Made by a program: the position numbers and the translations under genes
Shown: positions 1 to 64,000 of the stretch, in pieces
Layout of the letters: every line of letters begins with the position of its first letter
How positions within the stretch are numbered: position 1 is the first letter of the stretch
Assembly: GCA_900770285.1 (NCBI GenBank)
Contig: CAAGJO010000003.1
Coordinates: forward strand, 9,989-73,988
From: Oscillospiraceae bacterium
Lineage (GTDB): Bacteria > Bacillota > Clostridia > Oscillospirales > Ruminococcaceae
Reading direction: 5' to 3'
Length of the DNA stretch: 64,000 nt
The notes under the pieces: model-generated
What the model was told of the DNA's origin: nothing
Database searches by the model: none
Seen by the model: only the letters and a program-made list of their open reading frames with translations

Positions 1-79
1 AGCAGGATTTATTAATCTCTTTGGTCTTCCAATCAAGGTTCGTGCAAAACTTGAAGAAAAGAGAAAGAATAACAAGTAA
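1..79 (+). CDS. argG: Argininosuccinate synthase, C-terminal fragment (partial, runs off window start)
   Basis: Frame starting at nt 2 reads AGFINLFGLPIKVRAKLEEKRKNNK*, matching the ArgG C-terminal 'GFI.LFGLP' motif; lies directly upstream of argH. Confidence 0.85.
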   Translation, partial: AGFINLFGLPIKVRAKLEEKRKNNK

Positions 80-103
80 TATCGTATTATGATATAAAAC
101 AGA

Positions 104-159
104 GGGCAGGATAATTCTGCATAACTTCTTAAGTGAATTTTATGCAGGTTGTTTTGCCC
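104..159 (+). other. Long intergenic stem-loop between argG and argH
   Basis: GGGCAGGATAATTCTGCATAA ... TTATGCAGGTTGTTTTGCCC forms about 20 bp with G-U pairs and one bulge; the T-run starts only 5 nt after the stem. Confidence 0.7.
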
Positions 160-205
160 ATGCGTTTTTTAAGAAAATAATTGATTTTTGAAAGGATATT
201 TCACT

Positions 206-1582
206 ATGGCTGGGAAAATGTGGGCAGGAAGATTTACAAAGGAAACGGATGAACGAGTAAACGATTTTAATTCGTCAATTTCCTTTGACGCAAGAATGTA
301 TAAGCAGGATATTGAAGGTTCAATAGCTCATGCAACAATGCTTGGCGAGCAGGGTATAATCGACCTTGAGGAAAGCAAAAAGATAGTCGAAGGACTAAAA
401 GAAATTCTTGCGGATATTGAATCGGGCAAACTGCAGTTTGACCCAACTGCTGAAGATGTGCATATGTTTGTGGAGGCTGAGCTTACATCTCGTTTAGGTG
501 ATACAGGAAAGCGTCTGCACACAGCTCGTTCAAGGAACGATCAGGTCGCACTTGATGTCAGAATGAATGTTAAGGCAGAAATCAAGGAAATTCAAAAGCT
601 GGTAGCTGAACTTATTGAAACTCTGTGCAGTCTTGCAGAGAAAAATCTCGATACGATTATGCCGGGATATACACATATGCAGAGAGCACAGCCTATAACT
701 TTTGCTCATCATATTATGGCATATGCGCAAATGCTCCTTCGTGACCTTGACAGACTGGAGGACACATACAAACGTACCAATATTATGCCGTTGGGAAGCG
801 GTGCGCTTGCATCTACCACTTATAATATCAACAGACAGCGTGTATGTGATTTACTGGGATTTGATGAGATTACACAGAACTCTCTTGACGGCGTTTCGGA
901 CAGAGATTTCTGTATTGAATTTGTATCGGCAATATCTATGTTAATGATGCACCTTTCAAGATTTTCGGAAGAAATCATTATGTGGTGTTCATGGGAATTT
1001 AAGTTTGTTGAGCTTGACGACGCTTATGCAACAGGTTCATCAATTATGCCGCAGAAGAAAAATCCGGATGTTACTGAACTTATCCGCGGAAAGACGGGCA
1101 GGGTTTACGGCGACCTCAATACATTGCTTACAATGATGAAAGGCTTGCCTCTTGCGTATAATAAGGATATGCAGGAAGACAAGGAAGCAGTTTTTGACGC
1201 AGTTGACACTGTTAAGCTTTGTCTTACAACATTTATACCAATGATTGAAACTATGAAGGTCATTCCTGAAAATATGAGAAACGCTGCTGCAAGAGGATTC
1301 ATTAATGCTACCGACTGCGCAGATTATCTCGTGAAAAAGGGTATGCCGTTCAGAGATGCATATAAGATTACAGGTACATTAGTTCACACATGTATTGAAA
1401 AAAATCTCACATTGGAAACATTGCCTTTGGAAGAATATCAAAAGGTCTGCGATACATTCGGCGATGATGTTTATGATGCAATAAGCCTTGACACCTGCGT
1501 TATGCAGAGAAAGGTCCCCGGCGGTCCTGCTCCTGATGCTGTCAAGGCACAGATAGAATATGTAAGAAACAAACTAAAATAA
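206..1582 (+). CDS. argH: Argininosuccinate lyase
   Basis: MWAGRF N-terminus, [22 protein letters not shown] fumarase-superfamily signature; ATG at 206 follows SD GAAAGGA. Confidence 0.97.
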
Positions 1583-1591
1583 GGTACAGAA

Positions 1592-2056
1592 ATGAAGAAA
1601 AATAACATCAATACTTTTTGGATAACCGCAGCAATTCTTGTTATTGTATGGACTGCTGTCGTAAGCAGTTTGTTTTATTATTCTACTGAGGTAACAACAT
1701 CTCTGCTGCCGTTTATACTGGGATTTCTCTTTGTTTATCCTATCGGAACATTTGCAGCGTGTTTTTGGTATGCATATAAATATGCAAGAATATTTATTTT
1801 GCAGATACCAATGTTTATTATAGTGATTTTTCAGTATTTTCTGTTTGGATTTAAAAGCATAACGCCCGATTATCTGATTATGTCATTGATAGTTATAATT
1901 CTCGGTACGGTTGTTGGAAGGAGCTTTTCAAAAAAAGAGTACTCTACAATTAAAGAGAAGATAGATGCAAGAAGAATTGAAAAGGAAAATGCCGAGAAGG
2001 AATATAAAAGTATTGTTGATTACAAATCAATAAAGAGTAATACAAAGAAAAAATAG
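1592..2056 (+). CDS. Hypothetical membrane protein (about 4 TM helices, basic C-terminal tail)
   Basis: Four hydrophobic segments; tightly packed between argH and argC with SD AAGG. Confidence 0.75.
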   Translation: MKKNNINTFWITAAILVIVWTAVVSSLFYYSTEVTTSLLPFILGFLFVYPIGTFAACFWYAYKYARIFILQIPMFIIVIFQYFLFGFKSITPDYLIMSLIVIILGTVVGRSFSKKEYSTIKEKIDARRIEKENAEKEYKSIVDYKSIKSNTKKK

Positions 2057-2068
2057 AGGGGTTTCAAT

Positions 2069-3016
2069 ATGAAAACAAAGGTCTTCATAGACGGAAAAGA
2101 AGGTACTACAGGACTTCAGATTTTTGAAAGATTTGAAAAGCGAAACGACTTGGAACTGCTTTTGATTGATGAAGATAAAAGAAAAGATATAAATGAACGT
2201 AAAAGACTTATTAATGAATCTGATATAACATTTTTGTGTTTGCCTGACGCTGCTGCCATTGAGGCAGTAAAACTTTGCGAAAATCCGGACACAAGAATTA
2301 TTGATGCCTCAACTGCTCACAGAACAAATCCTCAGTGGGATTATGGCTTTCCTGAACTTTCTGTAAAACACAGAGAAGCTATAAGAAATTCCAAGAGGGT
2401 CGCCAATCCCGGCTGTTATGCCAGCGGTTTTATCAGCTTGGTTTATCCATTGGTTAAGGCAGGAGTTTTGCCTGAGGATTATCCGCTTACTGCGCATGCT
2501 GTTTCAGGCTACAGCGGCGGAGGAAAGAAAATGATTGCTGCAATGGAGGGAGAAAGCAAGACGAAAGAAATGTTCTCTCCAAGACAGTATGCTTTAACCC
2601 AGACGCACAAGCATTTGCCTGAAATGCAGTATGTATGCGGACTTAAATACAAGCCGATGTTTAATCCTGTCGTTGATGATTATTACAATGGCATGGTAGT
2701 ATCTGTTCCTTTGATATCAAGAGCTTTAAGCAAGAACTATACTCCAAAGGACATTCATGAAATTCTGTCTGCTCACTATGAAGGTCAGAAGTATGTTAAG
2801 GTTATGGAACTTGGGGGAAAAGACACATTGCCCGATGGATTTCTTGCGGCAAACACTCTTTCCGGAACAAATGATATGCAGATTTTTGTATTCGGAAATG
2901 ATGAACAGATTTTGCTTTGCTCACGTTTTGACAATCTTGGAAAAGGTGCAAGCGGCGCTGCTGTCCAGAACATGGATATTATGCTTGGAATTGACGAGAC
3001 TACGGGGTTAGAATAA
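2069..3016 (+). CDS. argC: N-acetyl-gamma-glutamyl-phosphate reductase (short/type 2 ArgC)
   Basis: KVFIDGKEGTTGLQI, DASTAHR, ANPGCY (catalytic Cys), DNLGKGASGAAVQN. Confidence 0.95.
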   Translation: MKTKVFIDGKEGTTGLQIFERFEKRNDLELLLIDEDKRKDINERKRLINESDITFLCLPDAAAIEAVKLCENPDTRIIDASTAHRTNPQWDYGFPELSVKHREAIRNSKRVANPGCYASGFISLVYPLVKAGVLPEDYPLTAHAVSGYSGGGKKMIAAMEGESKTKEMFSPRQYALTQTHKHLPEMQYVCGLKYKPMFNPVVDDYYNGMVVSVPLISRALSKNYTPKDIHEILSAHYEGQKYVKVMELGGKDTLPDGFLAANTLSGTNDMQIFVFGNDEQILLCSRFDNLGKGASGAAVQNMDIMLGIDETTGLE

Positions 3017-3594
3017 TGACGAGCGTATATTTTGTAAGACACGCTTTTCCGGATAAAAATATAATTGAGGATAAAATCAGACCTCTTACAAAGGACGGAC
3101 TCAGGGACAGTACAGCAGTTGCAAATCTGCTGGAAAGCAAGGACATTGATGTGCTTCTGTCAAGTCCATATAAAAGAAGTATGGATACTATCGGAGAGCT
3201 TTCATTAAGGTTAGGTCTTCCTATACTAACTGACAATGATTTCAGAGAAAGAAATGCGGGGAAGTGGCGAGGAGATCATTTCTTCGATTATATCAAAAAA
3301 CAATGGTCAGATTTTGATTATCACATCAAGGACGGTGAAAGCTTGCGCGACGTCCAGCAGCGCAATATTGCGGCACTTAACAGAGCACTTTCTGAATATC
3401 GTGATAAAAATATCGTCATTGCCACTCATGGAACTGCACTCAGTACCATACTTAACTATTATTATCCTGAATATGACTATGACTGCTTTATAAAGATAAT
3501 AGATTTTATGCCATTTGTCATAAGGCTTGATTTTGAAAATGGTAAAGTCATAGGTTCTCAGGTGGAACTGGTGATACATAAGAATTATATATGA
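3016..3594 (+). CDS. Histidine phosphatase (phosphoglycerate mutase-like) family protein
   Basis: VYFVRHA, SSPYKRS..T, DFRER, GES, IATHG motifs; start overlaps the argC stop (TAATG). Confidence 0.88.
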   Translation: MTSVYFVRHAFPDKNIIEDKIRPLTKDGLRDSTAVANLLESKDIDVLLSSPYKRSMDTIGELSLRLGLPILTDNDFRERNAGKWRGDHFFDYIKKQWSDFDYHIKDGESLRDVQQRNIAALNRALSEYRDKNIVIATHGTALSTILNYYYPEYDYDCFIKIIDFMPFVIRLDFENGKVIGSQVELVIHKNYI

Positions 3595-3612
3595 TATCAG
3601 GAGGCGTATTCT

Positions 3613-4080
3613 ATGCAGCAGGTTTTGAATTTGCTTGAACAGTTGAATATCAGTTGCAATTTTGTTGAACACGAAGCGGTTTATACCTGTGAGCAGGCTG
3701 AATTTGTCAAGAATCTGATTAACGGGCAAGGATGTAAAAACTTGTTTCTCAGAAATAATAAAAAGCAGTTTTTTCTTTATGTTCTGCCTGACGACAAGAG
3801 AGCAAACCTGAAGGAACTGGGAAAACAGTTGAACATAGGGCATTTGTCCTTTGGCAGCGAGCAGGCTTTATGGGATATTTTAAAACTGAAAGCGGGAAGT
3901 GTTTCGCCTTTTGGAATCATAAATGACGAGGAAAATCTGGTCACATTAATTATAGACAGTGACCTAAAAGATAAGGTTCTGCTTTTTCATCCCAATGACA
4001 ACAGAGCAACTTTCAGCATAGAATACATGGATTTAATTAAAGTTATAGAATATTTAAAACATAAATTTGTTATTATTTAA
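3613..4080 (+). CDS. YbaK/ProX-type aminoacyl-tRNA editing (prolyl-tRNA synthetase-associated) protein
   Basis: CKNLFL, LSF, GSVSPFG, FHPNDNRAT motifs typical of ProXp-ala/YbaK domains; SD GGAGG. Confidence 0.88.
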   Translation: MQQVLNLLEQLNISCNFVEHEAVYTCEQAEFVKNLINGQGCKNLFLRNNKKQFFLYVLPDDKRANLKELGKQLNIGHLSFGSEQALWDILKLKAGSVSPFGIINDEENLVTLIIDSDLKDKVLLFHPNDNRATFSIEYMDLIKVIEYLKHKFVII

Positions 4081-4094
4081 AAGGGGTTACATAA

Positions 4095-5342
4095 ATGAAG
4101 AATTTTGAAGGATATAAATATATTGACGGTGGAGTATGTGCGTCAAAAGGTTTTAAAGCAAGCGGTGTATACTGCGGTATAAAGGCTGAAGAAACTGGCA
4201 GCAGAAAAAATGATATTGCTTTGGTTGTATCGGACAGTATTTGCAATGCAGCTGCTGTTTATACACAGAATAAGGTCAAAGGTGCACCGGTCTTGGTAAC
4301 AAAAGCTAACCTTGCCAAAACGGGCGGAAAAGCAAAAGCAGTTATTGTAAACTCAAAAAATGCAAATACCTGCAACGCTGACGGTGAAGAAAAAGCAAAA
4401 AAGATGTGCGAGCTTACTGCAAATGCTTTAAATATAAAGCCTGAGGAAGTTATAGTAGCTTCTACGGGGGTTATCGGACAGATTTTACCTATTGAACCTA
4501 TTGAAAAGGCTATGCCAAAGCTTGTACTGGGACTTTGTGTATGCGGCAACGAGGATGCTGCAACTGCTATTATGACTACTGACACAGTGAAAAAAGAAGT
4601 TGCTGTTGAGTTTGAAATTGACGGAAAGACTTGTCATCTTGGCGGTATGGCTAAAGGAAGCGGAATGATTCACCCGAATATGGCAACGACTTTGAATTTT
4701 ATTACTACTGACTGTGCTGTTTCCGTTGAAATGCTTCAAAAATCACTTAGCGAGATCGTTAAGATTACATATAACTGTCTGTCAGTTGACGGAGACCAAT
4801 CCACAAACGATATGGTTGCTGTTATGGCAAACGGCCTGGCAGGAAACAAAGAAATTTCAGAAGAAAATAAGGAATACGAGATCTTTAAACAGGCACTTTA
4901 CATTGTAATGATGAATATGACAAGAATGCTTGCAAAGGACGGAGAGGGCGCAACAAAGCTATTGGAGTGTCACGTTTCAGGAGCAAAGGATCAGGACATA
5001 GCTATAACAGTTGCAAAAAGCATTGTATGCTCTACACTTTTCAAGTGTGCAATTTTTGGTGCAGATGCTAACTGGGGCAGAATTTTATGTGCTATAGGTT
5101 ATGCAGACGCAGAATTTGACATTAACAAGGTATCGGTTGATATATCATCTGAGGCAGGAAGTATTCATGTATGCGAAAATGGTGCAGGTGTAGAATTCTC
5201 AGAAGATGAGGCTAAAAAGATCTTGCTTGAAGATGAGATTACAGTAACTGTTTCCATCGGTGACGGAGAGGGAACAGCTACTGCCTGGGGCTGCGATATG
5301 ACTTATGACTATGTTAAAATTAACGGAGATTACAGATCTTAA
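4095..5342 (+). CDS. argJ: Ornithine acetyltransferase / N-acetylglutamate synthase
   Basis: ASTGVIG, GMAKGSGMIHPNMAT (autocleavage site), DGDQSTND, DGEGATK, YVKINGDYRS. Confidence 0.96.
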   Translation: MKNFEGYKYIDGGVCASKGFKASGVYCGIKAEETGSRKNDIALVVSDSICNAAAVYTQNKVKGAPVLVTKANLAKTGGKAKAVIVNSKNANTCNADGEEKAKKMCELTANALNIKPEEVIVASTGVIGQILPIEPIEKAMPKLVLGLCVCGNEDAATAIMTTDTVKKEVAVEFEIDGKTCHLGGMAKGSGMIHPNMATTLNFITTDCAVSVEMLQKSLSEIVKITYNCLSVDGDQSTNDMVAVMANGLAGNKEISEENKEYEIFKQALYIVMMNMTRMLAKDGEGATKLLECHVSGAKDQDIAITVAKSIVCSTLFKCAIFGADANWGRILCAIGYADAEFDINKVSVDISSEAGSIHVCENGAGVEFSEDEAKKILLEDEITVTVSIGDGEGTATAWGCDMTYDYVKINGDYRS

Positions 5343-5357
5343 TTTCATATAAAAGGG

Positions 5358-6236
5358 ATGACTAAAATGGAAAGCTTAGAGCAAATATCCAATTCGCTGC
5401 GTTCAAGAGTGCTTATTGATGCGCTTCCTTATATTCAGAAATATCATAATAAAATTGTTGTTATAAAATACGGCGGAAATGCTATGAAAAATGAAGAGCT
5501 TAAAGAGGCGGTTATGACTGACATTGTGCTGTTAAGTGAGGTTGGCATAAAGGTTGTGCTCGTTCATGGCGGAGGCCCGGATATCAACAAAATGCTTGAT
5601 AGAGTGGGAATTGAAAGCAAGTTTATCGGCGGACTAAGATATACTGATGAAGATACCATTGATATTGTTAAAATGGTGCTTTGCGGAAAGGTTAACAAAG
5701 AGCTTGTTTCTGCTTTGCAGCTGCACGGCGGAAAAGCTCTCGGGCTTTGCGGCTGTGACGGCGAGCTGATTATTGCAAACAAGCTGGAGGGCGACATCGA
5801 CCTTGGATATGTAGGTGAGATAAAACGCATAACAACTAAACCAATTATCGATGCCTTAAACAATGGTTACATTCCTGTTATTGCAACAGTTGGTACATCA
5901 GAAAATGGTCAGGCATATAATATAAATGCTGATACTGCAGCGGCAAGAATTGCATCATGTCTCAGAGCTGAAAATCTTGTGCTTATGACAGATATTGCAG
6001 GACTTATGCTTGACAAGGACGATGAAAGCACGCTTATCCCATCAGTTCAGGTAAGTGAAGTTCCATATATGAAAAAGTCGGGAATTATCAGCGGCGGAAT
6101 GATTCCGAAAATCGAGTGCTGTGTTGAAGCTGTTAGACGTGGAGTTAAAAGAACCTGTATTATTGACGGCAGAGTACCTCATTCAATTTTAATCGAATTG
6201 CTTTCTAATGAAGGTATCGGAACACAGTTTGTTTAA
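5358..6236 (+). CDS. argB: Acetylglutamate kinase
   Basis: VIKYGGNAM, VHGGGP, NINADTAA, GGMIPK; N-terminal ALPYIQ helix and C-terminal EGIGT typical of arginine-sensitive NAGK. Confidence 0.96.
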   Translation: MTKMESLEQISNSLRSRVLIDALPYIQKYHNKIVVIKYGGNAMKNEELKEAVMTDIVLLSEVGIKVVLVHGGGPDINKMLDRVGIESKFIGGLRYTDEDTIDIVKMVLCGKVNKELVSALQLHGGKALGLCGCDGELIIANKLEGDIDLGYVGEIKRITTKPIIDALNNGYIPVIATVGTSENGQAYNINADTAAARIASCLRAENLVLMTDIAGLMLDKDDESTLIPSVQVSEVPYMKKSGIISGGMIPKIECCVEAVRRGVKRTCIIDGRVPHSILIELLSNEGIGTQFV

Positions 6237-6690
6237 ATTTATAATAGGAGAGAAATCACGTGGATTGTATTTTGGCAAAAGAGTTGCACTTTCTGCTTTA
6301 TTATTAGCAGTTGCAACGGTTTTGTCAATTATATTCCTGAACTGGCAAATTTCCTTATTTTGCGGATTGCTTATGATAGCTTTTCCGTTAGCTTTGATTC
6401 TAAGAAGAAAATCGGCGGTAAATAAGGCTTATGAATCACAAAAAGACAAAATTATTAATCATGAACGCAAATATGAATTTTTTGATGATGCGTTTCATAT
6501 TACTACCGATTATTCACAAACCGAAATTAAATACAGCACAGTTGCCAAACTTATCAACAGTACAGATTATTTGATTTTTGTGGACAGTGGACTTATGTAT
6601 TTTATGAAGAAGTCGGGTTTTATAAAAGGAAATGCTGAAGGTTTTCTTAAATTCATAGAAGGTAAAAACATAAATATCAAAACAGTTTAA
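6208..6690 (+). CDS. YcxB-like membrane protein (start uncertain, possibly 5'-truncated)
   Basis: Two TM helices followed by 'YEFFDD..I....S..EIKYS.V.K.....DYLIF' YcxB-like pattern; no clean SD/start pair. Confidence 0.6.
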   Translation: MKVSEHSLFKFIIGEKSRGLYFGKRVALSALLLAVATVLSIIFLNWQISLFCGLLMIAFPLALILRRKSAVNKAYESQKDKIINHERKYEFFDDAFHITTDYSQTEIKYSTVAKLINSTDYLIFVDSGLMYFMKKSGFIKGNAEGFLKFIEGKNINIKTV

Positions 6691-6710
6691 TAAATATATA
6701 GGAGCATTAA

Positions 6711-7895
6711 ATGAGTACAATAGAAGAATTTAATAAATATGTCATGGGAACATACGGCAGGCTTGACCTTGTTCTTGACAGCGGTGAAGGACGTATTGCT
6801 ACTGATGAAAACGGGAATAAGTATATAGACTTTGGCTCAGGAATTGGTACAAACAGTCTTGGCTATTGTGACAATGAGTGGGTCGAGGCGGTTTGCAGTC
6901 AGGTAAAGTCTATTCAGCATACGTCGAATTATTACTATACAAAAGTTCAGGCTGCATTTGCCAAAAAGTTATGTGAAAGCACTGGCTACAGCAAAGTCTT
7001 TTTTGGGAATTCAGGTGCAGAGGCAAATGAATGTGCAATAAAAATTGCAAGAAAATACAGTTTTGATAAATACGGAAAGGGCAGAAGCATTATACTGACC
7101 TTAACAAACAGCTTTCATGGAAGAACAATAGCAACTCTTTCCGCAACAGGACAAGATGTTTTTCATAATTACTTTTTCCCGTTTGTTGAGGACTTTGTCA
7201 ATGTAAAAACAAATGATATTAAGGATTTAAAAGAAAAGTTAAAGGAATATGACGGCAAGGTTTGCGCAGTTATGTTTGAATTTGTTCAGGGTGAAGGCGG
7301 AGTAATAAAGCTGGATGATGAGTTTGTCGATGAGATTTTTAATGAATGTGAAAAGCGGGATATTCTCACTATCGGCGATGAGGTACAGACCGGCGTAGGA
7401 AGAACAGGAAAACTTCTTGCAGGTGAAAATTTCGGTAAAAAGCCGAATATCACAACCTTAGCTAAGGGACTGGCAGGGGGACTTCCTATTTGTGCGTGTC
7501 TTGCTGATGAAAAGTGCAGTGAAGTTTTAGTTAAAGGCACACACGGTTCGACCTTCGGTGGTAATCCTATATGCTGTGCCGGCGGAAAAATCGTACTTGA
7601 TAAGGTTACCGGAAAAGGCTTTTTGGAAGAAGTTTCAGATAAGGCTGATTATTTCAGAAAAAAGCTTGAAGAAATCCACGAGGTTGAGGGTGTAGACGGA
7701 CTTGGACTTATGATTGGTGTTCGTTTGAAAAGCAAGAAAGCAGGAGAAGTTTTGCAGAAATGCTTTGAAAACGGACTGCTGATATTGACGGCAAAGGATA
7801 AGCTGAGATTCCTGCCGCCGCTTAATATATCTTATGATGAAATTGACAGGGGAATTGAAATTCTTAAAAAAGTATTAGAAGAGAAAGGTGATTGA
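6711..7895 (+). CDS. argD: Acetylornithine aminotransferase
   Basis: NSGAEANE, SFHGRT, DEVQTGVGRTG, TLAKGLAGG (PLP lysine), HGSTFGGNP. Confidence 0.95.
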   Translation: MSTIEEFNKYVMGTYGRLDLVLDSGEGRIATDENGNKYIDFGSGIGTNSLGYCDNEWVEAVCSQVKSIQHTSNYYYTKVQAAFAKKLCESTGYSKVFFGNSGAEANECAIKIARKYSFDKYGKGRSIILTLTNSFHGRTIATLSATGQDVFHNYFFPFVEDFVNVKTNDIKDLKEKLKEYDGKVCAVMFEFVQGEGGVIKLDDEFVDEIFNECEKRDILTIGDEVQTGVGRTGKLLAGENFGKKPNITTLAKGLAGGLPICACLADEKCSEVLVKGTHGSTFGGNPICCAGGKIVLDKVTGKGFLEEVSDKADYFRKKLEEIHEVEGVDGLGLMIGVRLKSKKAGEVLQKCFENGLLILTAKDKLRFLPPLNISYDEIDRGIEILKKVLEEKGD

Positions 7896-7897
7896 AC

Positions 7898-8809
7898 ATG
7901 AAGAATTTATTGAAATTATTGGATTTATCAAAAGAAGAAATTATTGATATTTTAAACCTTGCAGACCAGCTTAAATATGAAAATAAGAATGGTATTGAGC
8001 ATCATATTTTAAAGGGAAAAACTCTCGGTATGATTTTCCAGAAATCTTCAACTCGTACCCGTGTTTCATTTGAAACCGGTATGTATCAGCTTGGCGGTCA
8101 GGCGCTGTTCCTTTCTAACCGTGACCTGCAGATTGGCAGAGGCGAGGATATTCGTGATACTGCACGAGTTCTTTCACGTTATCTGGACGGAATTATGATT
8201 CGTACATTTGAGCAGAAGGAAGTTGAAGATTTAGTTGAATACGGTTCAATTCCTGTAATAAATGGCTTGACAGACCTTTGCCACCCATGTCAGGTTCTTG
8301 CCGACCTTATGACTATTCGTGAATTTAAAGGTACATTTGACGGTTTGAAGATGTGTTACATAGGCGATGGAAACAACATGGCAAATTCGCTTATTGTAGG
8401 CGGATTAAAGGTTGGAATGGAAGTTGCCGTAGCTTGTCCGAAGGATTATCAGCCTGATGATGAAGTACTGAAATTTACCAAGCAGTATGGCGATAAGTTC
8501 TCAATGACAGATGTTCCTCTTGAAGCAGCAAAGGACTGTGATGTTTTATTCACAGATGTATGGACATCTATGGGTGAAGAGGCTGAAACAGAAAAAAGAA
8601 AGATTGCTTTCAAGGGATATCAGATCAATGACGAGATTATGTCTGTTGCAAAGCCTGACGCTATGGTTCAGCATTGTCTGCCTGCTCATCGTGAAGAAGA
8701 AATTACTGAAAAGGTGTTTGAGGCTCATGCAACAGAAATTTTTGAAGAGGCTGAAAACCGACTTCATGCTCAGAAAGCCGTTATGGTAAAGGTTATGGCG
8801 GATAAATAA
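7898..8809 (+). CDS. argF: Ornithine carbamoyltransferase
   Basis: SSTRTRVSFE, HPCQ, DVWTSMG, HCLP, ENRLH; ATG at 7898 after SD GAAAGGTG. Confidence 0.97.
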   Translation: MKNLLKLLDLSKEEIIDILNLADQLKYENKNGIEHHILKGKTLGMIFQKSSTRTRVSFETGMYQLGGQALFLSNRDLQIGRGEDIRDTARVLSRYLDGIMIRTFEQKEVEDLVEYGSIPVINGLTDLCHPCQVLADLMTIREFKGTFDGLKMCYIGDGNNMANSLIVGGLKVGMEVAVACPKDYQPDDEVLKFTKQYGDKFSMTDVPLEAAKDCDVLFTDVWTSMGEEAETEKRKIAFKGYQINDEIMSVAKPDAMVQHCLPAHREEEITEKVFEAHATEIFEEAENRLHAQKAVMVKVMADK

Positions 8810-8819
8810 GGGAATTATG

Positions 8820-8851
8820 GAGGAAGCTCGTTTATCGGGCTTTCTCTTTTT
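8820..8851 (+). terminator. Rho-independent terminator of the arg operon
   Basis: GAGGAAGCTCG-TTTAT-CGGGCTTTCTC followed by TTTTT. Confidence 0.8.
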
Positions 8852-8922
8852 AATAGGATAAATAAAAAATGTATAAAGAGTGAACAAAGATGATATTAAA
8901 AGTAAAAAAGTTGTAATTTCAC

Positions 8923-8951
8923 TTGATAAAAGGTTGAAAAAATAGTATAAT
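8923..8951 (+). promoter_or_regulatory. SigA-type promoter of the carboxyltransferase cluster
   Basis: TTGATA-17 bp-TATAAT. Confidence 0.7.
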
Positions 8952-9014
8952 TTTATTTGTATAGGTATGTAGGTTATGACATATCATTCAAGTTTATTGA
9001 TAGGAGGAAACTGT

Positions 9015-10397
9015 ATGTCTGATTCTATTACAAATCTTGCTGAACTGAAGCAAAAAGCTGAGGTTCAATCCGCTGCAAGAACTCGTTTGACATATTTGTT
9101 TGATGAAGGTATATTTACAGAGCTTGATCCTTATGTAACTTCAGGTTCCGATCTGAGTGGAGTTATTACTGCTTTTGGTTATGCTGACGGCAATCCTGTA
9201 TATGCTTTTTCGCAAGACATTAACGTTAAAAGCGGTGCTTTAACTGAAGCTCAGACAAAGAAAATTATTAAAATATATGATCTCGCTGCAAAGACGGGTA
9301 TCCCTGTTGTAGGAATTTATGATTCCTTTGGAGCTGATCTTTCCAATGACTGTAAGGCTCTTAATTCTTACGGTGAACTTTTAATGTGGACTTCAAATCT
9401 TTCAGGAGTTGTTCCGCAGATTTCCATTGTTGCCGGCACTTGTGCAGGTACATCTGCAATGTTGGCAGAATCTGCTGACTTTGTGATTATGACTAAGGAC
9501 GCAGAGCTTTACATCGCACCAAACAGCAACGTTAAGAACTCAGCTGAAAATGCTGCCAAGAACGGTACTGCTGCTTTGGTAGCAGAAGATGATGAAAAAG
9601 CTGTTGAGGCTGCTAAGAATATTTTGGCAAAGCTTCCTCAGAACAACCTTTCACCAGTTCCGATGTATGAGTTTGAAGCATCTGACGCTGCTTTCGGTTC
9701 TGATGCTGAGGCACAGGTTAAAGCACTTTGCGACGCAGAAAGCGTTATCGAGCTTTCTGCAGGATTCGGTAAAGCTGCTTACACAGCTCTTGGTTCAATC
9801 GGCGGTGCTGCAGTAGGTATTGCAGCAACAAACAAGACTGCTGATAAGCTTGCGGCTGATGACTGCACAAAGATTGCAAGATTCGTAAGATTGTGTGATG
9901 CTTTTGCGATTCCCGTTATTACATTGGTTGATACAGAAGGCTTTAAGGCAGATGATGATACAGAAGCTGCCGGAGCTGTAAGACAGATGACAAAGCTTGC
10001 ACATGCATATGCAGAGGCTACTACTATTAAAATCTCTGTTGTAACAGGCAAGGCTTATGGACCTGCATTTATTGCTCTTGCAGGAAGAGGTTCAAATGCA
10101 GATTTGGTTTATGCAACAGAAAGTGCAGTAATTTCTGCATTAAATCCTGTTACTGCTGTTGAATTCCTTGAGCATGACGAACTTAAGAATGCTAAAGATC
10201 TTACTGCTGACAGAAAAGCTCTTGCAGACAAGTTTGCAAAGGAAAATGCAAGTGCTGCAAATGCTGCTGCCAACGGAATTGTAGACAGTGTAATTGACAG
10301 CACAACTGTTCGTGATACAATAGTTAATTCAATTGAAATTATGGCAGGCAAGCGTATTTCAAGACTGCCTAAGAAGCATAGCAACATTCAGTTGTAA
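9015..10397 (+). CDS. Acyl-CoA carboxyltransferase-domain protein (12S/PccB-like, divergent)
   Basis: Tandem CT domains: SGVVPQIS, TCAG, KIARFVRLCDAFAIP, KAYG, C-terminal PKKHSNIQL; SD AGGAGG before ATG 9015. Confidence 0.88.
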   Translation: MSDSITNLAELKQKAEVQSAARTRLTYLFDEGIFTELDPYVTSGSDLSGVITAFGYADGNPVYAFSQDINVKSGALTEAQTKKIIKIYDLAAKTGIPVVGIYDSFGADLSNDCKALNSYGELLMWTSNLSGVVPQISIVAGTCAGTSAMLAESADFVIMTKDAELYIAPNSNVKNSAENAAKNGTAALVAEDDEKAVEAAKNILAKLPQNNLSPVPMYEFEASDAAFGSDAEAQVKALCDAESVIELSAGFGKAAYTALGSIGGAAVGIAATNKTADKLAADDCTKIARFVRLCDAFAIPVITLVDTEGFKADDDTEAAGAVRQMTKLAHAYAEATTIKISVVTGKAYGPAFIALAGRGSNADLVYATESAVISALNPVTAVEFLEHDELKNAKDLTADRKALADKFAKENASAANAAANGIVDSVIDSTTVRDTIVNSIEIMAGKRISRLPKKHSNIQL

Positions 10398-10424
10398 TAA
10401 TTTTATAATAAGGTGGTAAATATT

Positions 10425-10787
10425 ATGAAAAGATATAACATTACTGTAAATGGAAAAGCTTATGATGTAGCTGTTGAAGAAATGGGCGCTGACAGCACAA
10501 CCGCTCCTGTAGCTGCTGCTCCTGCCGCTGCACCAAAGGCAGCACCTGCTCCTGCTGCAGCCCCTGTTGCAGACGGAACAAAGGTTACAGCTCCAATGCC
10601 TGGAACAATTCTTGATATCAAGGTTGCTGTTGGCGATACTGTTAAGGCTGGTCAGGCTATTGTAGTTCTTGAGGCTATGAAGATGGAAAATGACGTTAAT
10701 GCTCCTTGCGATGGTAAGGTGCTCAGCATTAATACAACAAAGGGTTCAGCTGTTGAAACCGGTGCTGTACTTGCAGTAATCGGCTAA
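10425..10787 (+). CDS. Biotin carboxyl carrier protein (1.3S/GcdC-like)
   Basis: YNITVNGKAYDV N-terminus, Ala/Pro linker, EAMKMEN biotinylation motif. Confidence 0.93.
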   Translation: MKRYNITVNGKAYDVAVEEMGADSTTAPVAAAPAAAPKAAPAPAAAPVADGTKVTAPMPGTILDIKVAVGDTVKAGQAIVVLEAMKMENDVNAPCDGKVLSINTTKGSAVETGAVLAVIG

Positions 10788-10827
10788 TATTTCGCATAGC
10801 TTTTTGCTTTTGAAAGGAATGAAATAA

Positions 10828-12225
10828 ATGTCAAAGCTTAAAATTACAGAAACGGTTCTTCGTGATGCACATCAGTCTTTGATTGCAACAAGAATGTCAA
10901 TGGATGAAATGAAGCCGATCCTTTCGGAAATGGATAAAATCGGATTTTATTCCTGCGAGGTATGGGGCGGTGCAACATTCGATTCCTGCATAAGATTTTT
11001 AAATGAAGATCCATGGGAAAGACTTCGTACAATAAGAAAAGAAATGCCTAATACAAAGCTTCAGATGCTTTTCAGAGGACAGAATATGCTTGGATATCGT
11101 CATTATGCAGACGATCTGGTTGAATATTTTGTTCAGAAGTCTATTGCCAACGGTATTGATATAATCAGAATTTTTGACGCACTTAATGATATCAGAAACC
11201 TTGAAACCGCTATTAAAGCTGCAAATAAGGAAAAAGGTCATGCACAGGTTGCAATTTCATATACACTCGGTGAAGTTTTCACTCATGAGTATTATATGAA
11301 TTATGCAAAACAGATTGAAGAGGCAGGTGCTGATTCTATTTGTATTAAGGATATGGCTGCATTGCTCACACCATATGAAGCTGCATCATTGGTTAAGGAT
11401 ATTAAATCAGTTGTCAAGATTCCTGTACAGCTACATACTCATTATACATCAGGCCTTGCCTCAATGTGTATTATTAAAGCTGTAGAGGCAGGCGTTGACG
11501 CTGTTGATACAGCTATGTCGCCTCTTGCTCTTGGAACATCACATGCTCCTACAGAATCCATTGTCGCAACATTCAAGGATACTCCATATGATACAGGTCT
11601 TGATCTTGTTAAGCTCAATGAAATCAGAGATTACTTTATGACATTGCGCAAAAAGTATATTGATAACGGTCTTCTTGATCCTTCAATGCTTGCAACAAAT
11701 ACAAATGCACTTCTTTATCAGGTGCCAGGCGGAATGCTTTCAAACTTGCTTTCACAGTTAAAGCAGGCAGGAAAGGCTGATCAGCTTGAAGATGTTCTTA
11801 AAGAAGTTCCAAAGGTTCGTAAAGATTCCGGATATCCTCCTCTTGTTACTCCAACATCACAGATTGTTGGTACACAGGCTGTATTCAATGTAATTATGGG
11901 CGAGAGATACAAGACAGTTACAAAAGAATTCAAGGGACTTGTTAAGGGTGAATACGGTAAAACACCTGTTCCTATTGACCCTGAATTCCAGAAGAAAATT
12001 CTTGGTGACGAAAAGCCTATTACTTGCCGTCCTGCTGATTTGCTTGAGCCTGAACTTGAGCAAATGAAGAAGGAATGTGCGGAATGGACAGAGCAGGAAG
12101 AAGATGTTCTTACTTATGCAATGTTCCCAAAGGTTGCACCTAAGTTCTTTAAACAGAGAAGAGATAAACTCTACGGAGTTGACGGAGCTCACTCTGATGC
12201 TGAAAACAAGGTTCATCCTGTATAA
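10828..12225 (+). CDS. Pyruvate carboxyltransferase (oxaloacetate decarboxylase alpha / transcarboxylase 5S-like, no biotin domain)
   Basis: LRDAHQSL, WGGATFD, CIKDMA, LHTH, QVPGGMLSNL, VTPTSQIVG. Confidence 0.92.
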   Translation: MSKLKITETVLRDAHQSLIATRMSMDEMKPILSEMDKIGFYSCEVWGGATFDSCIRFLNEDPWERLRTIRKEMPNTKLQMLFRGQNMLGYRHYADDLVEYFVQKSIANGIDIIRIFDALNDIRNLETAIKAANKEKGHAQVAISYTLGEVFTHEYYMNYAKQIEEAGADSICIKDMAALLTPYEAASLVKDIKSVVKIPVQLHTHYTSGLASMCIIKAVEAGVDAVDTAMSPLALGTSHAPTESIVATFKDTPYDTGLDLVKLNEIRDYFMTLRKKYIDNGLLDPSMLATNTNALLYQVPGGMLSNLLSQLKQAGKADQLEDVLKEVPKVRKDSGYPPLVTPTSQIVGTQAVFNVIMGERYKTVTKEFKGLVKGEYGKTPVPIDPEFQKKILGDEKPITCRPADLLEPELEQMKKECAEWTEQEEDVLTYAMFPKVAPKFFKQRRDKLYGVDGAHSDAENKVHPV

Positions 12226-12238
12226 ATATTAATAATAT

Positions 12239-12272
12239 AACTCCTCTTATGAAAACCATAAGGGGAGTTTTT
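12239..12272 (+). terminator. Rho-independent terminator
   Basis: AACTCCTCTTATG-AAAAC-CATAAGGGGAGTT then TTT. Confidence 0.8.
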
Positions 12273-12495
12273 GGCTGTGTATGCGCCGTCCGCGGCAGGG
12301 GTGTGCCTATTATAACTTTGTTAATAAACAGAATATTGTTTTACGGCGGAAACTTTGTACAGATATCAGAAAACTTATATTGTTTTCTTTGTTACGTCGA
12401 CGCACAGAACTTGATATTTGAACAAATAATAAAACCTGTGTCGTGGGAGCAAAGATAATGTAACGGTCAAATGGTCACGTATTCTGCCATCCGCA

Positions 12496-15138
12496 CTAGG
12501 ACTTAATTTTGTTAAAAATTCCTGCCAGAAGAGGAACAGCAAACGAACATACCAGAGAAATCAACCATACTGAAAAACTTGGATGGCAAAGTGCGAAAAC
12601 GCCGCTGAAAATCGGTACATAAATGCACAATAACAAACAAATTACGGATATGAGTACTGAAAACAGTAAAAATGGATTTGAGAGAGGATTAATTGAAAAT
12701 AATGATTTTTCTTCGCTTTTGCACTCAAAAACGTGAATAAGCTGTGATATAATCAGTGTTATGAGTGCACCTGTCCGGCACATTTCAAGGCTATGACCCG
12801 ATTTTAGTAAAATCGTAAAGCAGCCAAGAGTGCAAAGACCAATTAAGATTCCCCGCATAATAATTCTGTTGAGCAAACCGCCGCTGAAAAAGCTGTCGCT
12901 TTCTTTTCTCGGCGGTTTTTTCATTACGCTTTTTTCGCTGGGCTCAAGCCCTAATGCTACCGCAGGCAAACCGTCTGTTACAAGATTTACAAGCAAAATC
13001 TGTGAGGGAATCAGGACCATAGGCAGTCCCATTATTATTCCTCCAAACATGGTTAGAACCTCACCGATGTTGCAGGAAATCAGATATCTTACAAATTTGC
13101 GTATGTTCTGATATATTGTTCTTCCTTCTCGTACAGCTGAAACAAGAGTGGCAAAATTATCGTCTAATAGTATTACGTCGGCAGCTTGCTTTGTAACGTC
13201 GGTGCCTGAAATACCCATTGATACGCCTATTGACGCTTCTTTAATTGCAGGGGCATCGTTTACGCCGTCTCCTGTCATGGCACATATTTTGCCTTTTGAT
13301 TTAAAAGCTTTTATTATTCTCAGTTTATGCGCGGGAGTTACTCGTGCATAAACGCTGATTTTATCAAGAGAATCTGTCAGCTGTCGGTCGCTCATTTTGT
13401 CCAGTTCTTTGCCTGTTATAGCAATTTCTCCGTCATGTAAAATGCCCACTTCTTTTGCAATAGCACAGGCTGTGAGTTTGTGGTCACCTGTTATCATAAC
13501 TGGTTTTATGCCTGCACGCCTGCATTCAGATACAGCTTTTTTAGCTTCAGGACGGGGTGGGTCACTGATTCCGATTAGTCCAAGAAAAGTGACTTTTCCG
13601 TCATTTTCTTGTGAAAAGCCAAGAACACGCAAGCCTTTGTCAGCCATTTCAGCACATTTTAATGTAACGGCTGTTTTTTCTGCAATAGTAAGTTTGATTT
13701 GTTCACCTGTTTTGGATAAAGTGTATTGACATTCAGCTAAAATAACATCAGCTGCACCTTTTTTGTATATCAAAAGTTTTCCATTGGCATCTGAACAAGT
13801 CACTGACATAAATCGCTTTTCACTTTCAAAAGGAATCTCATCAATTCTTTTTAAACCAAGGCTGTCGGTTTCTAAACCGCTGATTTTTACTGCTGAGAGT
13901 AATGCGGTTTCGGTCGGGTCACCTGAAAATTTGTATCTGGAGTTGCTTCCGTGACGGTTTCGCAGAATGCTTGGAGAAGACTGCTCAACTTTTGCATTGT
14001 TGCAAATACCTGCACAGGACATAAGCTGATTAAGCTGATAGCTGTTATGAGCCATAACACATTTTCCCTCAGCGTTGACAAAACAGTTTTCTGAATATTT
14101 TATGTTTTCTCCTGAGAGATAAATTTCTGTAACAGACATTTTGTTCATTGTCAGTGTGCCTGTTTTGTCAGTGCAGATAACTGATGCACAGCCAAGTGTT
14201 TCCACTGAATGAAGTTTATGTACAAGGGCATTTCGTTTCAGCATTTTTCTAACTGCCATTGCAAGAGCTATTGTAACTGTTGCGGGAAGTCCTTCAGGAA
14301 TAGCGGCAATAGCAATAGTTATGCCCGTCATAAACATATCGAAAATAGGCTCTCCCCTGATGACACCTGCAATGAAAACTAATATGCATACGCCGATACA
14401 AATAAATGCAAGAGCTTTTCCAAGTTCGGCAAGTTTTATTTGCAGAGGAGTACGGTCGTCATCAATGGATTCCAGCATTTTTGAAACCTTGCCCATTTGT
14501 GTTCTCTGTCCTGTGGTAACAGCCTCAATTCTTGCTTTGCCTTTTGTTACAACTGTTCCCATATATGCCATGTATGGCAGGTTTAAGCTTGAAAATTCAA
14601 CCTCTGTTGTTCTTGCAATCTTGTTTACCGGTTCTGCTTCACCTGTTAAAATAGATTCATCACATGAAAGGTTTTTGCAGGCTATTATGTATCCGTCGCA
14701 GGATATACGGCTACCGGATTCGACTTCTATAACATCTCCCGGAACTATTTGAGATGCAGAAATTGTAATCAGCTTGTTATTGCGGTAAACTTTTGCGGTG
14801 GGTGCGGTCATCTCTTCGAGTTTTTCCAGGGTTTTTTCACATCTGTATTCCTGTATGAAACCCAGAGCAGCATTTAATACAACTATTATCATAATCGGAA
14901 TTGCGTCAGCATATTCCCCCATAAGTACTGAAATAACCATTGCTATAAGCAGTATCAGTACCATTATGTCATGAAATTGTCCTGCAAAAATTTTCAAAGC
15001 ATTCTTTTTCTTTTTAGCAGTAATTTTGTTTTCTCCGGTGATTTTTAAAAGCCTTGCAGCTTCATCAGATGACAGACCAATGTTTTCAGTTATTTGTTTT
15101 TCATTGGTATGCAGATCTGCCGATAGTACATCAAGCAT
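12496..15138 (-). CDS. Cation (Ca2+-type, P2A) transporting P-type ATPase
   Basis: LTGE, IPEGLP, DKTGTLT, MITGDH, TGDGVNDAPA, NLVTDGLPA. Confidence 0.93.
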   Translation of the reverse strand: MLDVLSADLHTNEKQITENIGLSSDEAARLLKITGENKITAKKKKNALKIFAGQFHDIMVLILLIAMVISVLMGEYADAIPIMIIVVLNAALGFIQEYRCEKTLEKLEEMTAPTAKVYRNNKLITISASQIVPGDVIEVESGSRISCDGYIIACKNLSCDESILTGEAEPVNKIARTTEVEFSSLNLPYMAYMGTVVTKGKARIEAVTTGQRTQMGKVSKMLESIDDDRTPLQIKLAELGKALAFICIGVCILVFIAGVIRGEPIFDMFMTGITIAIAAIPEGLPATVTIALAMAVRKMLKRNALVHKLHSVETLGCASVICTDKTGTLTMNKMSVTEIYLSGENIKYSENCFVNAEGKCVMAHNSYQLNQLMSCAGICNNAKVEQSSPSILRNRHGSNSRYKFSGDPTETALLSAVKISGLETDSLGLKRIDEIPFESEKRFMSVTCSDANGKLLIYKKGAADVILAECQYTLSKTGEQIKLTIAEKTAVTLKCAEMADKGLRVLGFSQENDGKVTFLGLIGISDPPRPEAKKAVSECRRAGIKPVMITGDHKLTACAIAKEVGILHDGEIAITGKELDKMSDRQLTDSLDKISVYARVTPAHKLRIIKAFKSKGKICAMTGDGVNDAPAIKEASIGVSMGISGTDVTKQAADVILLDDNFATLVSAVREGRTIYQNIRKFVRYLISCNIGEVLTMFGGIIMGLPMVLIPSQILLVNLVTDGLPAVALGLEPSEKSVMKKPPRKESDSFFSGGLLNRIIMRGILIGLCTLGCFTILLKSGHSLEMCRTGALITLIISQLIHVFECKSEEKSLFSINPLSNPFLLFSVLISVICLLLCIYVPIFSGVFALCHPSFSVWLISLVCSFAVPLLAGIFNKIKS

Positions 15139-15288
15139 ATCCTTTCTCCTTTCAATTTCATAGATTTAATACTTCTCTGACTATATTTTATTCATAATAG
15201 TTCTAAAAAATAACCAAGCTATCAGTAATGTTAAATGTTACTAATGATTAAATAGAATGAACAAAATGTTAAGAATTTGTGCAAACTG

Positions 15289-15316
15289 TTGAATTTATAG
15301 CTAAAAGTGTTATAAT
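15289..15316 (+). promoter_or_regulatory. SigA-type promoter of ptsI
   Basis: TTGAAT-16 bp-TATAAT with extended TG. Confidence 0.55.
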
Positions 15317-15382
15317 ATAATTAAGAGAAGTATACATTAAAAAAGTATATGTTAATATTCTGTATTAAAAGAGGTGAACGAA

Positions 15383-17047
15383 ATGATTAAGTTAAAAGGA
15401 ATACCTATTTTTTATGGAATAGCAAAAGCCAAACTTTCCTGTTATAAGCATAACGAAGCAGCTGTTGAAAAGCGGATTATCGATAATCCGCAGGCAGAGT
15501 TGGCAAAATATGAATCTGCTAAGCTTAGAACGATTAAGGAATTGAATGAGCTTTATGAGAAATCTCTGAAAATTTTAACTGAGAATGAAGCTGACATTTT
15601 TCTTATTCAGCAGATGATTTTAAATGACTATTTCTTTGATTCATCCATGCAGCAGCTTATCCTCGAAAAAAATTTTAATGCTGAATATGCGGTGGTAAAA
15701 ACAGCTGCAAAATCATCACAGATGCTTTCAAACATCAGTTCGGACTACATAAAAGCAAGGTCGGCGGATATTAAAGACGCCTGTGACAGATTGCTGAAAA
15801 ACCTGCTTTCTCTTTCGGACACAGATTTTAAGATGACCGAAAAATGCATATTGTACGCTGATTATTTCATGCCTTCGGAAATTATAAATATTGATAAGAA
15901 CAAGGTTCTTGGACTATGCACAAAATTCAGTTCCAAAAATTCTCATACAGCAATTTTAGCACGCAATATGAATATACCATCTGTTATGGGGTTAAAAGGG
16001 GAGTGTATTGATAATTTTGACGGACATACAGCCATTATAGACGGCTACGACGGCAACTTATATATTGACCCTGATGAAGCAACGGTCAAACAGATGAAAA
16101 ATAAAGAGGAACAGGAGCAGTTCAAACGTGGTCTGTTAAGACAGTTTATCGGCAGACGCAGTGTGACTCTTGACAGAACCAAAGTTAATGTTTACGCTAA
16201 TATAAGCAGCATTGAAGATTTAGATGCTGTCATAAAAAATGACGGTGAGGGTATAGGTCTTTTCAGAAGCGAGTTTATATATTGCAGTGCTGAGAATATG
16301 CCTGATGAAGAGTATCAGTATTATTGTTATTCCCAGGCAGCAAAAGCTATGAAAGGTAAAAGAGTTGTAATCCGTACTATTGATATCGGAGCTGATAAAA
16401 ATGTCAGCTATCTGAATATGCCGAAAGAAGAAAATCCTGCGCTAGGATTGCGTGCAATAAGGTTGTGCCTTGAACGTCCGAATATGTTAAAAACCCAGCT
16501 GAAAGCACTTTATCGTGCCGCAGTTTTTGGAAATCTTGCAATTATGCTGCCGATGATCGTAGATGTTACGGAAATATATGAAGTAAAAAAAATAGCCGAA
16601 CAGGCTAAGCAGGAATTGCGTGACGAAGGCAAAGAGTTCAAAGAAAATGTTGAAATGGGTATAATGATTGAAACCCCTGCCGCTGTTATGCTCAGCGACA
16701 TACTGGCTAAAGAGGTTGATTTTTTCAGTATTGGAACAAATGACCTGGAGCAGTATACTTTGGCTATAGACAGACAGAATACAAATGTGGAAAAATATTG
16801 CAAACCTCATCATCTTGCTATACTGCGAATGGTAAAAATAGTTTGCGAGAATGCAAAAAAATATCATAAAAATGTTTGTATATGCGGTGAACTTGGGGCA
16901 GATTTAAAGCTTACTGAAGCTTTTATAGCCTTGGGAGTTAATTCTTTCTCAGTTAATTCTACATATATTTTGCCTTTGCGTAAGAAAATACGCTCTCTTA
17001 ATGTATCGGACAAAAAGAAAATTCTCAAAAAGTATAATGTTATATGA
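15383..17047 (+). CDS. ptsI: Phosphoenolpyruvate-protein phosphotransferase (PTS enzyme I)
   Basis: SHTAILAR (phospho-His), GIGLFRSE, EENPALGLRAIR, MIETPAA, FSIGTNDL, ICGE; SD GAGGTG before ATG 15383. Confidence 0.94.
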   Translation: MIKLKGIPIFYGIAKAKLSCYKHNEAAVEKRIIDNPQAELAKYESAKLRTIKELNELYEKSLKILTENEADIFLIQQMILNDYFFDSSMQQLILEKNFNAEYAVVKTAAKSSQMLSNISSDYIKARSADIKDACDRLLKNLLSLSDTDFKMTEKCILYADYFMPSEIINIDKNKVLGLCTKFSSKNSHTAILARNMNIPSVMGLKGECIDNFDGHTAIIDGYDGNLYIDPDEATVKQMKNKEEQEQFKRGLLRQFIGRRSVTLDRTKVNVYANISSIEDLDAVIKNDGEGIGLFRSEFIYCSAENMPDEEYQYYCYSQAAKAMKGKRVVIRTIDIGADKNVSYLNMPKEENPALGLRAIRLCLERPNMLKTQLKALYRAAVFGNLAIMLPMIVDVTEIYEVKKIAEQAKQELRDEGKEFKENVEMGIMIETPAAVMLSDILAKEVDFFSIGTNDLEQYTLAIDRQNTNVEKYCKPHHLAILRMVKIVCENAKKYHKNVCICGELGADLKLTEAFIALGVNSFSVNSTYILPLRKKIRSLNVSDKKKILKKYNVI

Positions 17048-17096
17048 AAATCCGTTTGTGCGGTTGTTATAATCTTGAATATTTTGGTTTTGGTAC

Positions 17097-17125
17097 TTGC
17101 AAATCATTGATGAATAGTGTATAAT
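17097..17125 (+). promoter_or_regulatory. SigA-type promoter of asnB
   Basis: TTGCAA-17 bp-TATAAT. Confidence 0.65.
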
Positions 17126-17173
17126 TAATTGTATATTATCCAGATTTAATCTGCGGGAAATGAGGCTTATGAT

Positions 17174-19030
17174 ATGTGTGGATTTGTAGGATTTACTAAT
17201 AAAATAAATGACGCATCAATAGTCATTGAAAAGATGATGGACAGAATAAAACATCGTGGACCTGACTCTGACGGAAAATATGTTGATGAACAGGTTGCAA
17301 TGGGATTCAGACGTCTTTCAATTATAGACCTTTCCGACAAGGGAAGCCAGCCAATATTCAATGAGGATAAATCAATAGTTATTACTTTCAATGGCGAGAT
17401 ATATAATTATCAGGATTTGAGAAAAGAACTGCTTGAACTGGGTCATAGCTTTTATACACAAACAGATACCGAAGTCTTGGTGCATGGCTATGAACAGTGG
17501 GGAAAAGAGATCCTCTCAAAACTCAGAGGAATGTTTGCTTTTGTGATTTATGACAAAAAGAGCGGAGAAATTTTCGGCGCCAGAGATTTCTTTGGCATTA
17601 AACCGCTTTATTATGCAAAAATGAGCGAAACATTAATGTGGGGCTCTGAAATAAAGAGTTTTCTTGATCACCCTGATTTCAAAAAGGAACTTAATACAGC
17701 AGCTTTGGAATCATATCTGTCATTTCAGTATTCAGTTACCAATGAAACATTCTTCAAAAATGTTTATAAGCTTCCGCCGGCTCATTACTTTACATACAAA
17801 GACGGAAAGATGACAGTTGAACGTTATTGGGACGTTGAATTTACCCCTGATGACGGGCCTTCTCTTGAACAATGGGTAGATAAAATTACCGACACATTCA
17901 AAAATTCAGTAGAGGCTCATAAAATTGCCGATGTTGAAGTAGGTTCATTCCTTTCCAGCGGTGTAGATTCCAGCTATGTCGCAGCAGTGGCAAATGTTGA
18001 TAAAACATTTACTGTTGGTTTCGGTGAGGATGAAAAATATAATGAAATAGGTTATGCCAAGGAATTTTCCAAGTATATTCATAAGGAAAACATTTCAAAG
18101 GTGGTAACTCCTGAGGACTACTGGGGTAATTTTGCAAAAATCCAGTATCACATGGATGAACCTTTGGCTGACCCTGCGGCAGTTGCACTTTTCTTTGTTT
18201 GCCAGATTGCGTCCGAAAAGGTTAAGGTAGTGCTTAGCGGCGAGGGAGCTGATGAAATTTTCGGAGGGTATAATATTTATCATAATCCTGCGGATATGGC
18301 GTCATATAATAAAATTCCTAAGCCTATCAGAAAAGCTGTTGGTGCTGTAGCACAGCATTTGCCCCATAAGCATGGAATAAACTTCCTTATCAGAGGCTCA
18401 CAGGATCTACAGGAAAGATTTATAGGCAATGCATATATCTTTACTGAAAAGGAACGTAAGAACATATTGAAAATTAAAACAGATGCACTAAGTCCTATGG
18501 CTATTACCAAACCTTTTTATGATAAGTGTAAGAACAACGATGAAGTTACACAAATGCAGTATCTTGATTTGCACCTTTGGATGGCAGGGGACATATTGCT
18601 TAAAGCGGATAAAATGAGTATGGCGCATTCTCTTGAACTTCGTGTTCCGTTCCTGGATAAAGAAGTTATGGCTTTGGCAGAGAATATTCCTACAAAGGAT
18701 CGTGTAACTCCTGAAAATACCAAGTATGCAATGAGACTGGCAGCCCTCAGAGCCTGCCCTCCTCAGACAGCTAATAAGAAAAAGCTTGGTTTTCCTGTAC
18801 CTATTCGTGTATGGCTTAAAGAAGATAAGTATTACAATCTTGTTAAAGATAAGTTTACATCATCAGCATCAGCACAGTTCTTCAATACAGAGGAGCTTGT
18901 AAAGCTGCTTGACGAACACCGTGCAGGACATTATGATTATTCGAGAAAGATTTGGACAGTATTCACATTTCTCGTTTGGTATGATGTGTATTTTGGTGAA
19001 AATCCAAAAGCTGAATCTATTTTAAAATAA
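17174..19030 (+). CDS. asnB: Asparagine synthase (glutamine-hydrolysing) family amidotransferase
   Basis: N-terminal MCG nucleophile, HRGPD, RRLSIID, FNGEIYN, LSSGVDSS, SGEGADE, ELRVPFLD. Confidence 0.93.
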   Translation: MCGFVGFTNKINDASIVIEKMMDRIKHRGPDSDGKYVDEQVAMGFRRLSIIDLSDKGSQPIFNEDKSIVITFNGEIYNYQDLRKELLELGHSFYTQTDTEVLVHGYEQWGKEILSKLRGMFAFVIYDKKSGEIFGARDFFGIKPLYYAKMSETLMWGSEIKSFLDHPDFKKELNTAALESYLSFQYSVTNETFFKNVYKLPPAHYFTYKDGKMTVERYWDVEFTPDDGPSLEQWVDKITDTFKNSVEAHKIADVEVGSFLSSGVDSSYVAAVANVDKTFTVGFGEDEKYNEIGYAKEFSKYIHKENISKVVTPEDYWGNFAKIQYHMDEPLADPAAVALFFVCQIASEKVKVVLSGEGADEIFGGYNIYHNPADMASYNKIPKPIRKAVGAVAQHLPHKHGINFLIRGSQDLQERFIGNAYIFTEKERKNILKIKTDALSPMAITKPFYDKCKNNDEVTQMQYLDLHLWMAGDILLKADKMSMAHSLELRVPFLDKEVMALAENIPTKDRVTPENTKYAMRLAALRACPPQTANKKKLGFPVPIRVWLKEDKYYNLVKDKFTSSASAQFFNTEELVKLLDEHRAGHYDYSRKIWTVFTFLVWYDVYFGENPKAESILK

Positions 19031-19037
19031 TGCAAAA

Positions 19038-19070
19038 ATAACGGCAGGGATCAATTTCCCTGCCGTTTAT
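19038..19070. terminator. Terminator hairpin between convergent asnB and ruvX
   Basis: AACGGCAGGGA-TCAATT-TCCCTGCCGTT flanked by A/T runs. Confidence 0.8.
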
Positions 19071-19078
19071 ATTATAGA

Positions 19079-19525
19079 TTATTCTATACTTCCTTTAGCC
19101 TGAGATTTTTCTTTGTTGTGTTTATAGCTAAGATATGATTCAAGTATAATTGTTGCAGCTACAGTGTCTACAACAGCTTTTCTGTTCTTTCCACGCACGT
19201 TGGTTTCATTTAATATCTGATGTGCAGTTACGGTTGTGGAGCGTTCATCCCACATGGTAACGGGACATTCTACAAGCCCGCTGAGTAAATCTGCAAAGTC
19301 CTGACACTTCTGTGCACGAGGACCAAAAGAACCGTTCATGTTTTTGGGAAGACCAACCACTATTTCTCCAACGTCATATGCTTTTGCTGTATCTGCAATT
19401 TTCTGTGCTAAAATATCTGCTTTTCTTTCTTCTATAGTTCCTATGGGGGAGGCAAGAAATTCAGTACGGTCAGATACTGCAAGACCCGTTCTTACATCAC
19501 CATAATCCACCGCCATTATTTTCAT
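19079..19525 (-). CDS. ruvX: YqgF/RuvX family pre-16S rRNA nuclease
   Basis: MAVDYGDVRTGLAVSD, VVGLPKNMNG, WDERSTT, VDTVAA..IL. Confidence 0.94.
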   Translation of the reverse strand: MKIMAVDYGDVRTGLAVSDRTEFLASPIGTIEERKADILAQKIADTAKAYDVGEIVVGLPKNMNGSFGPRAQKCQDFADLLSGLVECPVTMWDERSTTVTAHQILNETNVRGKNRKAVVDTVAATIILESYLSYKHNKEKSQAKGSIE

Positions 19526-19555
19526 AAAAATCGTCCTTTCGTTTATTATAAATTA

Positions 19556-19584
19556 ATTGTATCATATATTTTCAGCCTTTACAA
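19556..19584 (-). promoter_or_regulatory. SigA-type promoter of ruvX
   Basis: Minus strand TTGTAA-17 bp-TACAAT. Confidence 0.6.
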
Positions 19585-19671
19585 GTACCTTGAAAGTGAA
19601 TAAACATAAATACGCTGCATACAATAATAAAGCTTTGATTGAGTGCATTAGATAAAATGGAGGTCTTTATT

Positions 19672-20322
19672 GTGAATAAGTATGAATGTAAATTGTGCGG
19701 AGAAGTTTTTGAAGTTGAAGTGGGAATTGAACCGGTGTGTCCTAAATGCGGTGCGATAATTGATAATCTCGAGCAGATTGGCGCTCAGAATAAATATGAA
19801 GGCACAAGAACCCTGAAAAATCTGGAGGCTGCCTTTGCAGGTGAATCTCAGGCGAGAAATAAGTATACATTTTTTGCGGCAAAGGCTAAACAAGAAGGTT
19901 TTGAACAGATTGCGGCATTGTTTTTGAAAACTGCTGATAATGAAAAGGAACATGCAGAAATCTGGTTTAAAGAGCTTAACGGTATTGGTGATACTGCTGC
20001 AAATCTTGAGTCAGCTGCTGACGGCGAAAATTATGAATGGACTGATATGTATGAGGAATTTGCTAAAACGGCAGAGGAGGAAGGCTTCAGCGATTTGGCG
20101 GCTAAATTCCGCATGGTGGCTGATATTGAAAAACAGCATGAGAACCGTTACCGTGCATTGCTGAAGAATGTTGAAACAGCTAAGGTGTTTGAAAAAAGCG
20201 AAGTGCAGGTTTGGGAATGCCGTAACTGTGGACATATTGTTGTCGGTACAAAAGCACCGGATATTTGTCCTGTTTGTGCTCATTCACAGAGCTATTTTGA
20301 AATCAAAGAGCAGAACTATTAA
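19672..20322 (+). CDS. rbr: Rubrerythrin with an extra N-terminal CxxC...CxxC metal-binding domain
   Basis: [22 protein letters not shown] diiron motifs; C-terminal WECRNCG...CPVC rubredoxin domain; GTG start after SD GGAGG. Confidence 0.92.
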
Positions 20323-20336
20323 TTTCATATTTTTAT

Positions 20337-20372
20337 TGACTGTATGCCAACAATTGGGCATACAGTCATTTT
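20337..20372 (+). terminator. Rho-independent terminator after rubrerythrin
   Basis: TGACTGTATGCC-loop-GGCATACAGTCA TTTT. Confidence 0.8.
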
Positions 20373-20404
20373 GTGCAATGTATTTGAAAGAGGTGTTAAA
20401 AATG

Positions 20405-20433
20405 TTGATTTTTTTGGGGAAAAGTATTATAAT
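20405..20433 (+). promoter_or_regulatory. SigA-type promoter
   Basis: TTGATT-17 bp-TATAAT upstream of the FN3 protein gene. Confidence 0.6.
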
Positions 20434-20478
20434 AAAAAAAGATGTTATATTATCTTTTGAAAAGGATTTAAATTATAT

Positions 20479-22443
20479 ATGAAAACGAAAATAATAAAAA
20501 GAATTACATCGGCAGCATTGGTTTTTGCAATGGTCTTGTCCTGTGCAATGTCAGCAGATATGGAAAGTCTGATGGCTGAGTTAACTGGTACATATGCATA
20601 TGCAAGCAGTTCATCGTCTGTTAATAAGATTTCAGGATTAAAAGTGTCAACATCTGCGTCAAAGGCAGCGCTTTCGTGGAATAAAATTTCAGGTGTAAAT
20701 GGCTATAAGATCTATAAATATAACACTAAAAGCAGAAAATACGATGAACTTGCGGCGGTTAAAACCAATAAATATACAGTTTCAAAGCTTTCAGCCTGTA
20801 AAACGTATAAATTTATGGTAAAAGCATATAAAAAAGTTAATGACAAAACAATATACGGCAAATATGCTGTTGTAACTGCAAGGACAAAGCTAAAACCTGT
20901 TACCGGTTTAAAAAGCACTGCATTAAATAAAACATCATTGTGCCTTTCATGGAATAAAGTAAGCGGTGTTCAGGGGTATGCAGTATACAAATATAGCAGC
21001 AATAAATGGGTTAAATTAAAAAAGCTTTCCGGAAATCAATATACGGTTAATGGTTTAAAAGCTGGAGTGACGTATAAGTTTGCTGTTAAAGGCTATAAAA
21101 AGAGCGGCAGTTCATATGATTATACGAGTACCGCTAATATTTCCGCTTGTCCAAAGCTTAATGCAGTCAGCAATCTTAAAGCATCTGCGGTTACATATGA
21201 TTCTGTAAACCTTAGCTGGAATAAAATATCAGGTGCTGCAAAATATTATGTTTATAAATATAATTATGCGAAAAAGAAATATGAGTATGTTGCCTCAACA
21301 ACAGCGTTGTATTATAAGGCAGGGAACTTAAAGGTCGGCACATCATATAAATTTGCCGTTACGGCGGCTAAAACTCTGAGCGGAACAACAGTAAAATCCG
21401 ACAGACTTTCGTCTATAAATGTGAAAACAAAAACATATTATAAATTTAACGCAAAACAGAAGGAAGTTTTCAACCAGATCCGTTCTGGAATTCTGAATAT
21501 GAAAACAACAATAAATATCAGCAGCAGCGTGTTAAATAAAAATGATTATGGCAGTATGATGGCTGCTGTCACATACAGCTTGCCGCAGGTTAGTAATCTT
21601 TCTGTAAGAAGCAGTTATATATATGATGACAATAATTGTATTTTTCAGGTTTATCCGGAGTATACTTGCTGCAAGACAACTGAGGAGAAACGAAGGACTG
21701 CTCAAAACAATATTATAAACAGTATTGCAGCCAAAACAAAGAATATGTCTCAATATGATAAAGTCAAATACTTCCATGACTATATTATAAATAAATGCAG
21801 CTATACTGCTTCGGGAAACAATATATTTTCGGCATACGGGTGTCTGGTTGAAGGACAGGCTGTTTGCCAGGGTTATTCAAATGCTTTTAATTTACTGTGT
21901 ACAAAAGCCGGAATTGCCTGTATAAATGTTACCGGAAATGCTGTAAACCCTAATGGTGAAACTGAAAACCATATGTGGAATATGGTAAAGGTAAATGGAC
22001 GATGGTATCATATAGATGTTACCTGGGATGACCAAAGTGCATTGGACGGCTATATAAGTTATGATTTCTTCTTAACTGACAGTGCTTCTATTTTGAAAGG
22101 CAGAAATATTTTTACAACAAAATTCATATCATATCCTTCTGCTGTAAGTAATGTGGACAATTATTTTGTAAAGAATAAATTATATGTAGATGATAACCAA
22201 AGCTATAAAAAAGTATTTGATTATGCGGCAGATAAAACAGTTAAAAATAAACAGAAATATATAATGATAAGATTTAAAAATCCAAAGGATTATGCTTCTT
22301 TTGTGAATAATATTAAATCATCATATGTTTTTGATGTTCTGAAAAGCAAAAAGTCTAAATACAAATCCAGCTTAGACTGCAATAATATTAAATATTGCAC
22401 AAATTCAAATATGCTGACCGTAACAATAAAGTTGACCTATTAA
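20479..22443 (+). CDS. Secreted protein with three fibronectin type III repeats and a transglutaminase-like (Cys-His-Asp) domain
   Basis: Signal peptide; three repeats of LSWNK.SG..Y.VY...YKF.V.A; AVCQGYS, NHMWN, HIDVTWDD. Confidence 0.87.
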   Translation: MKTKIIKRITSAALVFAMVLSCAMSADMESLMAELTGTYAYASSSSSVNKISGLKVSTSASKAALSWNKISGVNGYKIYKYNTKSRKYDELAAVKTNKYTVSKLSACKTYKFMVKAYKKVNDKTIYGKYAVVTARTKLKPVTGLKSTALNKTSLCLSWNKVSGVQGYAVYKYSSNKWVKLKKLSGNQYTVNGLKAGVTYKFAVKGYKKSGSSYDYTSTANISACPKLNAVSNLKASAVTYDSVNLSWNKISGAAKYYVYKYNYAKKKYEYVASTTALYYKAGNLKVGTSYKFAVTAAKTLSGTTVKSDRLSSINVKTKTYYKFNAKQKEVFNQIRSGILNMKTTINISSSVLNKNDYGSMMAAVTYSLPQVSNLSVRSSYIYDDNNCIFQVYPEYTCCKTTEEKRRTAQNNIINSIAAKTKNMSQYDKVKYFHDYIINKCSYTASGNNIFSAYGCLVEGQAVCQGYSNAFNLLCTKAGIACINVTGNAVNPNGETENHMWNMVKVNGRWYHIDVTWDDQSALDGYISYDFFLTDSASILKGRNIFTTKFISYPSAVSNVDNYFVKNKLYVDDNQSYKKVFDYAADKTVKNKQKYIMIRFKNPKDYASFVNNIKSSYVFDVLKSKKSKYKSSLDCNNIKYCTNSNMLTVTIKLTY

Positions 22444-22634
22444 AAACATAGATTTAACATAAAAATAAGATAATTGCATTTTGCGGGTAAAGGACATTGA
22501 GATTTCTATTGTTCAGTTACTATTTGTAACCTTGCTGTAATATATAGGATTGTTTTTACTTTCTGATTTTCCGGATTTGTAATCATTGTGCTGCGATTAA
22601 TACCGCATTGTTGCATATTTTGTTGGAAAAGCAC

Positions 22635-22663
22635 TTGAATTTTACCATAAAAAGTTGTATAAT
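22635..22663 (+). promoter_or_regulatory. SigA-type promoter of the polysaccharide locus
   Basis: TTGAAT-17 bp-TATAAT, about 170 nt upstream of the first gene. Confidence 0.6.
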
Positions 22664-22831
22664 ATAATTATGTATTGTAATCTATCTGACTTTCTTAATG
22701 TGTTATAGTAATAGTATTTATGTACGAAAATATGGTGAATATTTTACTTTTTTGTGGACTTATTTTATACTAAACTATTAATATGTTTAAGCATGTCGTT
22801 ATATAACACTATAAAAAACCGGGGCAGATTT

Positions 22832-23770
22832 ATGAATATTTTGATTTTAGGGGCAGCGAGTTTTGTTGGAAAAAATCTTACAATAGAGCTTGCTAAAGAT
22901 TTGGATAATAACATCACACTTGTGGATGTAAGCAAAGATTATTTTTCTCATATAGACTCAATTCATTCTGAGAATATACATGTAAAAGAATCTGCTTTTA
23001 TGTCAGATACTAATTTTGATGAATTGCTGGAAAATCAAGATGTTGTGTATCATTTAGTCAGTACTAATGTTCCTGCCACATCAAATCAGTATATATCTCA
23101 GGAAATAAACTCCAACCTGGTTTTTTCAGATAATTTGCTTAAGTCATGCGTAAAATGCGGTGTACAAAAAGTCGTGTTTACTTCTTCGGGCGGTGCTGTG
23201 TATGGAAAAGAAACCGAATGTCCAATTAAAGAGGATACAATAACTAATCCAATTTCATCTTACGGCGTTCAGAAGATTACTATAGAAAAACTGCTGTATT
23301 TGTATAGATATATTTACGGCTTGGACTATCGGATTATTCGTTTGGCAAATCCTTATGGACCGTATCAAAGACCGAATGGAACTCTTGGCGTGGTGACAAA
23401 TTTTGTTTATAAGGCACTTAAAGGTGAGAAAATAACGGTTTACGGAGACGGCTCTGTAGTTCGTGACTTTATTTATATTAATGACGCCGTAAGGGCTATA
23501 ATGAAAATTTCAGACGGAGAGAACAAGCATCATATATTTAATGTCGGATGTGGATACGGAACAAGTATAAAACAGCTGCTGTGTATTATTTCCCAAGCCT
23601 TGAATCTGGAGCTTGACGTTACATATAAAGAGGGCAGGAAAGCGGATGTGCCTGTTAATTACTTGGATATATCAAGATATGAGAAATATTATGGTAAGCT
23701 GAACCCCGTTTCACTAAGCGAAGGTGTGAAACTTACAGCTGAATTTCTGAAACAATATTATAATATATGA
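22832..23770 (+). CDS. NAD-dependent epimerase/dehydratase/reductase (extended SDR)
   Basis: ILILGAASFVG Rossmann motif, SSGGAVYG, YGVQK (YxxxK), RLANPYGP, RDFIYI. Confidence 0.9.
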   Translation: MNILILGAASFVGKNLTIELAKDLDNNITLVDVSKDYFSHIDSIHSENIHVKESAFMSDTNFDELLENQDVVYHLVSTNVPATSNQYISQEINSNLVFSDNLLKSCVKCGVQKVVFTSSGGAVYGKETECPIKEDTITNPISSYGVQKITIEKLLYLYRYIYGLDYRIIRLANPYGPYQRPNGTLGVVTNFVYKALKGEKITVYGDGSVVRDFIYINDAVRAIMKISDGENKHHIFNVGCGYGTSIKQLLCIISQALNLELDVTYKEGRKADVPVNYLDISRYEKYYGKLNPVSLSEGVKLTAEFLKQYYNI

Positions 23771-23787
23771 GAAGGTGAAGGTCAAAA

Positions 23788-24678
23788 ATGAAAGGCATTA
23801 TATTAGCCGGAGGTGCCGGTACAAGATTATACCCGTTGACTATGGTTACATCAAAACAGCTCCTTCCGGTATATGATAAACCTATGATATATTACCCGCT
23901 GTCAACCTTAATGCTGGCAGGCATTAGAGATATTCTGATTATTTCTACACCGGAGGATACTTCAAGGTTTAAACTCTTGTTGGGTGATGGCCATCAGTTT
24001 GGAATAAGCCTTTCTTATGCAGTACAGCCGTCCCCTGACGGTTTGGCACAGGCTTTCATTATTGGTGAGGAGTTTATCGGAAATGAACCGTGCGCAATGA
24101 TTCTCGGAGATAATATTTTTTACGGCAATGGTTTTTCACATACATTGCAGCACTGTGTTGAAAAAGCAGAGGATGGCTATGCAACGGTGTTTGGATATTT
24201 CGTGAGCGACCCTGAACGATTTGGTATCGTTGAATTTGATGAAAATGGAAAAGTCCTTTCTGTTGAAGAAAAACCGAAAAAGCCAAAGAGCAACTATGCA
24301 ATTACAGGTCTTTATTTCTATCCCGCAAATGTAAGCCGTATGGCCAAAGAAGTTGTTCCGTCTGCTCGCGGTGAGCTTGAAATTACATCTCTCAATGATA
24401 TGTATTTGAAAAAAGACCTGTTGAATGTTGAACTTTTGGGACGTGGTTTTGCATGGCTTGATACGGGAACTATGGAGAGTCTCCTTGAGGCTTCGGAATT
24501 TATACATATGGTAGAAAAAAGACAGGGTATTGAAATTTCTGCTCCTGAAGAAATAGCATTCAGAAATCAGTGGATTACTAAACAAGAACTTCTTAAATCT
24601 GCCAGAAAATATGGGAAATCTTCTTATGGTGTGCATTTAAAGACGGTTGCTGAGGGTAAGATTTATCATACCGTTTAA
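23788..24678 (+). CDS. rfbA: Glucose-1-phosphate thymidylyltransferase
   Basis: [44 protein letters not shown]. Confidence 0.97.
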
Positions 24679-24708
24679 AAAATAAAAGATAAAGGAATAT
24701 ATACATAT

Positions 24709-25734
24709 ATGAAACAGACAGTCATAGTAACCGGCGGCGCCGGATTTATAGGTTCAAATTTTGTATTTCATATGCTTGATACATACCCTGATTACAGAAT
24801 TGTTTGCTTGGACAAGCTGACTTATGCAGGTAATTTGTCCACTCTTGCTTCTGTAATGGATAATCCGAATTTTAGATTTGTAAAAGGGGACATTTGCGAC
24901 CGTGACGCAGTTTATAAGCTGTTTGAAGAGGAATGCCCTGATATTGTTGTTAATTTTGCAGCAGAATCTCACGTTGACCGCTCTATTGAAGATCCGGGTA
25001 TCTTTTTGCAGACAAATATCATGGGTACAGCTACATTAATGGATGCTTGCAGAAAATATGGTATAAAAAGATTTCATCAGGTAAGTACAGATGAGGTATA
25101 TGGTGATTTACCTTTGGACAGACCTGATTTGTTCTTTACTGAGGAAACTCCTGTTCACACAAGCAGTCCGTATAGCAGTTCCAAAGCGTCAGCAGATTTA
25201 CTTGTCCTTGCATATTACAGAACCTATGGTCTTCCTGTTTCCATAAGCCGCTGTTCTAATAACTATGGTCCGTATCAGTTCCCTGAAAAGCTGATACCTC
25301 TTATGATTGCCAATGCTTTGAATGACAAACCTCTGCCTGTATATGGTGAGGGTCTGAATGTGCGTGACTGGCTTTATGTGGAGGATCACTGTAAGGCTAT
25401 AGATTTAATTATACATAAAGGACGTGTCGGCGAGGTATATAACGTAGGCGGACATAATGAGATGAAGAATATTGACATAGTAAAGATTATTTGCAGGGAA
25501 ATTGGCAAACCAGAGTCACTGATTACTCATGTCACTGATCGTAAAGGCCATGATTTGCGTTATGCCATTGATCCCGAAAAAATTCACAGTGAGCTTGGCT
25601 GGCTGCCTGAAACTATGTTTAATGACGGTATCCAAAAGACAATAAAATGGTATCTGGATAACCGGGAATGGTGGGAAGACATAATTTCTGGTGAATATCA
25701 GAACTACTATGAAAAAATGTATAAAAACAGATAA
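24709..25734 (+). CDS. rfbB: dTDP-glucose 4,6-dehydratase
   Basis: TGGAGFIG, DKLTYAGN, AAESHVDRSI, STDEVYG, YSSSK. Confidence 0.97.
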   Translation: MKQTVIVTGGAGFIGSNFVFHMLDTYPDYRIVCLDKLTYAGNLSTLASVMDNPNFRFVKGDICDRDAVYKLFEEECPDIVVNFAAESHVDRSIEDPGIFLQTNIMGTATLMDACRKYGIKRFHQVSTDEVYGDLPLDRPDLFFTEETPVHTSSPYSSSKASADLLVLAYYRTYGLPVSISRCSNNYGPYQFPEKLIPLMIANALNDKPLPVYGEGLNVRDWLYVEDHCKAIDLIIHKGRVGEVYNVGGHNEMKNIDIVKIICREIGKPESLITHVTDRKGHDLRYAIDPEKIHSELGWLPETMFNDGIQKTIKWYLDNREWWEDIISGEYQNYYEKMYKNR

Positions 25735-25748
25735 AGAAAGATAAGCCA

Positions 25749-26864
25749 ATGGAAAGAATAGCTGTTGTAATGGGAAAAATGCATTCCGGCGGGAAGAAAA
25801 ATCTCGTTATGGAATACTACAGAAATATAGATCGCTCTAAAATTCAGTTCGATTTTATATGCGATGCAGATTCCAATGCAATCCCAAAAGATGAAATAAA
25901 AGAGCTTGGAGGAAGAGTTTACGAAATTGCTCCATATCAGCATATTTTTAAGAACATGAGTGATATGCGTAAAATTTGCAAATCCAATAATTATAAGATA
26001 ATGCATTCTTATAACGGCACTATGAATTTGTTCTCCATGTTTGTTGGCTGGCTGACTCATATTCCTGTCAGAATAAATGAGAGCATTTCTATGGGTCACA
26101 GTGCTGATAAGAAAACAATTTTAAAGAACATCCTTAAACCGTTTTCAAGAATGTTTGCCACGCATTTTATGTCAAATGGAGAAGTCTGCGGCAGGTGGCA
26201 GTTTGGAGATAAATTATATAATGAAGGCAAAGTAAAAGTCTTCAAGACAGTGATTAATACTGATATCAATAAATTTGACCCTGAAGTCAGGGCCAGAACC
26301 CGTGCAGAATATGGCATTGAGGACAATATTGTAATCGGACATATAGGTCGTTTGACCGAACAGAAAAATACTCTTTTTATTATTGATATATTCAATGAAA
26401 TTATAAAGCAGGAGCCAAAGGCAAAGCTGCTTATTATTGGTGACGGAAACCTTCGTGAGGCAATGCTTGATAAAATCAAGTCTTACGGAATTTCTGGAAA
26501 TATTCTTTACTTGGGAAGAAGAGAAGATATACAGCAGTTTTATAATGCAATGGATTGTTTTCTGCTTCCCAGTCTTTATGAAGGCTTGCCGGTAGTTGGG
26601 GTTGAAGCTGAAAACTGTGGTTTGCCAATGTTTTTCTCAACAGAAATTCCAAAGGAATCCAGTGCTTGTCCTGATCTGGGACATTTTATCAGTTTGGATA
26701 AAAGTGCTAAGGAATGGGCTGACGAGGTTTTGAAAGCAGCAAAGAAAAGTATTGGCAAGAGAACAGGAAGAACCGAAGAGGTAAAAGCAGCAGGCTTTGA
26801 TTCCGCTATTGAGGCAGAAAAACTTCTTGATTATTATGAAAATGTTCTTTCTGAAATAAAATAA
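25749..26864 (+). CDS. Glycosyltransferase family 4 (EpsF-like)
   Basis: GHIGRLTEQKN, PSLYEGLPVVGVEA (Ex7E). Confidence 0.9.
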   Translation: MERIAVVMGKMHSGGKKNLVMEYYRNIDRSKIQFDFICDADSNAIPKDEIKELGGRVYEIAPYQHIFKNMSDMRKICKSNNYKIMHSYNGTMNLFSMFVGWLTHIPVRINESISMGHSADKKTILKNILKPFSRMFATHFMSNGEVCGRWQFGDKLYNEGKVKVFKTVINTDINKFDPEVRARTRAEYGIEDNIVIGHIGRLTEQKNTLFIIDIFNEIIKQEPKAKLLIIGDGNLREAMLDKIKSYGISGNILYLGRREDIQQFYNAMDCFLLPSLYEGLPVVGVEAENCGLPMFFSTEIPKESSACPDLGHFISLDKSAKEWADEVLKAAKKSIGKRTGRTEEVKAAGFDSAIEAEKLLDYYENVLSEIK

Positions 26865-26884
26865 TTAATAGCTTTTGGATATGA

Positions 26885-27403
26885 ATGGAGGAAACGATTC
26901 TGGTACTTATGAAGATATGGTGTCATATTATCGCAGCTATAAAAAAGATATGGTACAAAATCGTTAACGGAAACAGAGTATCTTTTGGAAGGGAGACTAC
27001 TTTTCGCAAAGGATTTAGCTTAGTTATTGATAAAAACGGTACGGTTGAAATTGGCGACAATTGTTTTTTCAATAATGGGTGTTCAATTAATTGCCTGAAT
27101 TCAGTTGAAATTGGTGCAGGTACTATTTTTGGTGAAAATGTTAAAGTTTATGATCATAATCACCGTTTTGCGGATTTTAATCAGCCCATAAAATCGCAGG
27201 GGTATTCTGTTGGCAGCATTAAAATCGGAAAGCACTGCTGGATAGGAAGCAATGCTGTTATTCTTAAAGGTGCTGAAATAGGAGACAACTGCGTTATAGG
27301 TGCCGGATGTGTAATATCAGGAAGAATTGACAGCGGAAATATTGTTAAAATGCCCTGTGATTACGTTGTTGAACCTATAAGGGAGGATACTAAAAATGAA
27401 TGA
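26885..27403 (+). CDS. Hexapeptide-repeat (left-handed beta-helix) O-acyltransferase
   Basis: IGDNCF, IGAGTIFG, DHNH, IGKHCWIG, IGDNCVIGAG repeats; alternative start at 26909. Confidence 0.88.
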   Translation: MEETILVLMKIWCHIIAAIKKIWYKIVNGNRVSFGRETTFRKGFSLVIDKNGTVEIGDNCFFNNGCSINCLNSVEIGAGTIFGENVKVYDHNHRFADFNQPIKSQGYSVGSIKIGKHCWIGSNAVILKGAEIGDNCVIGAGCVISGRIDSGNIVKMPCDYVVEPIREDTKNE

Positions 27404-28379
27404 TTTAGTATCTGTAATTGTTCCTGTATATAGGGTGGAAGAAAACTTGCTGCGAAAATCAATCGAAAGCATAATTGAGCAAACACATAAGGAAATAGAA
27501 GTACTTATAGTAGACGACGGTTCGCCTGACAACTGCGGCAAAATATGTGATGAATATGCATATGCGGATACAAGAGTTAAGGTTTTTCACACAGAAAACG
27601 GCGGCGTGTCCAGTGCAAGAAATTTCGCGTTAGCCCGTTCCAAGGGAAACTATATATTCTTTGTTGACAGCGATGATTATATTGAAAATAATACAATTGA
27701 ACAGCTTTTAAAGGCTATAAAAGAAAATGATACAGATTGTGCAATGTGTGCGGCTAATCATATTGACGAAGATAATATGGAAGGCAATGCAAAATATGCA
27801 CATTCTGATAATAAAGTGATTTTACATCAAAAGGAAGCTGTTGAAGCGCTGTGCTATATGGAACAGCCTTTTGAAAGCTATGAGTTTACTGCAATTTGGG
27901 GATGTCTTTATAAACGGGAAATTATCGGTTCGATTCGCTTTAATACAAAAATGAGAATAGGAGAAGACTTTGAGTTTAAATACCGGGTCTTCTTGAATAT
28001 AAATTCTGTAGTTTGTCTTGAAGACAAACTATACAATTATTTGATAAGAAGTAAAAGTGCAATGAGAAATGGTTTTGATTTGAATAAGGTTGATTCTGTG
28101 ATTGAATTGCAAAACCTGTTAAGATCTGATGCTGCACTTAATGAATACAAATCTGCTTTGCAGTCACGAATAGCCAATATTGCTATTGTTGTTCTTTTTA
28201 TGATACCTGTTAAAAAGGATTATAAAAAATACCGTGAACCAATCAAGAGATTTTTGAAGCAAAACCGCAGAGATGTTATACGAAACCCTAAAACGAGGAA
28301 AAAGGTAAAGATTTCTTTGCTTATGTCTTATTTCGGTTTTGATTTGGTTCAGAAATTGTTTTTTACAGTTAAAGGGTAA
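27396..28379 (+). CDS. Glycosyltransferase family 2
   Basis: VSVIVPVY, VDDGSPD, NGGVSSARN, FVDSDD, GED. Confidence 0.92.
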   Translation: MNDLVSVIVPVYRVEENLLRKSIESIIEQTHKEIEVLIVDDGSPDNCGKICDEYAYADTRVKVFHTENGGVSSARNFALARSKGNYIFFVDSDDYIENNTIEQLLKAIKENDTDCAMCAANHIDEDNMEGNAKYAHSDNKVILHQKEAVEALCYMEQPFESYEFTAIWGCLYKREIIGSIRFNTKMRIGEDFEFKYRVFLNINSVVCLEDKLYNYLIRSKSAMRNGFDLNKVDSVIELQNLLRSDAALNEYKSALQSRIANIAIVVLFMIPVKKDYKKYREPIKRFLKQNRRDVIRNPKTRKKVKISLLMSYFGFDLVQKLFFTVKG

Positions 28380-28398
28380 TATATTGAGGAGATAGTTA

Positions 28399-29502
28399 AT
28401 GGTTAAAGTTCTACATGAGCTGTCGGCACTTGATGGCGGAGGTATTGCAAAATTAGTTTATGACTATTATTTGCATATGGATCATGATAAAATACATTTT
28501 GATTTTTTGATTTATGATTATTATGATGAAGGCATTTATGAACAGCCTTTAAAGAATTTGGGATGTAATATCTACAAGATACCAAGAATAAAAAAAGACA
28601 AAAAGGGATATCTCAGAGGAATGGAGAAGGTCATAAAAGAAGGAAATTATGATGTTGTTCATTCACATATGGGTTCAAGAGGTCTTTTTGCTATGTACTT
28701 TGGCAAAAAATACGGCGTTAAAATGAGAATAGTACATTCTCATATTGCATTTGAACCGGTTTCATCTTTGAAGCGTAAATTTAATTGTGTATTGGCAAAA
28801 ATTGCAAAGCATTATGCCACCGATCTTTTTGCATGCGGACAGGATGCAGGGGTGTATATGTGGGGCAGAAAGGCTGCCGAAAACGGGAAAGTGCACATAA
28901 TGACAAATGCGGTTGATACAGAAAAATTCAAATTTTCCAAAGAGATTAGGGATAAGAAGAGAGAAGAAATTGGCGTGGACGGAAAGCTGGTAATTGGAAT
29001 TGTCGGACGGCTTTCAGAACAGAAAAATTATCCCTTTCTTTTTGCGTCATATAAAAAGCTCTTGGAAAAGAGAAATGATACAGTTCTGGTGATTGTCGGA
29101 AGAGGACTTGACGAAGAAAAGATAAAAGCACAGGCTAAGAATATGGGGTTGCAGGATTCAATTAAATTCCTTGGAATACGTTCTGATGTTGCTGAGCTTT
29201 TAAATGCTTTTGATGTGTTCGTTCTTCCGTCGCTTTATGAAGGGCTGCCTGTGGTATTAATTGAAGCACAAGCAAACGGTGTGCAGGAAATTGTATCAGA
29301 CAGGGTTACTTCAGAAATGGACATTACTGATTTGATAAGATTTCTGCCAATAGAGGGAACTGAAAATGATTGGGCGGAGGCTATGGCTTTGTGCAAAGAC
29401 AACAGCTCCGTCAGAGAAAAATACAGCCAGCAGGTATCTGAAGCCGGATATGATATCAGGGTGGAAAGCAAAAAAATGCAAGATTATTATCTTGGAATTT
29501 GA
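28399..29502 (+). CDS. Glycosyltransferase family 4
   Basis: VGRLSEQKN, PSLYEGLPVVLIEAQ; paralogue-like similarity to 25749..26864. Confidence 0.9.
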   Translation: MVKVLHELSALDGGGIAKLVYDYYLHMDHDKIHFDFLIYDYYDEGIYEQPLKNLGCNIYKIPRIKKDKKGYLRGMEKVIKEGNYDVVHSHMGSRGLFAMYFGKKYGVKMRIVHSHIAFEPVSSLKRKFNCVLAKIAKHYATDLFACGQDAGVYMWGRKAAENGKVHIMTNAVDTEKFKFSKEIRDKKREEIGVDGKLVIGIVGRLSEQKNYPFLFASYKKLLEKRNDTVLVIVGRGLDEEKIKAQAKNMGLQDSIKFLGIRSDVAELLNAFDVFVLPSLYEGLPVVLIEAQANGVQEIVSDRVTSEMDITDLIRFLPIEGTENDWAEAMALCKDNSSVREKYSQQVSEAGYDIRVESKKMQDYYLGI

Positions 29503-29522
29503 TAATAGATTGGAAGAAAAAT

Positions 29523-30626
29523 ATGAAAATTGCATTAATAACACTTCATGCCATTAAGAATTATGGCTCTGTACTTCAGACTTTGGCAACTCAGGAAATA
29601 TTCAAAAGCTATGGATATGATGTGGAAGTAATAAATTATATAAGAGAAGACTGTTTGGATAAAAATTTGCTGCATACTTGGTGCGGTTCCAATCCCATAA
29701 AAAAACTGGCAATGATTCCTACTTTGATTAAATGGAAATCGGTTTTTAATGATTTTATTCAAAAGAATTTCAAGCTTACTGAGCACGTTTACACTTATGA
29801 TGAGGATTTTAGAAAATATCCTGTTGAAGCAGATTTGTACTGCACAGGAAGCGATCAGGTCTGGAATACAGGCTGGAACGGCGGTATTATAAAATCACTG
29901 TTTTTGGATTTTGTGCCTGATGATAAATTCAGATTTGCATATTCTGCAAGCTTTGGTAAAAAAGAGCTTTCGGTACAAGAGGTGGCAGAAACTAAGGATT
30001 ATATTCAGAAGTATAATTATATTTCTGTTCGAGAGGATTATGCAAAGGACATGCTGACAGAATATTATAAGTATCCAGATTCTGTACATATCGTTGATCC
30101 GACTTTGGCATATGACGGTGATTTCTGGAGAAAATATGCTCCGGAAAGTAAGATAAAAGGTGATTACATACTGATTTATAATCTGAATCGTTCTAAGGAA
30201 TTTGACGATTATGCTGTTGAGCTTAGCAAAATAACTGGTTTGCCTATTTATTTTTTGTGCAGAAGATATGACCAGTTTACAAGACCGGGAAAGAGCATTT
30301 TAATTCCGGAAGTGTTTGAATTTATCACGTTGATAGATAATGCAAAATATGTATTGACAGATTCATTCCATGCTACTGCTTTTTCATTGAATTTGAATAC
30401 AGAGCCGATTTGTATATATCCCAATGAGTATGGCGGCCGCCTTGAAAGCGTATTGAAAATGACAAATACTGTTCAGAGACATGTAGAAAGTTATAATGAT
30501 TTTGAAGTTGTAAACAGAAAAGTCAATTTTGATGAAGTAAACGGGATTTTAGCTGAACAAAGGAAAAAGACCCGTGATTTTTTGGATAAGGTATTCAGTG
30601 CATACGAAAATCGAGATAAAAAATGA
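29523..30626 (+). CDS. Polysaccharide pyruvyl transferase family protein (NYG..LQ subtype)
   Basis: NYGSVLQ, TGSDQVWN, YSASFG, ISVRE, DPT, TDSFHA. Confidence 0.87.
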   Translation: MKIALITLHAIKNYGSVLQTLATQEIFKSYGYDVEVINYIREDCLDKNLLHTWCGSNPIKKLAMIPTLIKWKSVFNDFIQKNFKLTEHVYTYDEDFRKYPVEADLYCTGSDQVWNTGWNGGIIKSLFLDFVPDDKFRFAYSASFGKKELSVQEVAETKDYIQKYNYISVREDYAKDMLTEYYKYPDSVHIVDPTLAYDGDFWRKYAPESKIKGDYILIYNLNRSKEFDDYAVELSKITGLPIYFLCRRYDQFTRPGKSILIPEVFEFITLIDNAKYVLTDSFHATAFSLNLNTEPICIYPNEYGGRLESVLKMTNTVQRHVESYNDFEVVNRKVNFDEVNGILAEQRKKTRDFLDKVFSAYENRDKK

Positions 30627-30669
30627 GGCAAAATGAAAATATGTTTAGGAAAATTACGGGGGTGGCTGA

Positions 30670-31809
30670 GTGACAATTTATTTGATTGCACTTTTTGCAA
30701 TATTGCTGTTCGGTGCTGCGGCAGATCACAATATATCCAAGCGGAATAAAAAGAGATTCATATTTATTGCATTTGGAATATTATTGTTCATCTCAATGCT
30801 GAGACATTATACCGTTGGAAAAGATCTTGAGGCACATTATTATAGTTCATTTTTAAAAGTAATAGATTTACCATGGAATCATTTATATACTCTGGGATAT
30901 GAGAATGGTTATCTGACATTTTATAAAATACTGAGTTTGTTTACAAGTGACCCGCAATGGATGATAGCAATTCATGCATTGTTTGTTATTGGAGTTACCG
31001 GATGGTTTATTTACAGAAATTCTGAAGATGTTGTAATAAGTACATTTATGTTTATTGCCACCAACACATGGTTTATGTATATGACTATGTTGAGACAGGC
31101 AATGGCGGTAAGCCTTATATTAATAGCTTTGGAAATATGGAAACGCAAGGACTGGAAAATAAGACGATTTGTTTTTTATTTTTTGATTGTACTTATAGCT
31201 GTTCAGTTCCATTCTTCGGCAGTTGCTGCACTGTTTTTCCCTATTTTTGATTTTATACCATTTAAGAGAAAACAGATCTTGGTTTCATTGACCACTATGG
31301 TCATATCGTTTGTATTGTATAATCAGATTTATAATGCCATATCTGTATTTTCCATAGGAAAAAGGGACTATACCGATTTTTACTCAAGAAGTGAATCAGT
31401 TATAAATCTGACCGGATTGTACTTTGTATTTATGTACATGGGATTCTTTATAATTGGCGTATATTGTTTGGTGTACCACAGAAAGAAGCCTGAGCCGGGT
31501 GAGATTACATATGAAAGCACATCGTCAAAGGGATTTAGTGACAGCTTTTTGTTATATATGGTATTTTCTCTTGTAGTAACCAGAATAATGGGTCTTAGAA
31601 TTAATATTGTTTCCCGAATGTCGTTCTATTTTATTCCATTTATTTTTATTCTGATTCCAAGAGCTTTAAATCAATTCCGTCTTGCGAAAGATAAAAAGTT
31701 AATAAAAGATACTATTTACATATTAATGATGATAGCATTTATCTGGCTGGGATTCAGAAATGCCGATTTCCTTTATGGTACAGTACCGTATAAATTCTTC
31801 TGGGAATAA
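30670..31809 (+). CDS. EpsG-family polysaccharide polymerase (Wzy-like)
   Basis: About 10 TM helices; LR...VG.D, E.GY, LRQ..A, FH.SA, R...YF, C-terminal VPY motifs. Confidence 0.82.
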   Translation: MTIYLIALFAILLFGAAADHNISKRNKKRFIFIAFGILLFISMLRHYTVGKDLEAHYYSSFLKVIDLPWNHLYTLGYENGYLTFYKILSLFTSDPQWMIAIHALFVIGVTGWFIYRNSEDVVISTFMFIATNTWFMYMTMLRQAMAVSLILIALEIWKRKDWKIRRFVFYFLIVLIAVQFHSSAVAALFFPIFDFIPFKRKQILVSLTTMVISFVLYNQIYNAISVFSIGKRDYTDFYSRSESVINLTGLYFVFMYMGFFIIGVYCLVYHRKKPEPGEITYESTSSKGFSDSFLLYMVFSLVVTRIMGLRINIVSRMSFYFIPFIFILIPRALNQFRLAKDKKLIKDTIYILMMIAFIWLGFRNADFLYGTVPYKFFWE

Positions 31810-31829
31810 TTATTAGTTAAGGAGTAGAA

Positions 31830-32864
31830 ATGTCGCAGGAAAATTCAATTAAAAGGTCAAATTCTATTGATATTTTAAAAGCCATTGCTGCGTTAATGGT
31901 TTGCTATCAGCATGCCTGCGGACAAGGCGTGATTGCTGAATATTTATTAGCATTTGCAAGAGTTGCAGTACCTTTGTTTGTTATGGTGACAGGATATTTT
32001 TACAGGGGAACTGTTGAAAAACACAGAGAATTCAAACAGATAAAAAAATTTTTCTTTATAGCAGTTGGAATGGTTGCTCTTTATTTCTTCATAGATTGTG
32101 CAAATCATTTACTGACACATGATTTGGTGAAATATTTATCAAACTTTTGTAAGCTGCCAAATGTGTTGGCGTTTGTACTGTTCAATGACCCAATTAATGC
32201 AGATCATTCCTGGTACATGTGGGCAATGATATATGTACTGTTGTTTTTATATATTGCACCTTCACTCTGGAAGAAAAAGATATCTCGATATATAATTGTG
32301 TTTACTACAGTTATCGGGCTGCCTCTTTTAAGCAAGTATGTATATCTATTTGATGATAATATAAAAATATCTTCTGATTTATACAGAAATTTTCTGATAC
32401 CTGTAGCAGCATATTTTATTTTGGGAATTATACTTTCAGAACATAAAGAATTTATACAAAAAATGGGAAGCAAAAAATGGGCAGTTATAGTAATTGCTGC
32501 AGTTGTATTGATTTCAGCGGAAAAAACCGTTTTTCAATTACTGGGCATTCATCATTCCAAAGGTTCATTTTTCTTTACACCATTGTTAGCAATTGCAATT
32601 TTCAGCTATTTTCTTAACTTTAATCATACTGGAAAAGTCGCCGGATTTTTTGCAAATTTCGGCAGAAAATATTCTTTGATGTTTTATGTTATTCATCCTA
32701 TTTTTGTCAGATTTGAAGTAAAGATTTTTAATATGAAAAGCTGGCAGCAGTATCTAGGATATTTTACAGTTGTTATTTGCACTTATGTATTTGTTGTTCT
32801 GTTTTACAAGGCAAAAGATTTTGTGAAATCTAATTTTATGGGCAGAAAATATGAAACTCATTAA
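31830..32864 (+). CDS. Acyltransferase-3 family membrane O-acyltransferase
   Basis: R..SIDILKAIAA..V...H, AVPLF..TGYF, WYM, YS..FYVIHP. Confidence 0.87.
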   Translation: MSQENSIKRSNSIDILKAIAALMVCYQHACGQGVIAEYLLAFARVAVPLFVMVTGYFYRGTVEKHREFKQIKKFFFIAVGMVALYFFIDCANHLLTHDLVKYLSNFCKLPNVLAFVLFNDPINADHSWYMWAMIYVLLFLYIAPSLWKKKISRYIIVFTTVIGLPLLSKYVYLFDDNIKISSDLYRNFLIPVAAYFILGIILSEHKEFIQKMGSKKWAVIVIAAVVLISAEKTVFQLLGIHHSKGSFFFTPLLAIAIFSYFLNFNHTGKVAGFFANFGRKYSLMFYVIHPIFVRFEVKIFNMKSWQQYLGYFTVVICTYVFVVLFYKAKDFVKSNFMGRKYETH

Positions 32865-32907
32865 ATTTTATCAGTTCAAAAAATGAAAGTAAGGAGTAAA
32901 ATTAACT

Positions 32908-34038
32908 ATGGATAAAAAAATTGCAGAAGTGATTTCTGGTAGTCCTTTACTCAAAAAAATATACAGTGAACTGTTTAAGATAAAAATTGCCAAAAGAAAT
33001 TTTAAAGCAAAACCTCAGCGTATTGAGCAGACTAAATTAGCACTTTCTGAGCTTGAAAGAGTGAAGAATTCAGAAAACCGCATATTTTTCTGTGGAATAC
33101 CAATGCATAAAAATATGGGCGACCAGGCCCAGCGTTATTGCATCCAGGAGTGGTGCCGCAGTAATTATCCCGATTATGATATTGCAGCAATTCCTTCGTG
33201 GCCGTTTTATGAAAAAAATTTCAGGAATGCATTAAAGGATACGGTTTGCAATGGGGATATTTTTGTCATTCAAAGTGGTTACTGCACTACAGACAGACAT
33301 TATGATCATAGCATGCATCGTTTTCTTGTGAAGAATTTTCCAGATAACAGAATTCTGATAATGCCTCAAACGGTTAATTTTTTTGATGAGCGGGAAGGAT
33401 ATAAAACCGGGAAAATTTATGATAAGCATGAGCATCTTTTGTTTCTGGCAAGAGATAAAGTGTCCTTTGAATCGGCAAAACGATTTTTTAAAAATACTCC
33501 GATTTATTTATATCCGGACATTGTTACTACTTTAATTGGCAGTATGTCCAATAACTCAGAAAGAGAAGGGTTATTGCTTTGTATACGAAATGACGGCGAG
33601 AAGAAATATTCTAATGAGGAAATTCATCGCCTGGAAAATAAGCTTGAAGAGTCAGGATTTGCTTGTGAAATATCTGATACTAATTCTGATTTGTCATTGG
33701 AAGAACTGGTTAAAAATTTCAAAGATGAACTGGATAAAACTTTAAGATATTTCGCTTCACACAAAGTTGTTATAACTGACCGCTATCATGGGACTATTTT
33801 CTCTATGATTTCAAATACACCTGTGATTGTTCTGGCGACTAATGACCATAAAGTAAAAACAGGTACGGAATGGTTTAAAGGTGTTTACGACGGTGCTTTT
33901 TATAATGCAAATTCCTTGGGTGAAGCTTATGATATAGCATATAGCTTAATGGGCAGCAATGTTAAATTAGAAAATAAACCATTCTTTAAAACAGAGTATT
34001 ATGATAAATTAAACCAACTTATAAAGGCAAAAGCATGA
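32908..34038 (+). CDS. Polysaccharide pyruvyl transferase family protein (EpsI/YvfF-like)
   Basis: NMGDQAQ, MPQTV, ARD..S, YPDIV, R.D.E, ITDRYHG. Confidence 0.85.
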   Translation: MDKKIAEVISGSPLLKKIYSELFKIKIAKRNFKAKPQRIEQTKLALSELERVKNSENRIFFCGIPMHKNMGDQAQRYCIQEWCRSNYPDYDIAAIPSWPFYEKNFRNALKDTVCNGDIFVIQSGYCTTDRHYDHSMHRFLVKNFPDNRILIMPQTVNFFDEREGYKTGKIYDKHEHLLFLARDKVSFESAKRFFKNTPIYLYPDIVTTLIGSMSNNSEREGLLLCIRNDGEKKYSNEEIHRLENKLEESGFACEISDTNSDLSLEELVKNFKDELDKTLRYFASHKVVITDRYHGTIFSMISNTPVIVLATNDHKVKTGTEWFKGVYDGAFYNANSLGEAYDIAYSLMGSNVKLENKPFFKTEYYDKLNQLIKAKA

Positions 34039-34047
34039 AGCAGCAGG

Positions 34048-35064
34048 GTGATATTTAATATGATTACAAAAATAAAGAAAGCAATACAATATTTTCGTGT
34101 CAGATTATATGAGCTGAAAATATGTTTTTTTGAATTTAAAAGAGGAAGCAAGTTAAAATCAGATGCCTATGAATCATTTTTTAAGAACGGTATGTTGGTT
34201 GAAGTTCATTCCGTTGAGAAAGGTCTTGGACTAAAAAATACACAGCCGGGTCACAGCTCAAAACCTGTTAACAATCTTATAAATAAAATGTTTAGTTATA
34301 TGGGCAGAGGATACGATGTAAATGATTTTGCTTTCAGGGAAACATTTCGTGTTATTTCTGCGTATATTGAATATCAGAAACAGTTTGATACAAGCAGTTT
34401 TCCGGAATTCCCTGAAATAGAGCGTAAATTCAATTTTCTGAAAGGAAAATTGGGAGAAGAATTTGTCAGCAAAACAGAAGAAACTTTATTGGCAGGTTCA
34501 AGAATAATTTCAAAAGAAGAATTGCTTAAAGGAAAAGATTTTGACTTTGGTTCTTTTATTTCATCAAGGCACAGCATTCGTATGTATGAAGATAAGCCAA
34601 TTAATGCTCATGATATAAAAAAGGCTGTTGAGATTGCAAATCAATCTCCGTCTGCATGCAACAGACAGCCAACCATGGTTTATTTCAGCAACAACAAAAA
34701 AGTTGTTGAACAGATTGATAAATTAATTACAGGAAGCAATGGCTTTAAAGGAGAAACACCAAATTACTTGGTAGTTACAACAGACCGTGCTAAGTTTATG
34801 CAGGAAGAGCAGTTCCAGTGGTACATAAACGGTGGAATATATTTATCATATCTTACTTTAGCTCTTCATTCACTGGGAATAGGCAGCTGTATTATGCAGT
34901 GGAAAGCTTTTTACAAAACGGAGAAAGAATTAAAAGCTCTCTTGGGTATTTCCGCTCATGAGGCGATAATAGCGATTGTAGGATGCGGGTATTATCAGGA
35001 CGATACAAAATGCATCTATGCTCAAAGAAAGGCTGCAGAAGAAACTTTGCAAATCGTAGGTTAA
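34048..35064 (+). CDS. Nitroreductase-fold flavoprotein with long N-terminal extension (paralogue 1)
   Basis: SRHSIRMY, SPSACNRQP, LHSLGIGSC; N-terminal VHSVEKGL. Confidence 0.85.
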   Translation: MIFNMITKIKKAIQYFRVRLYELKICFFEFKRGSKLKSDAYESFFKNGMLVEVHSVEKGLGLKNTQPGHSSKPVNNLINKMFSYMGRGYDVNDFAFRETFRVISAYIEYQKQFDTSSFPEFPEIERKFNFLKGKLGEEFVSKTEETLLAGSRIISKEELLKGKDFDFGSFISSRHSIRMYEDKPINAHDIKKAVEIANQSPSACNRQPTMVYFSNNKKVVEQIDKLITGSNGFKGETPNYLVVTTDRAKFMQEEQFQWYINGGIYLSYLTLALHSLGIGSCIMQWKAFYKTEKELKALLGISAHEAIIAIVGCGYYQDDTKCIYAQRKAAEETLQIVG

Positions 35065-35069
35065 TAAAA

Positions 35070-36545
35070 ATGTTTAATAAACTGGTGAACTTATATAAAA
35101 ATATGGGGATAGCGGCAAAAGCCGCAATTTGGTTTGTATTCTGCAATCTTATGCAAAAAGGAATATCAACCATTACTGTTCCGATGTTTACAAGATTGCT
35201 GACCACGGCAGAATACGGAACATATAGTCTCTATATTTCTTGGTTTAATATTCTTACCATTGTTACATCATTAAATTTATACTATGGTGTTTTCAATAAT
35301 GCGCTGAATAAAATCCGTGACAGCAAAGAGCGTGACAAATATGTCTCGTCCATGCAGGGATTAACTATTACCTTAACGGCAGTATTAATCATTATATATC
35401 TTCCTTTTCAGGATTTTTGGAGCAATCTCCTGGGATTAAGCAAATTAGTTTTGTGGTTAATGATTGCTGAACTAATGGTAGAGCCAGCGCTTCAATTCTG
35501 GTCAGGAAGACAAAGATTTGAGTATAAGTACAAGACAATGGTCAGTGTTACATTGCTCAAGTCTGCTCTTAATCCGATTCTGGGATTGATTCTAGTTATA
35601 CTTGCCAGAGATGACAAAGCAACAGCGAGAATCGTATCGGTTGTTGCAGTGGAAGTTGTTATAGCAGGAACAATACTGGTTATGCAATTCATAAAAGGCA
35701 GAGTATTTTACAATAGAGATAATTGGAAATATGCACTGGGGTTTAATATACCTTTAATTCCTCATTATTTGTCAGGAACTATTTTGAGTCAAAGTGACCG
35801 AATAATGATTCAAAATATAGTCGGAACAGCTGAGGTAGGTATATACAGCGTTGCTCACAGTATAGGTTTGCTGGCACAGTTGTTTACTAATGCAATTAAC
35901 AATTCAATGACGCCGTGGATGTATGAAAATCTCAACCAAAAAGATTACAAAAACATAAGAAAAAACGTAAATTATATTTTATTGCTACTGGCAGGAATAA
36001 TTATAGCGCTTTGCTTTTTTGTACCGGAACTGGTTAAAATATTCGGTTCAAAAGAGTATTATGATGCTATTTATGTTGTACCTCCAATTGCAGCAAGTGT
36101 TTATTTTATCTTTTTATACAATGTATATGCAATTCCGCAGATGTATTTTGAAAAGCAAAAGTTTATGTCTGTAGCTTCAATTTGTGCAGCAGTTTTGAAT
36201 ATTGTACTAAATCTTATTTTTATCTCATTGTTTGGATATTATGCAGCAGGATATACTACTCTTGCAAGTTATATTGTATACAGCATAGGACATTACTTCT
36301 TTAGTAAAAAGGTTTGCCTTGAAAATATAGGTTCATTTGAAGTTTTTGACAGCAGAACTATTTTTCTGATTTCCATAGGAGTAGTTGCTTGTTCAATAGC
36401 ATTTATATTCTTGTACAGATTCACTGTTTTGCGTTATATAATTGCAGGGGTGCTTTTGATTGCAGCAGTAAGTCAATACAAAAAAATAATAGGTGTAATA
36501 AAAGCGATTAGTAAAAAAACGGGGTTTAAACAAAAAGGAGCATAA
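35070..36545 (+). CDS. wzx: Oligosaccharide flippase (Wzx)
   Basis: Multi-TM; P.FTRLL...EYG, SDRIMI......EVGIYSVA, LN..FI..FG..AA..TT. Confidence 0.88.
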   Translation: MFNKLVNLYKNMGIAAKAAIWFVFCNLMQKGISTITVPMFTRLLTTAEYGTYSLYISWFNILTIVTSLNLYYGVFNNALNKIRDSKERDKYVSSMQGLTITLTAVLIIIYLPFQDFWSNLLGLSKLVLWLMIAELMVEPALQFWSGRQRFEYKYKTMVSVTLLKSALNPILGLILVILARDDKATARIVSVVAVEVVIAGTILVMQFIKGRVFYNRDNWKYALGFNIPLIPHYLSGTILSQSDRIMIQNIVGTAEVGIYSVAHSIGLLAQLFTNAINNSMTPWMYENLNQKDYKNIRKNVNYILLLLAGIIIALCFFVPELVKIFGSKEYYDAIYVVPPIAASVYFIFLYNVYAIPQMYFEKQKFMSVASICAAVLNIVLNLIFISLFGYYAAGYTTLASYIVYSIGHYFFSKKVCLENIGSFEVFDSRTIFLISIGVVACSIAFIFLYRFTVLRYIIAGVLLIAAVSQYKKIIGVIKAISKKTGFKQKGA

Positions 36546-36551
36546 ATTAAT

Positions 36552-37529
36552 ATGAGCTTTAAAAATGTTCTAAAAAGTAATGTATTTTTATGCCGTATGG
36601 GAAGGGCAATAAATATACACAGAGAATTTATTCATGATTCTAAGAATTTTGCAAAGTATTATAATAACAGCGCTGAAAAGAAAAATGACTATAGGTATAG
36701 TATTATGCTGATAGTTCATAGCATTGAAAAAGGTCTTTGTATGGAAAAACTACGTCCTTTTGGCAGTAAAAAAATCATAAGACTCATAAATATATTGAAA
36801 ACATATCCCCAAGAACGTCATAATGAATTTGAATATTCTTTGGCAGTCGCCGTATTAAATGCATGGAAAAAGCTGTATGATACTAAAAATTGGGTAAAAG
36901 AAAATGGTTATAGTGAAGCAGTGGACTTTTTAAAGACGCAAACAGAGCCTGAAATTTCTGCCGGATTTAAAGAGTATATTCCGATCAGTGCAAATTCCAA
37001 TTTTAACGATTTTGAAAGAGTTTTATTGTCAAGACATTCTGTACGAGATTTTCAAGATAAACCTTTAGAAGCTACTGATATAGATTTTGCTTTGGATTTA
37101 TTTATTGAAGCACCAACTGCTTGTAATAGACAAATGTGCAAAATATATTATATAACAAAGGAAAGTATTAAGAAAACTTTAGATGATGTAATTATCGGTG
37201 TTTCAGGATTTAATAAAAATACAGTGAATTATTTTATTGTTACATATGATTTAGCAGCATTTGCATATTCCGGTGAAAGACAGCAAGGTTTGCTTAATGC
37301 CGGCTTATGTGCTATGAATTTTGTAAACGGACTTCATATAAAGGGTATAGGCTCATGCTTTATGCAGTGGACAAACAAACCTAAGGAAGATGAAACAGTA
37401 AGAAGAATGTTAGGATTGGCCGACAGCGAAAGAATAGCAGTAGTTATTGGTGCAGGTTATTATCTGGACAAAAATATTATACCGTGTTCTACAAGAAAAC
37501 CTAAAGAAGAAATATTTAAAACAATATAG
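36552..37529 (+). CDS. Nitroreductase-fold flavoprotein with long N-terminal extension (paralogue 2)
   Basis: SRHSVRDF, APTACNRQM, LHIKGIGSC; N-terminal VHSIEKGL shared with paralogue 1. Confidence 0.85.
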   Translation: MSFKNVLKSNVFLCRMGRAINIHREFIHDSKNFAKYYNNSAEKKNDYRYSIMLIVHSIEKGLCMEKLRPFGSKKIIRLINILKTYPQERHNEFEYSLAVAVLNAWKKLYDTKNWVKENGYSEAVDFLKTQTEPEISAGFKEYIPISANSNFNDFERVLLSRHSVRDFQDKPLEATDIDFALDLFIEAPTACNRQMCKIYYITKESIKKTLDDVIIGVSGFNKNTVNYFIVTYDLAAFAYSGERQQGLLNAGLCAMNFVNGLHIKGIGSCFMQWTNKPKEDETVRRMLGLADSERIAVVIGAGYYLDKNIIPCSTRKPKEEIFKTI

Positions 37530-37550
37530 TTATTATGGATAATTTAATGT

Positions 37551-37585
37551 AAAAAAAGGCAGTAACACAATAGTTGCTGCCTTTT
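37551..37585. terminator. Bidirectional terminator closing the polysaccharide locus
   Basis: AAAAAAAGGCAGTAAC-loop-GTTGCTGCCTTTT. Confidence 0.78.
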
Positions 37586-37600
37586 CTATGTTTTCAATTT

Positions 37601-38815
37601 TTATTTTTTTATACCGTAGTTCTTAAATAATGTTAATCTTGCGTCTGCAACGCTTGTAGCTTCTTTTAATTCTTTTCTCTTCTTCTTACTGAATATCTTA
37701 ATAAAGTATTTGAATAAGCGTTTTATCCACATAAACGGCAAGAGCCATGGCTTATCGTAAAGTATTGGTTCTGCTATTTTCATTCTGCTGTAAGACGGGA
37801 AAATAACAGAAATTTTGCTGCTTTTATCCTTGTTGGACAGCATAGCGGAATCTATCAGATTGGAGCTTTGGATGTGTGATTTACTGTGTGTGCCGAAAGT
37901 TCCGGCTTTTTCAATATCTTCAAGCAGCATTTCCATATTATCGCTGCCCTGAATATTTGGAAAAGAAAATCCGAGATATTCATTGCCGATGGCAATTAAA
38001 TCTTCATAAAACTGCCACAGTGATTTGGATTTAATCACTTTTTCAACTTCGTTCCAGTCAATTTCTTTATCATATTTTTCCTTGAAAAGCAGTAGATCAA
38101 TTATCTGGCGAACTCCCACACCATAAGTTATAAAATGCTTATATAAATGCAGGAATAAAAACAAATAGTTTTTAGTATATTCCAGTGTATAGAATTTTTG
38201 CCCATTAAATTCAAAGGTAGCAGCATCGTCAAAAACATTTTTAAAGTAATCTTCTGAGTGGATAAATAATTCATCTCGTCCGTTGAAAAGATTAACGTGA
38301 AGTTCAATGCTTAGTTTGGTTTTGGGATTGTAAAATGTAATTTCCTGAACGTCAGATAAATTCTCAGGAATTTCATTTTCGCCTCTTAATTCATAGCCAT
38401 TCTCGAACAAAATTTCTTTGGCTTTTGAGAAATCTTCCATTGGAACCAAGACGTCTTCATCTCCGGATGGTCTGTGGTCAGACAGTTCCCCATACATACA
38501 TCTGCAAAATAAACCTTTTATAACAAGAGCCTTAATTCCGCTTTCTGTAAGTCTGGAATAAATATCTGTAAAAAAAGTTGAGCGCATGGCTTGATAATAT
38601 ACAATTTTATATACCTTATCTTTAAATTCAGACGAATCAGAGTAATCTTTGAATTTTTCATCAGTAAGACAGCCTTCATAAGCTATCGGCAGCAGTGAAT
38701 GAATTTTGGCTAAATTCAAAATTTCATCAAAGTCCGGATTGTTTAAAGGTATACGAGTTTTATGTAGTGCATTGCTTACAGCTAACATAAAGTTTATCAT
38801 TTGTAAATTCATCAA
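37601..38815 (-). CDS. Uncharacterised nucleotidyltransferase family protein (NTP_transf_5-like)
   Basis: IKG......YG....RPSGDEDVLV, IELH, HLYKH....GVGVRQIID. Confidence 0.8.
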   Translation of the reverse strand: MMNLQMINFMLAVSNALHKTRIPLNNPDFDEILNLAKIHSLLPIAYEGCLTDEKFKDYSDSSEFKDKVYKIVYYQAMRSTFFTDIYSRLTESGIKALVIKGLFCRCMYGELSDHRPSGDEDVLVPMEDFSKAKEILFENGYELRGENEIPENLSDVQEITFYNPKTKLSIELHVNLFNGRDELFIHSEDYFKNVFDDAATFEFNGQKFYTLEYTKNYLFLFLHLYKHFITYGVGVRQIIDLLLFKEKYDKEIDWNEVEKVIKSKSLWQFYEDLIAIGNEYLGFSFPNIQGSDNMEMLLEDIEKAGTFGTHSKSHIQSSNLIDSAMLSNKDKSSKISVIFPSYSRMKIAEPILYDKPWLLPFMWIKRLFKYFIKIFSKKKRKELKEATSVADARLTLFKNYGIKK

Positions 38816-38846
38816 GTCTACTTCCTTTTAACTAAATATTTATATT

Positions 38847-38875
38847 ATTATACCATATTTTATATATAAAGTCAA
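38847..38875 (-). promoter_or_regulatory. SigA-type promoter of the nucleotidyltransferase gene
   Basis: Minus strand TTGACT-17 bp-TATAAT with extended TG. Confidence 0.72.
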
Positions 38876-38931
38876 CGTATAAAAAGCGGATTAAGAACAT
38901 TCAGGGTGTAGATTACATTTAATTCTGGCAT

Positions 38932-41388
38932 TTAGTTGTGCATTATGGTTAACTGTTCTTCAAGCTCATCTTTGGTTAAAGGTTTTGCAAGGTCAGATTT
39001 ATTCAGCGTAATTTCAACAGGTTCGTTTCCGTGAATGTCAAACCAGTTGTCAGAAAATACAGCATCATTGTTTTCAAAATCAAGACAAACTGATTTTGCA
39101 TAATACTTTGCTGTGAAAGTAATTGTAAATCTGTCATCAAGCTCCTGAACCTTATATGCTATCTCAGGTTCAAGGAAAGTAAATTCTTTAGGTCGAACAA
39201 AAAGAGTGGTGCTTTTGCTAATGACTTTATCATTGCGAATAAGCTTGTACTCAAGATATTTTTCACGCTTGTCCTGAGTAGTTTTTATGTGCTTGGAAAT
39301 GTCTGTCTGTTCAATGTCTTTGGCGGATAGGGCAGGACACTTTGCAGGAATTTCACCGCTTTCAAGAATTTCAGCCTTGTTGTTTCTCAAAGTCCAAAGT
39401 ATTTTGCCGTCAAAATCATTCATTGTTTCATTAGAAATATTAAAAATTGGTTTAAGTGGATTTTTATCTTCAACAGAAAGTAAAACAGGCGAATAAAATC
39501 TTACTGCATAGTAGTGCAGACCCTTCCATCTATTGAAATAATCGATGCTTGACCATGAAATAATTGGATTGGAATCATTGATCTGCCAGTAGGACGAACC
39601 CATACATCTGCCTCGTGAACGGCGCATATGTTCAACATTTGAACGTATACAATCAGCCTGCACCAGTTGAGATGAATAAATCAGACGTTCAAATGTATAT
39701 GGATATCTGACCATTTGAGCAAGATAAAACATTACTTTTTCATTGCCTTCAACGCATTTCTGATGTGCCTGCATTACAGGAGACATTAAGTCGAAGTCTC
39801 CTTTGCTTTCATCGGAAAAGGCTTTTATAGTTTTTATAGAGGGCAAAGATTCAAAGCCGTATTCGGAACAGAATCTGTAATGAGTTTGGCGAAAAGCGTC
39901 AATAGGTTTAAAATTATGCCAAACGTCCCAATAGTGCATATCTCCTGCATGATTGGAGGAGGAGTCTTTCATTCCGCCGCCTGATGATGGAGATGAAGGC
40001 CAATAAAATGTTCCGGGAGAATATTCTTTTACAAGTGACGGTATAATGTCTTCAAAAAGTTTGAAGTAGTCGCTTTTAGCCTGTTCATCTTCCGGTAGTC
40101 CCCAGTACTCCCATGCAGATTCAATCTCATTATTGCCGCACCAAAGTCCCAATGATGCATGATTTCTCAGGCGTATAATGTTGTCTTTGATTTCTTCTTT
40201 TACTGTGGCAGTAAATTCATCTGTCATGAGATATGCCGAGCATGCAAACATAAAGTCCTGCCATACGATCAATCCATGTTCATCGCAGAAATCATAAAAA
40301 TAATCGTCAGGATAATATCCGCCGCCCCAGACTCTTATAAAATTAAAATTAGCTTTTATGCATTGTGTGAGCAAATTATAAGTACGTTCTTTGGAACATC
40401 TTGAAACAATTTGGTCTTCAGGAATATAGTTACCGCCCATGGCAAAGATTTTTCTGCCGTTAAGAATAAAACAGAATTCTTCCCCCCATTGGTCAGTTTC
40501 CTGACTAATGGTAAGAGTCCGTAAACCTATTTTCTGAGTATCTTCTTCAAGTTCTGTCTCATCTGATACCAGCTTTATTTTAGATTGGTATAAATTTTGT
40601 TTACCGTAACCGTTTGCCCACCAAAGCTGAGGGTCTTCAATTGTAATGGATGTTTTGGTATGAGCATTTCCTTTAGCAAGAGAAAATTCTTTTTGAGCTG
40701 TCAGTTTTCCCTGTGGGTCAAAAACCTCCCAAACAGCTTTTTCGCAGTTTATGTTTTCAGCATGAATGTCAGCTGTAAGAATAACATTACCCTGGTTATG
40801 CTGTTGAGTAAAATATACGTCTTCAATACTGCCGTCATTGAAACCGAGTATTTTAACATCACGCCAGATGCCCATATCGGGAAGCTTTGGACCCCAGTCC
40901 CAACCAAACATACAGTGTGCTTTGCGTAGATACGGGTATCCCTCCATTGTTGTGTCTACGCCCCAAAGCTTTCTGCTTTGGTATTTATCAGTAACATATT
41001 GGTTAGGGGATTTGATTTTTACTTCAAGAAGATTTGACTTTTCTTTTATTACAGATTTAATATCGAATTCCCAGATTCGGTGCATGTTATCTGTTGAACC
41101 GATTTTAACGCCATTTAAGTATATGTCTGAAAGAGTGTCAATGCCTTCAAAAACAAGTTTGATATTATTTTTAGCTAAAAGGTTATCCGAAAGATCAAAA
41201 CTTTTTGCGAATGTGTAATCATCATCGCATATATGTGTTGAAATATACTCGTTTTCACGGTAGTATGGATCAGGTATCTTTTGGTTTTCAATCAGAACTT
41301 TGTATACTGAGCAGGGAACATTGCAGGAAAGCTTTTCATTAGAGCCTTGACGATACATATACCAATTTTTATTAAGCAAATCAATCAT
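38932..41388 (-). CDS. Glycoside hydrolase family 2, beta-mannosidase-like (no signal peptide)
   Basis: RKAHCMFGWDWGP, RVWGGGYY, WQDFMFAC, WCGNNE (acid/base), FCSEYGF (nucleophile), YWQIND. Confidence 0.9.
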   Translation of the reverse strand: MIDLLNKNWYMYRQGSNEKLSCNVPCSVYKVLIENQKIPDPYYRENEYISTHICDDDYTFAKSFDLSDNLLAKNNIKLVFEGIDTLSDIYLNGVKIGSTDNMHRIWEFDIKSVIKEKSNLLEVKIKSPNQYVTDKYQSRKLWGVDTTMEGYPYLRKAHCMFGWDWGPKLPDMGIWRDVKILGFNDGSIEDVYFTQQHNQGNVILTADIHAENINCEKAVWEVFDPQGKLTAQKEFSLAKGNAHTKTSITIEDPQLWWANGYGKQNLYQSKIKLVSDETELEEDTQKIGLRTLTISQETDQWGEEFCFILNGRKIFAMGGNYIPEDQIVSRCSKERTYNLLTQCIKANFNFIRVWGGGYYPDDYFYDFCDEHGLIVWQDFMFACSAYLMTDEFTATVKEEIKDNIIRLRNHASLGLWCGNNEIESAWEYWGLPEDEQAKSDYFKLFEDIIPSLVKEYSPGTFYWPSSPSSGGGMKDSSSNHAGDMHYWDVWHNFKPIDAFRQTHYRFCSEYGFESLPSIKTIKAFSDESKGDFDLMSPVMQAHQKCVEGNEKVMFYLAQMVRYPYTFERLIYSSQLVQADCIRSNVEHMRRSRGRCMGSSYWQINDSNPIISWSSIDYFNRWKGLHYYAVRFYSPVLLSVEDKNPLKPIFNISNETMNDFDGKILWTLRNNKAEILESGEIPAKCPALSAKDIEQTDISKHIKTTQDKREKYLEYKLIRNDKVISKSTTLFVRPKEFTFLEPEIAYKVQELDDRFTITFTAKYYAKSVCLDFENNDAVFSDNWFDIHGNEPVEITLNKSDLAKPLTKDELEEQLTIMHN

Positions 41389-41425
41389 AATAATTCTCCT
41401 GTATTATAAATGTACTAATAATTTA

Positions 41426-41454
41426 ATTATACCTGTCTGACTGTATAAAGTCAA
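41426..41454 (-). promoter_or_regulatory. SigA-type promoter of the GH2 gene
   Basis: Minus strand TTGACT-17 bp-TATAAT. Confidence 0.7.
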
Positions 41455-41462
41455 GTCGTAAA

Positions 41463-41491
41463 GAATAAAAAAATATTCTGAAGCATAAAAT
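41463..41491 (+). promoter_or_regulatory. Sporulation SigE-like promoter of cwlD
   Basis: GAATAAA-14 bp-CATAAAAT resembles the SigE consensus. Confidence 0.55.
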
Positions 41492-41519
41492 GTACAAACT
41501 ATAAAAAAGGAGAATTTTC

Positions 41520-42272
41520 ATGAAGAAAATAAAGGTTATTACTGCAATATTTTTTTGTACTCTTTGCTGTTCAATTGCTGTTTGCGGTTATTTTGCCGAT
41601 AAAAGAATAACCGTTGAAGTGGCATCTGCACAGGTGGAAAACACTGTTGATCGTCCTGTACTTATAATTGATGCAGGACATGGAGGCTATGACGGCGGAT
41701 GTGTAAGTATAAACAACAAATGTGAAAAGGATATAAATCTAAATATTTTGCTGTCGCTGCGGGATATGGCAAATATTATGGGGTATGATACGGTTTGTAC
41801 CAGAGAGAGCGACGTGTCAATTCATGATGAAGGTGTAAAAGGCATTACCAATCAGAAAAAATCTGATATGAATAATCGCCTAGAAATAATCAACAGCCGG
41901 GAAAATGCCATATCAGTAATTATTCACCAAAATCAATTCACCGACAACAGATACAGCGGAGCGCAGATGTTTTACAGTCCGAAAATTGAAGGCAGTGAAG
42001 AACTGGCAGATATAATGCAAAAGCAGTTTGTATCAAATTTACAGCCCGACAATAAACGTGAAATCAAGCAGGTGGGTGATGAACTTTATCTTCTCAATAA
42101 TGCAAAATGCCCGGCGGTTATGATTGAATGCGGATTCCTTTCCAATAAGGAAGAGGCAGAGAAACTGGAAAATAAAGACTATCAGAAATTGGTAGCATTC
42201 ACTATATTCTCAGGAGTATCAGAATATGAAACAAATCATTTTTTTGCAAATAAAAAAGCAGGAAATTCATAG
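41520..42272 (+). CDS. cwlD: N-acetylmuramoyl-L-alanine amidase (Amidase_3, CwlD-like)
   Basis: N-terminal anchor, IDAGHGGYDGG, EKDINL, IHQN, GAQMFY, VMIECGFLSN. Confidence 0.8.
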   Translation: MKKIKVITAIFFCTLCCSIAVCGYFADKRITVEVASAQVENTVDRPVLIIDAGHGGYDGGCVSINNKCEKDINLNILLSLRDMANIMGYDTVCTRESDVSIHDEGVKGITNQKKSDMNNRLEIINSRENAISVIIHQNQFTDNRYSGAQMFYSPKIEGSEELADIMQKQFVSNLQPDNKREIKQVGDELYLLNNAKCPAVMIECGFLSNKEEAEKLENKDYQKLVAFTIFSGVSEYETNHFFANKKAGNS

Positions 42273-42283
42273 CGAATTCCTGC
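42252..42283 (-). terminator. Terminator of the hup operon
   Basis: Minus strand GCAGGAATTC-loop-GAATTTCCTGC TTTTTT. Confidence 0.7.
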
Positions 42284-42303
42284 AAAAAATTCAAATCAAT
42301 TTA

Positions 42304-42636
42304 TTAAAGATCAACTTTACCTTCTGTCTTGCCGTTTACTACGTAATATGCAGCACCGTCCTCAGGTTTGATGTATACGTTGAGTGATCTGATGCAGCCT
42401 TTAGAATTTGCCTTGAAATCAGCTCTTGCAGCATCAACAACTTCAGATACATTGTATTCAGCGCCGCCGAACTGTACAACAACGTTTTCTTTCTTTTCAG
42501 CTGATGTGGACTTTTTTGCTGCAGATTTTGCAGCAGGCTTCTTAGCTGCCGGTTTCTTTGCAGCAGTTTTTGTATCAGCTTTAACAGCTGTTTTTTCAAC
42601 AATAGTTTTGTTTTCAGTCTTTTTAGTCTGTGCCAT
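42304..42636 (-). CDS. Lys/Ala-rich basic protein (DUF6465-like C-terminal domain)
   Basis: TAAKKPAAKKPAAKSAAKK histone-H1-like tract, then VQFGG.EY...VYIKPEDGAAYYVVNG. Confidence 0.8.
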   Translation of the reverse strand: MAQTKKTENKTIVEKTAVKADTKTAAKKPAAKKPAAKSAAKKSTSAEKKENVVVQFGGAEYNVSEVVDAARADFKANSKGCIRSLNVYIKPEDGAAYYVVNGKTEGKVDL

Positions 42637-42660
42637 AGTTATTACTTCCTTTCAATGTAC

Positions 42661-42936
42661 TTATTTGTTTACAGCCTCTTTAAGAGCACTGCCTGCTTTG
42701 AATGCAGGAACTTTTTTTGCCGGAACAATAATAGGCTGCTTTGTTGCAGGATTAATTGCTTTCTTTTCAGCTCTTTCACGGACTTCAAAAATTCCAAATC
42801 CTGAGATTGAAACTTTTTCACCATTTGATAATTTTTCAGCCACAGCGTCAAAAACTGAAGAAACAATAGATTCAGCATCTTTCTTTTTAAGTGAATTCTT
42901 TTCTGCAACAACTGCAATGAGTTCAGATTTAGTCAT
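42661..42936 (-). CDS. hup: DNA-binding protein HU
   Basis: MTKSELI, GEKVSISGFGIFEVRERA...NPAT...VPAFKAG..LKEAV; SD GGAGG. Confidence 0.95.
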   Translation of the reverse strand: MTKSELIAVVAEKNSLKKKDAESIVSSVFDAVAEKLSNGEKVSISGFGIFEVRERAEKKAINPATKQPIIVPAKKVPAFKAGSALKEAVNK

Positions 42937-42967
42937 ATGTTTTGCCTCCTTCCTAAAATCTGCTTGT

Positions 42968-42996
42968 ATTATATTCTTTTTTTGGCCATTTGTCAA
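42968..42996 (-). promoter_or_regulatory. Consensus SigA promoter of hup
   Basis: Minus strand TTGACA-17 bp-TATAAT. Confidence 0.85.
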
Positions 42997-43216
42997 ATAA
43001 AAGTCCCGATTTTACGGGCTTTTCCTTAATTTTTGTAGCTTTGTCTAAAACGCTGAAATTTTATTTGTATAAATTTGTATTTAATAACTTGATATATTGC
43101 CTAAATAATACTTGAAAATATGAATATATTTGTCAGCATTATTTTAATGTCTTTCCTATATTCACAACGCAGAAAATACCAATAAATGAATATAGTTAGT
43201 TTTTTAAAAATAATGC

Positions 43217-43245
43217 TTGACTTTTATAGTGAAAAGTACTATAAT
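43217..43245 (+). promoter_or_regulatory. SigA-type promoter of secDF
   Basis: TTGACT-17 bp-TATAAT. Confidence 0.75.
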
Positions 43246-43305
43246 AAACAAGTAAATATTCGGCAAATTATTAATATTTGTACTATAATTTTAGGAGGAA
43301 GTTTT

Positions 43306-45660
43306 GTGCGTCGTGCAAAGAAACCTGTTTTCTTTATAGTAGTTGCCTTTATTGCCGTGTTCGCATATCTGACTTTTGCAGGTATACATTCACAGTACGG
43401 TGATGTAAAGAAAACATATGTTAAAAGTGTAGATGAGATCAGATGGGGTATTGATATTCAGGGTGGTGTTAATGCAACATTTGAACCGGCTGACGGCTAT
43501 AAGGCTACAGCTAAAGAAATGGAGGCTGCTAAGTCTGTAATTGAGCAGCGTCTTGTAAACCTTAATATCACAGACAGTGAAGTTTATGTTGATACTTCTA
43601 CAAATAAAGTAATGGTATCATTCCCATGGCAGGCAGGGGAGCAGAGTTTTGACCCTGAAGAAGCCGTTGCAGAATTGGGCGAAACTGCTGTTCTTACATT
43701 CCGTAAGGGTACAGAAGAAACCGGAGAGGAAGTTATTACCGGTACTAATGTAAAAAATGCAGAGGCTGTATTGCAGAATAATGATAACGGTCAGTCGGAA
43801 TATGTAGTATCTCTTGAACTTGACAGCGACGGAACTAAGTCATTCGGAGATGCAACAACAGAATTGGCAGCAAGTCAGGGACAGATTTCTATCTGGATGG
43901 ATGAGAAGCAGATTTCAGCACCTGTAGTAAACGAAGCTATCACAGGCGGAAAGTGTACGATTTCAGGAAGTTCATCTCATCCGTTTACTCATGATTCAGC
44001 TAAGGCTTTGGCTGACAAGATCATGGCAGGTTCATTGCCATTCAAGCTTGTTACAACAAGCAATAATATTATTTCACCAACATTTGGTACCGGCGCAAGA
44101 AATGCAATGGTAATTGCAGGTATTATTGCATTTATCCTCATTGCCATTTATATGATTGCGATTTACAGACTTCCGGGTTGTGTAGCTGCAATTTCTCTGT
44201 TCGGACAGGTTGTGGGTACAATTGCATGTGTATCAGGATTTTTCGGAAATATTGACAGCTTTACGCTTACCATACCGGGTATAGCGGGTATTATACTTGC
44301 CATTGGTATGGGCGTTGATGCCAACGTTATTACTGCAGAACGTATTAAGGAAGAACTTAATAACGGTAAAACTTTAACAGGAGCTATTGAGCTTGGATAT
44401 AAGAGAGCCTGGTCTGCTGTATTCGACAGTAATATTACCGTTGTATTTGTTGCTGTAATTCTTATGGGTGCATTTGGCCCGACTGACAGCATTTTCGGAA
44501 CTCTTCTTAAACCAATTTTCTTTGCATTTGGTGTTTCAACAGCAGGTACAATTTATTCATTGGGTTATACATTGCTTGTTGGTATTATACTCAACTTTGT
44601 ATTCGGTGTATTCTGCTCAAGACTTATGCTTTCATCACTTTCAAAGTTCAATTGTTTCAAAAAACGTTCACTTTACGGTGCTAAGGAAGAACATAAGGAA
44701 CATAAAACACTTAAGGTATTTGAACATCGTAAGATATTCTATTCAATCTCCTGCGGCTTGATTGCAGTAATTGCTGTTCTTACTTTAGTAATCGGCGTTA
44801 ACGTTGCTATCGAATTCAAAGGCGGTACAATTATTACATATACTTATGACGGCACAGTAGACACAAATGATATTGCAAAGACTGTTAAGGATACAATTGA
44901 CGAAAGTGCAATCGTTACAACGGGAACAAACTTCTCAAGTGATGATACTACAATTAAACTTCAGTTTGCATCTAAAGAAGGTATCAGTGAGCAAAAGCAG
45001 AATAAGCTTACAACAGAACTTCAGAAAACGTATTCTAAGAATAATATAGAAATTCTTGAATCAAATGACGTTGCAGCATCAAATGGTGTAAACTTCTTCT
45101 TTAAGTGTTTGGTAGCATGTGTCTTTGCGGCTATTGTAACAATTATTTATATCGGATTCAGATTTAAGAAGATCGGCGGTATATCAGCCGGCTGCTTCTC
45201 GGTAGTTGCGTTGCTCCATGACTTGATTATGGTTTACGGTTGCTTTGTAATCTTCAGATTTGATATTAACGCTAACTTCATGGCCGTATTGCTCACAATT
45301 CTCGGTTACTCAATTAACGCTACAATTATTATTTATGATAGAATCAGAGAAAACCGCAGAATACAGGGTAGAAAGATGGAACTTTCCGAACTGGTCAACC
45401 ATTCAATCACACAGACTGTGGGACGTACAATTCATACAAATGTAACAACTATTGCTGCTATGATAGTAGTTTGCATAGTATGTTCAATCTACGGAATTTC
45501 TTCAATAATAAGCTTTGCATTCCCATTGATTGTTGGTATGCTCGCAGGTGTATATTCTTCAAACTGCCTTGCTCCTACATTGTGGGTAATGTGGCAGAAA
45601 CATAAGGAATCCAAAAAGAAACAAGCTGTTAAGGGTTCTAAAAAAACTGTTAAGGCATAA
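43306..45660 (+). CDS. secDF: Protein translocase subunit SecDF (fused)
   Basis: GIDIQGG, GSLP, LTIPGIAGIILAIGMGVDANV..ERIKEE, IEFKGGT, GYSIN.TI..YDRIRE; GTG start after AGGAGG. Confidence 0.93.
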   Translation: MRRAKKPVFFIVVAFIAVFAYLTFAGIHSQYGDVKKTYVKSVDEIRWGIDIQGGVNATFEPADGYKATAKEMEAAKSVIEQRLVNLNITDSEVYVDTSTNKVMVSFPWQAGEQSFDPEEAVAELGETAVLTFRKGTEETGEEVITGTNVKNAEAVLQNNDNGQSEYVVSLELDSDGTKSFGDATTELAASQGQISIWMDEKQISAPVVNEAITGGKCTISGSSSHPFTHDSAKALADKIMAGSLPFKLVTTSNNIISPTFGTGARNAMVIAGIIAFILIAIYMIAIYRLPGCVAAISLFGQVVGTIACVSGFFGNIDSFTLTIPGIAGIILAIGMGVDANVITAERIKEELNNGKTLTGAIELGYKRAWSAVFDSNITVVFVAVILMGAFGPTDSIFGTLLKPIFFAFGVSTAGTIYSLGYTLLVGIILNFVFGVFCSRLMLSSLSKFNCFKKRSLYGAKEEHKEHKTLKVFEHRKIFYSISCGLIAVIAVLTLVIGVNVAIEFKGGTIITYTYDGTVDTNDIAKTVKDTIDESAIVTTGTNFSSDDTTIKLQFASKEGISEQKQNKLTTELQKTYSKNNIEILESNDVAASNGVNFFFKCLVACVFAAIVTIIYIGFRFKKIGGISAGCFSVVALLHDLIMVYGCFVIFRFDINANFMAVLLTILGYSINATIIIYDRIRENRRIQGRKMELSELVNHSITQTVGRTIHTNVTTIAAMIVVCIVCSIYGISSIISFAFPLIVGMLAGVYSSNCLAPTLWVMWQKHKESKKKQAVKGSKKTVKA

Positions 45661-45669
45661 TTATTGCAT

Positions 45670-45700
45670 AAAATCTCCTCGGATATTCGAGGAGATTTTC
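45670..45700 (+). terminator. Terminator after secDF
   Basis: AAAATCTCCTCG-GATATT-CGAGGAGATTTT. Confidence 0.8.
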
Positions 45701-45831
45701 TATTTATGAAATTTTTGTGATATTATAAAAAATCACTTGCATTTTTTCATAAATGTGTTATTATATTATTGTAGAGGTACATAGTACTTTCAGTACATAT
45801 TGTGCTAATATATTTTAGGAGGTTTGTAAAA

Positions 45832-46002
45832 ATGGCTTACAAGATTAGTGACGAATGTATCGGTTGTGGAGCTTGCATGGACGCATGTCCGGTTGGCGCT
45901 ATTTCTGAACAAGATGGAAAGTGCGTTATTGATGCAGATACATGCATTGATTGTGGTTCTTGTGCAGGCACCTGCCCTGTTGGAGCACCAAACGCTGACT
46001 AA
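45832..46002 (+). CDS. fdx: Clostridial-type 2[4Fe-4S] ferredoxin
   Basis: MAYKI..CIGCGAC...CPV and CIDCGSC...CPV; SD AGGAGG. Confidence 0.95.
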   Translation: MAYKISDECIGCGACMDACPVGAISEQDGKCVIDADTCIDCGSCAGTCPVGAPNAD

Positions 46003-46016
46003 TATTTTTCAAACAA

Positions 46017-46047
46017 GAATGCCCGCTGTTTTCAGTGGGCATTTTTT
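46017..46047 (+). terminator. Terminator after ferredoxin
   Basis: AATGCCCGCTG-TTTT-CAGTGGGCATT TTTT. Confidence 0.8.
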
Positions 46048-46131
46048 GTGTATTTCAAAGTAAATAATGATACTATTTTGCTGCCGGAAATAAAAATTTA
46101 GTTAAGCTTAAACAAAAAGTACTTATTTCTA

Positions 46132-46160
46132 TTGACGAATTGTGTTTTTAATGGTATTAT
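46132..46160 (+). promoter_or_regulatory. SigA-type promoter of lysA
   Basis: TTGACG-17 bp-TATTAT with extended TG. Confidence 0.65.
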
Positions 46161-46197
46161 AATGTATATATTTATTTGAAAATGAGGAATTAGCAAT

Positions 46198-47469
46198 ATG
46201 AAAAAACCATTTATCACGAAGGAACAAGCTGATGAAACTATTAAGATCTATTCTACTCCTTTTCATATTTATGACGAAAAGGGTATTAGAGAAAATGCTC
46301 GAAGAATAAAGGATGCATTCTCTTGGAATAAGGGATTTAAAGAATATTTTGCTGTGAAAGCCACTCCAAATCCATTTATTTTAAAAATTTTGAAAGAAGA
46401 AGGCTGTGGTGTAGACTGTTCTTCACTTACAGAACTTATGATGAGTGAGGCATGCGGTTTTACTGGTGAGGATATTATGTTCTCTTCCAATGATACTCCT
46501 GCCGAAGACTTTAAGCTGGCTAAAGAACTTAACGCATATATAAACCTTGATGATATAACACATATTGAATTTTTGGAGAAAACCTGTGGTTTACCCGAAA
46601 CTGTCTGCTGCAGATATAATCCTGGCGGACATTTTTCTGTAGAAACAACAATTATGGATAACCCGGGGGAAGCTAAATATGGTTTTACTCATGAGCAGTT
46701 CTTTGAGGGATTTAAGATCCTCAAGGAAAAAGGCGTGAAAGAATTTGGTATTCATTCTTTCCTGGCGTCGAATACTGTTTCAAATAATTATTATCCAAAG
46801 CTTGCAAGAATTCTGTTCCAGCTTGCTGTTGACTTAAAAGAGCAGCTTGGAGTTCATATTAAGTTTATTAACCTTTCAGGCGGAGTTGGCGTGCCTTATG
46901 AACCGGATAAAGAGCCAAATGATATTTACGCCATTGCTGAGGGAGTTCATAAAGCATATGATGAAATTCTTGTTCCTGCAGGAATGGGTGATGTTGCAAT
47001 TTTCACTGAAATGGGAAGATACATGCTCGCACCATATGGTCATCTTGTAACAAAATGTATTCATCAGAAACATATTCATAAGGAATATATTGGTGTTGAC
47101 GCAAATGCCTGCAATCTTATGCGTCCTGCAATGTATGGAGCATATCATCATATTACAGTTTTGGGTAAGGAGAACGAACCTTGTGACCATAAGTATGATG
47201 TAACAGGCAATCTTTGTGAAAATAATGATAAGTTTGCTGTTGACAGAATGCTGCCAAAGATTGATATCGGTGATATTCTTGTTATTCACGATACTGGTGC
47301 TCACGGCTTCTCTATGGGCTATAACTATAACGGCAGACTTCGTTCAGCAGAAATTCTTTTGAAAGAGGATGGCTCAACACAGCTTATCAGACGTGCTGAA
47401 ACTCCGTCGGATTATTTCAGAACATTTGATTTCTGCGGTATACTTGACAAATATATTGATAAAGATTAG
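46198..47469 (+). CDS. lysA: Diaminopimelate decarboxylase
   Basis: TPFHIYDE, FAVKA (PLP lysine), NLSGGVG, EMGRY, RPAMYGAYH, GNLCENND, MGYNYN. Confidence 0.93.
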   Translation: MKKPFITKEQADETIKIYSTPFHIYDEKGIRENARRIKDAFSWNKGFKEYFAVKATPNPFILKILKEEGCGVDCSSLTELMMSEACGFTGEDIMFSSNDTPAEDFKLAKELNAYINLDDITHIEFLEKTCGLPETVCCRYNPGGHFSVETTIMDNPGEAKYGFTHEQFFEGFKILKEKGVKEFGIHSFLASNTVSNNYYPKLARILFQLAVDLKEQLGVHIKFINLSGGVGVPYEPDKEPNDIYAIAEGVHKAYDEILVPAGMGDVAIFTEMGRYMLAPYGHLVTKCIHQKHIHKEYIGVDANACNLMRPAMYGAYHHITVLGKENEPCDHKYDVTGNLCENNDKFAVDRMLPKIDIGDILVIHDTGAHGFSMGYNYNGRLRSAEILLKEDGSTQLIRRAETPSDYFRTFDFCGILDKYIDKD

Positions 47470-47475
47470 TTTTAT

Positions 47476-47511
47476 AAAATCCACAGTGACGTGATGTGCT
47501 GTGGATTTTTT
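47476..47511 (+). terminator. Terminator after lysA
   Basis: AAAATCCACAGT...GCTGTGGATTTTTT. Confidence 0.78.
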
Positions 47512-47550
47512 GTGCAAATATGAACTTTTACGAAATAATAATGAAAAAAC

Positions 47551-47579
47551 TTGCAATAGCTTCGGAAATATAGTATAAT
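47551..47579 (+). promoter_or_regulatory. SigA-type promoter of the gat operon
   Basis: TTGCAA-17 bp-TATAAT about 50 nt before gatC. Confidence 0.7.
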
Positions 47580-47628
47580 ATTATATTGGTATAGTATTAA
47601 AAATCTGAATGAAAGGTCGGTAAAATAT

Positions 47629-47907
47629 ATGGATTTGGATATGGTAAAATACCTTGCTGATTTGGGCAAGCTAGAGTTTACTCCTGAAGAACTTGCAAAA
47701 AAAGCAGAAGAAATGACTGATATTATTAACCTTATGGACACAGTTAAGGAAATTGATATCACTTATGACGCACTTAAGGATAATCATGATGTTTATATTA
47801 ATGATTTGCGAGAAGATGATCCAAAAGAATCACTTCCTACCGAAAAGATTTTGCAGAATGCAGTTAATACAAATAATTGCTTTGTAGTACCAAAGGTAGT
47901 TGAATAA
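47629..47907 (+). CDS. gatC: Asp/Glu-tRNA amidotransferase subunit C
   Basis: V.YLA.L.KL, LRED, ILQNA, FVVPKVVE; position before gatA. Confidence 0.9.
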   Translation: MDLDMVKYLADLGKLEFTPEELAKKAEEMTDIINLMDTVKEIDITYDALKDNHDVYINDLREDDPKESLPTEKILQNAVNTNNCFVVPKVVE

Positions 47908-47928
47908 TAAGAAGGGCAGGATAAATAG

Positions 47929-49377
47929 ATGGACGTAGCTTCAATGAAAATACGGGATATGCGTAAAGCACTTGATGAAAAGCAGATTTCTGCAAAAGAG
48001 CTTGCAGGCGTGTATCTTGAAAATATAAAAAAGAATGATGAAAAGCTTGAGGCTTTTATTACTGTTACAGAAGAAAAGGCATATAATCAAGCAGAAGAGG
48101 CTCAGAAAGTTATTGACAGCGGTAATTCCAAAGCTTTAACAGGTATACCTCTTGCAATTAAGGATAATATCTGCACAGAAGGAATCAAAACCACTTGTGC
48201 ATCTAAAATGCTTGAGAATTTTGTGCCGCCATATAATGCAACAGTAATGGAAAAGCTTGATGCTGAAAATATTGTTATGCTTGGTAAAACATCAATGGAT
48301 GAATTTGCTATGGGTGGTTCAACACAGACTTCTGCTTTTGCAAAGACAAAAAACCCTTATAATACAGAGTGCGTACCGGGAGGTTCTTCAGGTGGTTCGG
48401 CAGCAGCTGTTTCAGGCGGACTAGCTCCGGCGGCTCTTGGTTCTGATACAGGCGGATCTATCAGACAGCCGTCTGCTTTCTGCGGTGTAACAGGGTTAAA
48501 ACCAACATACAGCCGAGTTTCACGTTATGGCTTGGTCGCTTTTGCATCATCTTTGGATCAGATTGGTCCAATTGCTCATGACAGTCATGACTGTGGTATT
48601 ATTTTAAATGAGATATGTGGTTTTGATCCTCATGATGGTACAAGCTCACATGAAAAAGTACCTGATTTTACAGCAAAAATCGGTCAGCCGTTAAAGGGAA
48701 TGAAAATTGCTTTGCCTGCGGAGTTTTATGCAGAGGGAATTGATGAGGATATTAAAAAGGCAGTATTAAAGGCTGCTGACGAGTATAAGACAATGGGTGC
48801 AGAGCTTGTAGAATGTAAAATGCCTTCACTTAAGTATGCAGTACCAGCTTATTATCTCCTTGCATGTGCTGAGGCTACTTCAAACCTTGCAAGATATGAC
48901 GGAATTAAGTATGGCCATAGGGCAGAGCATGCTGACAGCTATGGTGAACTGGTTGTAAAATCGCGTTCGGAAGGCTTTGGAGATGAAGTTAAGAGAAGAA
49001 TTCTCCTTGGTAACTATGCTCTTTCCAGCGGTTACTACGACGCTTATTACCGTAAAGCCCTAGCTTTAAGACAGCTAATAAGAAAAGAATATAACGAGAT
49101 TTTTGATAAATGTGATGTTGTATTGACTCCAACAACACCAACAGTCGCATATCGTCCGAATGATATGAACGATCCGGTTAAAATGTACCAGGCAGATATT
49201 TGTACCGTTACTGTTAATATCGCAGGACTTCCTGCCGTTTCCACGCCATGCGGTTATGATAAGAACGGCATGCCTATTGGTATGTCAATTATCGGTAAAA
49301 AGTTTGATGAAGCAACTATAATTCAGGTTGCAGACGCTTATGAACAGGGCTTTAAACCTGTTTCACCAAAGCTTTAA
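47929..49377 (+). CDS. gatA: Asp/Glu-tRNA amidotransferase subunit A
   Basis: IKDNI, MDEFAMG, PGGSSGGSAAA, GSDTGGSIRQP, GFGDEVKRRILLG. Confidence 0.96.
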   Translation: MDVASMKIRDMRKALDEKQISAKELAGVYLENIKKNDEKLEAFITVTEEKAYNQAEEAQKVIDSGNSKALTGIPLAIKDNICTEGIKTTCASKMLENFVPPYNATVMEKLDAENIVMLGKTSMDEFAMGGSTQTSAFAKTKNPYNTECVPGGSSGGSAAAVSGGLAPAALGSDTGGSIRQPSAFCGVTGLKPTYSRVSRYGLVAFASSLDQIGPIAHDSHDCGIILNEICGFDPHDGTSSHEKVPDFTAKIGQPLKGMKIALPAEFYAEGIDEDIKKAVLKAADEYKTMGAELVECKMPSLKYAVPAYYLLACAEATSNLARYDGIKYGHRAEHADSYGELVVKSRSEGFGDEVKRRILLGNYALSSGYYDAYYRKALALRQLIRKEYNEIFDKCDVVLTPTTPTVAYRPNDMNDPVKMYQADICTVTVNIAGLPAVSTPCGYDKNGMPIGMSIIGKKFDEATIIQVADAYEQGFKPVSPKL

Positions 49378-49391
49378 GGAGGTAAAGACAA

Positions 49392-52262
49392 ATGGAAAAA
49401 TATAAAACCGTCATAGGTCTTGAAATCCATGCAGAGCTTTTGACTCATTCCAAGGTTTTTTGTGCCTGTAACGCTGAATTTGGCGGAGATCAGAATACAC
49501 GATGCTGTCCTACCTGTTCGGGTATGCCGGGAACACTTCCTGTAATTAATCAGACGGCTATTGAGTATGCCGTTAAAGCAGGATTTGCACTTAATTGTGA
49601 TATAAACAAATTCTCTGCTTTTGACAGAAAAAACTATTTTTATCCTGATTTGCCTAAGGCATATCAGATTTCACAGCTTTATTATCCAATCGTTGGGCCG
49701 GGATATGTACCAATAGAGGTCAATGGTCAAAAGAAAAAAATCAGAATTAATCATATTCATCTTGAAGAAGATGCAGGAAAGCTCATTCACGATGATTTTA
49801 ACGGAATTTCCATGGCGGATTACAACAGATGCGGTATTCCGCTTATCGAAATAGTTACTGAGCCTGATATGAATTCTGCAGAAGAGGCTATGGCTCTTGT
49901 TGAACAGATCTCACTTCTTTTACAGTATGCAGGAGTATGTGACTGTAAAATGGAACAGGGTTCACTCCGTTGTGATGTTAATATTTCTTTGATGAAACCT
50001 GATGCAAAGGAATTTGGTACTCGAGCAGAAATCAAGAACATTAACTCAATAAAATCTGTGGGACGTGCTATAAAATACGAAGAAAGACGTCAGGCACTGC
50101 TTTTGGATGCCGGCAAAAAGGTTGTTCAGGAAACAAGACGTTATAATGCAAACAGAGATAAGACAACTTCAATGCGTTCAAAGGAAAATGCACAGGATTA
50201 TAGATATTTCCCGGAACCTGATATTTTAGAGGTTAATCTGACCGATGAACAGCTTGATGAAATCAAGGCAAAGCTTCCTGAACTTCCGAATAAGAGAATT
50301 AAAAGATATACTGAAGAATATAAGCTTTCAAAGAAAGATGCTGAGACTTTGGTTAATTCAAAGATTATTTCAGACTTCTTTAATGAGGCGGTTGCAGTAT
50401 ATAACAGTCCAAAAACTGTTGCATCATTTATTCTTACCGAGTTTTTAAGAAGAGTTAACCTGGGAGAAATTGACCCGAATAATATCAGCTTTACCCCTGC
50501 TGATTTTGCTGAATTGGTTGAAATGGCTGATACTGAAAAGGTCTCAAAGAATGATGCAAAGGCAATATTCAGAGAAATGGTTGAAAAGGGCGGTACTCCT
50601 GAGGAAATTGCAAAGAAAAACGGTATGCTCATTGTTGTTGATACCGAAAAGGTAAACAGTACTATTGATGAGATTCTTGCACAGAATTCTGCACAGACAG
50701 AGCAGTATAAAAACGGCGAAACAAAAGTATTTGGATTTCTTATGGGACAGTGTACAAAAGCATTGAAAGGTGCTGCTACACCTAAAATTGTTAAAGAGGC
50801 TTTAGAGACAAAGCTTAAGGCAATGTCGGCACAGACTGAAAATACCAATACCCAAAAGATTGAAGAAAAGGCTCAGGATACGACATCAAAGCTTTCTGAG
50901 TATAAAAATGCAGATAAATATGTGCCAGAGTCAGAGGGAGAATTTGTCTTTGTTGGTACAGATAAATTGAAGAAAGAATTTAATATTTCTGATGCACTTA
51001 ACAATATTGGCAAAACAATTTCCTTCGAGGGATGTGTTCACAGAGTTAAAAAGTTCGGCAATATCTCATTCGTTCTTATCAGAACTGCAGAAAATGTAAT
51101 TCAGACTGTTTATAGCGCAGAACAATGTAAGGACAGCATAGAGGGTCTTAAAGAAGGCTATTATGTATATGTTGAGGGTACTGTAAAGGAAAATGCCAAG
51201 GAGTTTTATGGCATAGAAGTTGAGCTTTCATCTATTAAGCTTGTTTCAAAATCTGCGGCAGAATATCCTTTGAAAATTTCACAGGGAAAGCTGAACTGTA
51301 CAATTGAGGCAAACCTTGATAACCGTTCTGTAGCACTCAGAAATCCATATCAGAAGGCAATTTTCAAGATTCAGGAAGGTATTGTTCATGGTATGCATGA
51401 ATTTATGAGAGCTAATAACTTTACAGAAATTCATACTCCAAAGATAGTTGCACAAGGTGCTGAGGGCGGTGCAAATATATTCAGACTTGATTATTTCCAG
51501 AAATCCGCATTTCTAAACCAGTCACCGCAGTTTTATAAACAGGCAGCTGTTGCTTTCTTTGACAGAGTATATGAAATTGCTCCTGTTTACCGTGCCGAAA
51601 AGCATGCAACATCTCGTCATATTAACGAATATATAGGTCTTGACTTTGAAATGGCTTATATTGACAGCATGTATGACGTAATGGCTATGGAAACATCTAT
51701 GCTTAAGCATATTATGGAATATCTGAAGAAAAACTATGCCAACGAGATAAAACTTCTTGACGCTGATATTCCGGAGATTACGGAGATTCCTTCAATTAAA
51801 TTCTGTGATGCAGTTACATTGCTCAGAGGCGGTGAGGGTGCAGGTAAAAAATTTGATCTTGATCCTGAGGATGAAGTAAATCTTGGAAAGTATGCAAAAG
51901 AGAAATATAACAGCGATTTCATTTTTGTTACACATTTCCCGTCATCAAAACCGCCATTCTATGCTATGAATTCAAGGGAAGATCCAAGAGAAGCATATAA
52001 GTTTGACCTGCTTTTCAGAGGACTTGAGATCACATCAGGCGGTCAGCGTATCCATGATTATGATGAACAGGTTGAAAAGATGAAAAAACAAGGTCTTGAT
52101 CCTGAAGATTTCAAGAGCTATCTTGAATCACATAAATATGGTTTGCCGCCTCACGGCGGTCTGGGAATAGGTCTTGAAAGACTTACAATGAAACTTCTTA
52201 ATTTAAACAATATCAGAGAAGCCTCAATGTTCCCAAGAGATATTAACAGGCTTATTCCATAA
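49392..52262 (+). CDS. gatB-aspS: Fusion of amidotransferase subunit GatB and archaeal-type aspartyl-tRNA synthetase
   Basis: N-half: IGLEIH, RKNYFYPDLPK, HLEEDAGK, DYRYFPEPD, GFLMGQ. C-half: OB fold, EIHTPKI, YRAEKH.TSRH, FDLLFRGLEITSGGQRIH, PPHGGLGIGLERL. Single open frame of 956 aa. Confidence 0.93.
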   Translation: MEKYKTVIGLEIHAELLTHSKVFCACNAEFGGDQNTRCCPTCSGMPGTLPVINQTAIEYAVKAGFALNCDINKFSAFDRKNYFYPDLPKAYQISQLYYPIVGPGYVPIEVNGQKKKIRINHIHLEEDAGKLIHDDFNGISMADYNRCGIPLIEIVTEPDMNSAEEAMALVEQISLLLQYAGVCDCKMEQGSLRCDVNISLMKPDAKEFGTRAEIKNINSIKSVGRAIKYEERRQALLLDAGKKVVQETRRYNANRDKTTSMRSKENAQDYRYFPEPDILEVNLTDEQLDEIKAKLPELPNKRIKRYTEEYKLSKKDAETLVNSKIISDFFNEAVAVYNSPKTVASFILTEFLRRVNLGEIDPNNISFTPADFAELVEMADTEKVSKNDAKAIFREMVEKGGTPEEIAKKNGMLIVVDTEKVNSTIDEILAQNSAQTEQYKNGETKVFGFLMGQCTKALKGAATPKIVKEALETKLKAMSAQTENTNTQKIEEKAQDTTSKLSEYKNADKYVPESEGEFVFVGTDKLKKEFNISDALNNIGKTISFEGCVHRVKKFGNISFVLIRTAENVIQTVYSAEQCKDSIEGLKEGYYVYVEGTVKENAKEFYGIEVELSSIKLVSKSAAEYPLKISQGKLNCTIEANLDNRSVALRNPYQKAIFKIQEGIVHGMHEFMRANNFTEIHTPKIVAQGAEGGANIFRLDYFQKSAFLNQSPQFYKQAAVAFFDRVYEIAPVYRAEKHATSRHINEYIGLDFEMAYIDSMYDVMAMETSMLKHIMEYLKKNYANEIKLLDADIPEITEIPSIKFCDAVTLLRGGEGAGKKFDLDPEDEVNLGKYAKEKYNSDFIFVTHFPSSKPPFYAMNSREDPREAYKFDLLFRGLEITSGGQRIHDYDEQVEKMKKQGLDPEDFKSYLESHKYGLPPHGGLGIGLERLTMKLLNLNNIREASMFPRDINRLIP

Positions 52263-52273
52263 AACAAAAATAT

Positions 52274-52313
52274 AAGCGGCTAAAGATGAGAACTTTCTTT
52301 AGCCGCCTTTTTT
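52274..52313. terminator. Terminator between convergent gatB-aspS and copA
   Basis: GCGGCTAAAGA-loop-TCTTTAGCCGC then CTTTTTT. Confidence 0.82.
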
Positions 52314-52324
52314 GTCTGTTTTTT

Positions 52325-54823
52325 TTATTTGATTTCTGTTACGGTGTATCCTTCTTTTTCAACTGCTTCCTTTAACTGTGTATCGCTGACATTATCACTT
52401 ATTTCCAGATAAGCCGCCTTATCCTCAAGAGAAACTTGAGCGGTTACGCCTTTAATGGAATTAAGCACCTTGTCAACTCTTCCTGTGCAGTGAGAACACA
52501 TCATTCCCTCGATTTTCATTACCTTTTTCATTGCAATATTACCTTTCCTTTCTGTTTGATTTTTATATTCAATGCGTGGAGTTTTTGGTTTAAAGAGCTT
52601 TAATCTTAAAGCATTTGTTACAACAAATACTGAACTTAAACTCATTGCCGCTGCTCCGAACATAGGATTCAGAGTCCAGCCGAGCAATGGATAGAAAACT
52701 CCGGCAGCCAGCGGAATTCCGAGAGAATTGTAAAACAAAGCCCAGAATAAGTTTTCTTTAATATTTTTTATAGTTGCACGGCTTAGCTCAAACGCAGTCA
52801 CAGCGTCCTGCAAATCACTTTTTACAAGTACAATATCAGCTGATTCTATGGCAATATCCTGTCCTGCGCCAAGAGCAATTCCTACATCTGCTCGTGTGAG
52901 AGCAGGTGAGTCGTTAATTCCGTCACCAATCATTGCAACAGGTCCGTTATTTTGAAGTTTGCGTATAACAGATTCCTTGTCAGCAGGCAAAACTTCGGCT
53001 ATGATTTCCTCTGTATTTACTTTGTTCTGAATTGCTTTTGCAGTGACTTTGTTGTCGCCTGTGAGCATCACTGTTCTTATGCCCATTTTTCTGAATTGCT
53101 CAATGGCGTTTGCACTGGTATTTTTAATTACATCTGCAACGGCGATTATGCCTGAGAGGTGTCCGTCTTTTGCAAATAGAAGCGGTGTCTTTCCTTCATT
53201 GGTAAAAGCATTATATATTTGCAGATATTCTTGAATTTCTATTCCGTTTTCCCTCATGTATTTTATATTTCCTGCTAAAATTTTACTTCCGTTTATTTTT
53301 CCGCTTATGCCTGAACCGCTGTGTTCTTGATAGTTAATACATTCGAGAGAAATTAAGCTATTTTTTATTGCATAGTCGCAGATTGCTTTGGATAATGGGT
53401 GGGAGGAGAGTTTTTCCAAGGAAAATGCATAGCGTAAAAGTTCTTGCTCGGCAGTGCCGTTAGTTGTATAAATATCGGTTACCTTAGGTTTCCCCTCAGT
53501 TATAGTTCCTGTTTTGTCAAGAACAACAGTTTTAACCTTGTGCACAATCTCTAGGCTTTCCGCTGATTTAATAAGAATGCCCATTTCCGCACCTTTGCCG
53601 GTTCCAACCATTATAGCGGTTGGCGTGGCAAGCCCCAAAGCACATGGACAGGAAATAACAAGTACGGATATTGCCGTTGAAAGTGCTTTGTAAATATCTT
53701 TAGCTGCAATTAACCAAATTAAACCTGATATGATGCTTATACCTATTACCACAGGTACAAATATACCGCTTACTTTGTCGGCAAGTTTAGAGATTGGCGC
53801 CTTTGACGATGCAGCTTCTTCAACTAGCTTTATAATTTGTGCCAGAGTTGAATTTTCAGCTGTTTTGGTGCATTTTGCTTTTGCATAACCGTTTGTGCAT
53901 ATTGTTCCGGCTGAAAGTTTGTCGGAAACCGTTTTTTCAATTGGAATGCTTTCTCCTGTTATAGCCGATTGATCCATGCTACAATACCCATCAATAACTA
54001 TGCAGTCGCACGGAACAGTTTTTCCGGATTTTATTACAATAATATCATTAATTGCAAGTTTATCGGCAGGTATTTCTTGTTCATTTCCCTTGTTATCAAT
54101 AATTGTTGCCATTTTAGGGGACAGGTTTATCAGCTTTTCAATGGCATTTGATGCTCTTGCTTTGGAACGGCTTTCCAGGTATTTGCCAATAGTAATCAAG
54201 GTTAAAATCATTCCGCAGGATTCAAAATATAAATTCATCATTCTGCTGTGGGCAGTGGTCATATCACCTCTGCCCATACTGTATGCCATCAGGAACAGCT
54301 GAACAATGCTCTCAATGCCTGCGGCAGCTGAACCAATGGCAATAAGGGAATCCATGTTTGGAGATAAATGAATCAGCTTTTTAAAACCGCTGATGAAATA
54401 TTGACGATTGATTATTATTATGGGCAAAGTCAGAAATAATTGTGTCAGAGCAAATATCATCATGTTTTTATGCCCTGATAAAATATGCGGTAATGGGAGG
54501 TTTATCATATGTCCCATACAAATGTAGAATAAGGGTATCAGAAAAACAATAGACCAGATCATTCGTTTCCTCAGGGAATCAGCAGGAGAATTTTCGTTGC
54601 CTTTTGGGTCGCTGCCATAAATACTTGCACCGTATCCTGCATGTTCCACTGCAGTAATGATTTCTTTTTCTGAAAGACTGTTGTTTGATTTTACTTCCAT
54701 GGTATTTTGTAACAGATTAACGTTTACATCGGTTACTCCCTTTAGTTTTCTGACACTGCGTTCAACAGCAGCTGAGCAGGCGGAACAGCTCATTCCCGTG
54801 ACGTTGAATTTTCGCTTTATCAT
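52325..54823 (-). CDS. copA: Copper-exporting P1B-type ATPase with N- and C-terminal HMA domains
   Basis: GMSCSAC, ITGES, CPCALGLATP, DKTGTIT, GDGIND, YN..GIP, MSLSS, C-terminal GMMCSHC. Confidence 0.93.
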   Translation of the reverse strand: MIKRKFNVTGMSCSACSAAVERSVRKLKGVTDVNVNLLQNTMEVKSNNSLSEKEIITAVEHAGYGASIYGSDPKGNENSPADSLRKRMIWSIVFLIPLFYICMGHMINLPLPHILSGHKNMMIFALTQLFLTLPIIIINRQYFISGFKKLIHLSPNMDSLIAIGSAAAGIESIVQLFLMAYSMGRGDMTTAHSRMMNLYFESCGMILTLITIGKYLESRSKARASNAIEKLINLSPKMATIIDNKGNEQEIPADKLAINDIIVIKSGKTVPCDCIVIDGYCSMDQSAITGESIPIEKTVSDKLSAGTICTNGYAKAKCTKTAENSTLAQIIKLVEEAASSKAPISKLADKVSGIFVPVVIGISIISGLIWLIAAKDIYKALSTAISVLVISCPCALGLATPTAIMVGTGKGAEMGILIKSAESLEIVHKVKTVVLDKTGTITEGKPKVTDIYTTNGTAEQELLRYAFSLEKLSSHPLSKAICDYAIKNSLISLECINYQEHSGSGISGKINGSKILAGNIKYMRENGIEIQEYLQIYNAFTNEGKTPLLFAKDGHLSGIIAVADVIKNTSANAIEQFRKMGIRTVMLTGDNKVTAKAIQNKVNTEEIIAEVLPADKESVIRKLQNNGPVAMIGDGINDSPALTRADVGIALGAGQDIAIESADIVLVKSDLQDAVTAFELSRATIKNIKENLFWALFYNSLGIPLAAGVFYPLLGWTLNPMFGAAAMSLSSVFVVTNALRLKLFKPKTPRIEYKNQTERKGNIAMKKVMKIEGMMCSHCTGRVDKVLNSIKGVTAQVSLEDKAAYLEISDNVSDTQLKEAVEKEGYTVTEIK

Positions 54824-54833
54824 CTTTAATCTC

Positions 54834-55139
54834 CTATTTCAGCTTTTTGATAAGTTCAATAGCTTCGTCCAGTATTTCTGAATCTCCGTCTTTTATTCCG
54901 TCAGATACGCAGGTTTTTAAGTGTGTTTGCAGGATTATATATCCTACATTCTGCAAGGCACTTTCGGCAGCAGCAATTTGCGTTAATATATCTCCGCAGT
55001 ATCTGTTGTCGTCCAGCATTTTGCTTATGCCGCCAAGCTGACCGATAATTCGGTTAAGACGGTTTTTTAATAACTTCAGCTCTTCGTCATTTCTGACCTT
55101 GTTTTTGTATCTTTCGCAGCAATCACAATTGCAGCTCAT
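54834..55139 (-). CDS. csoR: CsoR-family metal-sensing repressor
   Basis: RLNRIIGQL.GI..M....YC..IL.QIAA, HLKTC metal ligands. Confidence 0.92.
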   Translation of the reverse strand: MSCNCDCCERYKNKVRNDEELKLLKNRLNRIIGQLGGISKMLDDNRYCGDILTQIAAAESALQNVGYIILQTHLKTCVSDGIKDGDSEILDEAIELIKKLK

Positions 55140-55157
55140 ACTATCACCTCATTGAAT

Positions 55158-55186
55158 ATTATATACCCCCATAGGGTATTTGTCAA
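55158..55186 (-). promoter_or_regulatory. Consensus SigA promoter of csoR-copA with a CsoR operator in the spacer
   Basis: Minus strand TTGACA-17 bp-TATAAT; palindrome ATACCC-CCATA-GGGTAT at 55163-55179 matches the CsoR TACC...GGTA box. Confidence 0.88.
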
Positions 55187-55270
55187 TAAAATATTATTTA
55201 GAAACAGTTATTATTTTTGCCGTTTGTGATAATAATATTATATAATGAACAATAAGCAGGCGGTGAATGT

Positions 55271-56143
55271 ATGATTTGGATGAGTAAACAGAAGGTTAAA
55301 ACTTTACTTGCAGATACAGTTTTTGATATCTTGGGAAGCTTTTTATATGCTGTTGGAATATCTGTTTTTGCAAGAATGGGGGATTTTGCACCGGGAGGAG
55401 TTTCCGGCTTAACACTAATGCTTAACTATCTTTGGAATTTGCCAATCGGTTTGATGACCATGATTATAAATATCCCTCTTTTTATAATTTCTTACAAGCT
55501 CGTTGGCAAAAAGTTTATGCTTAAAAGTATGCGGTCAATGATTTACTGTACATTATTTCTGGACGTTATTTTCCCGTTTTTGCCTGCTTATCATGGCTCA
55601 TCTCTTTTAGCGGCACTTTATTCCGGACTTTTTATAGGTGCGGGCATGTCAATGTTTTACATGCGTGGTTCGTCATCAGGCGGAACTGATTTTTTGACCA
55701 TGTCCATAAAAGCTAAAAGACCACATTTGTCTATTGGCTCTGTAACAATGGTTATAGATTTTGTAATAATATCTTTGGGCTGGCCTGTTTTCGGAAATAT
55801 TGATTCTGTTCTGTACGGTCTTATTGCAACATTTACCACTTCTGTGGTTATAAATAAAATTATGTATGGTATGGGTTCGGCTAAATTGCTTATTATTATT
55901 ACTTCACATCCACATCTTGTTTCTGAAAAAATATCTGAAATATGCGAAAGAGGCTCGACTGTTGTTGACGCTGTCGGTTCTTATACAAAAGAGAATAAAA
56001 GTATAGTTATATGCGCCTGCTCAAATGCTCAGGCTTATAAGATTAAAACAGCGGCAAAAGATATTGATGAAAATATTTTTGTTATTGTTTCTGATGCCAG
56101 TGAAATATATGGATTTGGGTTTTCAAGGCGTTTTATGTCCTGA
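55271..56143 (+). CDS. YitT family membrane protein
   Basis: APGGVSGL, NIPLF, GSSSGGTD, C-terminal RGST....GSYT...G.GF (DUF2179-like). Confidence 0.88.
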   Translation: MIWMSKQKVKTLLADTVFDILGSFLYAVGISVFARMGDFAPGGVSGLTLMLNYLWNLPIGLMTMIINIPLFIISYKLVGKKFMLKSMRSMIYCTLFLDVIFPFLPAYHGSSLLAALYSGLFIGAGMSMFYMRGSSSGGTDFLTMSIKAKRPHLSIGSVTMVIDFVIISLGWPVFGNIDSVLYGLIATFTTSVVINKIMYGMGSAKLLIIITSHPHLVSEKISEICERGSTVVDAVGSYTKENKSIVICACSNAQAYKIKTAAKDIDENIFVIVSDASEIYGFGFSRRFMS

Positions 56144-56186
56144 AAATATATTTTTGAGTTTTAAAGAAGTTTTTTATAAAAATATG

Positions 56187-56215
56187 TTGACAATCTTTAA
56201 TATATGTGGTATAAT
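56187..56215 (+). promoter_or_regulatory. Consensus SigA promoter of rpmE
   Basis: TTGACA-17 bp-TATAAT with extended TG. Confidence 0.85.
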
Positions 56216-56252
56216 AATTTAGTCAAAAAATGATTACTACATAGAACTACTG

Positions 56253-56302
56253 TCTGAACTGAAATGATGGGCTTCTATGAGTTCATAATTTTCTGGTTTG
56301 GA
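56253..56302 (+). ncRNA. Candidate cis-regulatory leader hairpin of rpmE (L31 leader-like)
   Basis: TCTGAAC/GTTTGGA, GAAATGATG/CATAATTTTC and GGCT/AGTT stems in a ~95 nt 5'UTR ending next to the SD. Confidence 0.5.
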
Positions 56303-56317
56303 AAGGGGGATATAAAC

Positions 56318-56518
56318 ATGAAAAAGGGTATTCATCCTGAATATGAAGAAACAACAATCACATGTGCTTGCGGTAACGTAATTAAAACACGTTCTACAAA
56401 GAAGGACATTAAGGTTGAAATTTGTTCAAAGTGCCACCCATTCTACACAGGCAAGCAGAAGCTTGTTGATACAGGTGGACGTGTAGACAGATTTAAGAAG
56501 AGATTTAACCTCGATTAA
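56318..56518 (+). CDS. rpmE: 50S ribosomal protein L31 (zinc-binding type A)
   Basis: [33 protein letters not shown]. Confidence 0.97.
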
Positions 56519-56543
56519 TTCTGTAACTTATATTTTGAAGAAT

Positions 56544-56579
56544 GAGGCTCTTTGTCTGTGTGGCAGAGAGTCTTTTTTT
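56544..56579 (+). terminator. Terminator after rpmE
   Basis: GAGGCTCTTTGTC-loop-GGCAGAGAGTCTT TTTTT. Confidence 0.75.
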
Positions 56580-56591
56580 AGGAGAATTTTT

Positions 56592-57212
56592 GTGGAGTAT
56601 AAGACAATTTATGAGCCTGCGTCAGATAGCTTTGTGGAGAAAAAATCAGAATTTATAGGAGCTATTTCCCCTGTAAAAACTAATGATGAGGCTGTTGAAT
56701 TTATAAATAAAATTAAATCAGAAAATCGAAAGGCACGACATAACGTTTATGCATATATACTGCGGGACGGCAATATTTTAAGATATTCAGATGACGGGGA
56801 ACCGCAGGGTACGGGTGGAGTTCCTGCCCTTGAAGTACTTAAAAAAGAGGGGCTTACCGATGTATGTGTAGTAGTTACACGTTATTTTGGAGGTGTGCTG
56901 CTTGGTGCTAACGGTCTTGTCAGGGCGTATTCTCATGCATGCAAGCTGGCAGTTGATGCATCAAAAATTATGGTTATGTGCAGCTGTTCACAGATTACTG
57001 TTACCTGTGATTATTCTTTTTATGGCAAGCTTTCGTATATATTGCCTAACTATGATGTTATTGTTAAAAATGAAACATTTGAGGATGACGTTAAGGTTTC
57101 TATTATGGTTAAAGATGAAAAGTTACAGCCGCTTAAAGAAAAAATTATCGATATGTCCAACGGTAACGCTCATATAGATGAAGTTGCTGACTTGTGGGCT
57201 GATTTTAGTTAG
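56592..57212 (+). CDS. YigZ/IMPACT family protein
   Basis: EKKSEFI, ARHNVYAY, SDDGEPQGTGG, VVTRYFGG.LLG..GLVRAY; GTG start after AGGAG. Confidence 0.92.
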   Translation: MEYKTIYEPASDSFVEKKSEFIGAISPVKTNDEAVEFINKIKSENRKARHNVYAYILRDGNILRYSDDGEPQGTGGVPALEVLKKEGLTDVCVVVTRYFGGVLLGANGLVRAYSHACKLAVDASKIMVMCSCSQITVTCDYSFYGKLSYILPNYDVIVKNETFEDDVKVSIMVKDEKLQPLKEKIIDMSNGNAHIDEVADLWADFS

Positions 57213-57317
57213 ACTTTGTGCAAAACGTCGAAAATAAAAAAATGCTGCTGAAAATAAAGGTGAATGAAGAATTTGAATAGTATAATATAATAGAACATAT
57301 TTTAAGGGGGTATTTTA

Positions 57318-58313
57318 ATGTTGCCACGGGAGTTTACCGAGAATAGCGAAAAGAGTTTACTTTGCAGATATGCCACATTTTCGGCTGATACAAAGGGCAG
57401 AGAAATACCTCACGATAAATGTGATTTGCGAACGGAATTTCAGCGTGACCGTGATAAAATTATTCATTGTAATTCGTTCAGAAGATTAAAACATAAAACG
57501 CAGGTCTTTTTAAGCCCTATGGGTGATCATTACCGTACACGTCTTACTCATACTCTTGAAGTTTCACAGATTGCAAGAACAATTGCAAGAGCATTAAGAC
57601 TTAACGAAGATTTAACCGAGGCTATAGCGTTGGGACACGATTTGGGTCATACGCCTTTTGGACATGCAGGAGAGCGTGTGCTGAATGAGCTAGCTCCCAA
57701 TGGGTTTAAACATTACGAACAAAGCCTGCGTGTTGTGAAGTATATTGAAAATGAGGGAAAAGGTCTTAATCTTACATATGAGGTTCAGGACGGAATTGTA
57801 AACCATGTAAATCTTAATGCAAGTACAAGGGAAGGACAGATTGTACGATATGCCGATGTTATTGCGTACATAAATCATGATATAGACGATTCAATTCGTG
57901 GCGGCATAATTTCTGAGAAGGATATTCCAAATGAAATTACCGATGTCCTTGGACATTCAAAATCTGAGAGAATTACTACTCTTGTTACTGATTTGGTCAA
58001 TAATGGTGCGGAAGATTTGCATATGACTGATGAGGTGAAAAAGGCATTTGATTCCATTCATGAGTTTATGTTTGATAATGTTTATCGTAATCCAAGGTGT
58101 AAGTCGGAGGAGTCAAAAACCTATGGACTGCTTGAAAACTTGTATAAATATTATTGCTCAAACGTTGAAAAAATGCCAAAACAGTTTCAGCTGCTTGCTG
58201 ATAGATTTGATAAAGAAACAGCTGTCTGTGATTATATAGCAGGAATGACAGATAGCTTTGCAGTGGAATTGTTTTCTGATTTGTTTATACCTGCATCATG
58301 GAATAAGCTTTAG
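57318..58313 (+). CDS. dgt: Deoxyguanosinetriphosphate triphosphohydrolase-like HD protein
   Basis: RTEFQRDRD, FRRLKHKTQV, RTRLTHTLEV, GHDLGHTPFGHAGE, DYIAGMTD. Confidence 0.93.
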   Translation: MLPREFTENSEKSLLCRYATFSADTKGREIPHDKCDLRTEFQRDRDKIIHCNSFRRLKHKTQVFLSPMGDHYRTRLTHTLEVSQIARTIARALRLNEDLTEAIALGHDLGHTPFGHAGERVLNELAPNGFKHYEQSLRVVKYIENEGKGLNLTYEVQDGIVNHVNLNASTREGQIVRYADVIAYINHDIDDSIRGGIISEKDIPNEITDVLGHSKSERITTLVTDLVNNGAEDLHMTDEVKKAFDSIHEFMFDNVYRNPRCKSEESKTYGLLENLYKYYCSNVEKMPKQFQLLADRFDKETAVCDYIAGMTDSFAVELFSDLFIPASWNKL

Positions 58314-58330
58314 AGTTAGGAGGGGATAAA

Positions 58331-60100
58331 ATGGCATTGCCTTCAGATTTTTTGGATAGGCTTAAAGCAGCAAATCCGATTGCAGAGGTAATGGGCAGCT
58401 ATGTAAATCTTAAAAGAACAGGCAGAGATTATGTTTGTCTTTGTCCTTTTCATAATGAGAAAACCCCTTCTTGCCATATTCATCCCGATCAGGAGTATTT
58501 TTATTGCTTTGGCTGCCATGCCGGTGGGGACGTAATCACCTTTACTATGAAGTACAATAATCTGGATTATTGGGAGGCTGTTAAACTTCTTGCGGAACGC
58601 GGAGGAGTACCTCTCCCTGAAGACAGCTATTTTAAAAGCAGCGGCGGATTGGATAAGCGAAAACGTTTTTACGAAATGAATAAAACTGCGGCGAGGTTCT
58701 TTTATGACAGGCTTAGAAGCAATGAAGGAAAAGCATGCCGTGAGTATCTTGTAAGACGTGGACTTACTGCGGAAACGGTGCAGAAATACGGCATAGGATT
58801 TGCACCAAACAGCTGGTCAGAACTAAAAAATCATATGATGAGCGAAGGATTTACTGAGCAGGAGCTTATTGAGGGAAGTTTGATTTCACGTTCTCAGCAT
58901 AATACAAAAAATACATATGATTTTTTTGTGAACAGGGCAATGTTTCCGTTCATTGATTTAAGAGGAAACATTGTTGGCTTTGGCGGACGAGCTTTAAGTG
59001 CTGATGACAAGCGTAAATACCTTAATTCAAAGGATACGGCGGTTTATCAGAAAAATAGATTTTTATTTTCCATGAATTTTGCAAAAAATGCTGCTGTTAA
59101 AGACAGAAAAATCATTTTATGCGAAGGAAATGTAGATGTTGTTACGCTGAATCAGGCAGGCTTTGAGAATGCTGTGGCATCCTGCGGAACGGCACTTACC
59201 CCCGAACAGATAAAACTTATTTCAAACTATGCCGATGAGGTACTTATTTGTTATGATTCTGATGAAGCAGGTCAAAAGGCAACTTCAAAGGCAATCTCAT
59301 TGCTTAATCAAGCTGGATTGAAATCTTCTGTTATAAAGGTTGCAGATGCAAAAGACCCCGACGAATATATAAATAAATTCGGAGCGGTAAAGTTCAGATA
59401 TCTTATTGACCATGCTAATGGTGCTGTAAATTTTGAGCTTTCAAAGTGTAAAAACGGATTAGATCTCAGCACAAACAACGGCAAGGTAGATTATATAAAA
59501 AATGCGTCAAAAGTACTTATGCAGATTGTATCACCTGTTGAACGAGAGGTTTATGTTTCCCAGGTTGCCGATGAAATAGGCGTTGATAAAAAAACAGTGA
59601 TGCTTGAAGTTAATAATATGATTTCAAAAAGAATTAATGCAGATAAAAAACGAGGTGAACGTGAACTTGTCAATTTTTCGGCAAATCGAAGAGATAACAT
59701 TAATCCTGAAGCGGCTGAACATTATAAAGAATCCAAGGCTGAAATGGGAATTATATATTATATCTGGAAAAATCCCGATGCATGTAATGAAATTATATCC
59801 AGACTTCCGCCTGAAAAGTTTATTACGTCCTTTAATCGCAGAATTTACGAGTTCATGACGAATAAAATTATAAATAATGAGGATTGTACAATTTCTTCTT
59901 TTAACAGCGAATTTTCACCCGATGAAGTGGGTAAAATAACATCTATATTTGAATCATGCCGAAATATCGGAATAGACTCAAACGTAGTTAATGATTATAT
60001 AGATTTGCTTTTGAATTACAAACAAAAGACTAAATATGACGATATGTCTGATGAGGAGTTTTTAAGGAATTTCAAACAATTGAAGAAAAATAAAAGTTAG
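58331..60100 (+). CDS. dnaG: DNA primase
   Basis: CPFHNEKTPS zinc finger, GFGGR, KYLNS, EG..DV, YDSDEAG, KDPDE. Confidence 0.96.
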   Translation: MALPSDFLDRLKAANPIAEVMGSYVNLKRTGRDYVCLCPFHNEKTPSCHIHPDQEYFYCFGCHAGGDVITFTMKYNNLDYWEAVKLLAERGGVPLPEDSYFKSSGGLDKRKRFYEMNKTAARFFYDRLRSNEGKACREYLVRRGLTAETVQKYGIGFAPNSWSELKNHMMSEGFTEQELIEGSLISRSQHNTKNTYDFFVNRAMFPFIDLRGNIVGFGGRALSADDKRKYLNSKDTAVYQKNRFLFSMNFAKNAAVKDRKIILCEGNVDVVTLNQAGFENAVASCGTALTPEQIKLISNYADEVLICYDSDEAGQKATSKAISLLNQAGLKSSVIKVADAKDPDEYINKFGAVKFRYLIDHANGAVNFELSKCKNGLDLSTNNGKVDYIKNASKVLMQIVSPVEREVYVSQVADEIGVDKKTVMLEVNNMISKRINADKKRGERELVNFSANRRDNINPEAAEHYKESKAEMGIIYYIWKNPDACNEIISRLPPEKFITSFNRRIYEFMTNKIINNEDCTISSFNSEFSPDEVGKITSIFESCRNIGIDSNVVNDYIDLLLNYKQKTKYDDMSDEEFLRNFKQLKKNKS

Positions 60101-60127
60101 GTCTCTGAAACGAAAGGAATGGAACTT

Positions 60128-61234
60128 ATGAGTGAAAAGAAAAACAATGTTATTGAAGCATTGCTGGAACATGGCAAGGCTACAGGTAAGCTTACAACAA
60201 AAGAAATTACCGATGCATTGGAAAAGGTGGATTTTGATGTAGAAAAAATGGACTCGGTATATGATGCTTGCTCAGCAAATAATATTGAGATCGTAGAAGA
60301 CGTTGTTCCTGATGATGATAGTGATATATATGTAAATCCTGAAGATGATGCTTCGCCTGACGCTGTGGATATTGGTATGTCTTCAGAAGGCATTTCAACT
60401 GATGATCCTGTTAAGATTTATCTTAAAGAAATAGGCAGAGTTCCTCTTTTGACATCGGAGGAAGAAATTCAGCTTGCTGAGAAAATGGCAGGTAGCAATG
60501 AAAAAGAAGCTGCCAATGCAAGAAAGCGTCTTGCTGAAGCTAATTTGCGCTTGGTTGTTTCCATTGCAAAGAGATATGTAGGCAGAGGCATGAGCTTTTT
60601 GGATCTTATCCAAGAGGGAAACATGGGACTTATCAAAGCTGTTGAAAAGTTTGACTATACAAAGGGCTTTAAATTTTCAACCTATGCAACATGGTGGATA
60701 AGACAGGCTATAACAAGAGCTATTGCTGATCAGGCAAGAACAATAAGAATACCCGTTCATATGGTTGAGACTATTACAAAAGTAAAAAAGGCGTCCAGTC
60801 AGCTTTTGCATGAAAACGGCAGAGATCCGACACCGGAAGAAATTGCTGAAAGACTTGATCTTTCGGTTGAACGAGTTCGTGAAATTATGAGAATTGCTCA
60901 GGACCCTGTTTCATTGGAAACTCCTATCGGTGAGGAAGAGGATTCACATTTGGGAGATTTTATTCCTGATGAAGACGCACCAGCTCCTGCTGAGGCGGCA
61001 TCACTTGTTTTGCTGAAAGAGCAAATCAATCAGGTTCTTTCAACTTTAACTGACCGTGAGGAAAGTGTACTCAGACTTCGTTTCGGTCTTGAGGACGGAC
61101 GTTCAAGAACTCTTGAAGAAGTCGGACAGCAGTTTAATGTAACAAGAGAACGTATTCGTCAGATTGAGGCAAAGGCTCTGAGAAAACTTCGTCATCCTAA
61201 CAGAAGCAATAAAGTCCGTGATTATTTGGATTAA
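60128..61234 (+). CDS. rpoD: RNA polymerase primary sigma factor SigA
   Basis: [46 protein letters not shown]; alternative start 60119. Confidence 0.97.
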
Positions 61235-61292
61235 AATAAAAAAAATCCCAAGCGGACGCAGTACATAAAGTCTGAGGGTAAAGAAAGTTTAT

Positions 61293-62159
61293 ATGCGAAA
61301 AAATAATGAAGATATAAATAATTTTCAGAATTTAGAAATACATGATAATGATTTTGAAAATTTTGAAAGCGAGGATTATGCACACGGAAATTATGATGAA
61401 TTGCCGCCCCGAAAGCGTAAGCATACTAAACTAATATTTAGAATAGTGTTAATATGCATTATAGTAATTTTAGTGAATGTTGTCATAATGTTTGCAACAG
61501 GAAAGCTATGGTTTAATCAACCAAAGAAATCCGATTATCCTATCAGAGGTGCTTTTGTTGATGCTGAACTTGGAACAATTGATTGGAAAAAATTTTCTGG
61601 GCAAAACATAAAAGCTGTGTATATAAAAGCAACTGAGGGCACATCTTATAAGGATAAGACTTTTGATTATAATTGGAAGCATTCGGCTGAAACAACAATA
61701 TATTCCGGAGCATATCATGTGTTGAATCCTGCGAAAAGCGGCAAGGAACAAGCTGAGTATTTCTGCAAAACTATTGGTGATATAAGCGGCAGACTGATTC
61801 CTGCTGTTGAAGTTAAGCTCAGCGGAATATATTCTGTATTTGCTCCTTCAAAAGAGACGGCTGACAAAAACTTAAAGGAGTTCCTGGACTATGTTTATAA
61901 TCAATATGGTGTTAATTCGGTAATCATTTGTAACAGCAGAACATATAAGAAGTATGTTGATTCAGAATTCAGCGATGATTATTCCGTTTGCTATGAAAGC
62001 TTTTATAAAAAGCCTTCTGACAATGTGAAATGCGATTTTTGGTCATTTAGTCCGCGAAATCGTTTTGGCGGATATGAGAACAAAAAAGAATACGTAACTC
62101 AGTTTGTTTATAATTCATATATAACTGATGAGGAATTTAAAAAGAACTTTGTATGCTGA
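61293..62159 (+). CDS. Membrane-anchored GH25 lysozyme-like protein, catalytic residues apparently substituted
   Basis: Acidic N-terminus plus TM helix; IDW, YIKATEG, GAYH, QA..F motifs of GH25. Confidence 0.8.
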   Translation: MRKNNEDINNFQNLEIHDNDFENFESEDYAHGNYDELPPRKRKHTKLIFRIVLICIIVILVNVVIMFATGKLWFNQPKKSDYPIRGAFVDAELGTIDWKKFSGQNIKAVYIKATEGTSYKDKTFDYNWKHSAETTIYSGAYHVLNPAKSGKEQAEYFCKTIGDISGRLIPAVEVKLSGIYSVFAPSKETADKNLKEFLDYVYNQYGVNSVIICNSRTYKKYVDSEFSDDYSVCYESFYKKPSDNVKCDFWSFSPRNRFGGYENKKEYVTQFVYNSYITDEEFKKNFVC

Positions 62160-62197
62160 CAAAGTGAGTAAATTCATTAGATCATAAACTTATTTTT

Positions 62198-62232
62198 AAG
62201 ACGAGCTTTGCCTTGTGGGTAAGGCTCGTTTT
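62198..62232 (+). terminator. Terminator after the GH25-like gene
   Basis: GACGAGCTTTGCC-loop-GGTAAGGCTCGTT TT. Confidence 0.75.
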
Positions 62233-62299
62233 CAAATATTTTCATTTTTTATAGCTTTCCTTTTTGGATATAATATTTTTATCAAAGGAGGTTATAAAA

Positions 62300-63118
62300 A
62301 TGAAGATAAAAATTATGTGTTTGGCTGCGGCATTGGTTTTTTCTTGTATGATTGCTGAAAAATACACAGACTTTTCACCTAAAAAGCTGTATAATGAGGT
62401 GGCAGAAGGAGCTGCAGAACTTTTAAATGTCAACAAAGACGAAAGTCTTTCCCATGAAAAGATAGGTTATGGTCAGGGAGTTCAGTTTAATGACAAAAAT
62501 CAACCCTTGGGGGCATTGGATTTTAATGAAAAATACAGCAAATTCAATGCAACGGCGATTAATGATACAAAGGGAAAAATTACTTTAACTTTTGACCAAG
62601 GCTATGAAAATGGAAATACAGCAAAAATTCTGGATATATTAAAAGAGAAAAATGTTAAGGCTACATTCTTTGTGCTTCAGGACTATGCTGAAAAAAATCC
62701 AGAGCTTATAAAGCGAATGATTGATGAAGGACATACTGTGGGCAATCATTCTGTGACACACAAATCTATGCCTACATTAACAGAAGAACAGTGCAAGTCT
62801 GAAATTATGGATTTTCACAATTATATGCTTGATAAATACAATTATAAAATGACTTTATTCAGACCGCCTATGGGCGAGTTCTCTGAATTCTCTCTTAATG
62901 TAACTAAGGAATGTGGTTATAAAACAGAGCTTTGGAGCTTTGCATATGCTGATTGGGATGTAAATAATCAGCCTGATGCTGCTGCGTCGCTGGAAAAACT
63001 TAATAATTCATTACATGACGGCGCAATTTATCTGCTGCATTCTGTATCGTCCACTAATACTCAAATCCTATCCGACTTTATTGACAACGCTAAAAATGCA
63101 GGTTATGAATTTGCATAA
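62300..63118 (+). CDS. pdaA: Polysaccharide deacetylase, PdaA-like (spore cortex muramic delta-lactam)
   Basis: LTFDQGYENG, GNHS..H, FRPPMGEFS, WSFAYADW, GAIYLLH; SD AGGAGG. Confidence 0.85.
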   Translation: MKIKIMCLAAALVFSCMIAEKYTDFSPKKLYNEVAEGAAELLNVNKDESLSHEKIGYGQGVQFNDKNQPLGALDFNEKYSKFNATAINDTKGKITLTFDQGYENGNTAKILDILKEKNVKATFFVLQDYAEKNPELIKRMIDEGHTVGNHSVTHKSMPTLTEEQCKSEIMDFHNYMLDKYNYKMTLFRPPMGEFSEFSLNVTKECGYKTELWSFAYADWDVNNQPDAAASLEKLNNSLHDGAIYLLHSVSSTNTQILSDFIDNAKNAGYEFA

Positions 63119-63124
63119 CAAAGC

Positions 63125-63157
63125 AAAAAACCTTCGAGCAGATAACTCGAAGGTTTT
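63125..63157. terminator. Bidirectional terminator between pdaA and typA
   Basis: AAAAAACCTTCGAG-loop-CTCGAAGGTTTT. Confidence 0.82.
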
Positions 63158-63173
63158 GTAATGTTTATATCAT

Positions 63174-64000
63174 TTACTTAAGTTTTGCTCTTTCTTTAGC
63201 ACGCTGGTTGTTGTTAAGAGTTTTCTTTCTTATACGCAGACTTTCAGGTGTAACTTCAAGAAGTTCATCGTCTGCAAGAAATTCAAGACAATCTTCAAGG
63301 CTCATATTTCTTGGAGGAACAAGGCGCAAAGCGTCATCACTTCCGCTTGCTCGAGTATTTGTAAGGTGTTTTTTCTTACATACGTTAACAACAAGATCAT
63401 CAGATTTTGGTGATGCACCTACAACCATACCCTCGTATACAGGAACTCCTGCACCAATAAATAGTTCTCCTCTTTCCTGAGCATTAAACAAACCATAAGT
63501 AACAGCTTCGCCTGTTTCAAATGCAACAAGAGAACCTGTGCTTCTTCTTGGAATTTCACCCTTGTATGGCTGATAGCTGTCAAATACTGAACTGAGAATA
63601 CCTTCACCCTTTGTATCAGTAAGGAATTCACTTCTATATCCAAATAAACCTCTTGCAGGAATTAAGAACTCAATTCTCATACGGTTGCCAACAGGTGTCA
63701 TTTGTGTAAGCTCGCCTTTTCTTCCGCCGATTTTTTCCATAACCGAACCAACGCAGTTTTCAGGAACATCTACAACAAGTCTTTCAATAGGCTCGTTAAG
63801 TTTTCCGTCAATTTCTTTATACAAAACATGAGGAGTTGAAACTGCCAGCTCATAGCCCTCTCTTCTCATATTTTCAATGAGAATGGAAAGATGCATTTCT
63901 CCGCGTCCTGCAACCTTAAATGAATCAGTAGAATCTGTTTCTGATACTCTTAGTGAAACATCTTTGAGGAGTTCTTTGAAAAGTCTTTCTCTGAGCTGAC
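63174..64000 (-). CDS. typA: Translational GTPase TypA/BipA, C-terminal part (partial)
   Basis: Frame open to the window edge: ...FKVAGRGEMHLSILIENMRREGYE, PARGLFG, KKHLTNTRASG.D, EVTP..LRIRK. Confidence 0.95.
   Translation of the reverse strand, partial: QLRERLFKELLKDVSLRVSETDSTDSFKVAGRGEMHLSILIENMRREGYELAVSTPHVLYKEIDGKLNEPIERLVVDVPENCVGSVMEKIGGRKGELTQMTPVGNRMRIEFLIPARGLFGYRSEFLTDTKGEGILSSVFDSYQPYKGEIPRRSTGSLVAFETGEAVTYGLFNAQERGELFIGAGVPVYEGMVVGASPKSDDLVVNVCKKKHLTNTRASGSDDALRLVPPRNMSLEDCLEFLADDELLEVTPESLRIRKKTLNNNQRAKERAKLK

Follow-up and report, generated by a model that had tools for sequence, protein, structure and literature searches.

What would a polysaccharide locus do with two pyruvyl-transferase-family genes and two genes of the nitroreductase fold? 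The window, a stretch of 64,000 nucleotides from an Oscillospiraceae bacterium, carries such a Wzx/Wzy locus, and all four genes of the original prediction were found at their predicted positions, like the rest of the cluster on the + strand. The upstream part (22754..29502; Pfam and NCBIfam assignments) encodes an NAD-dependent epimerase/reductase, RmlA, RmlB, a GT4, a hexapeptide acetyltransferase, a GT2, and a GT4. It is followed by the PF04230 pyruvyl-transferase-family gene PT1 (29523..30626; Pfam E = 9e−35), a Wzy-type polymerase of the EpsG family (30670..31809; PF14897, E = 2e−46), a membrane O-acyltransferase (31830..32864; Pfam Acyl_transf_3), PT2, a PF04230 member of a Pvg1p-like branch (32908..34038; Pfam E = 1e−29), the FMN nitroreductase-fold gene NR1 (34060..35064; PF00881, Pfam E = 6e−19), a Wzx flippase (35070..36545; PF01943), and NR2 (36552..37529; PF00881, Pfam E = 2e−17), the last gene of the cluster, which is closed by a terminator-like hairpin (37554..37585, + strand; consensus match only). 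In a close relative (L074), the slot of the Acyl_transf_3 gene lacks that gene. With the PF01943 gene lying between NR1 and NR2, the two reductase genes do flank wzx. Their proposed spacing of about 10 nt from the preceding genes holds for NR2, which starts 6 nt past the wzx stop, and for NR1 if its longest open reading frame is taken from GTG 34048, 9 nt past the PT2 stop, but the 334-aa database copy of NR1 matches a start at ATG 34060. The wzx start is most likely ATG 35070, directly past the NR1 stop; the listed open reading frame start at 34983 overlaps NR1.

From sequence comparisons, we estimate a probability of about 70% that these genes form two enolpyruvyl-transfer/reduction modules making lactyl ethers, plausibly (S)-specific. 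PT1 with NR2, and PT2 with NR1, would each add a 1-carboxyethyl (lactyl) ether to a sugar of the Wzx/Wzy repeat unit. The transferase would bind PEP, attach the C2 of PEP to a single hydroxyl of the sugar as phosphate leaves, and release the enolpyruvyl ether rather than close a cyclic ketal. The FMN-dependent reductase, reduced by NAD(P)H, would then pass a hydride to the enol double bond, giving a lactyl ether of probable (S) configuration, and the decorated unit would be flipped by Wzx and polymerized by Wzy. Either a nucleotide sugar or the repeat linked to undecaprenyl may serve as the acceptor. The proposed logic is that of MurA and MurB, enolpyruvyl transfer from PEP followed by flavin reduction to a lactyl ether, MurB yielding the (R) ether. 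As originally predicted, it would be built here from unrelated folds, PT1, PT2, NR1, and NR2 having no Pfam or NCBIfam match to the MurA/MurB families (EPSP-synthase-fold transferase and FAD-dependent MurB). For the reduction step, a published account of mycobacterial FbiB (PMC6450877) describes a C-terminal nitroreductase-fold domain in which FMNH2 converts an enolpyruvyl group to (S)-lactyl. The fold and the proposed enolpyruvyl reduction are thus shared, but according to that text the FbiB substrate is phosphate linked (dehydro-F420-0), whereas that of the NRs would be ether linked, and the same text reports no N-terminal HxxEKG domain, which the NRs have. The FbiB model TIGR03553 scored NR2 at 16.5 bits (E = 0.0055), below its cut-off of 249.55, and no match to NR1 was listed.

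NR1 and NR2 (each of about 330 aa; 31% identity over 297 aa, E = 5e−44) belong to a distinct nitroreductase subfamily with a helical N-terminal domain and an HxxEKG motif. The motif VHS(V/I)EKGL, first noticed as common to both proteins, is present as VHSVEKGL and VHSIEKGL, and across 148 NR relatives it reads HxxEKG[LM], with invariant His and Glu. In NR1 it is carried by a helical N-terminal domain of about 150 aa (predicted structure with pLDDT 95 and pTM 0.90). The PF00881 domain and the fold place the proteins in the nitroreductase (FMN) superfamily, the best Foldseek rows being nitroreductases and iodotyrosine deiodinases (E about 1e−10), while an Atlas search returned unnamed nitroreductase clusters only. 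The helical domain gave no informative structural match, the best being a helical bundle (Z = 9.7) with a single-sequence model of pLDDT 66. Residues R170, S172, R174, and R323 are 93 to 100% conserved and are predicted to be of the FMN-binding type, a role that we take to be the one they have in the nitroreductase family. In the host genome, NR1 and NR2 are the only matches to the subfamily profile at E ≤ 0.001, and a single-protein scan of species genomes gave two loci only. The subfamily ranges over Bacillota, Proteobacteria, and Actinomycetota. No relative was found in viral contigs, and none at E ≤ 1e−40 in a phylum-wide sample of 400 other genomes, in which members can be missed because at most five candidates were scored per genome.

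The survey of gene neighborhoods showed a close association of this subfamily with PF04230 genes. Among 69 NR-subfamily genes, each with at least 6 kb of upstream sequence, 65 had a transferase gene within 8 kb by a local PT profile, and Pfam added 2 (67/69); the negatives of the local profile are soft because it missed these two true transferases. Counted by clusters of 60% identity, the linkage was 45/47. In a sample of 400 evenly drawn genomes of the host order, all 5 full-length members had a PF04230 gene within 2 kb. By contrast, the 35 ordinary short nitroreductases all lacked one within 10 kb, although a transferase lies elsewhere in 23 of the 35 genomes. In a plasmid search, Gemmobacter fulvus and Paracoccus alcaliphilus each proved to encode a single-chain PT-NR fusion protein. 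No longer (fused) form appeared among 7,994 candidates, a negative that is uninformative because the plasmid search had shown two. Rhizobium, which accounts for 24 of the 40 plasmid records matched, counts against the lactyl reading: in both plasmids inspected, the NR gene occurs without any transferase on the replicon. The metagenome sample comprised the best 80 of 177 matches and leans to NR2-like relatives.

Lactyl-ether sugars occur, in (R) and (S) forms, in several antigens of E. coli, Shigella, Klebsiella, and Proteus. The literature that we found on them stops at assigning genes and describes neither an enzyme mechanism nor an R/S determinant. In E. coli, lactyl groups are present in O58, O69, O124, O146, and O150 (PMC7685785). 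O146 is the only NR-bearing cluster that could be tied to a solved lactylated glycan and provides the cross-reference suggested originally. Its order is rml-NR-wzx-PT; its reductase matches the subfamily profile over the full length (E = 1.5e−78), carries YHSLEKGL and PSACNRQ, and is 32% identical to NR1, and its transferase is of the SFH type and 29% identical to PT1. The locus studied here also places PF04230 transferases within a polysaccharide cluster and links them to redox partners that have a homolog in the cluster of a lactylated antigen. O146 likewise follows the Wzx/Wzy route, but it has one module and no Pvg1p-like transferase, whereas two modules are found here. The O146 NR gene was present in 17 of 5,426 E. 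coli genomes, each time beside an O146 wzx, and the nonpathogenic laboratory strain ATCC 8739 matches the O146 cluster. In the lactylated O69 cluster (rml-FrhB-wzx-PT), an FrhB-like reductase occupies the slot held by NR in O146. In O124/O164 (wzx-FrhB-PT), one record has an intact transferase gene and another a split one, and a frameshift of the pyruvyltransferase gene wfeP in O164 was tied to the loss of the lactyl group (PMC7685785). The O124/O164 pair wfeO-wfeP and O69 thus resemble our locus in joining a PF04230 transferase, giving a lactyl ether there, to a redox partner, which is an Fe-S/flavin FrhB-like protein (PF04432) in those antigens and a nitroreductase here. For Shigella boydii 17, a 2006 account by Senchenkova reportedly assigns two genes to glucolactilic acid. 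Because of this gene pair and of the wfeP loss in O164, the lactyl-ether idea, initially thought to be possibly undescribed, is not new in kind. Strain SE15, reportedly O150 and considered as a second (S)-lactyl case, was rejected, as it carries an O16-type cluster; DNA searches found no record labeled O150 or O58. In Klebsiella, 79 loci include two nitroreductases and one F420-hydrogenase gene, and K8, K22, K37, and K66 have pyruvyltransferase genes and capsules without pyruvylation (PMC4616057). Assigning these reductases to particular K loci would be a guess only; the supplements of two other papers gave no match, with 12 of 16 files covered in one search.

The two transferases represent distinct lineages, as anticipated, because they are only 21% identical (E = 0.028). 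In a FastTree phylogeny without support values, PT1 falls within a broad clade with the transferases of E. coli O146, O69, and O124, and PT2 lies outside it. The only solved relative of PT2 is Pvg1p (structure 5AX7; E = 1.5e−8, residues 58 to 337 aligned), whose product is a 4,6-ketal, a point against a lactyl ether from PT2. Pvg1p, WcaK, and CsaB belong to the same PF04230 family, and a ketal needs no reductase. The ketal former Pvg1p has R337-L338-H339 at its modeled PEP site and the ketal pyruvyltransferase WcaK of E. coli has GTRLHS, whereas PT1 has SFH (TDSFHA) and PT2 has RYH; the assignment of RLH to the PEP site derives from docking, and as a criterion for the family it is unproven. 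PT2 belongs to a small subclade with TDRYHG and QSGY where others have TDRLHG and a Gly-rich loop. All 7 close PT2 homologs carry RYH, compared with RLH or RMH in 11 distant ones. Reductase-linked transferases appear to carry an aromatic residue instead of Leu in the modeled PEP-binding motif, with exceptions (RMH in two NR-linked transferases). In an additional set, 5 of 14 aromatic-motif transferases had neither NR nor FrhB nearby, and no third reductase family common to their neighbors was seen among 26 open reading frames.

PT1 is probably the partner of NR2, and PT2 that of NR1, a pairing supported by rearranged gene orders in relatives. PT1 and NR2 are directly adjacent in L068, L083, and L089, and PT2 and NR1 in L001 and L002; in the L001 stretch the latter pair occurs without PT1, and in L002 the PT1 homolog precedes an FrhB-like gene, NR2 being absent from the 17-kb stretch. 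The 2:2 gene count, originally taken to support pairing, is weak alone because many relatives have two transferases and one NR, with no FrhB in view (L082, L100 to L107, L109 to L111, L120, L125, and L136), while L069 and L097 have two of each and an FrhB. This loose stoichiometry counts against the two-module reading. It fits a mixed decoration, in which PT1 with one or both NRs would make a lactyl ether and PT2, the one nearest to the ketal-forming Pvg1p and outside the O146/O69/O124 clade, would make a ketal, the second NR being redundant or serving PT1. We regard this as unlikely, since every PT2 homolog of >39% identity that was seen had a reductase next to it, PT2-NR1 stands without PT1 in L001, and RYH separates the close PT2 homologs from the distant ones. 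In one family, sampled with 401 genomes, each of the two close PT2 homologs adjoins a reductase (NR in G401, the sample center, and FrhB in G1129); 22 loci with distant Pvg1p-like transferases showed no NR and one partial FrhB-like match.

The chemistry could also differ, the transferase making a ketal or another PEP adduct that the NR opens reductively, or the product being an N-carboxyethyl group or an ether of a longer hydroxy acid. All three characterized PF04230-type enzymes form ketals (PMC6801904), N-carboxyethyl and dihydroxypentanoate substituents are known in bacterial glycans, and the O124/O164 genetics shows that the transferase is needed and says nothing on the intermediate. This is nevertheless quite improbable, as direct precedents for adding hydride to the C=C of an enolpyruvyl group exist in MurB and in the nitroreductase fold (FbiB), and the O146 lactyl group is O-linked. 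Moreover, reductive opening of a ketal is not known to us for any flavoenzyme. It is very improbable that both transferases make ketals and that the NRs are accessory oxidoreductases travelling with polysaccharide loci for another reason, as the orphan copies in Rhizobium and a Shewanella capsule-cluster nitroreductase dispensable for capsule synthesis (PMC13597727; its subfamily may differ) would allow, given the linkage contrast and the fusions described above, the use of one slot by either NR or FrhB in the clusters of lactylated antigens, and the absence of NR beside RLH-type transferases.

The predicted transferase/reductase pairs for lactyl ethers are hence supported by the neighborhood test, the fusions, and O146; their chemistry we infer. 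A wider reading, tentative and as a whole less likely than not, would be that ketal formers of PF04230 gave rise repeatedly to enolpyruvyl-ether formers, recognizable by the aromatic-for-Leu change in RLH, with the reductase setting the stereochemistry. HxxEKG nitroreductases would give (S)-lactyl and FrhB-like proteins (R)-lactyl, the reductases being interchangeable. The repeat unit of the locus would then bear two different (S)-lactyl ethers, one made by a recruited Pvg1p-type enzyme, and an FrhB-PT fusion on another contig of the host genome would serve an (R)-lactyl glycan. What is added here is the PT-NR pairing, the hypothesis relating NR to (S) and FrhB to (R), and the aromatic residue in the RLH motif of reductase-linked transferases. 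Two separable modules in one operon, together with natural PT-NR fusions, make the question testable with purified proteins. If true, the proposal would supply a role for a nitroreductase subfamily that lacks annotation, show that MurA/MurB chemistry can be reached in a second way with unrelated folds, and allow ketal to be told from lactyl, and possibly R from S, by a rule applied to the sequence of a gene cluster.

The polysaccharide cluster (~22754 to 37529) is transcribed in one orientation in the order epimerase/reductase, rmlA, rmlB, GT4, hexapeptide acetyltransferase, GT2, GT4, PT1, wzy, acyltransferase, PT2, NR1, wzx and NR2, and a terminator-like hairpin closes it 3' of NR2. ORF and Pfam searches located the four genes of interest where the original prediction had placed them: the PF04230 pyruvyl transferases PT1 (29523..30626, +) and PT2 (32908..34038, +), and the PF00881 nitroreductases NR1 (34060..35064, +; longest ORF from 34048) and NR2 (36552..37529, +). 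As claimed, the two transferases are distinct, since they scarcely align, and the reductases (31% identical) stand on either side of wzx. The 5' part (22754-25734, +) encodes RmlA, RmlB and the NAD-dependent epimerase/reductase. The cluster contains neither rmlC nor rmlD, E. coli RmlC and RmlD queries had no match at E 1e-6 in the genome (84% complete), and the 6-deoxysugar may be other than L-rhamnose. Priming glycosyltransferase and chain-length genes are absent from the 14 scanned ORFs of the cluster (22754-37529); priming glycosyltransferase homologs occur on contigs C19 and C21 of the same genome. The labels of homologs point to a Clostridia-type gut bacterium as the probable host. Elsewhere in the window, an NTP_transf_5 nucleotidyltransferase gene (37601-38815, −) converges on the terminator, and a 956-aa ORF immediately 3' of gatA (49392-52262, +), carrying GatB (PF02934, PF02637) and class II aminoacyl-tRNA synthetase (PF00152) domains, is a probable GatB-AspRS fusion.

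By sequence comparison, NR1 and NR2 belong to a distinct nitroreductase subfamily. In an alignment of 148 sequences that we selected from homolog matches, H50, E53, R174, P197, C200 and N201 were invariant. The confidently predicted structure of NR1 (pLDDT 95) has an all-helical N-terminal region of ~150 residues followed by the nitroreductase core; solved structures resemble this core, and the helical extension gave no informative match among them. We can only guess that the domain with the HxxEKG motif binds the acceptor or a partner. Across 400 genomes belonging to the same order as the host, profile scores left a clean gap between full-length matches (5, E < 1e-70) and the 97 genomes with core-domain matches alone (E > 1e-32).

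All five full-length members of the order, and those of 2 further loci, had a PF04230 gene within 2 kb. Such a gene was found within 10 kb of ordinary nitroreductases in 0 of 35 genomes, taken from the 97 by score and contiguity, the nearest being 49 kb away. The linkage set of 108 NR genes in 100 loci also took in metagenome loci (the best 80 of 177), 11 of 40 plasmid records, the E. coli O146 cluster and the window. Among the 69 NR genes with at least 6 kb upstream, 67 had a transferase within 8 kb (65 by a local profile, 2 more by Pfam), bearing out the expected enrichment; these counts are given without P values because the relatives are interdependent. Both misses were on Rhizobium plasmids, where the NR stands alone (L006, 7833-8840; L008, 7887-8891) and the replicon searched has no PF04230 gene; it may have a partner elsewhere in the genome or serve another role. 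Of NR genes with shorter flanks, 24 of 39 had a transferase, and the remaining 15 have less than 3 kb upstream. On two Paracoccaceae plasmids, transferase and NR form a single protein. IS-flanked cassettes on small plasmids of E. coli, wzx-NR-PT-GT in L005 (3963-12557) and wzx-FrhB-PT-GT in L201 (6725-14798), suggest that glycan-decorating modules are mobile; FrhB is an Fe-S/flavin reductase (PF04432).

Pairing of each transferase with one reductase was upheld in part. The gene order of the window is kept in close relatives (L069, L073-L075, L091, L097), and rearranged loci separate the pairs, with PT1-like genes immediately 5' of NR2-like ones (L068, L083, L089) and PT2-like genes immediately 5' of NR1-like ones (L001, L002). 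In L002 an FrhB-like gene follows the PT1 homolog, and two transferases with one NR and one FrhB also occur in L076, L121 and L067. A dozen loci with two transferases and one NR, and two loci with three reductases for two transferases, speak against a strict count rule. Conversely, a PT2 query against 401 genomes of one family gave 25 matches in 24 genomes. Both close homologs adjoin a reductase (one in a locus selected through its NR, the other with FrhB), and the 22 loci with distant homologs showed no NR and one partial FrhB-like match.

The strongest evidence comes from clusters with known glycans. Lactyl groups occur in E. coli O-antigens O58, O69, O124, O146 and O150, and O164 is described as without one, attributed to a frameshifted pyruvyltransferase gene, wfeP (accessible part of PMC7685785). 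The gene order annotated in the O146 record is rmlBDAC-NR-wzx-PT-GT-wzy; by profile match this NR belongs over its full length to the NR1/NR2 subfamily. The O69 cluster (rmlBDAC-FrhB-wzx-PT-GT-wzy), in which no NR of this subfamily was found, has FrhB instead, so that two unrelated flavoproteins fill one slot in lactylated antigens, the NR in one case only, O146. O124 and O164 share wzx-FrhB-PT, with the transferase intact or split. Two genes for glucolactilic acid are reportedly present in Shigella boydii 17, and a galF-gnd cluster of E. coli IAI1 adjoining an O8 ABC locus (L149, 12948-21009; wzx-FrhB-PT-wzy-GT-galE-GT) presumably resembles that cluster. E. coli SE15, which we take to be an O150 strain, carries an O16-type cluster by record annotation (L150, 12306-19053).

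The transferases also carry a candidate marker. Pvg1p R337-L338-H339 touches PEP in a docking model (accessible part of PMC6801904); the aligned residues are RYH in PT2, and the PT1 motif is SFH. For 148 transferases whose loci span 8 kb or more, grouped into 98 clusters at 60%, a reductase was found within 5 kb for 61 of 66 clusters with an aromatic residue before the His, a count inflated because most were discovered via NR, against 3 of 29 with Leu/Met and 3 of 3 with other residues. In 20 loci fetched later from the transferases listed in the linkage comparison (motif known beforehand for 5, long CsaB-like proteins mostly excluded, one locus without a transferase), an FrhB-like neighbor accompanied 9/14 aromatic, 0/3 Leu and 3/3 other transferases. 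The aromatic motif is a useful but imperfect marker of reductase-linked transferases, and its presence in more than one branch suggests repeated origin. Two loci, L182 (7346-10606) and L188 (5692-9060), have SFH-type transferases but neither NR nor FrhB; in both, the transferase adjoins a hexapeptide acyltransferase and an ORF of 510 to 550 aa that matched no Pfam family at E 1e-8, and an open frame of >2400 codons lies upstream in L182. Beyond the window, the host genome encodes an FrhB-like/PF04230 fusion of 803 aa (G000:C25:3312-5723, −), with the motif SCH, beside a glf-like gene and ABC-transporter genes; the host therefore seems to have the FrhB type of reductase as well, in another glycan locus.

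PEP is the substrate of PF04230 enzymes. We infer that its C2 adduct either closes to a ketal or eliminates to an enolpyruvyl ether, and a reductase is required only in the latter case. In F420 synthesis a nitroreductase-fold domain reduces an enolpyruvyl group, docking explaining the (S) product (accessible part of PMC6450877). For both reasons we favor enolpyruvyl transfer by the transferase followed by FMNH2 reduction by the NR. The acceptor could be a nucleotide sugar, as with the UDP-GlcLA cited for O124 (accessible part of PMC7685785), or lipid linked, as with WcfO, which requires a lipid carrier (accessible part of PMC6801904).

Reading the listed order of the source as respective, probably correctly, gives (R) for the FrhB case and (S) for the NR case. 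Klebsiella K22 is said to be (S), and we take the S. dysenteriae antigen with (R)-carboxyethyl glucose to be that of O124. The S. dysenteriae configuration is published (PMC10609480), and 79 Klebsiella K loci as a whole set include 2 nitroreductases and 1 F420-hydrogenase gene (accessible part of PMC4616057). A rule of NR for (S) and FrhB for (R) is hypothetical, with a single NR case behind it.

A literature search, covering few subscription journals and confined to titles and abstract openings, returned neither a link of this nitroreductase subfamily to lactyl ethers nor in vitro proof of the NR reaction. The predicted lactyl-ether function of the PT/NR cluster is well supported comparatively by linkage, fusions and the O146/O69 slot, from which we infer the chemistry, and we give it a probability of about 0.7. 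The system is already known genetically; here it is of the nitroreductase type and doubled, with one transferase of the Pvg1p-like branch.

Follow-up and report, generated by a model that had tools for sequence, protein, structure and literature searches.

A natural fusion of GatB to an archaeal-type aspartyl-tRNA synthetase in Ruminococcaceae, a likely covalently tethered Asn-transamidosome

Why should the amidotransferase subunit GatB be joined to an aspartyl-tRNA synthetase (AspRS) in one polypeptide, and does such a chain form a ready-made complex for Asn-tRNA(Asn) synthesis? This question is raised by a 64,000-nucleotide stretch of DNA from an Oscillospiraceae bacterium (contig CAAGJO010000003.1), referred to here as the window, in which the following features are arranged in a row:

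47551..47579, + strand: sigma-70-type promoter-like site, TTGCAA-17-TATAAT (10/12 match), 50 bases 5' of gatC
47629..47907, + strand: gatC, 92 aa (TIGR00135, 51.5 bits against a cut-off of 47.1)
47929..49377, + strand: gatA, 482 aa, glutaminase motifs intact (TIGR00132, 605 bits against 481)
49392..52262, + strand: gatB-aspS fusion, 956 aa, ATG start (ORF list)
49392..50822, + strand: GatB half, residues 1-477, catalytic domain and Yqey tail (Pfam, NCBIfam)
50823..50891, + strand: flexible tether, residues ~478-500, acidic/polar (alignment and predicted disorder)
50892..50981, + strand: residues 501-530, predicted to form an ordered cap over the anticodon-binding domain (conservation and pLDDT)
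50982..52262, + strand: archaeal-type AspRS half, residues 531-956, OB and class II catalytic domains (Pfam, NCBIfam)
52276..52313, + strand: terminator-like hairpin, 11-bp stem and 9-base loop followed by a T run (read from the sequence)

The first-pass annotation had described one uninterrupted frame with a complete GatB and AspRS behind gatC and gatA, and the ORF list, in which the frame 49392..52262 has no internal stop, agrees on this with Pfam and NCBIfam. Translation of the fusion starts 14 bases past the gatA stop, and an AAGGAGG site can be read upstream. In the GatB half, GatB_N covers residues 6-288 and GatB_Yqey residues 328-475, and the curated full-length GatB model TIGR00133 matches residues 1-475 with 535.6 bits against 314.8. 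Residues E11, H13, C24, C26, C39, C42, E125, E153 and E213 are invariant in 92/92 aligned homologues, and H13, E125, E153, E11 and the four cysteines are the metal-binding and catalytic residues of GatB. The AspRS half contains an OB-fold (544-617) and a tRNA-synt_2 domain (639-950). Both halves of the fusion are complete and their active-site columns are invariant. The partners of GatB, GatC and a GatA with intact glutaminase motifs, are both encoded upstream; KDN, GGSSGGS and SDTGGSIR, the glutaminase motifs of GatA, are all matched in 67/69 full-length operon GatAs, the two misses being split loci.

The promoter-like pattern is weak by itself, with 24 sites found against 15.9 +/- 3.1 in shuffles; a similar pattern lies 5' of gatC in 62/70 related loci. 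T-box control, which reportedly appears in the title of Saad et al. 2012 for the second set of Clostridium acetobutylicum, was looked for in this operon and not found: the window has no Rfam match, a crude T-box motif occurs upstream of gatC in 0/70 related loci, and a leader would have no room because the promoter-like site is only 50 bases before gatC. The hairpin behind the fusion is missing from a terminator scan with a loop limit of 8.

The fusion is real and conserved. It is found at 71/80 related genome loci, including the complete chromosome of an R. callidus isolate, so that relatives do not all have separate genes, and its presence in independent assemblies led us to reject an assembly or frameshift artefact. 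In each of two homologue searches, one of them seeded with a distant unfused AspRS, 120 of the 120 matches listed carry both GatB_Yqey and tRNA-synt_2, and the first-pass remark that such fusions are annotated in Ruminococcus-type genomes is correct. The stored fusion proteins are 954-959 aa long in 157/171 cases; in databases such proteins mostly bear the name of GatB alone. No description of a GatB-AspRS fusion was found in the literature covered, which lay mostly outside subscription journals; supplements could list one. The fusion is probably a covalent variant of a known transamidosome system.

The junction between both halves comprises about 50 residues and had initially been regarded as a polar linker, the sequence quoted for it lying at residues 479-500. 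This description holds for residues ~480-500, but residues 501-530 are instead conserved and predicted to be ordered. The tether itself is hypervariable, with a majority-residue conservation of 17-35% per column, and its pLDDT falls below 50 at residues 481-495 in the structure prediction. The spacing between L475 and Y510 is nevertheless kept at 33-35 residues in 87/92 rows. The tether is followed by a T-x-Y-x-N-x3-Y-x-P motif at residues 501-512, in which Y510 and P512 occur in 100% of the non-gap rows of 71 fused loci. This motif is absent from 9/9 split AspRSs, whose start is near residue 519; the sequence after residue 512 is an N-terminal extension common to split AspRSs. Residues 501-530 reach a pLDDT of 81-88 even in a model folded without GatB, and in the predicted structure the fusion-specific motif packs against the anticodon domain. 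As the fused junction is ~29 codons longer than its split-operon counterpart and has gained a new conserved motif, the fusion is not a bare read-through product. A tether held at nearly constant length while its sequence is saturated, together with the gained ordered motif, suggests selection on geometry.

The same two observations argue against a rival explanation, according to which loss of a stop codon in the operon would only have fixed 1:1 co-expression and local concentration, with the halves acting independently or across the dimer and without hand-over in cis. This explanation can draw on the 9/80 loci at which the same operon is kept split by gaps of just ~15-37 bases, and on a tether that is predicted to be disordered, with no predicted interface between the halves; the full-length model gives them no fixed orientation (pTM 0.46). 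It is also favoured by four genomes, described below, in which the fused GatB has to work in trans with another synthetase. We consider it unlikely, though still the most plausible of the rivals. Because split operons persist, five of the nine in genomes in which no AsnRS was found, the Asn route does not depend on a tether.

A polyprotein, from which tether cleavage or internal re-initiation would release separate GatB and AspRS, would find in-frame start codons in the junction (ATG at residue 478, GTG at 511 and TTG at 526), and disordered tethers are prone to proteolysis. However, by eye none of these codons has a clear Shine-Dalgarno sequence in the 20 bases upstream, in line with the initial reading of the linker as free of stops and of internal ribosome-binding sites with ATG; M478 is not conserved among fused loci, and the variable part of the tether contains no conserved cleavage motif. 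The related suggestion that the join is an assembly error is excluded by a frame common to 71 independent assemblies, and this group of explanations is hardly credible.

The linker motif common to the fused loci hints at a single origin of the fusion. Single-clade tests, run on quick trees without a mixture model and with rows drawn from sets of 95 and 100, gave p-AU values of 0.038 (42 rows) and 0.21 (31 rows) for the AspRS half and rejected one clade for the GatB half (p-AU 3e-5, 31 rows).

The AspRS half had been described as short and devoid of the bacterial GAD insertion, which is indeed absent. It passes two models of archaeal-type aspartate--tRNA(Asn) ligases, PRK05159 (532 bits, cut-off 353) and TIGR00458 (400 against 368.4), and remains below the cut-offs for bacterial aspS (178 against 374) and asnS (240 against 343). 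Its best solved match is 1n9w/3kfu (E 5.5e-104), and every structure retrieved by a fold search was a GatB or an AspRS/AsnRS. The label of a non-discriminating enzyme stands in part. It is consistent with the Asn-ligase models and with H550 in the first strand of the anticodon domain, a residue shared with the Thermus thermophilus enzyme and replaced by Trp in the Thermococcus enzyme; the 71 fused rows have His (62) or Tyr (9) at this position. The L1-loop Pro typical of non-discriminating AspRSs is missing, however: F605 stands where T. thermophilus AspRS2 has this Pro. Among the 71 fused rows, position 605 is Phe in 23, Val in 18, Tyr in 13, Ile in 10, Pro in 3 and Lys in none; the Pro is present in 1/9 split rows, and the Thermococcus enzyme has Lys. 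Feng et al. in 2005 reportedly found that replacing the L1 Pro abolished tRNA(Asn) use in Deinococcus radiodurans AspRS2. A tether that compensates for the lost Pro is not a necessary link, as split relatives, some of them in AsnRS-less genomes, are Pro-less as well.

A census of asnS, glnS and a second aspS fits an Asn-tRNA route through the fusion. AsnRS is found in 1/41 fused genomes, GlnRS in 0/41 (0/50 overall), and a second, bacterial-type AspRS in 41/41. In a family sample, AsnRS is present in 0/7 fused genomes, two of which repeat members of the 41 and which, as kin, are not independent, against 93/120 overall; it occurs in 11/15 genomes with a stand-alone archaeal-type AspRS. The fusion as the only AspRS was rejected also for the present genome, where a 592-aa protein (C7) is a bacterial-type AspRS. 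Since this genome is 84% complete and a class II LysRS match is missing too, its own absences alone prove nothing. AsnB is present in 50/51 genomes and AsnA in 0/51, which excludes the fusion route as the sole source of asparagine; tRNA charging, not the amino acid, depends on it. The tRNA-Asn of this genome has U1-A72 and its tRNA-Asp G1-C72, a difference that constitutes the amidation identity rule (PMC9976931).

The second AspRS lacks the His of the Pseudomonas aeruginosa Asp/Asn enzyme in 28/28 fused genomes examined. Sixteen genomes of the family in which both AsnRS and an archaeal-type AspRS are missing served as controls. A second bacterial-type AspRS is present in 13 of them, carrying the His in 11/13 and adjoining gat genes in 7/13. 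As most control genomes carry a second AspRS, usually with the His, the fusion fills the slot taken elsewhere in the family by an Asn-charging cassette. In the remaining three, the only AspRS is bacterial and His-less, and AsnRS gives no match; they may use the His-less enzyme to charge tRNA(Asn), or may be incomplete assemblies. These three genomes lend some weight to the view that the fused AspRS discriminates against tRNA(Asn) or uses it poorly, with the housekeeping bacterial-type AspRS as the source of Asp-tRNA(Asn) and a different role, such as scaffolding, for the fusion. Among Firmicutes, the His-less AspRSs of B. subtilis and S. aureus charge tRNA(Asn), and the L1 Pro is missing in 68/71 fused rows. 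This view is nonetheless very improbable: H550 matches the non-discriminating T. thermophilus enzyme, the Thermococcus Lys is found at position 605 in 0/71 rows, the fusion passes both aspartate--tRNA(Asn) models, and Pro-less relatives from split operons are likewise found in genomes without AsnRS. In addition, GatB rejects Asp-tRNA(Asp), so that its fusion to an Asp-only enzyme would have no evident use.

Whether the fused GatCAB is dedicated to the Asn route, as had been suggested at first pass, depends on the other amidotransferases of the cell. A second, stand-alone GatB is present in 37/41 fused genomes and would allow a division of labour. In the present genome, the two sets share 45% (GatB), 52% (GatA) and 27% (GatC) identity, and the second set is ligA-linked. 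A strict split, with Asp-tRNA(Asn) left entirely to the fused GatCAB and Glu-tRNA(Gln) entirely to the ligA-linked one, would parallel archaeal GatCAB and GatDE and would suit these two diverged sets. In the high-completeness family sample (96-99%), however, 4/7 fused genomes show no GatB other than the fused one and lack GlnRS: G154 (3.6 Mb, 2 contigs, 99%), G069, G153 and G134. Each has one GatA over the cut-off and one GluRS-family gene, and no gat genes follow ligA. With the fused GatB as the only one found and without GlnRS, the fused GatCAB must also amidate Glu-tRNA(Gln) there. Universal dedication to Asn is thus rejected, and the chances of a strict split are slimmer even than those of a discriminating AspRS.

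Taken together, GatB tethered to an archaeal-type AspRS is probably a pre-assembled, covalently tethered Asn-transamidosome. As gatC, gatA and the fusion lie in one run behind one promoter-like site, every AspRS chain of this type comes with a GatB. By analogy with the protein families, GatC and GatA would assemble on the GatB half, and dimerization of the AspRS halves would place two GatCAB arms on each AspRS dimer. The AspRS half would read the anticodon and load Asp onto tRNA(Asn); the tethered GatB would grip the same tRNA via its elbow and the U1-A72 pair, take over the acceptor end, phosphorylate and amidate it with ammonia from GatA, and release Asn-tRNA(Asn). A cell without AsnRS would gain fidelity if AspRS and GatCAB never part, because an archaeal-type AspRS without GAD fails to retain Asp-tRNA(Asn) in the absence of GatCAB, as stated for the T. 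thermophilus enzyme in PMC3367201. The separate bacterial-type AspRS would make most Asp-tRNA(Asp), and the second GatCAB, where present, would carry most of the Gln route. Proximity would bias the fused GatCAB to Asn without making it exclusive, since it is the only amidotransferase found in some genomes. A bolder version, possible but doubtful, is a single-chain transamidosome with the tether as a length-selected ruler. Its forced 1:1 ratio would make both sites of the AspRS dimer productive and the Thermus scaffold tRNA dispensable, GatB may also select tRNA(Asn) for the Pro-less synthetase, and in lineages that lost the second gatCAB the tethered GatCAB would swing away to work in trans with GluRS and tRNA(Gln).

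The closest known system is the T. thermophilus Asn-transamidosome (ND-AspRS2, GatCAB and tRNA-Asn; 3kfu, 1n9w), which has the same enzyme types, likewise without GAD, and the same predicted chemistry. That complex forms on tRNA without covalent links and includes a scaffold tRNA that is not a substrate (PMC3367201), whereas the fusion is a single chain. The chain counts of 3kfu imply four AspRS to two GatB, while the fusion forces 1:1, and the L1 Pro of AspRS2 is replaced in the fusion. The P. aeruginosa Asn-transamidosome (4wj3) combines GatCAB with an Asp/Asn AspRS in chain counts that fit 1:1 AspRS:GatB; unlike the fusion, it is non-covalent and its AspRS is bacterial-type with GAD. A covalent AspRS-amidotransferase link also exists naturally in the AspRS-GatC fusion (PRK12820 / NF009460), but this has a bacterial-type AspRS and a C-terminal GatC; with that model the present protein reaches 81 bits (cut-off 1379), and its gatC is separate. 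The family to which the present genome belongs also has AspRS-GatC fusions, in two genomes (L147, L148). An extra AspRS and an extra GatCAB in a Firmicute are described for C. acetobutylicum (Saad et al. 2012; PMC4206432). These are separate genes, in contrast to the gatC-gatA-gatB-aspS order with a fusion and no T-box motif in 70 loci seen here; an aspS-gatC-gatA-gatB operon of a type related to the C. acetobutylicum set occurs in one genome (G087). The Deinococcus GlnRS-Yqey chimera (NF011291; PMC1865053) joins a synthetase to the GatB-derived Yqey tRNA-binding domain. Unlike the fusion, it has only the Yqey tail and is a direct-route enzyme without amidotransferase activity.

What is known of whether and how transamidosomes channel mischarged tRNA comes only from loose complexes, which differ between species in stability and stoichiometry (PMC3367201). 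As closely related genomes carry the operon either fused or split, some with a second GatCAB and others without, the value of tethering becomes directly testable. Gut and rumen species that can be cultured, among them R. callidus (ATCC 27760) and Ruminococcus sp. Marseille-P6503 as carriers of the fusion, would provide a naturally stabilised complex for cryo-EM of the hand-over. F605 and its counterparts would challenge the L1-proline rule for tRNA(Asn) recognition. Finally, database naming after GatB alone hides what, judged from the sequences, is likely the sole Asn-tRNA route in these genomes.

The GatB-AspRS fusion is encoded by an uninterrupted frame downstream of gatC and gatA, as the first-pass annotation had described it, and both halves are complete.

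Features of the fused operon
47629-47907: gatC, upstream of the fusion
47929-49377: gatA, between gatC and the fusion
49392-52262, forward strand: GatB-AspRS fusion, a 956-codon frame with no stop inside
Residues 1-477: GatB half, full length, above curated cut-offs
Residues 531-956: archaeal-type AspRS half, full length, above curated cut-offs

The archaeal-type assignment of the synthetase held in the curated model scan, in which the bacterial aspS and asnS models stayed below their cut-offs on the fusion. For the first half, the closest solved structures are GatB of A. aeolicus and of T. maritima, and for the second half T. thermophilus AspRS2; a fold search with the predicted model retrieved GatB and AspRS/AsnRS chains only. 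A promoter-like site lies 50 bases ahead of gatC, and a hairpin plus T run is found 3' of the fusion stop codon. Immediately 5' of gatC is a lysA-like diaminopimelate decarboxylase gene (46198-47469), the slot of which is held by a 420-429-aa ORF in many of the closest loci. An 824-aa ORF (43186-45660) resembles, judged by eye, a fused SecDF, which is ordinary in Firmicutes.

The fusion is real and represents a conserved protein family. A junction-centred search returned 175 proteins, and a long-protein search that started from a distant AspRS outside the fused group gave 1034 matches; the GatB_Yqey plus tRNA-synt_2 architecture was present in all 120 matches listed for each. The length is 954-959 aa in 157 of 171 stored proteins, mostly named GatB in the databases, with a double name in two JGI entries. 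From 244 confirmed stretches, 80 genome loci were retained; 71 of these encode the fusion, and nine contain separate genes (gatC-gatA-gatB-aspS). Carriers with a genus name belong to Ruminococcus (among them R. callidus ATCC 27760, with a complete chromosome), Porcipelethomonas and Hominimerdicola, in line with the earlier expectation of such fusions in Ruminococcus-type genomes. When the family was sampled evenly (120 genomes with a completeness of at least 95%), the fusion was present in 7/120 and is therefore confined to one part of the family.

Split GatBs end at ~476-479 and split AspRSs begin near residue 519 (fusion numbering), so that ~40 residues are new in the fusion; the junction is ~29 codons longer than the split intergenic gap would supply. 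The polar linker originally proposed holds for residues ~478-500, which have a high content of E, A, S, K, T and D and are variable (column conservation 17-35%), but not for residues 501-512, which form a conserved T-x-Y-x-N-x3-Y-x-P motif exclusive to fused forms and predicted to be ordered. L475 and Y510 are 33-35 residues apart in 87 of 92 alignment rows picked by similarity across the junction (overall range 32-38), and the lengths from the search seeded with the distant AspRS agree with this near-constant spacing. In the full-chain AlphaFold model (pTM 0.46), pLDDT is <50 at 481-495 and ~80 at 501-530. As residues 501-530 are predicted to be ordered even without GatB (pLDDT 81-88), the motif is predicted to cap the anticodon domain, leaving a predicted free tether of merely ~16-20 residues.

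The new motif is common to all 71 fused rows, which suggests one fusion event. For the AspRS half, a single clade of fused rows received p-AU 0.038 in a 42-row tree and 0.21 in a 31-row tree, an equivocal result. In the GatB-half tree, several split GatBs are nested among fused ones and one clade is rejected (p-AU 3e-5), a pattern that could stem from recombination inside the operon or from re-splitting. The only fused genome with AsnRS (G026, locus L044) is a possible recombinant: its GatB half is sister to a split GatB (L178) and its AspRS half groups with fused AspRSs.

In the genome under study, ligA is followed by a second gatCAB; a bacterial-type AspRS (592 aa), one GluRS and AsnB are also encoded. 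Neither AsnRS nor GlnRS was matched in this 84% complete assembly, but these absences are weak because a class II LysRS match is likewise missing. The AsnB (618 aa, 17174-19030) is encoded 28 kb upstream within the window, although no AsnRS was found to put free asparagine into translation. The proposed genome check for asnS, glnS and a second aspS was extended to 41 fused genomes, representing 41 of the 71 fused loci and picked for longer contigs: AsnRS is present in one, GlnRS in none, and bacterial-type AspRS in all. AsnB occurs in 41/41, AsnA in 0/41 and a second GatB in 37/41, partial matches counted. AsnRS is found in 4/9 split genomes. In the family sample it is present in 93/120 genomes overall, in 0/7 fused genomes and in 11/15 with a stand-alone archaeal-type AspRS; two of these seven are also among the 41, and related genomes are not independent. 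G060 (locus L141, 98% complete) has a housekeeping AspRS like that of the R. callidus group without the fused operon or an AsnRS match; the operon was either lost or unassembled.

The second GatB in 37/41 genomes would allow the suggested dedication of the fused GatCAB to Asn, but four of the seven family-sample carriers (G154, G069, G153 and G134) contain the fused GatB only, according to family and protein searches. They have one GatA above cut-off, one GluRS-family gene, no GlnRS that could be found, and no gat genes in their ligA regions, where the R. callidus control has them; the G154 assembly comprises 3.6 Mb in 2 contigs (99%). Unless genes are unassembled, the tethered GatCAB must therefore also make Gln-tRNA(Gln) with free GluRS in these genomes, and Asn dedication is not strict. 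The only GluRS-family gene of G134, where no other GatB accompanies the fusion, encodes a divergent 558-aa GluRS (L187:1366-3042; TIGR00464 304 bits vs ~520 for the enzyme of the genome under study).

The literature search found no description of a GatB-AspRS fusion, nor is it mentioned in the portions of PMC7373986, PMC4206432, PMC9976931, PMC9437257, PMC9499178, PMC8762117 and PMC3367201 consulted, and it is apparently uncharacterised; its chemistry is already known, its architecture is new. Beside the gene structure, conservation and co-occurrence observed here, we infer its substrate range and a mechanism in which the AspRS halves would dimerise and Asp-tRNA(Asn) would be handed from AspRS to GatB in cis. 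PMC3367201 reports that cohesion differs among transamidosomes, that the Thermus archaeal-type enzyme employs a scaffold tRNA and depends on GatCAB to retain Asp-tRNA(Asn), and that proteins can take up amino acids from mischarged tRNA. A GAD-less synthetase, absent AsnRS and lack of retention without GatCAB would thus provide a reason for the tie to GatB. The 3kfu complex contains four AspRS per two GatB (PDB chain counts), a ratio that would leave idle GatBs in the fusion, predicting an architecture unlike 3kfu. The natural AspRS-GatC fusion, a curated NCBIfam family, links AspRS to GatC, whereas the protein described here links GatB to AspRS. G148 (L147:5078-7357; 759 aa) and G157 (L148:4490-6745; 751 aa) each encode a bacterial-type AspRS-GatC fusion that has Met instead of the ND-type His and precedes gatA-gatB; this is a second, independent covalent tether within the same family. 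The 3al0 structure reportedly contains an engineered GluRS-GatC link.

The fused AspRS shares His (H550) with the T. thermophilus enzyme and has Phe (F605) at the position of its L1 Pro, which is said to be needed for tRNA(Asn) use by D. radiodurans AspRS2. Pro occurs there in 3/71 fused and 1/9 split rows, Lys in none. The tRNAs of the genome under study, with U1-A72 in tRNA-Asn and both tRNA-Gln vs G1-C72 in tRNA-Asp, fit the identity rule for amidation given in PMC9976931. Among bacterial-type enzymes, RDHG of the P. aeruginosa Asp/Asn enzyme corresponds to RDLG in E. coli AspRS and T. thermophilus AspRS1; this His is found in 0/28 housekeeping AspRSs of fused genomes (24 loci, the gene of the genome under study and three more). 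In a control set of 16 family genomes lacking both AsnRS and archaeal-type AspRS, a second bacterial-type AspRS is present in 13, with His in 11, Met in one (an AspRS-GatC fusion) and one unscored; seven of the 13 adjoin gat genes. At L149-L161, a divergent second enzyme with RDHGG, often next to gatCAB, seems to stand in for AsnRS (11/16 genomes). On this evidence, AsnRS is replaced in the family by an extra AspRS-plus-GatCAB cassette, of which the fusion is one form. Three of the 16 contain a His-less enzyme alone, which counts against this reading.
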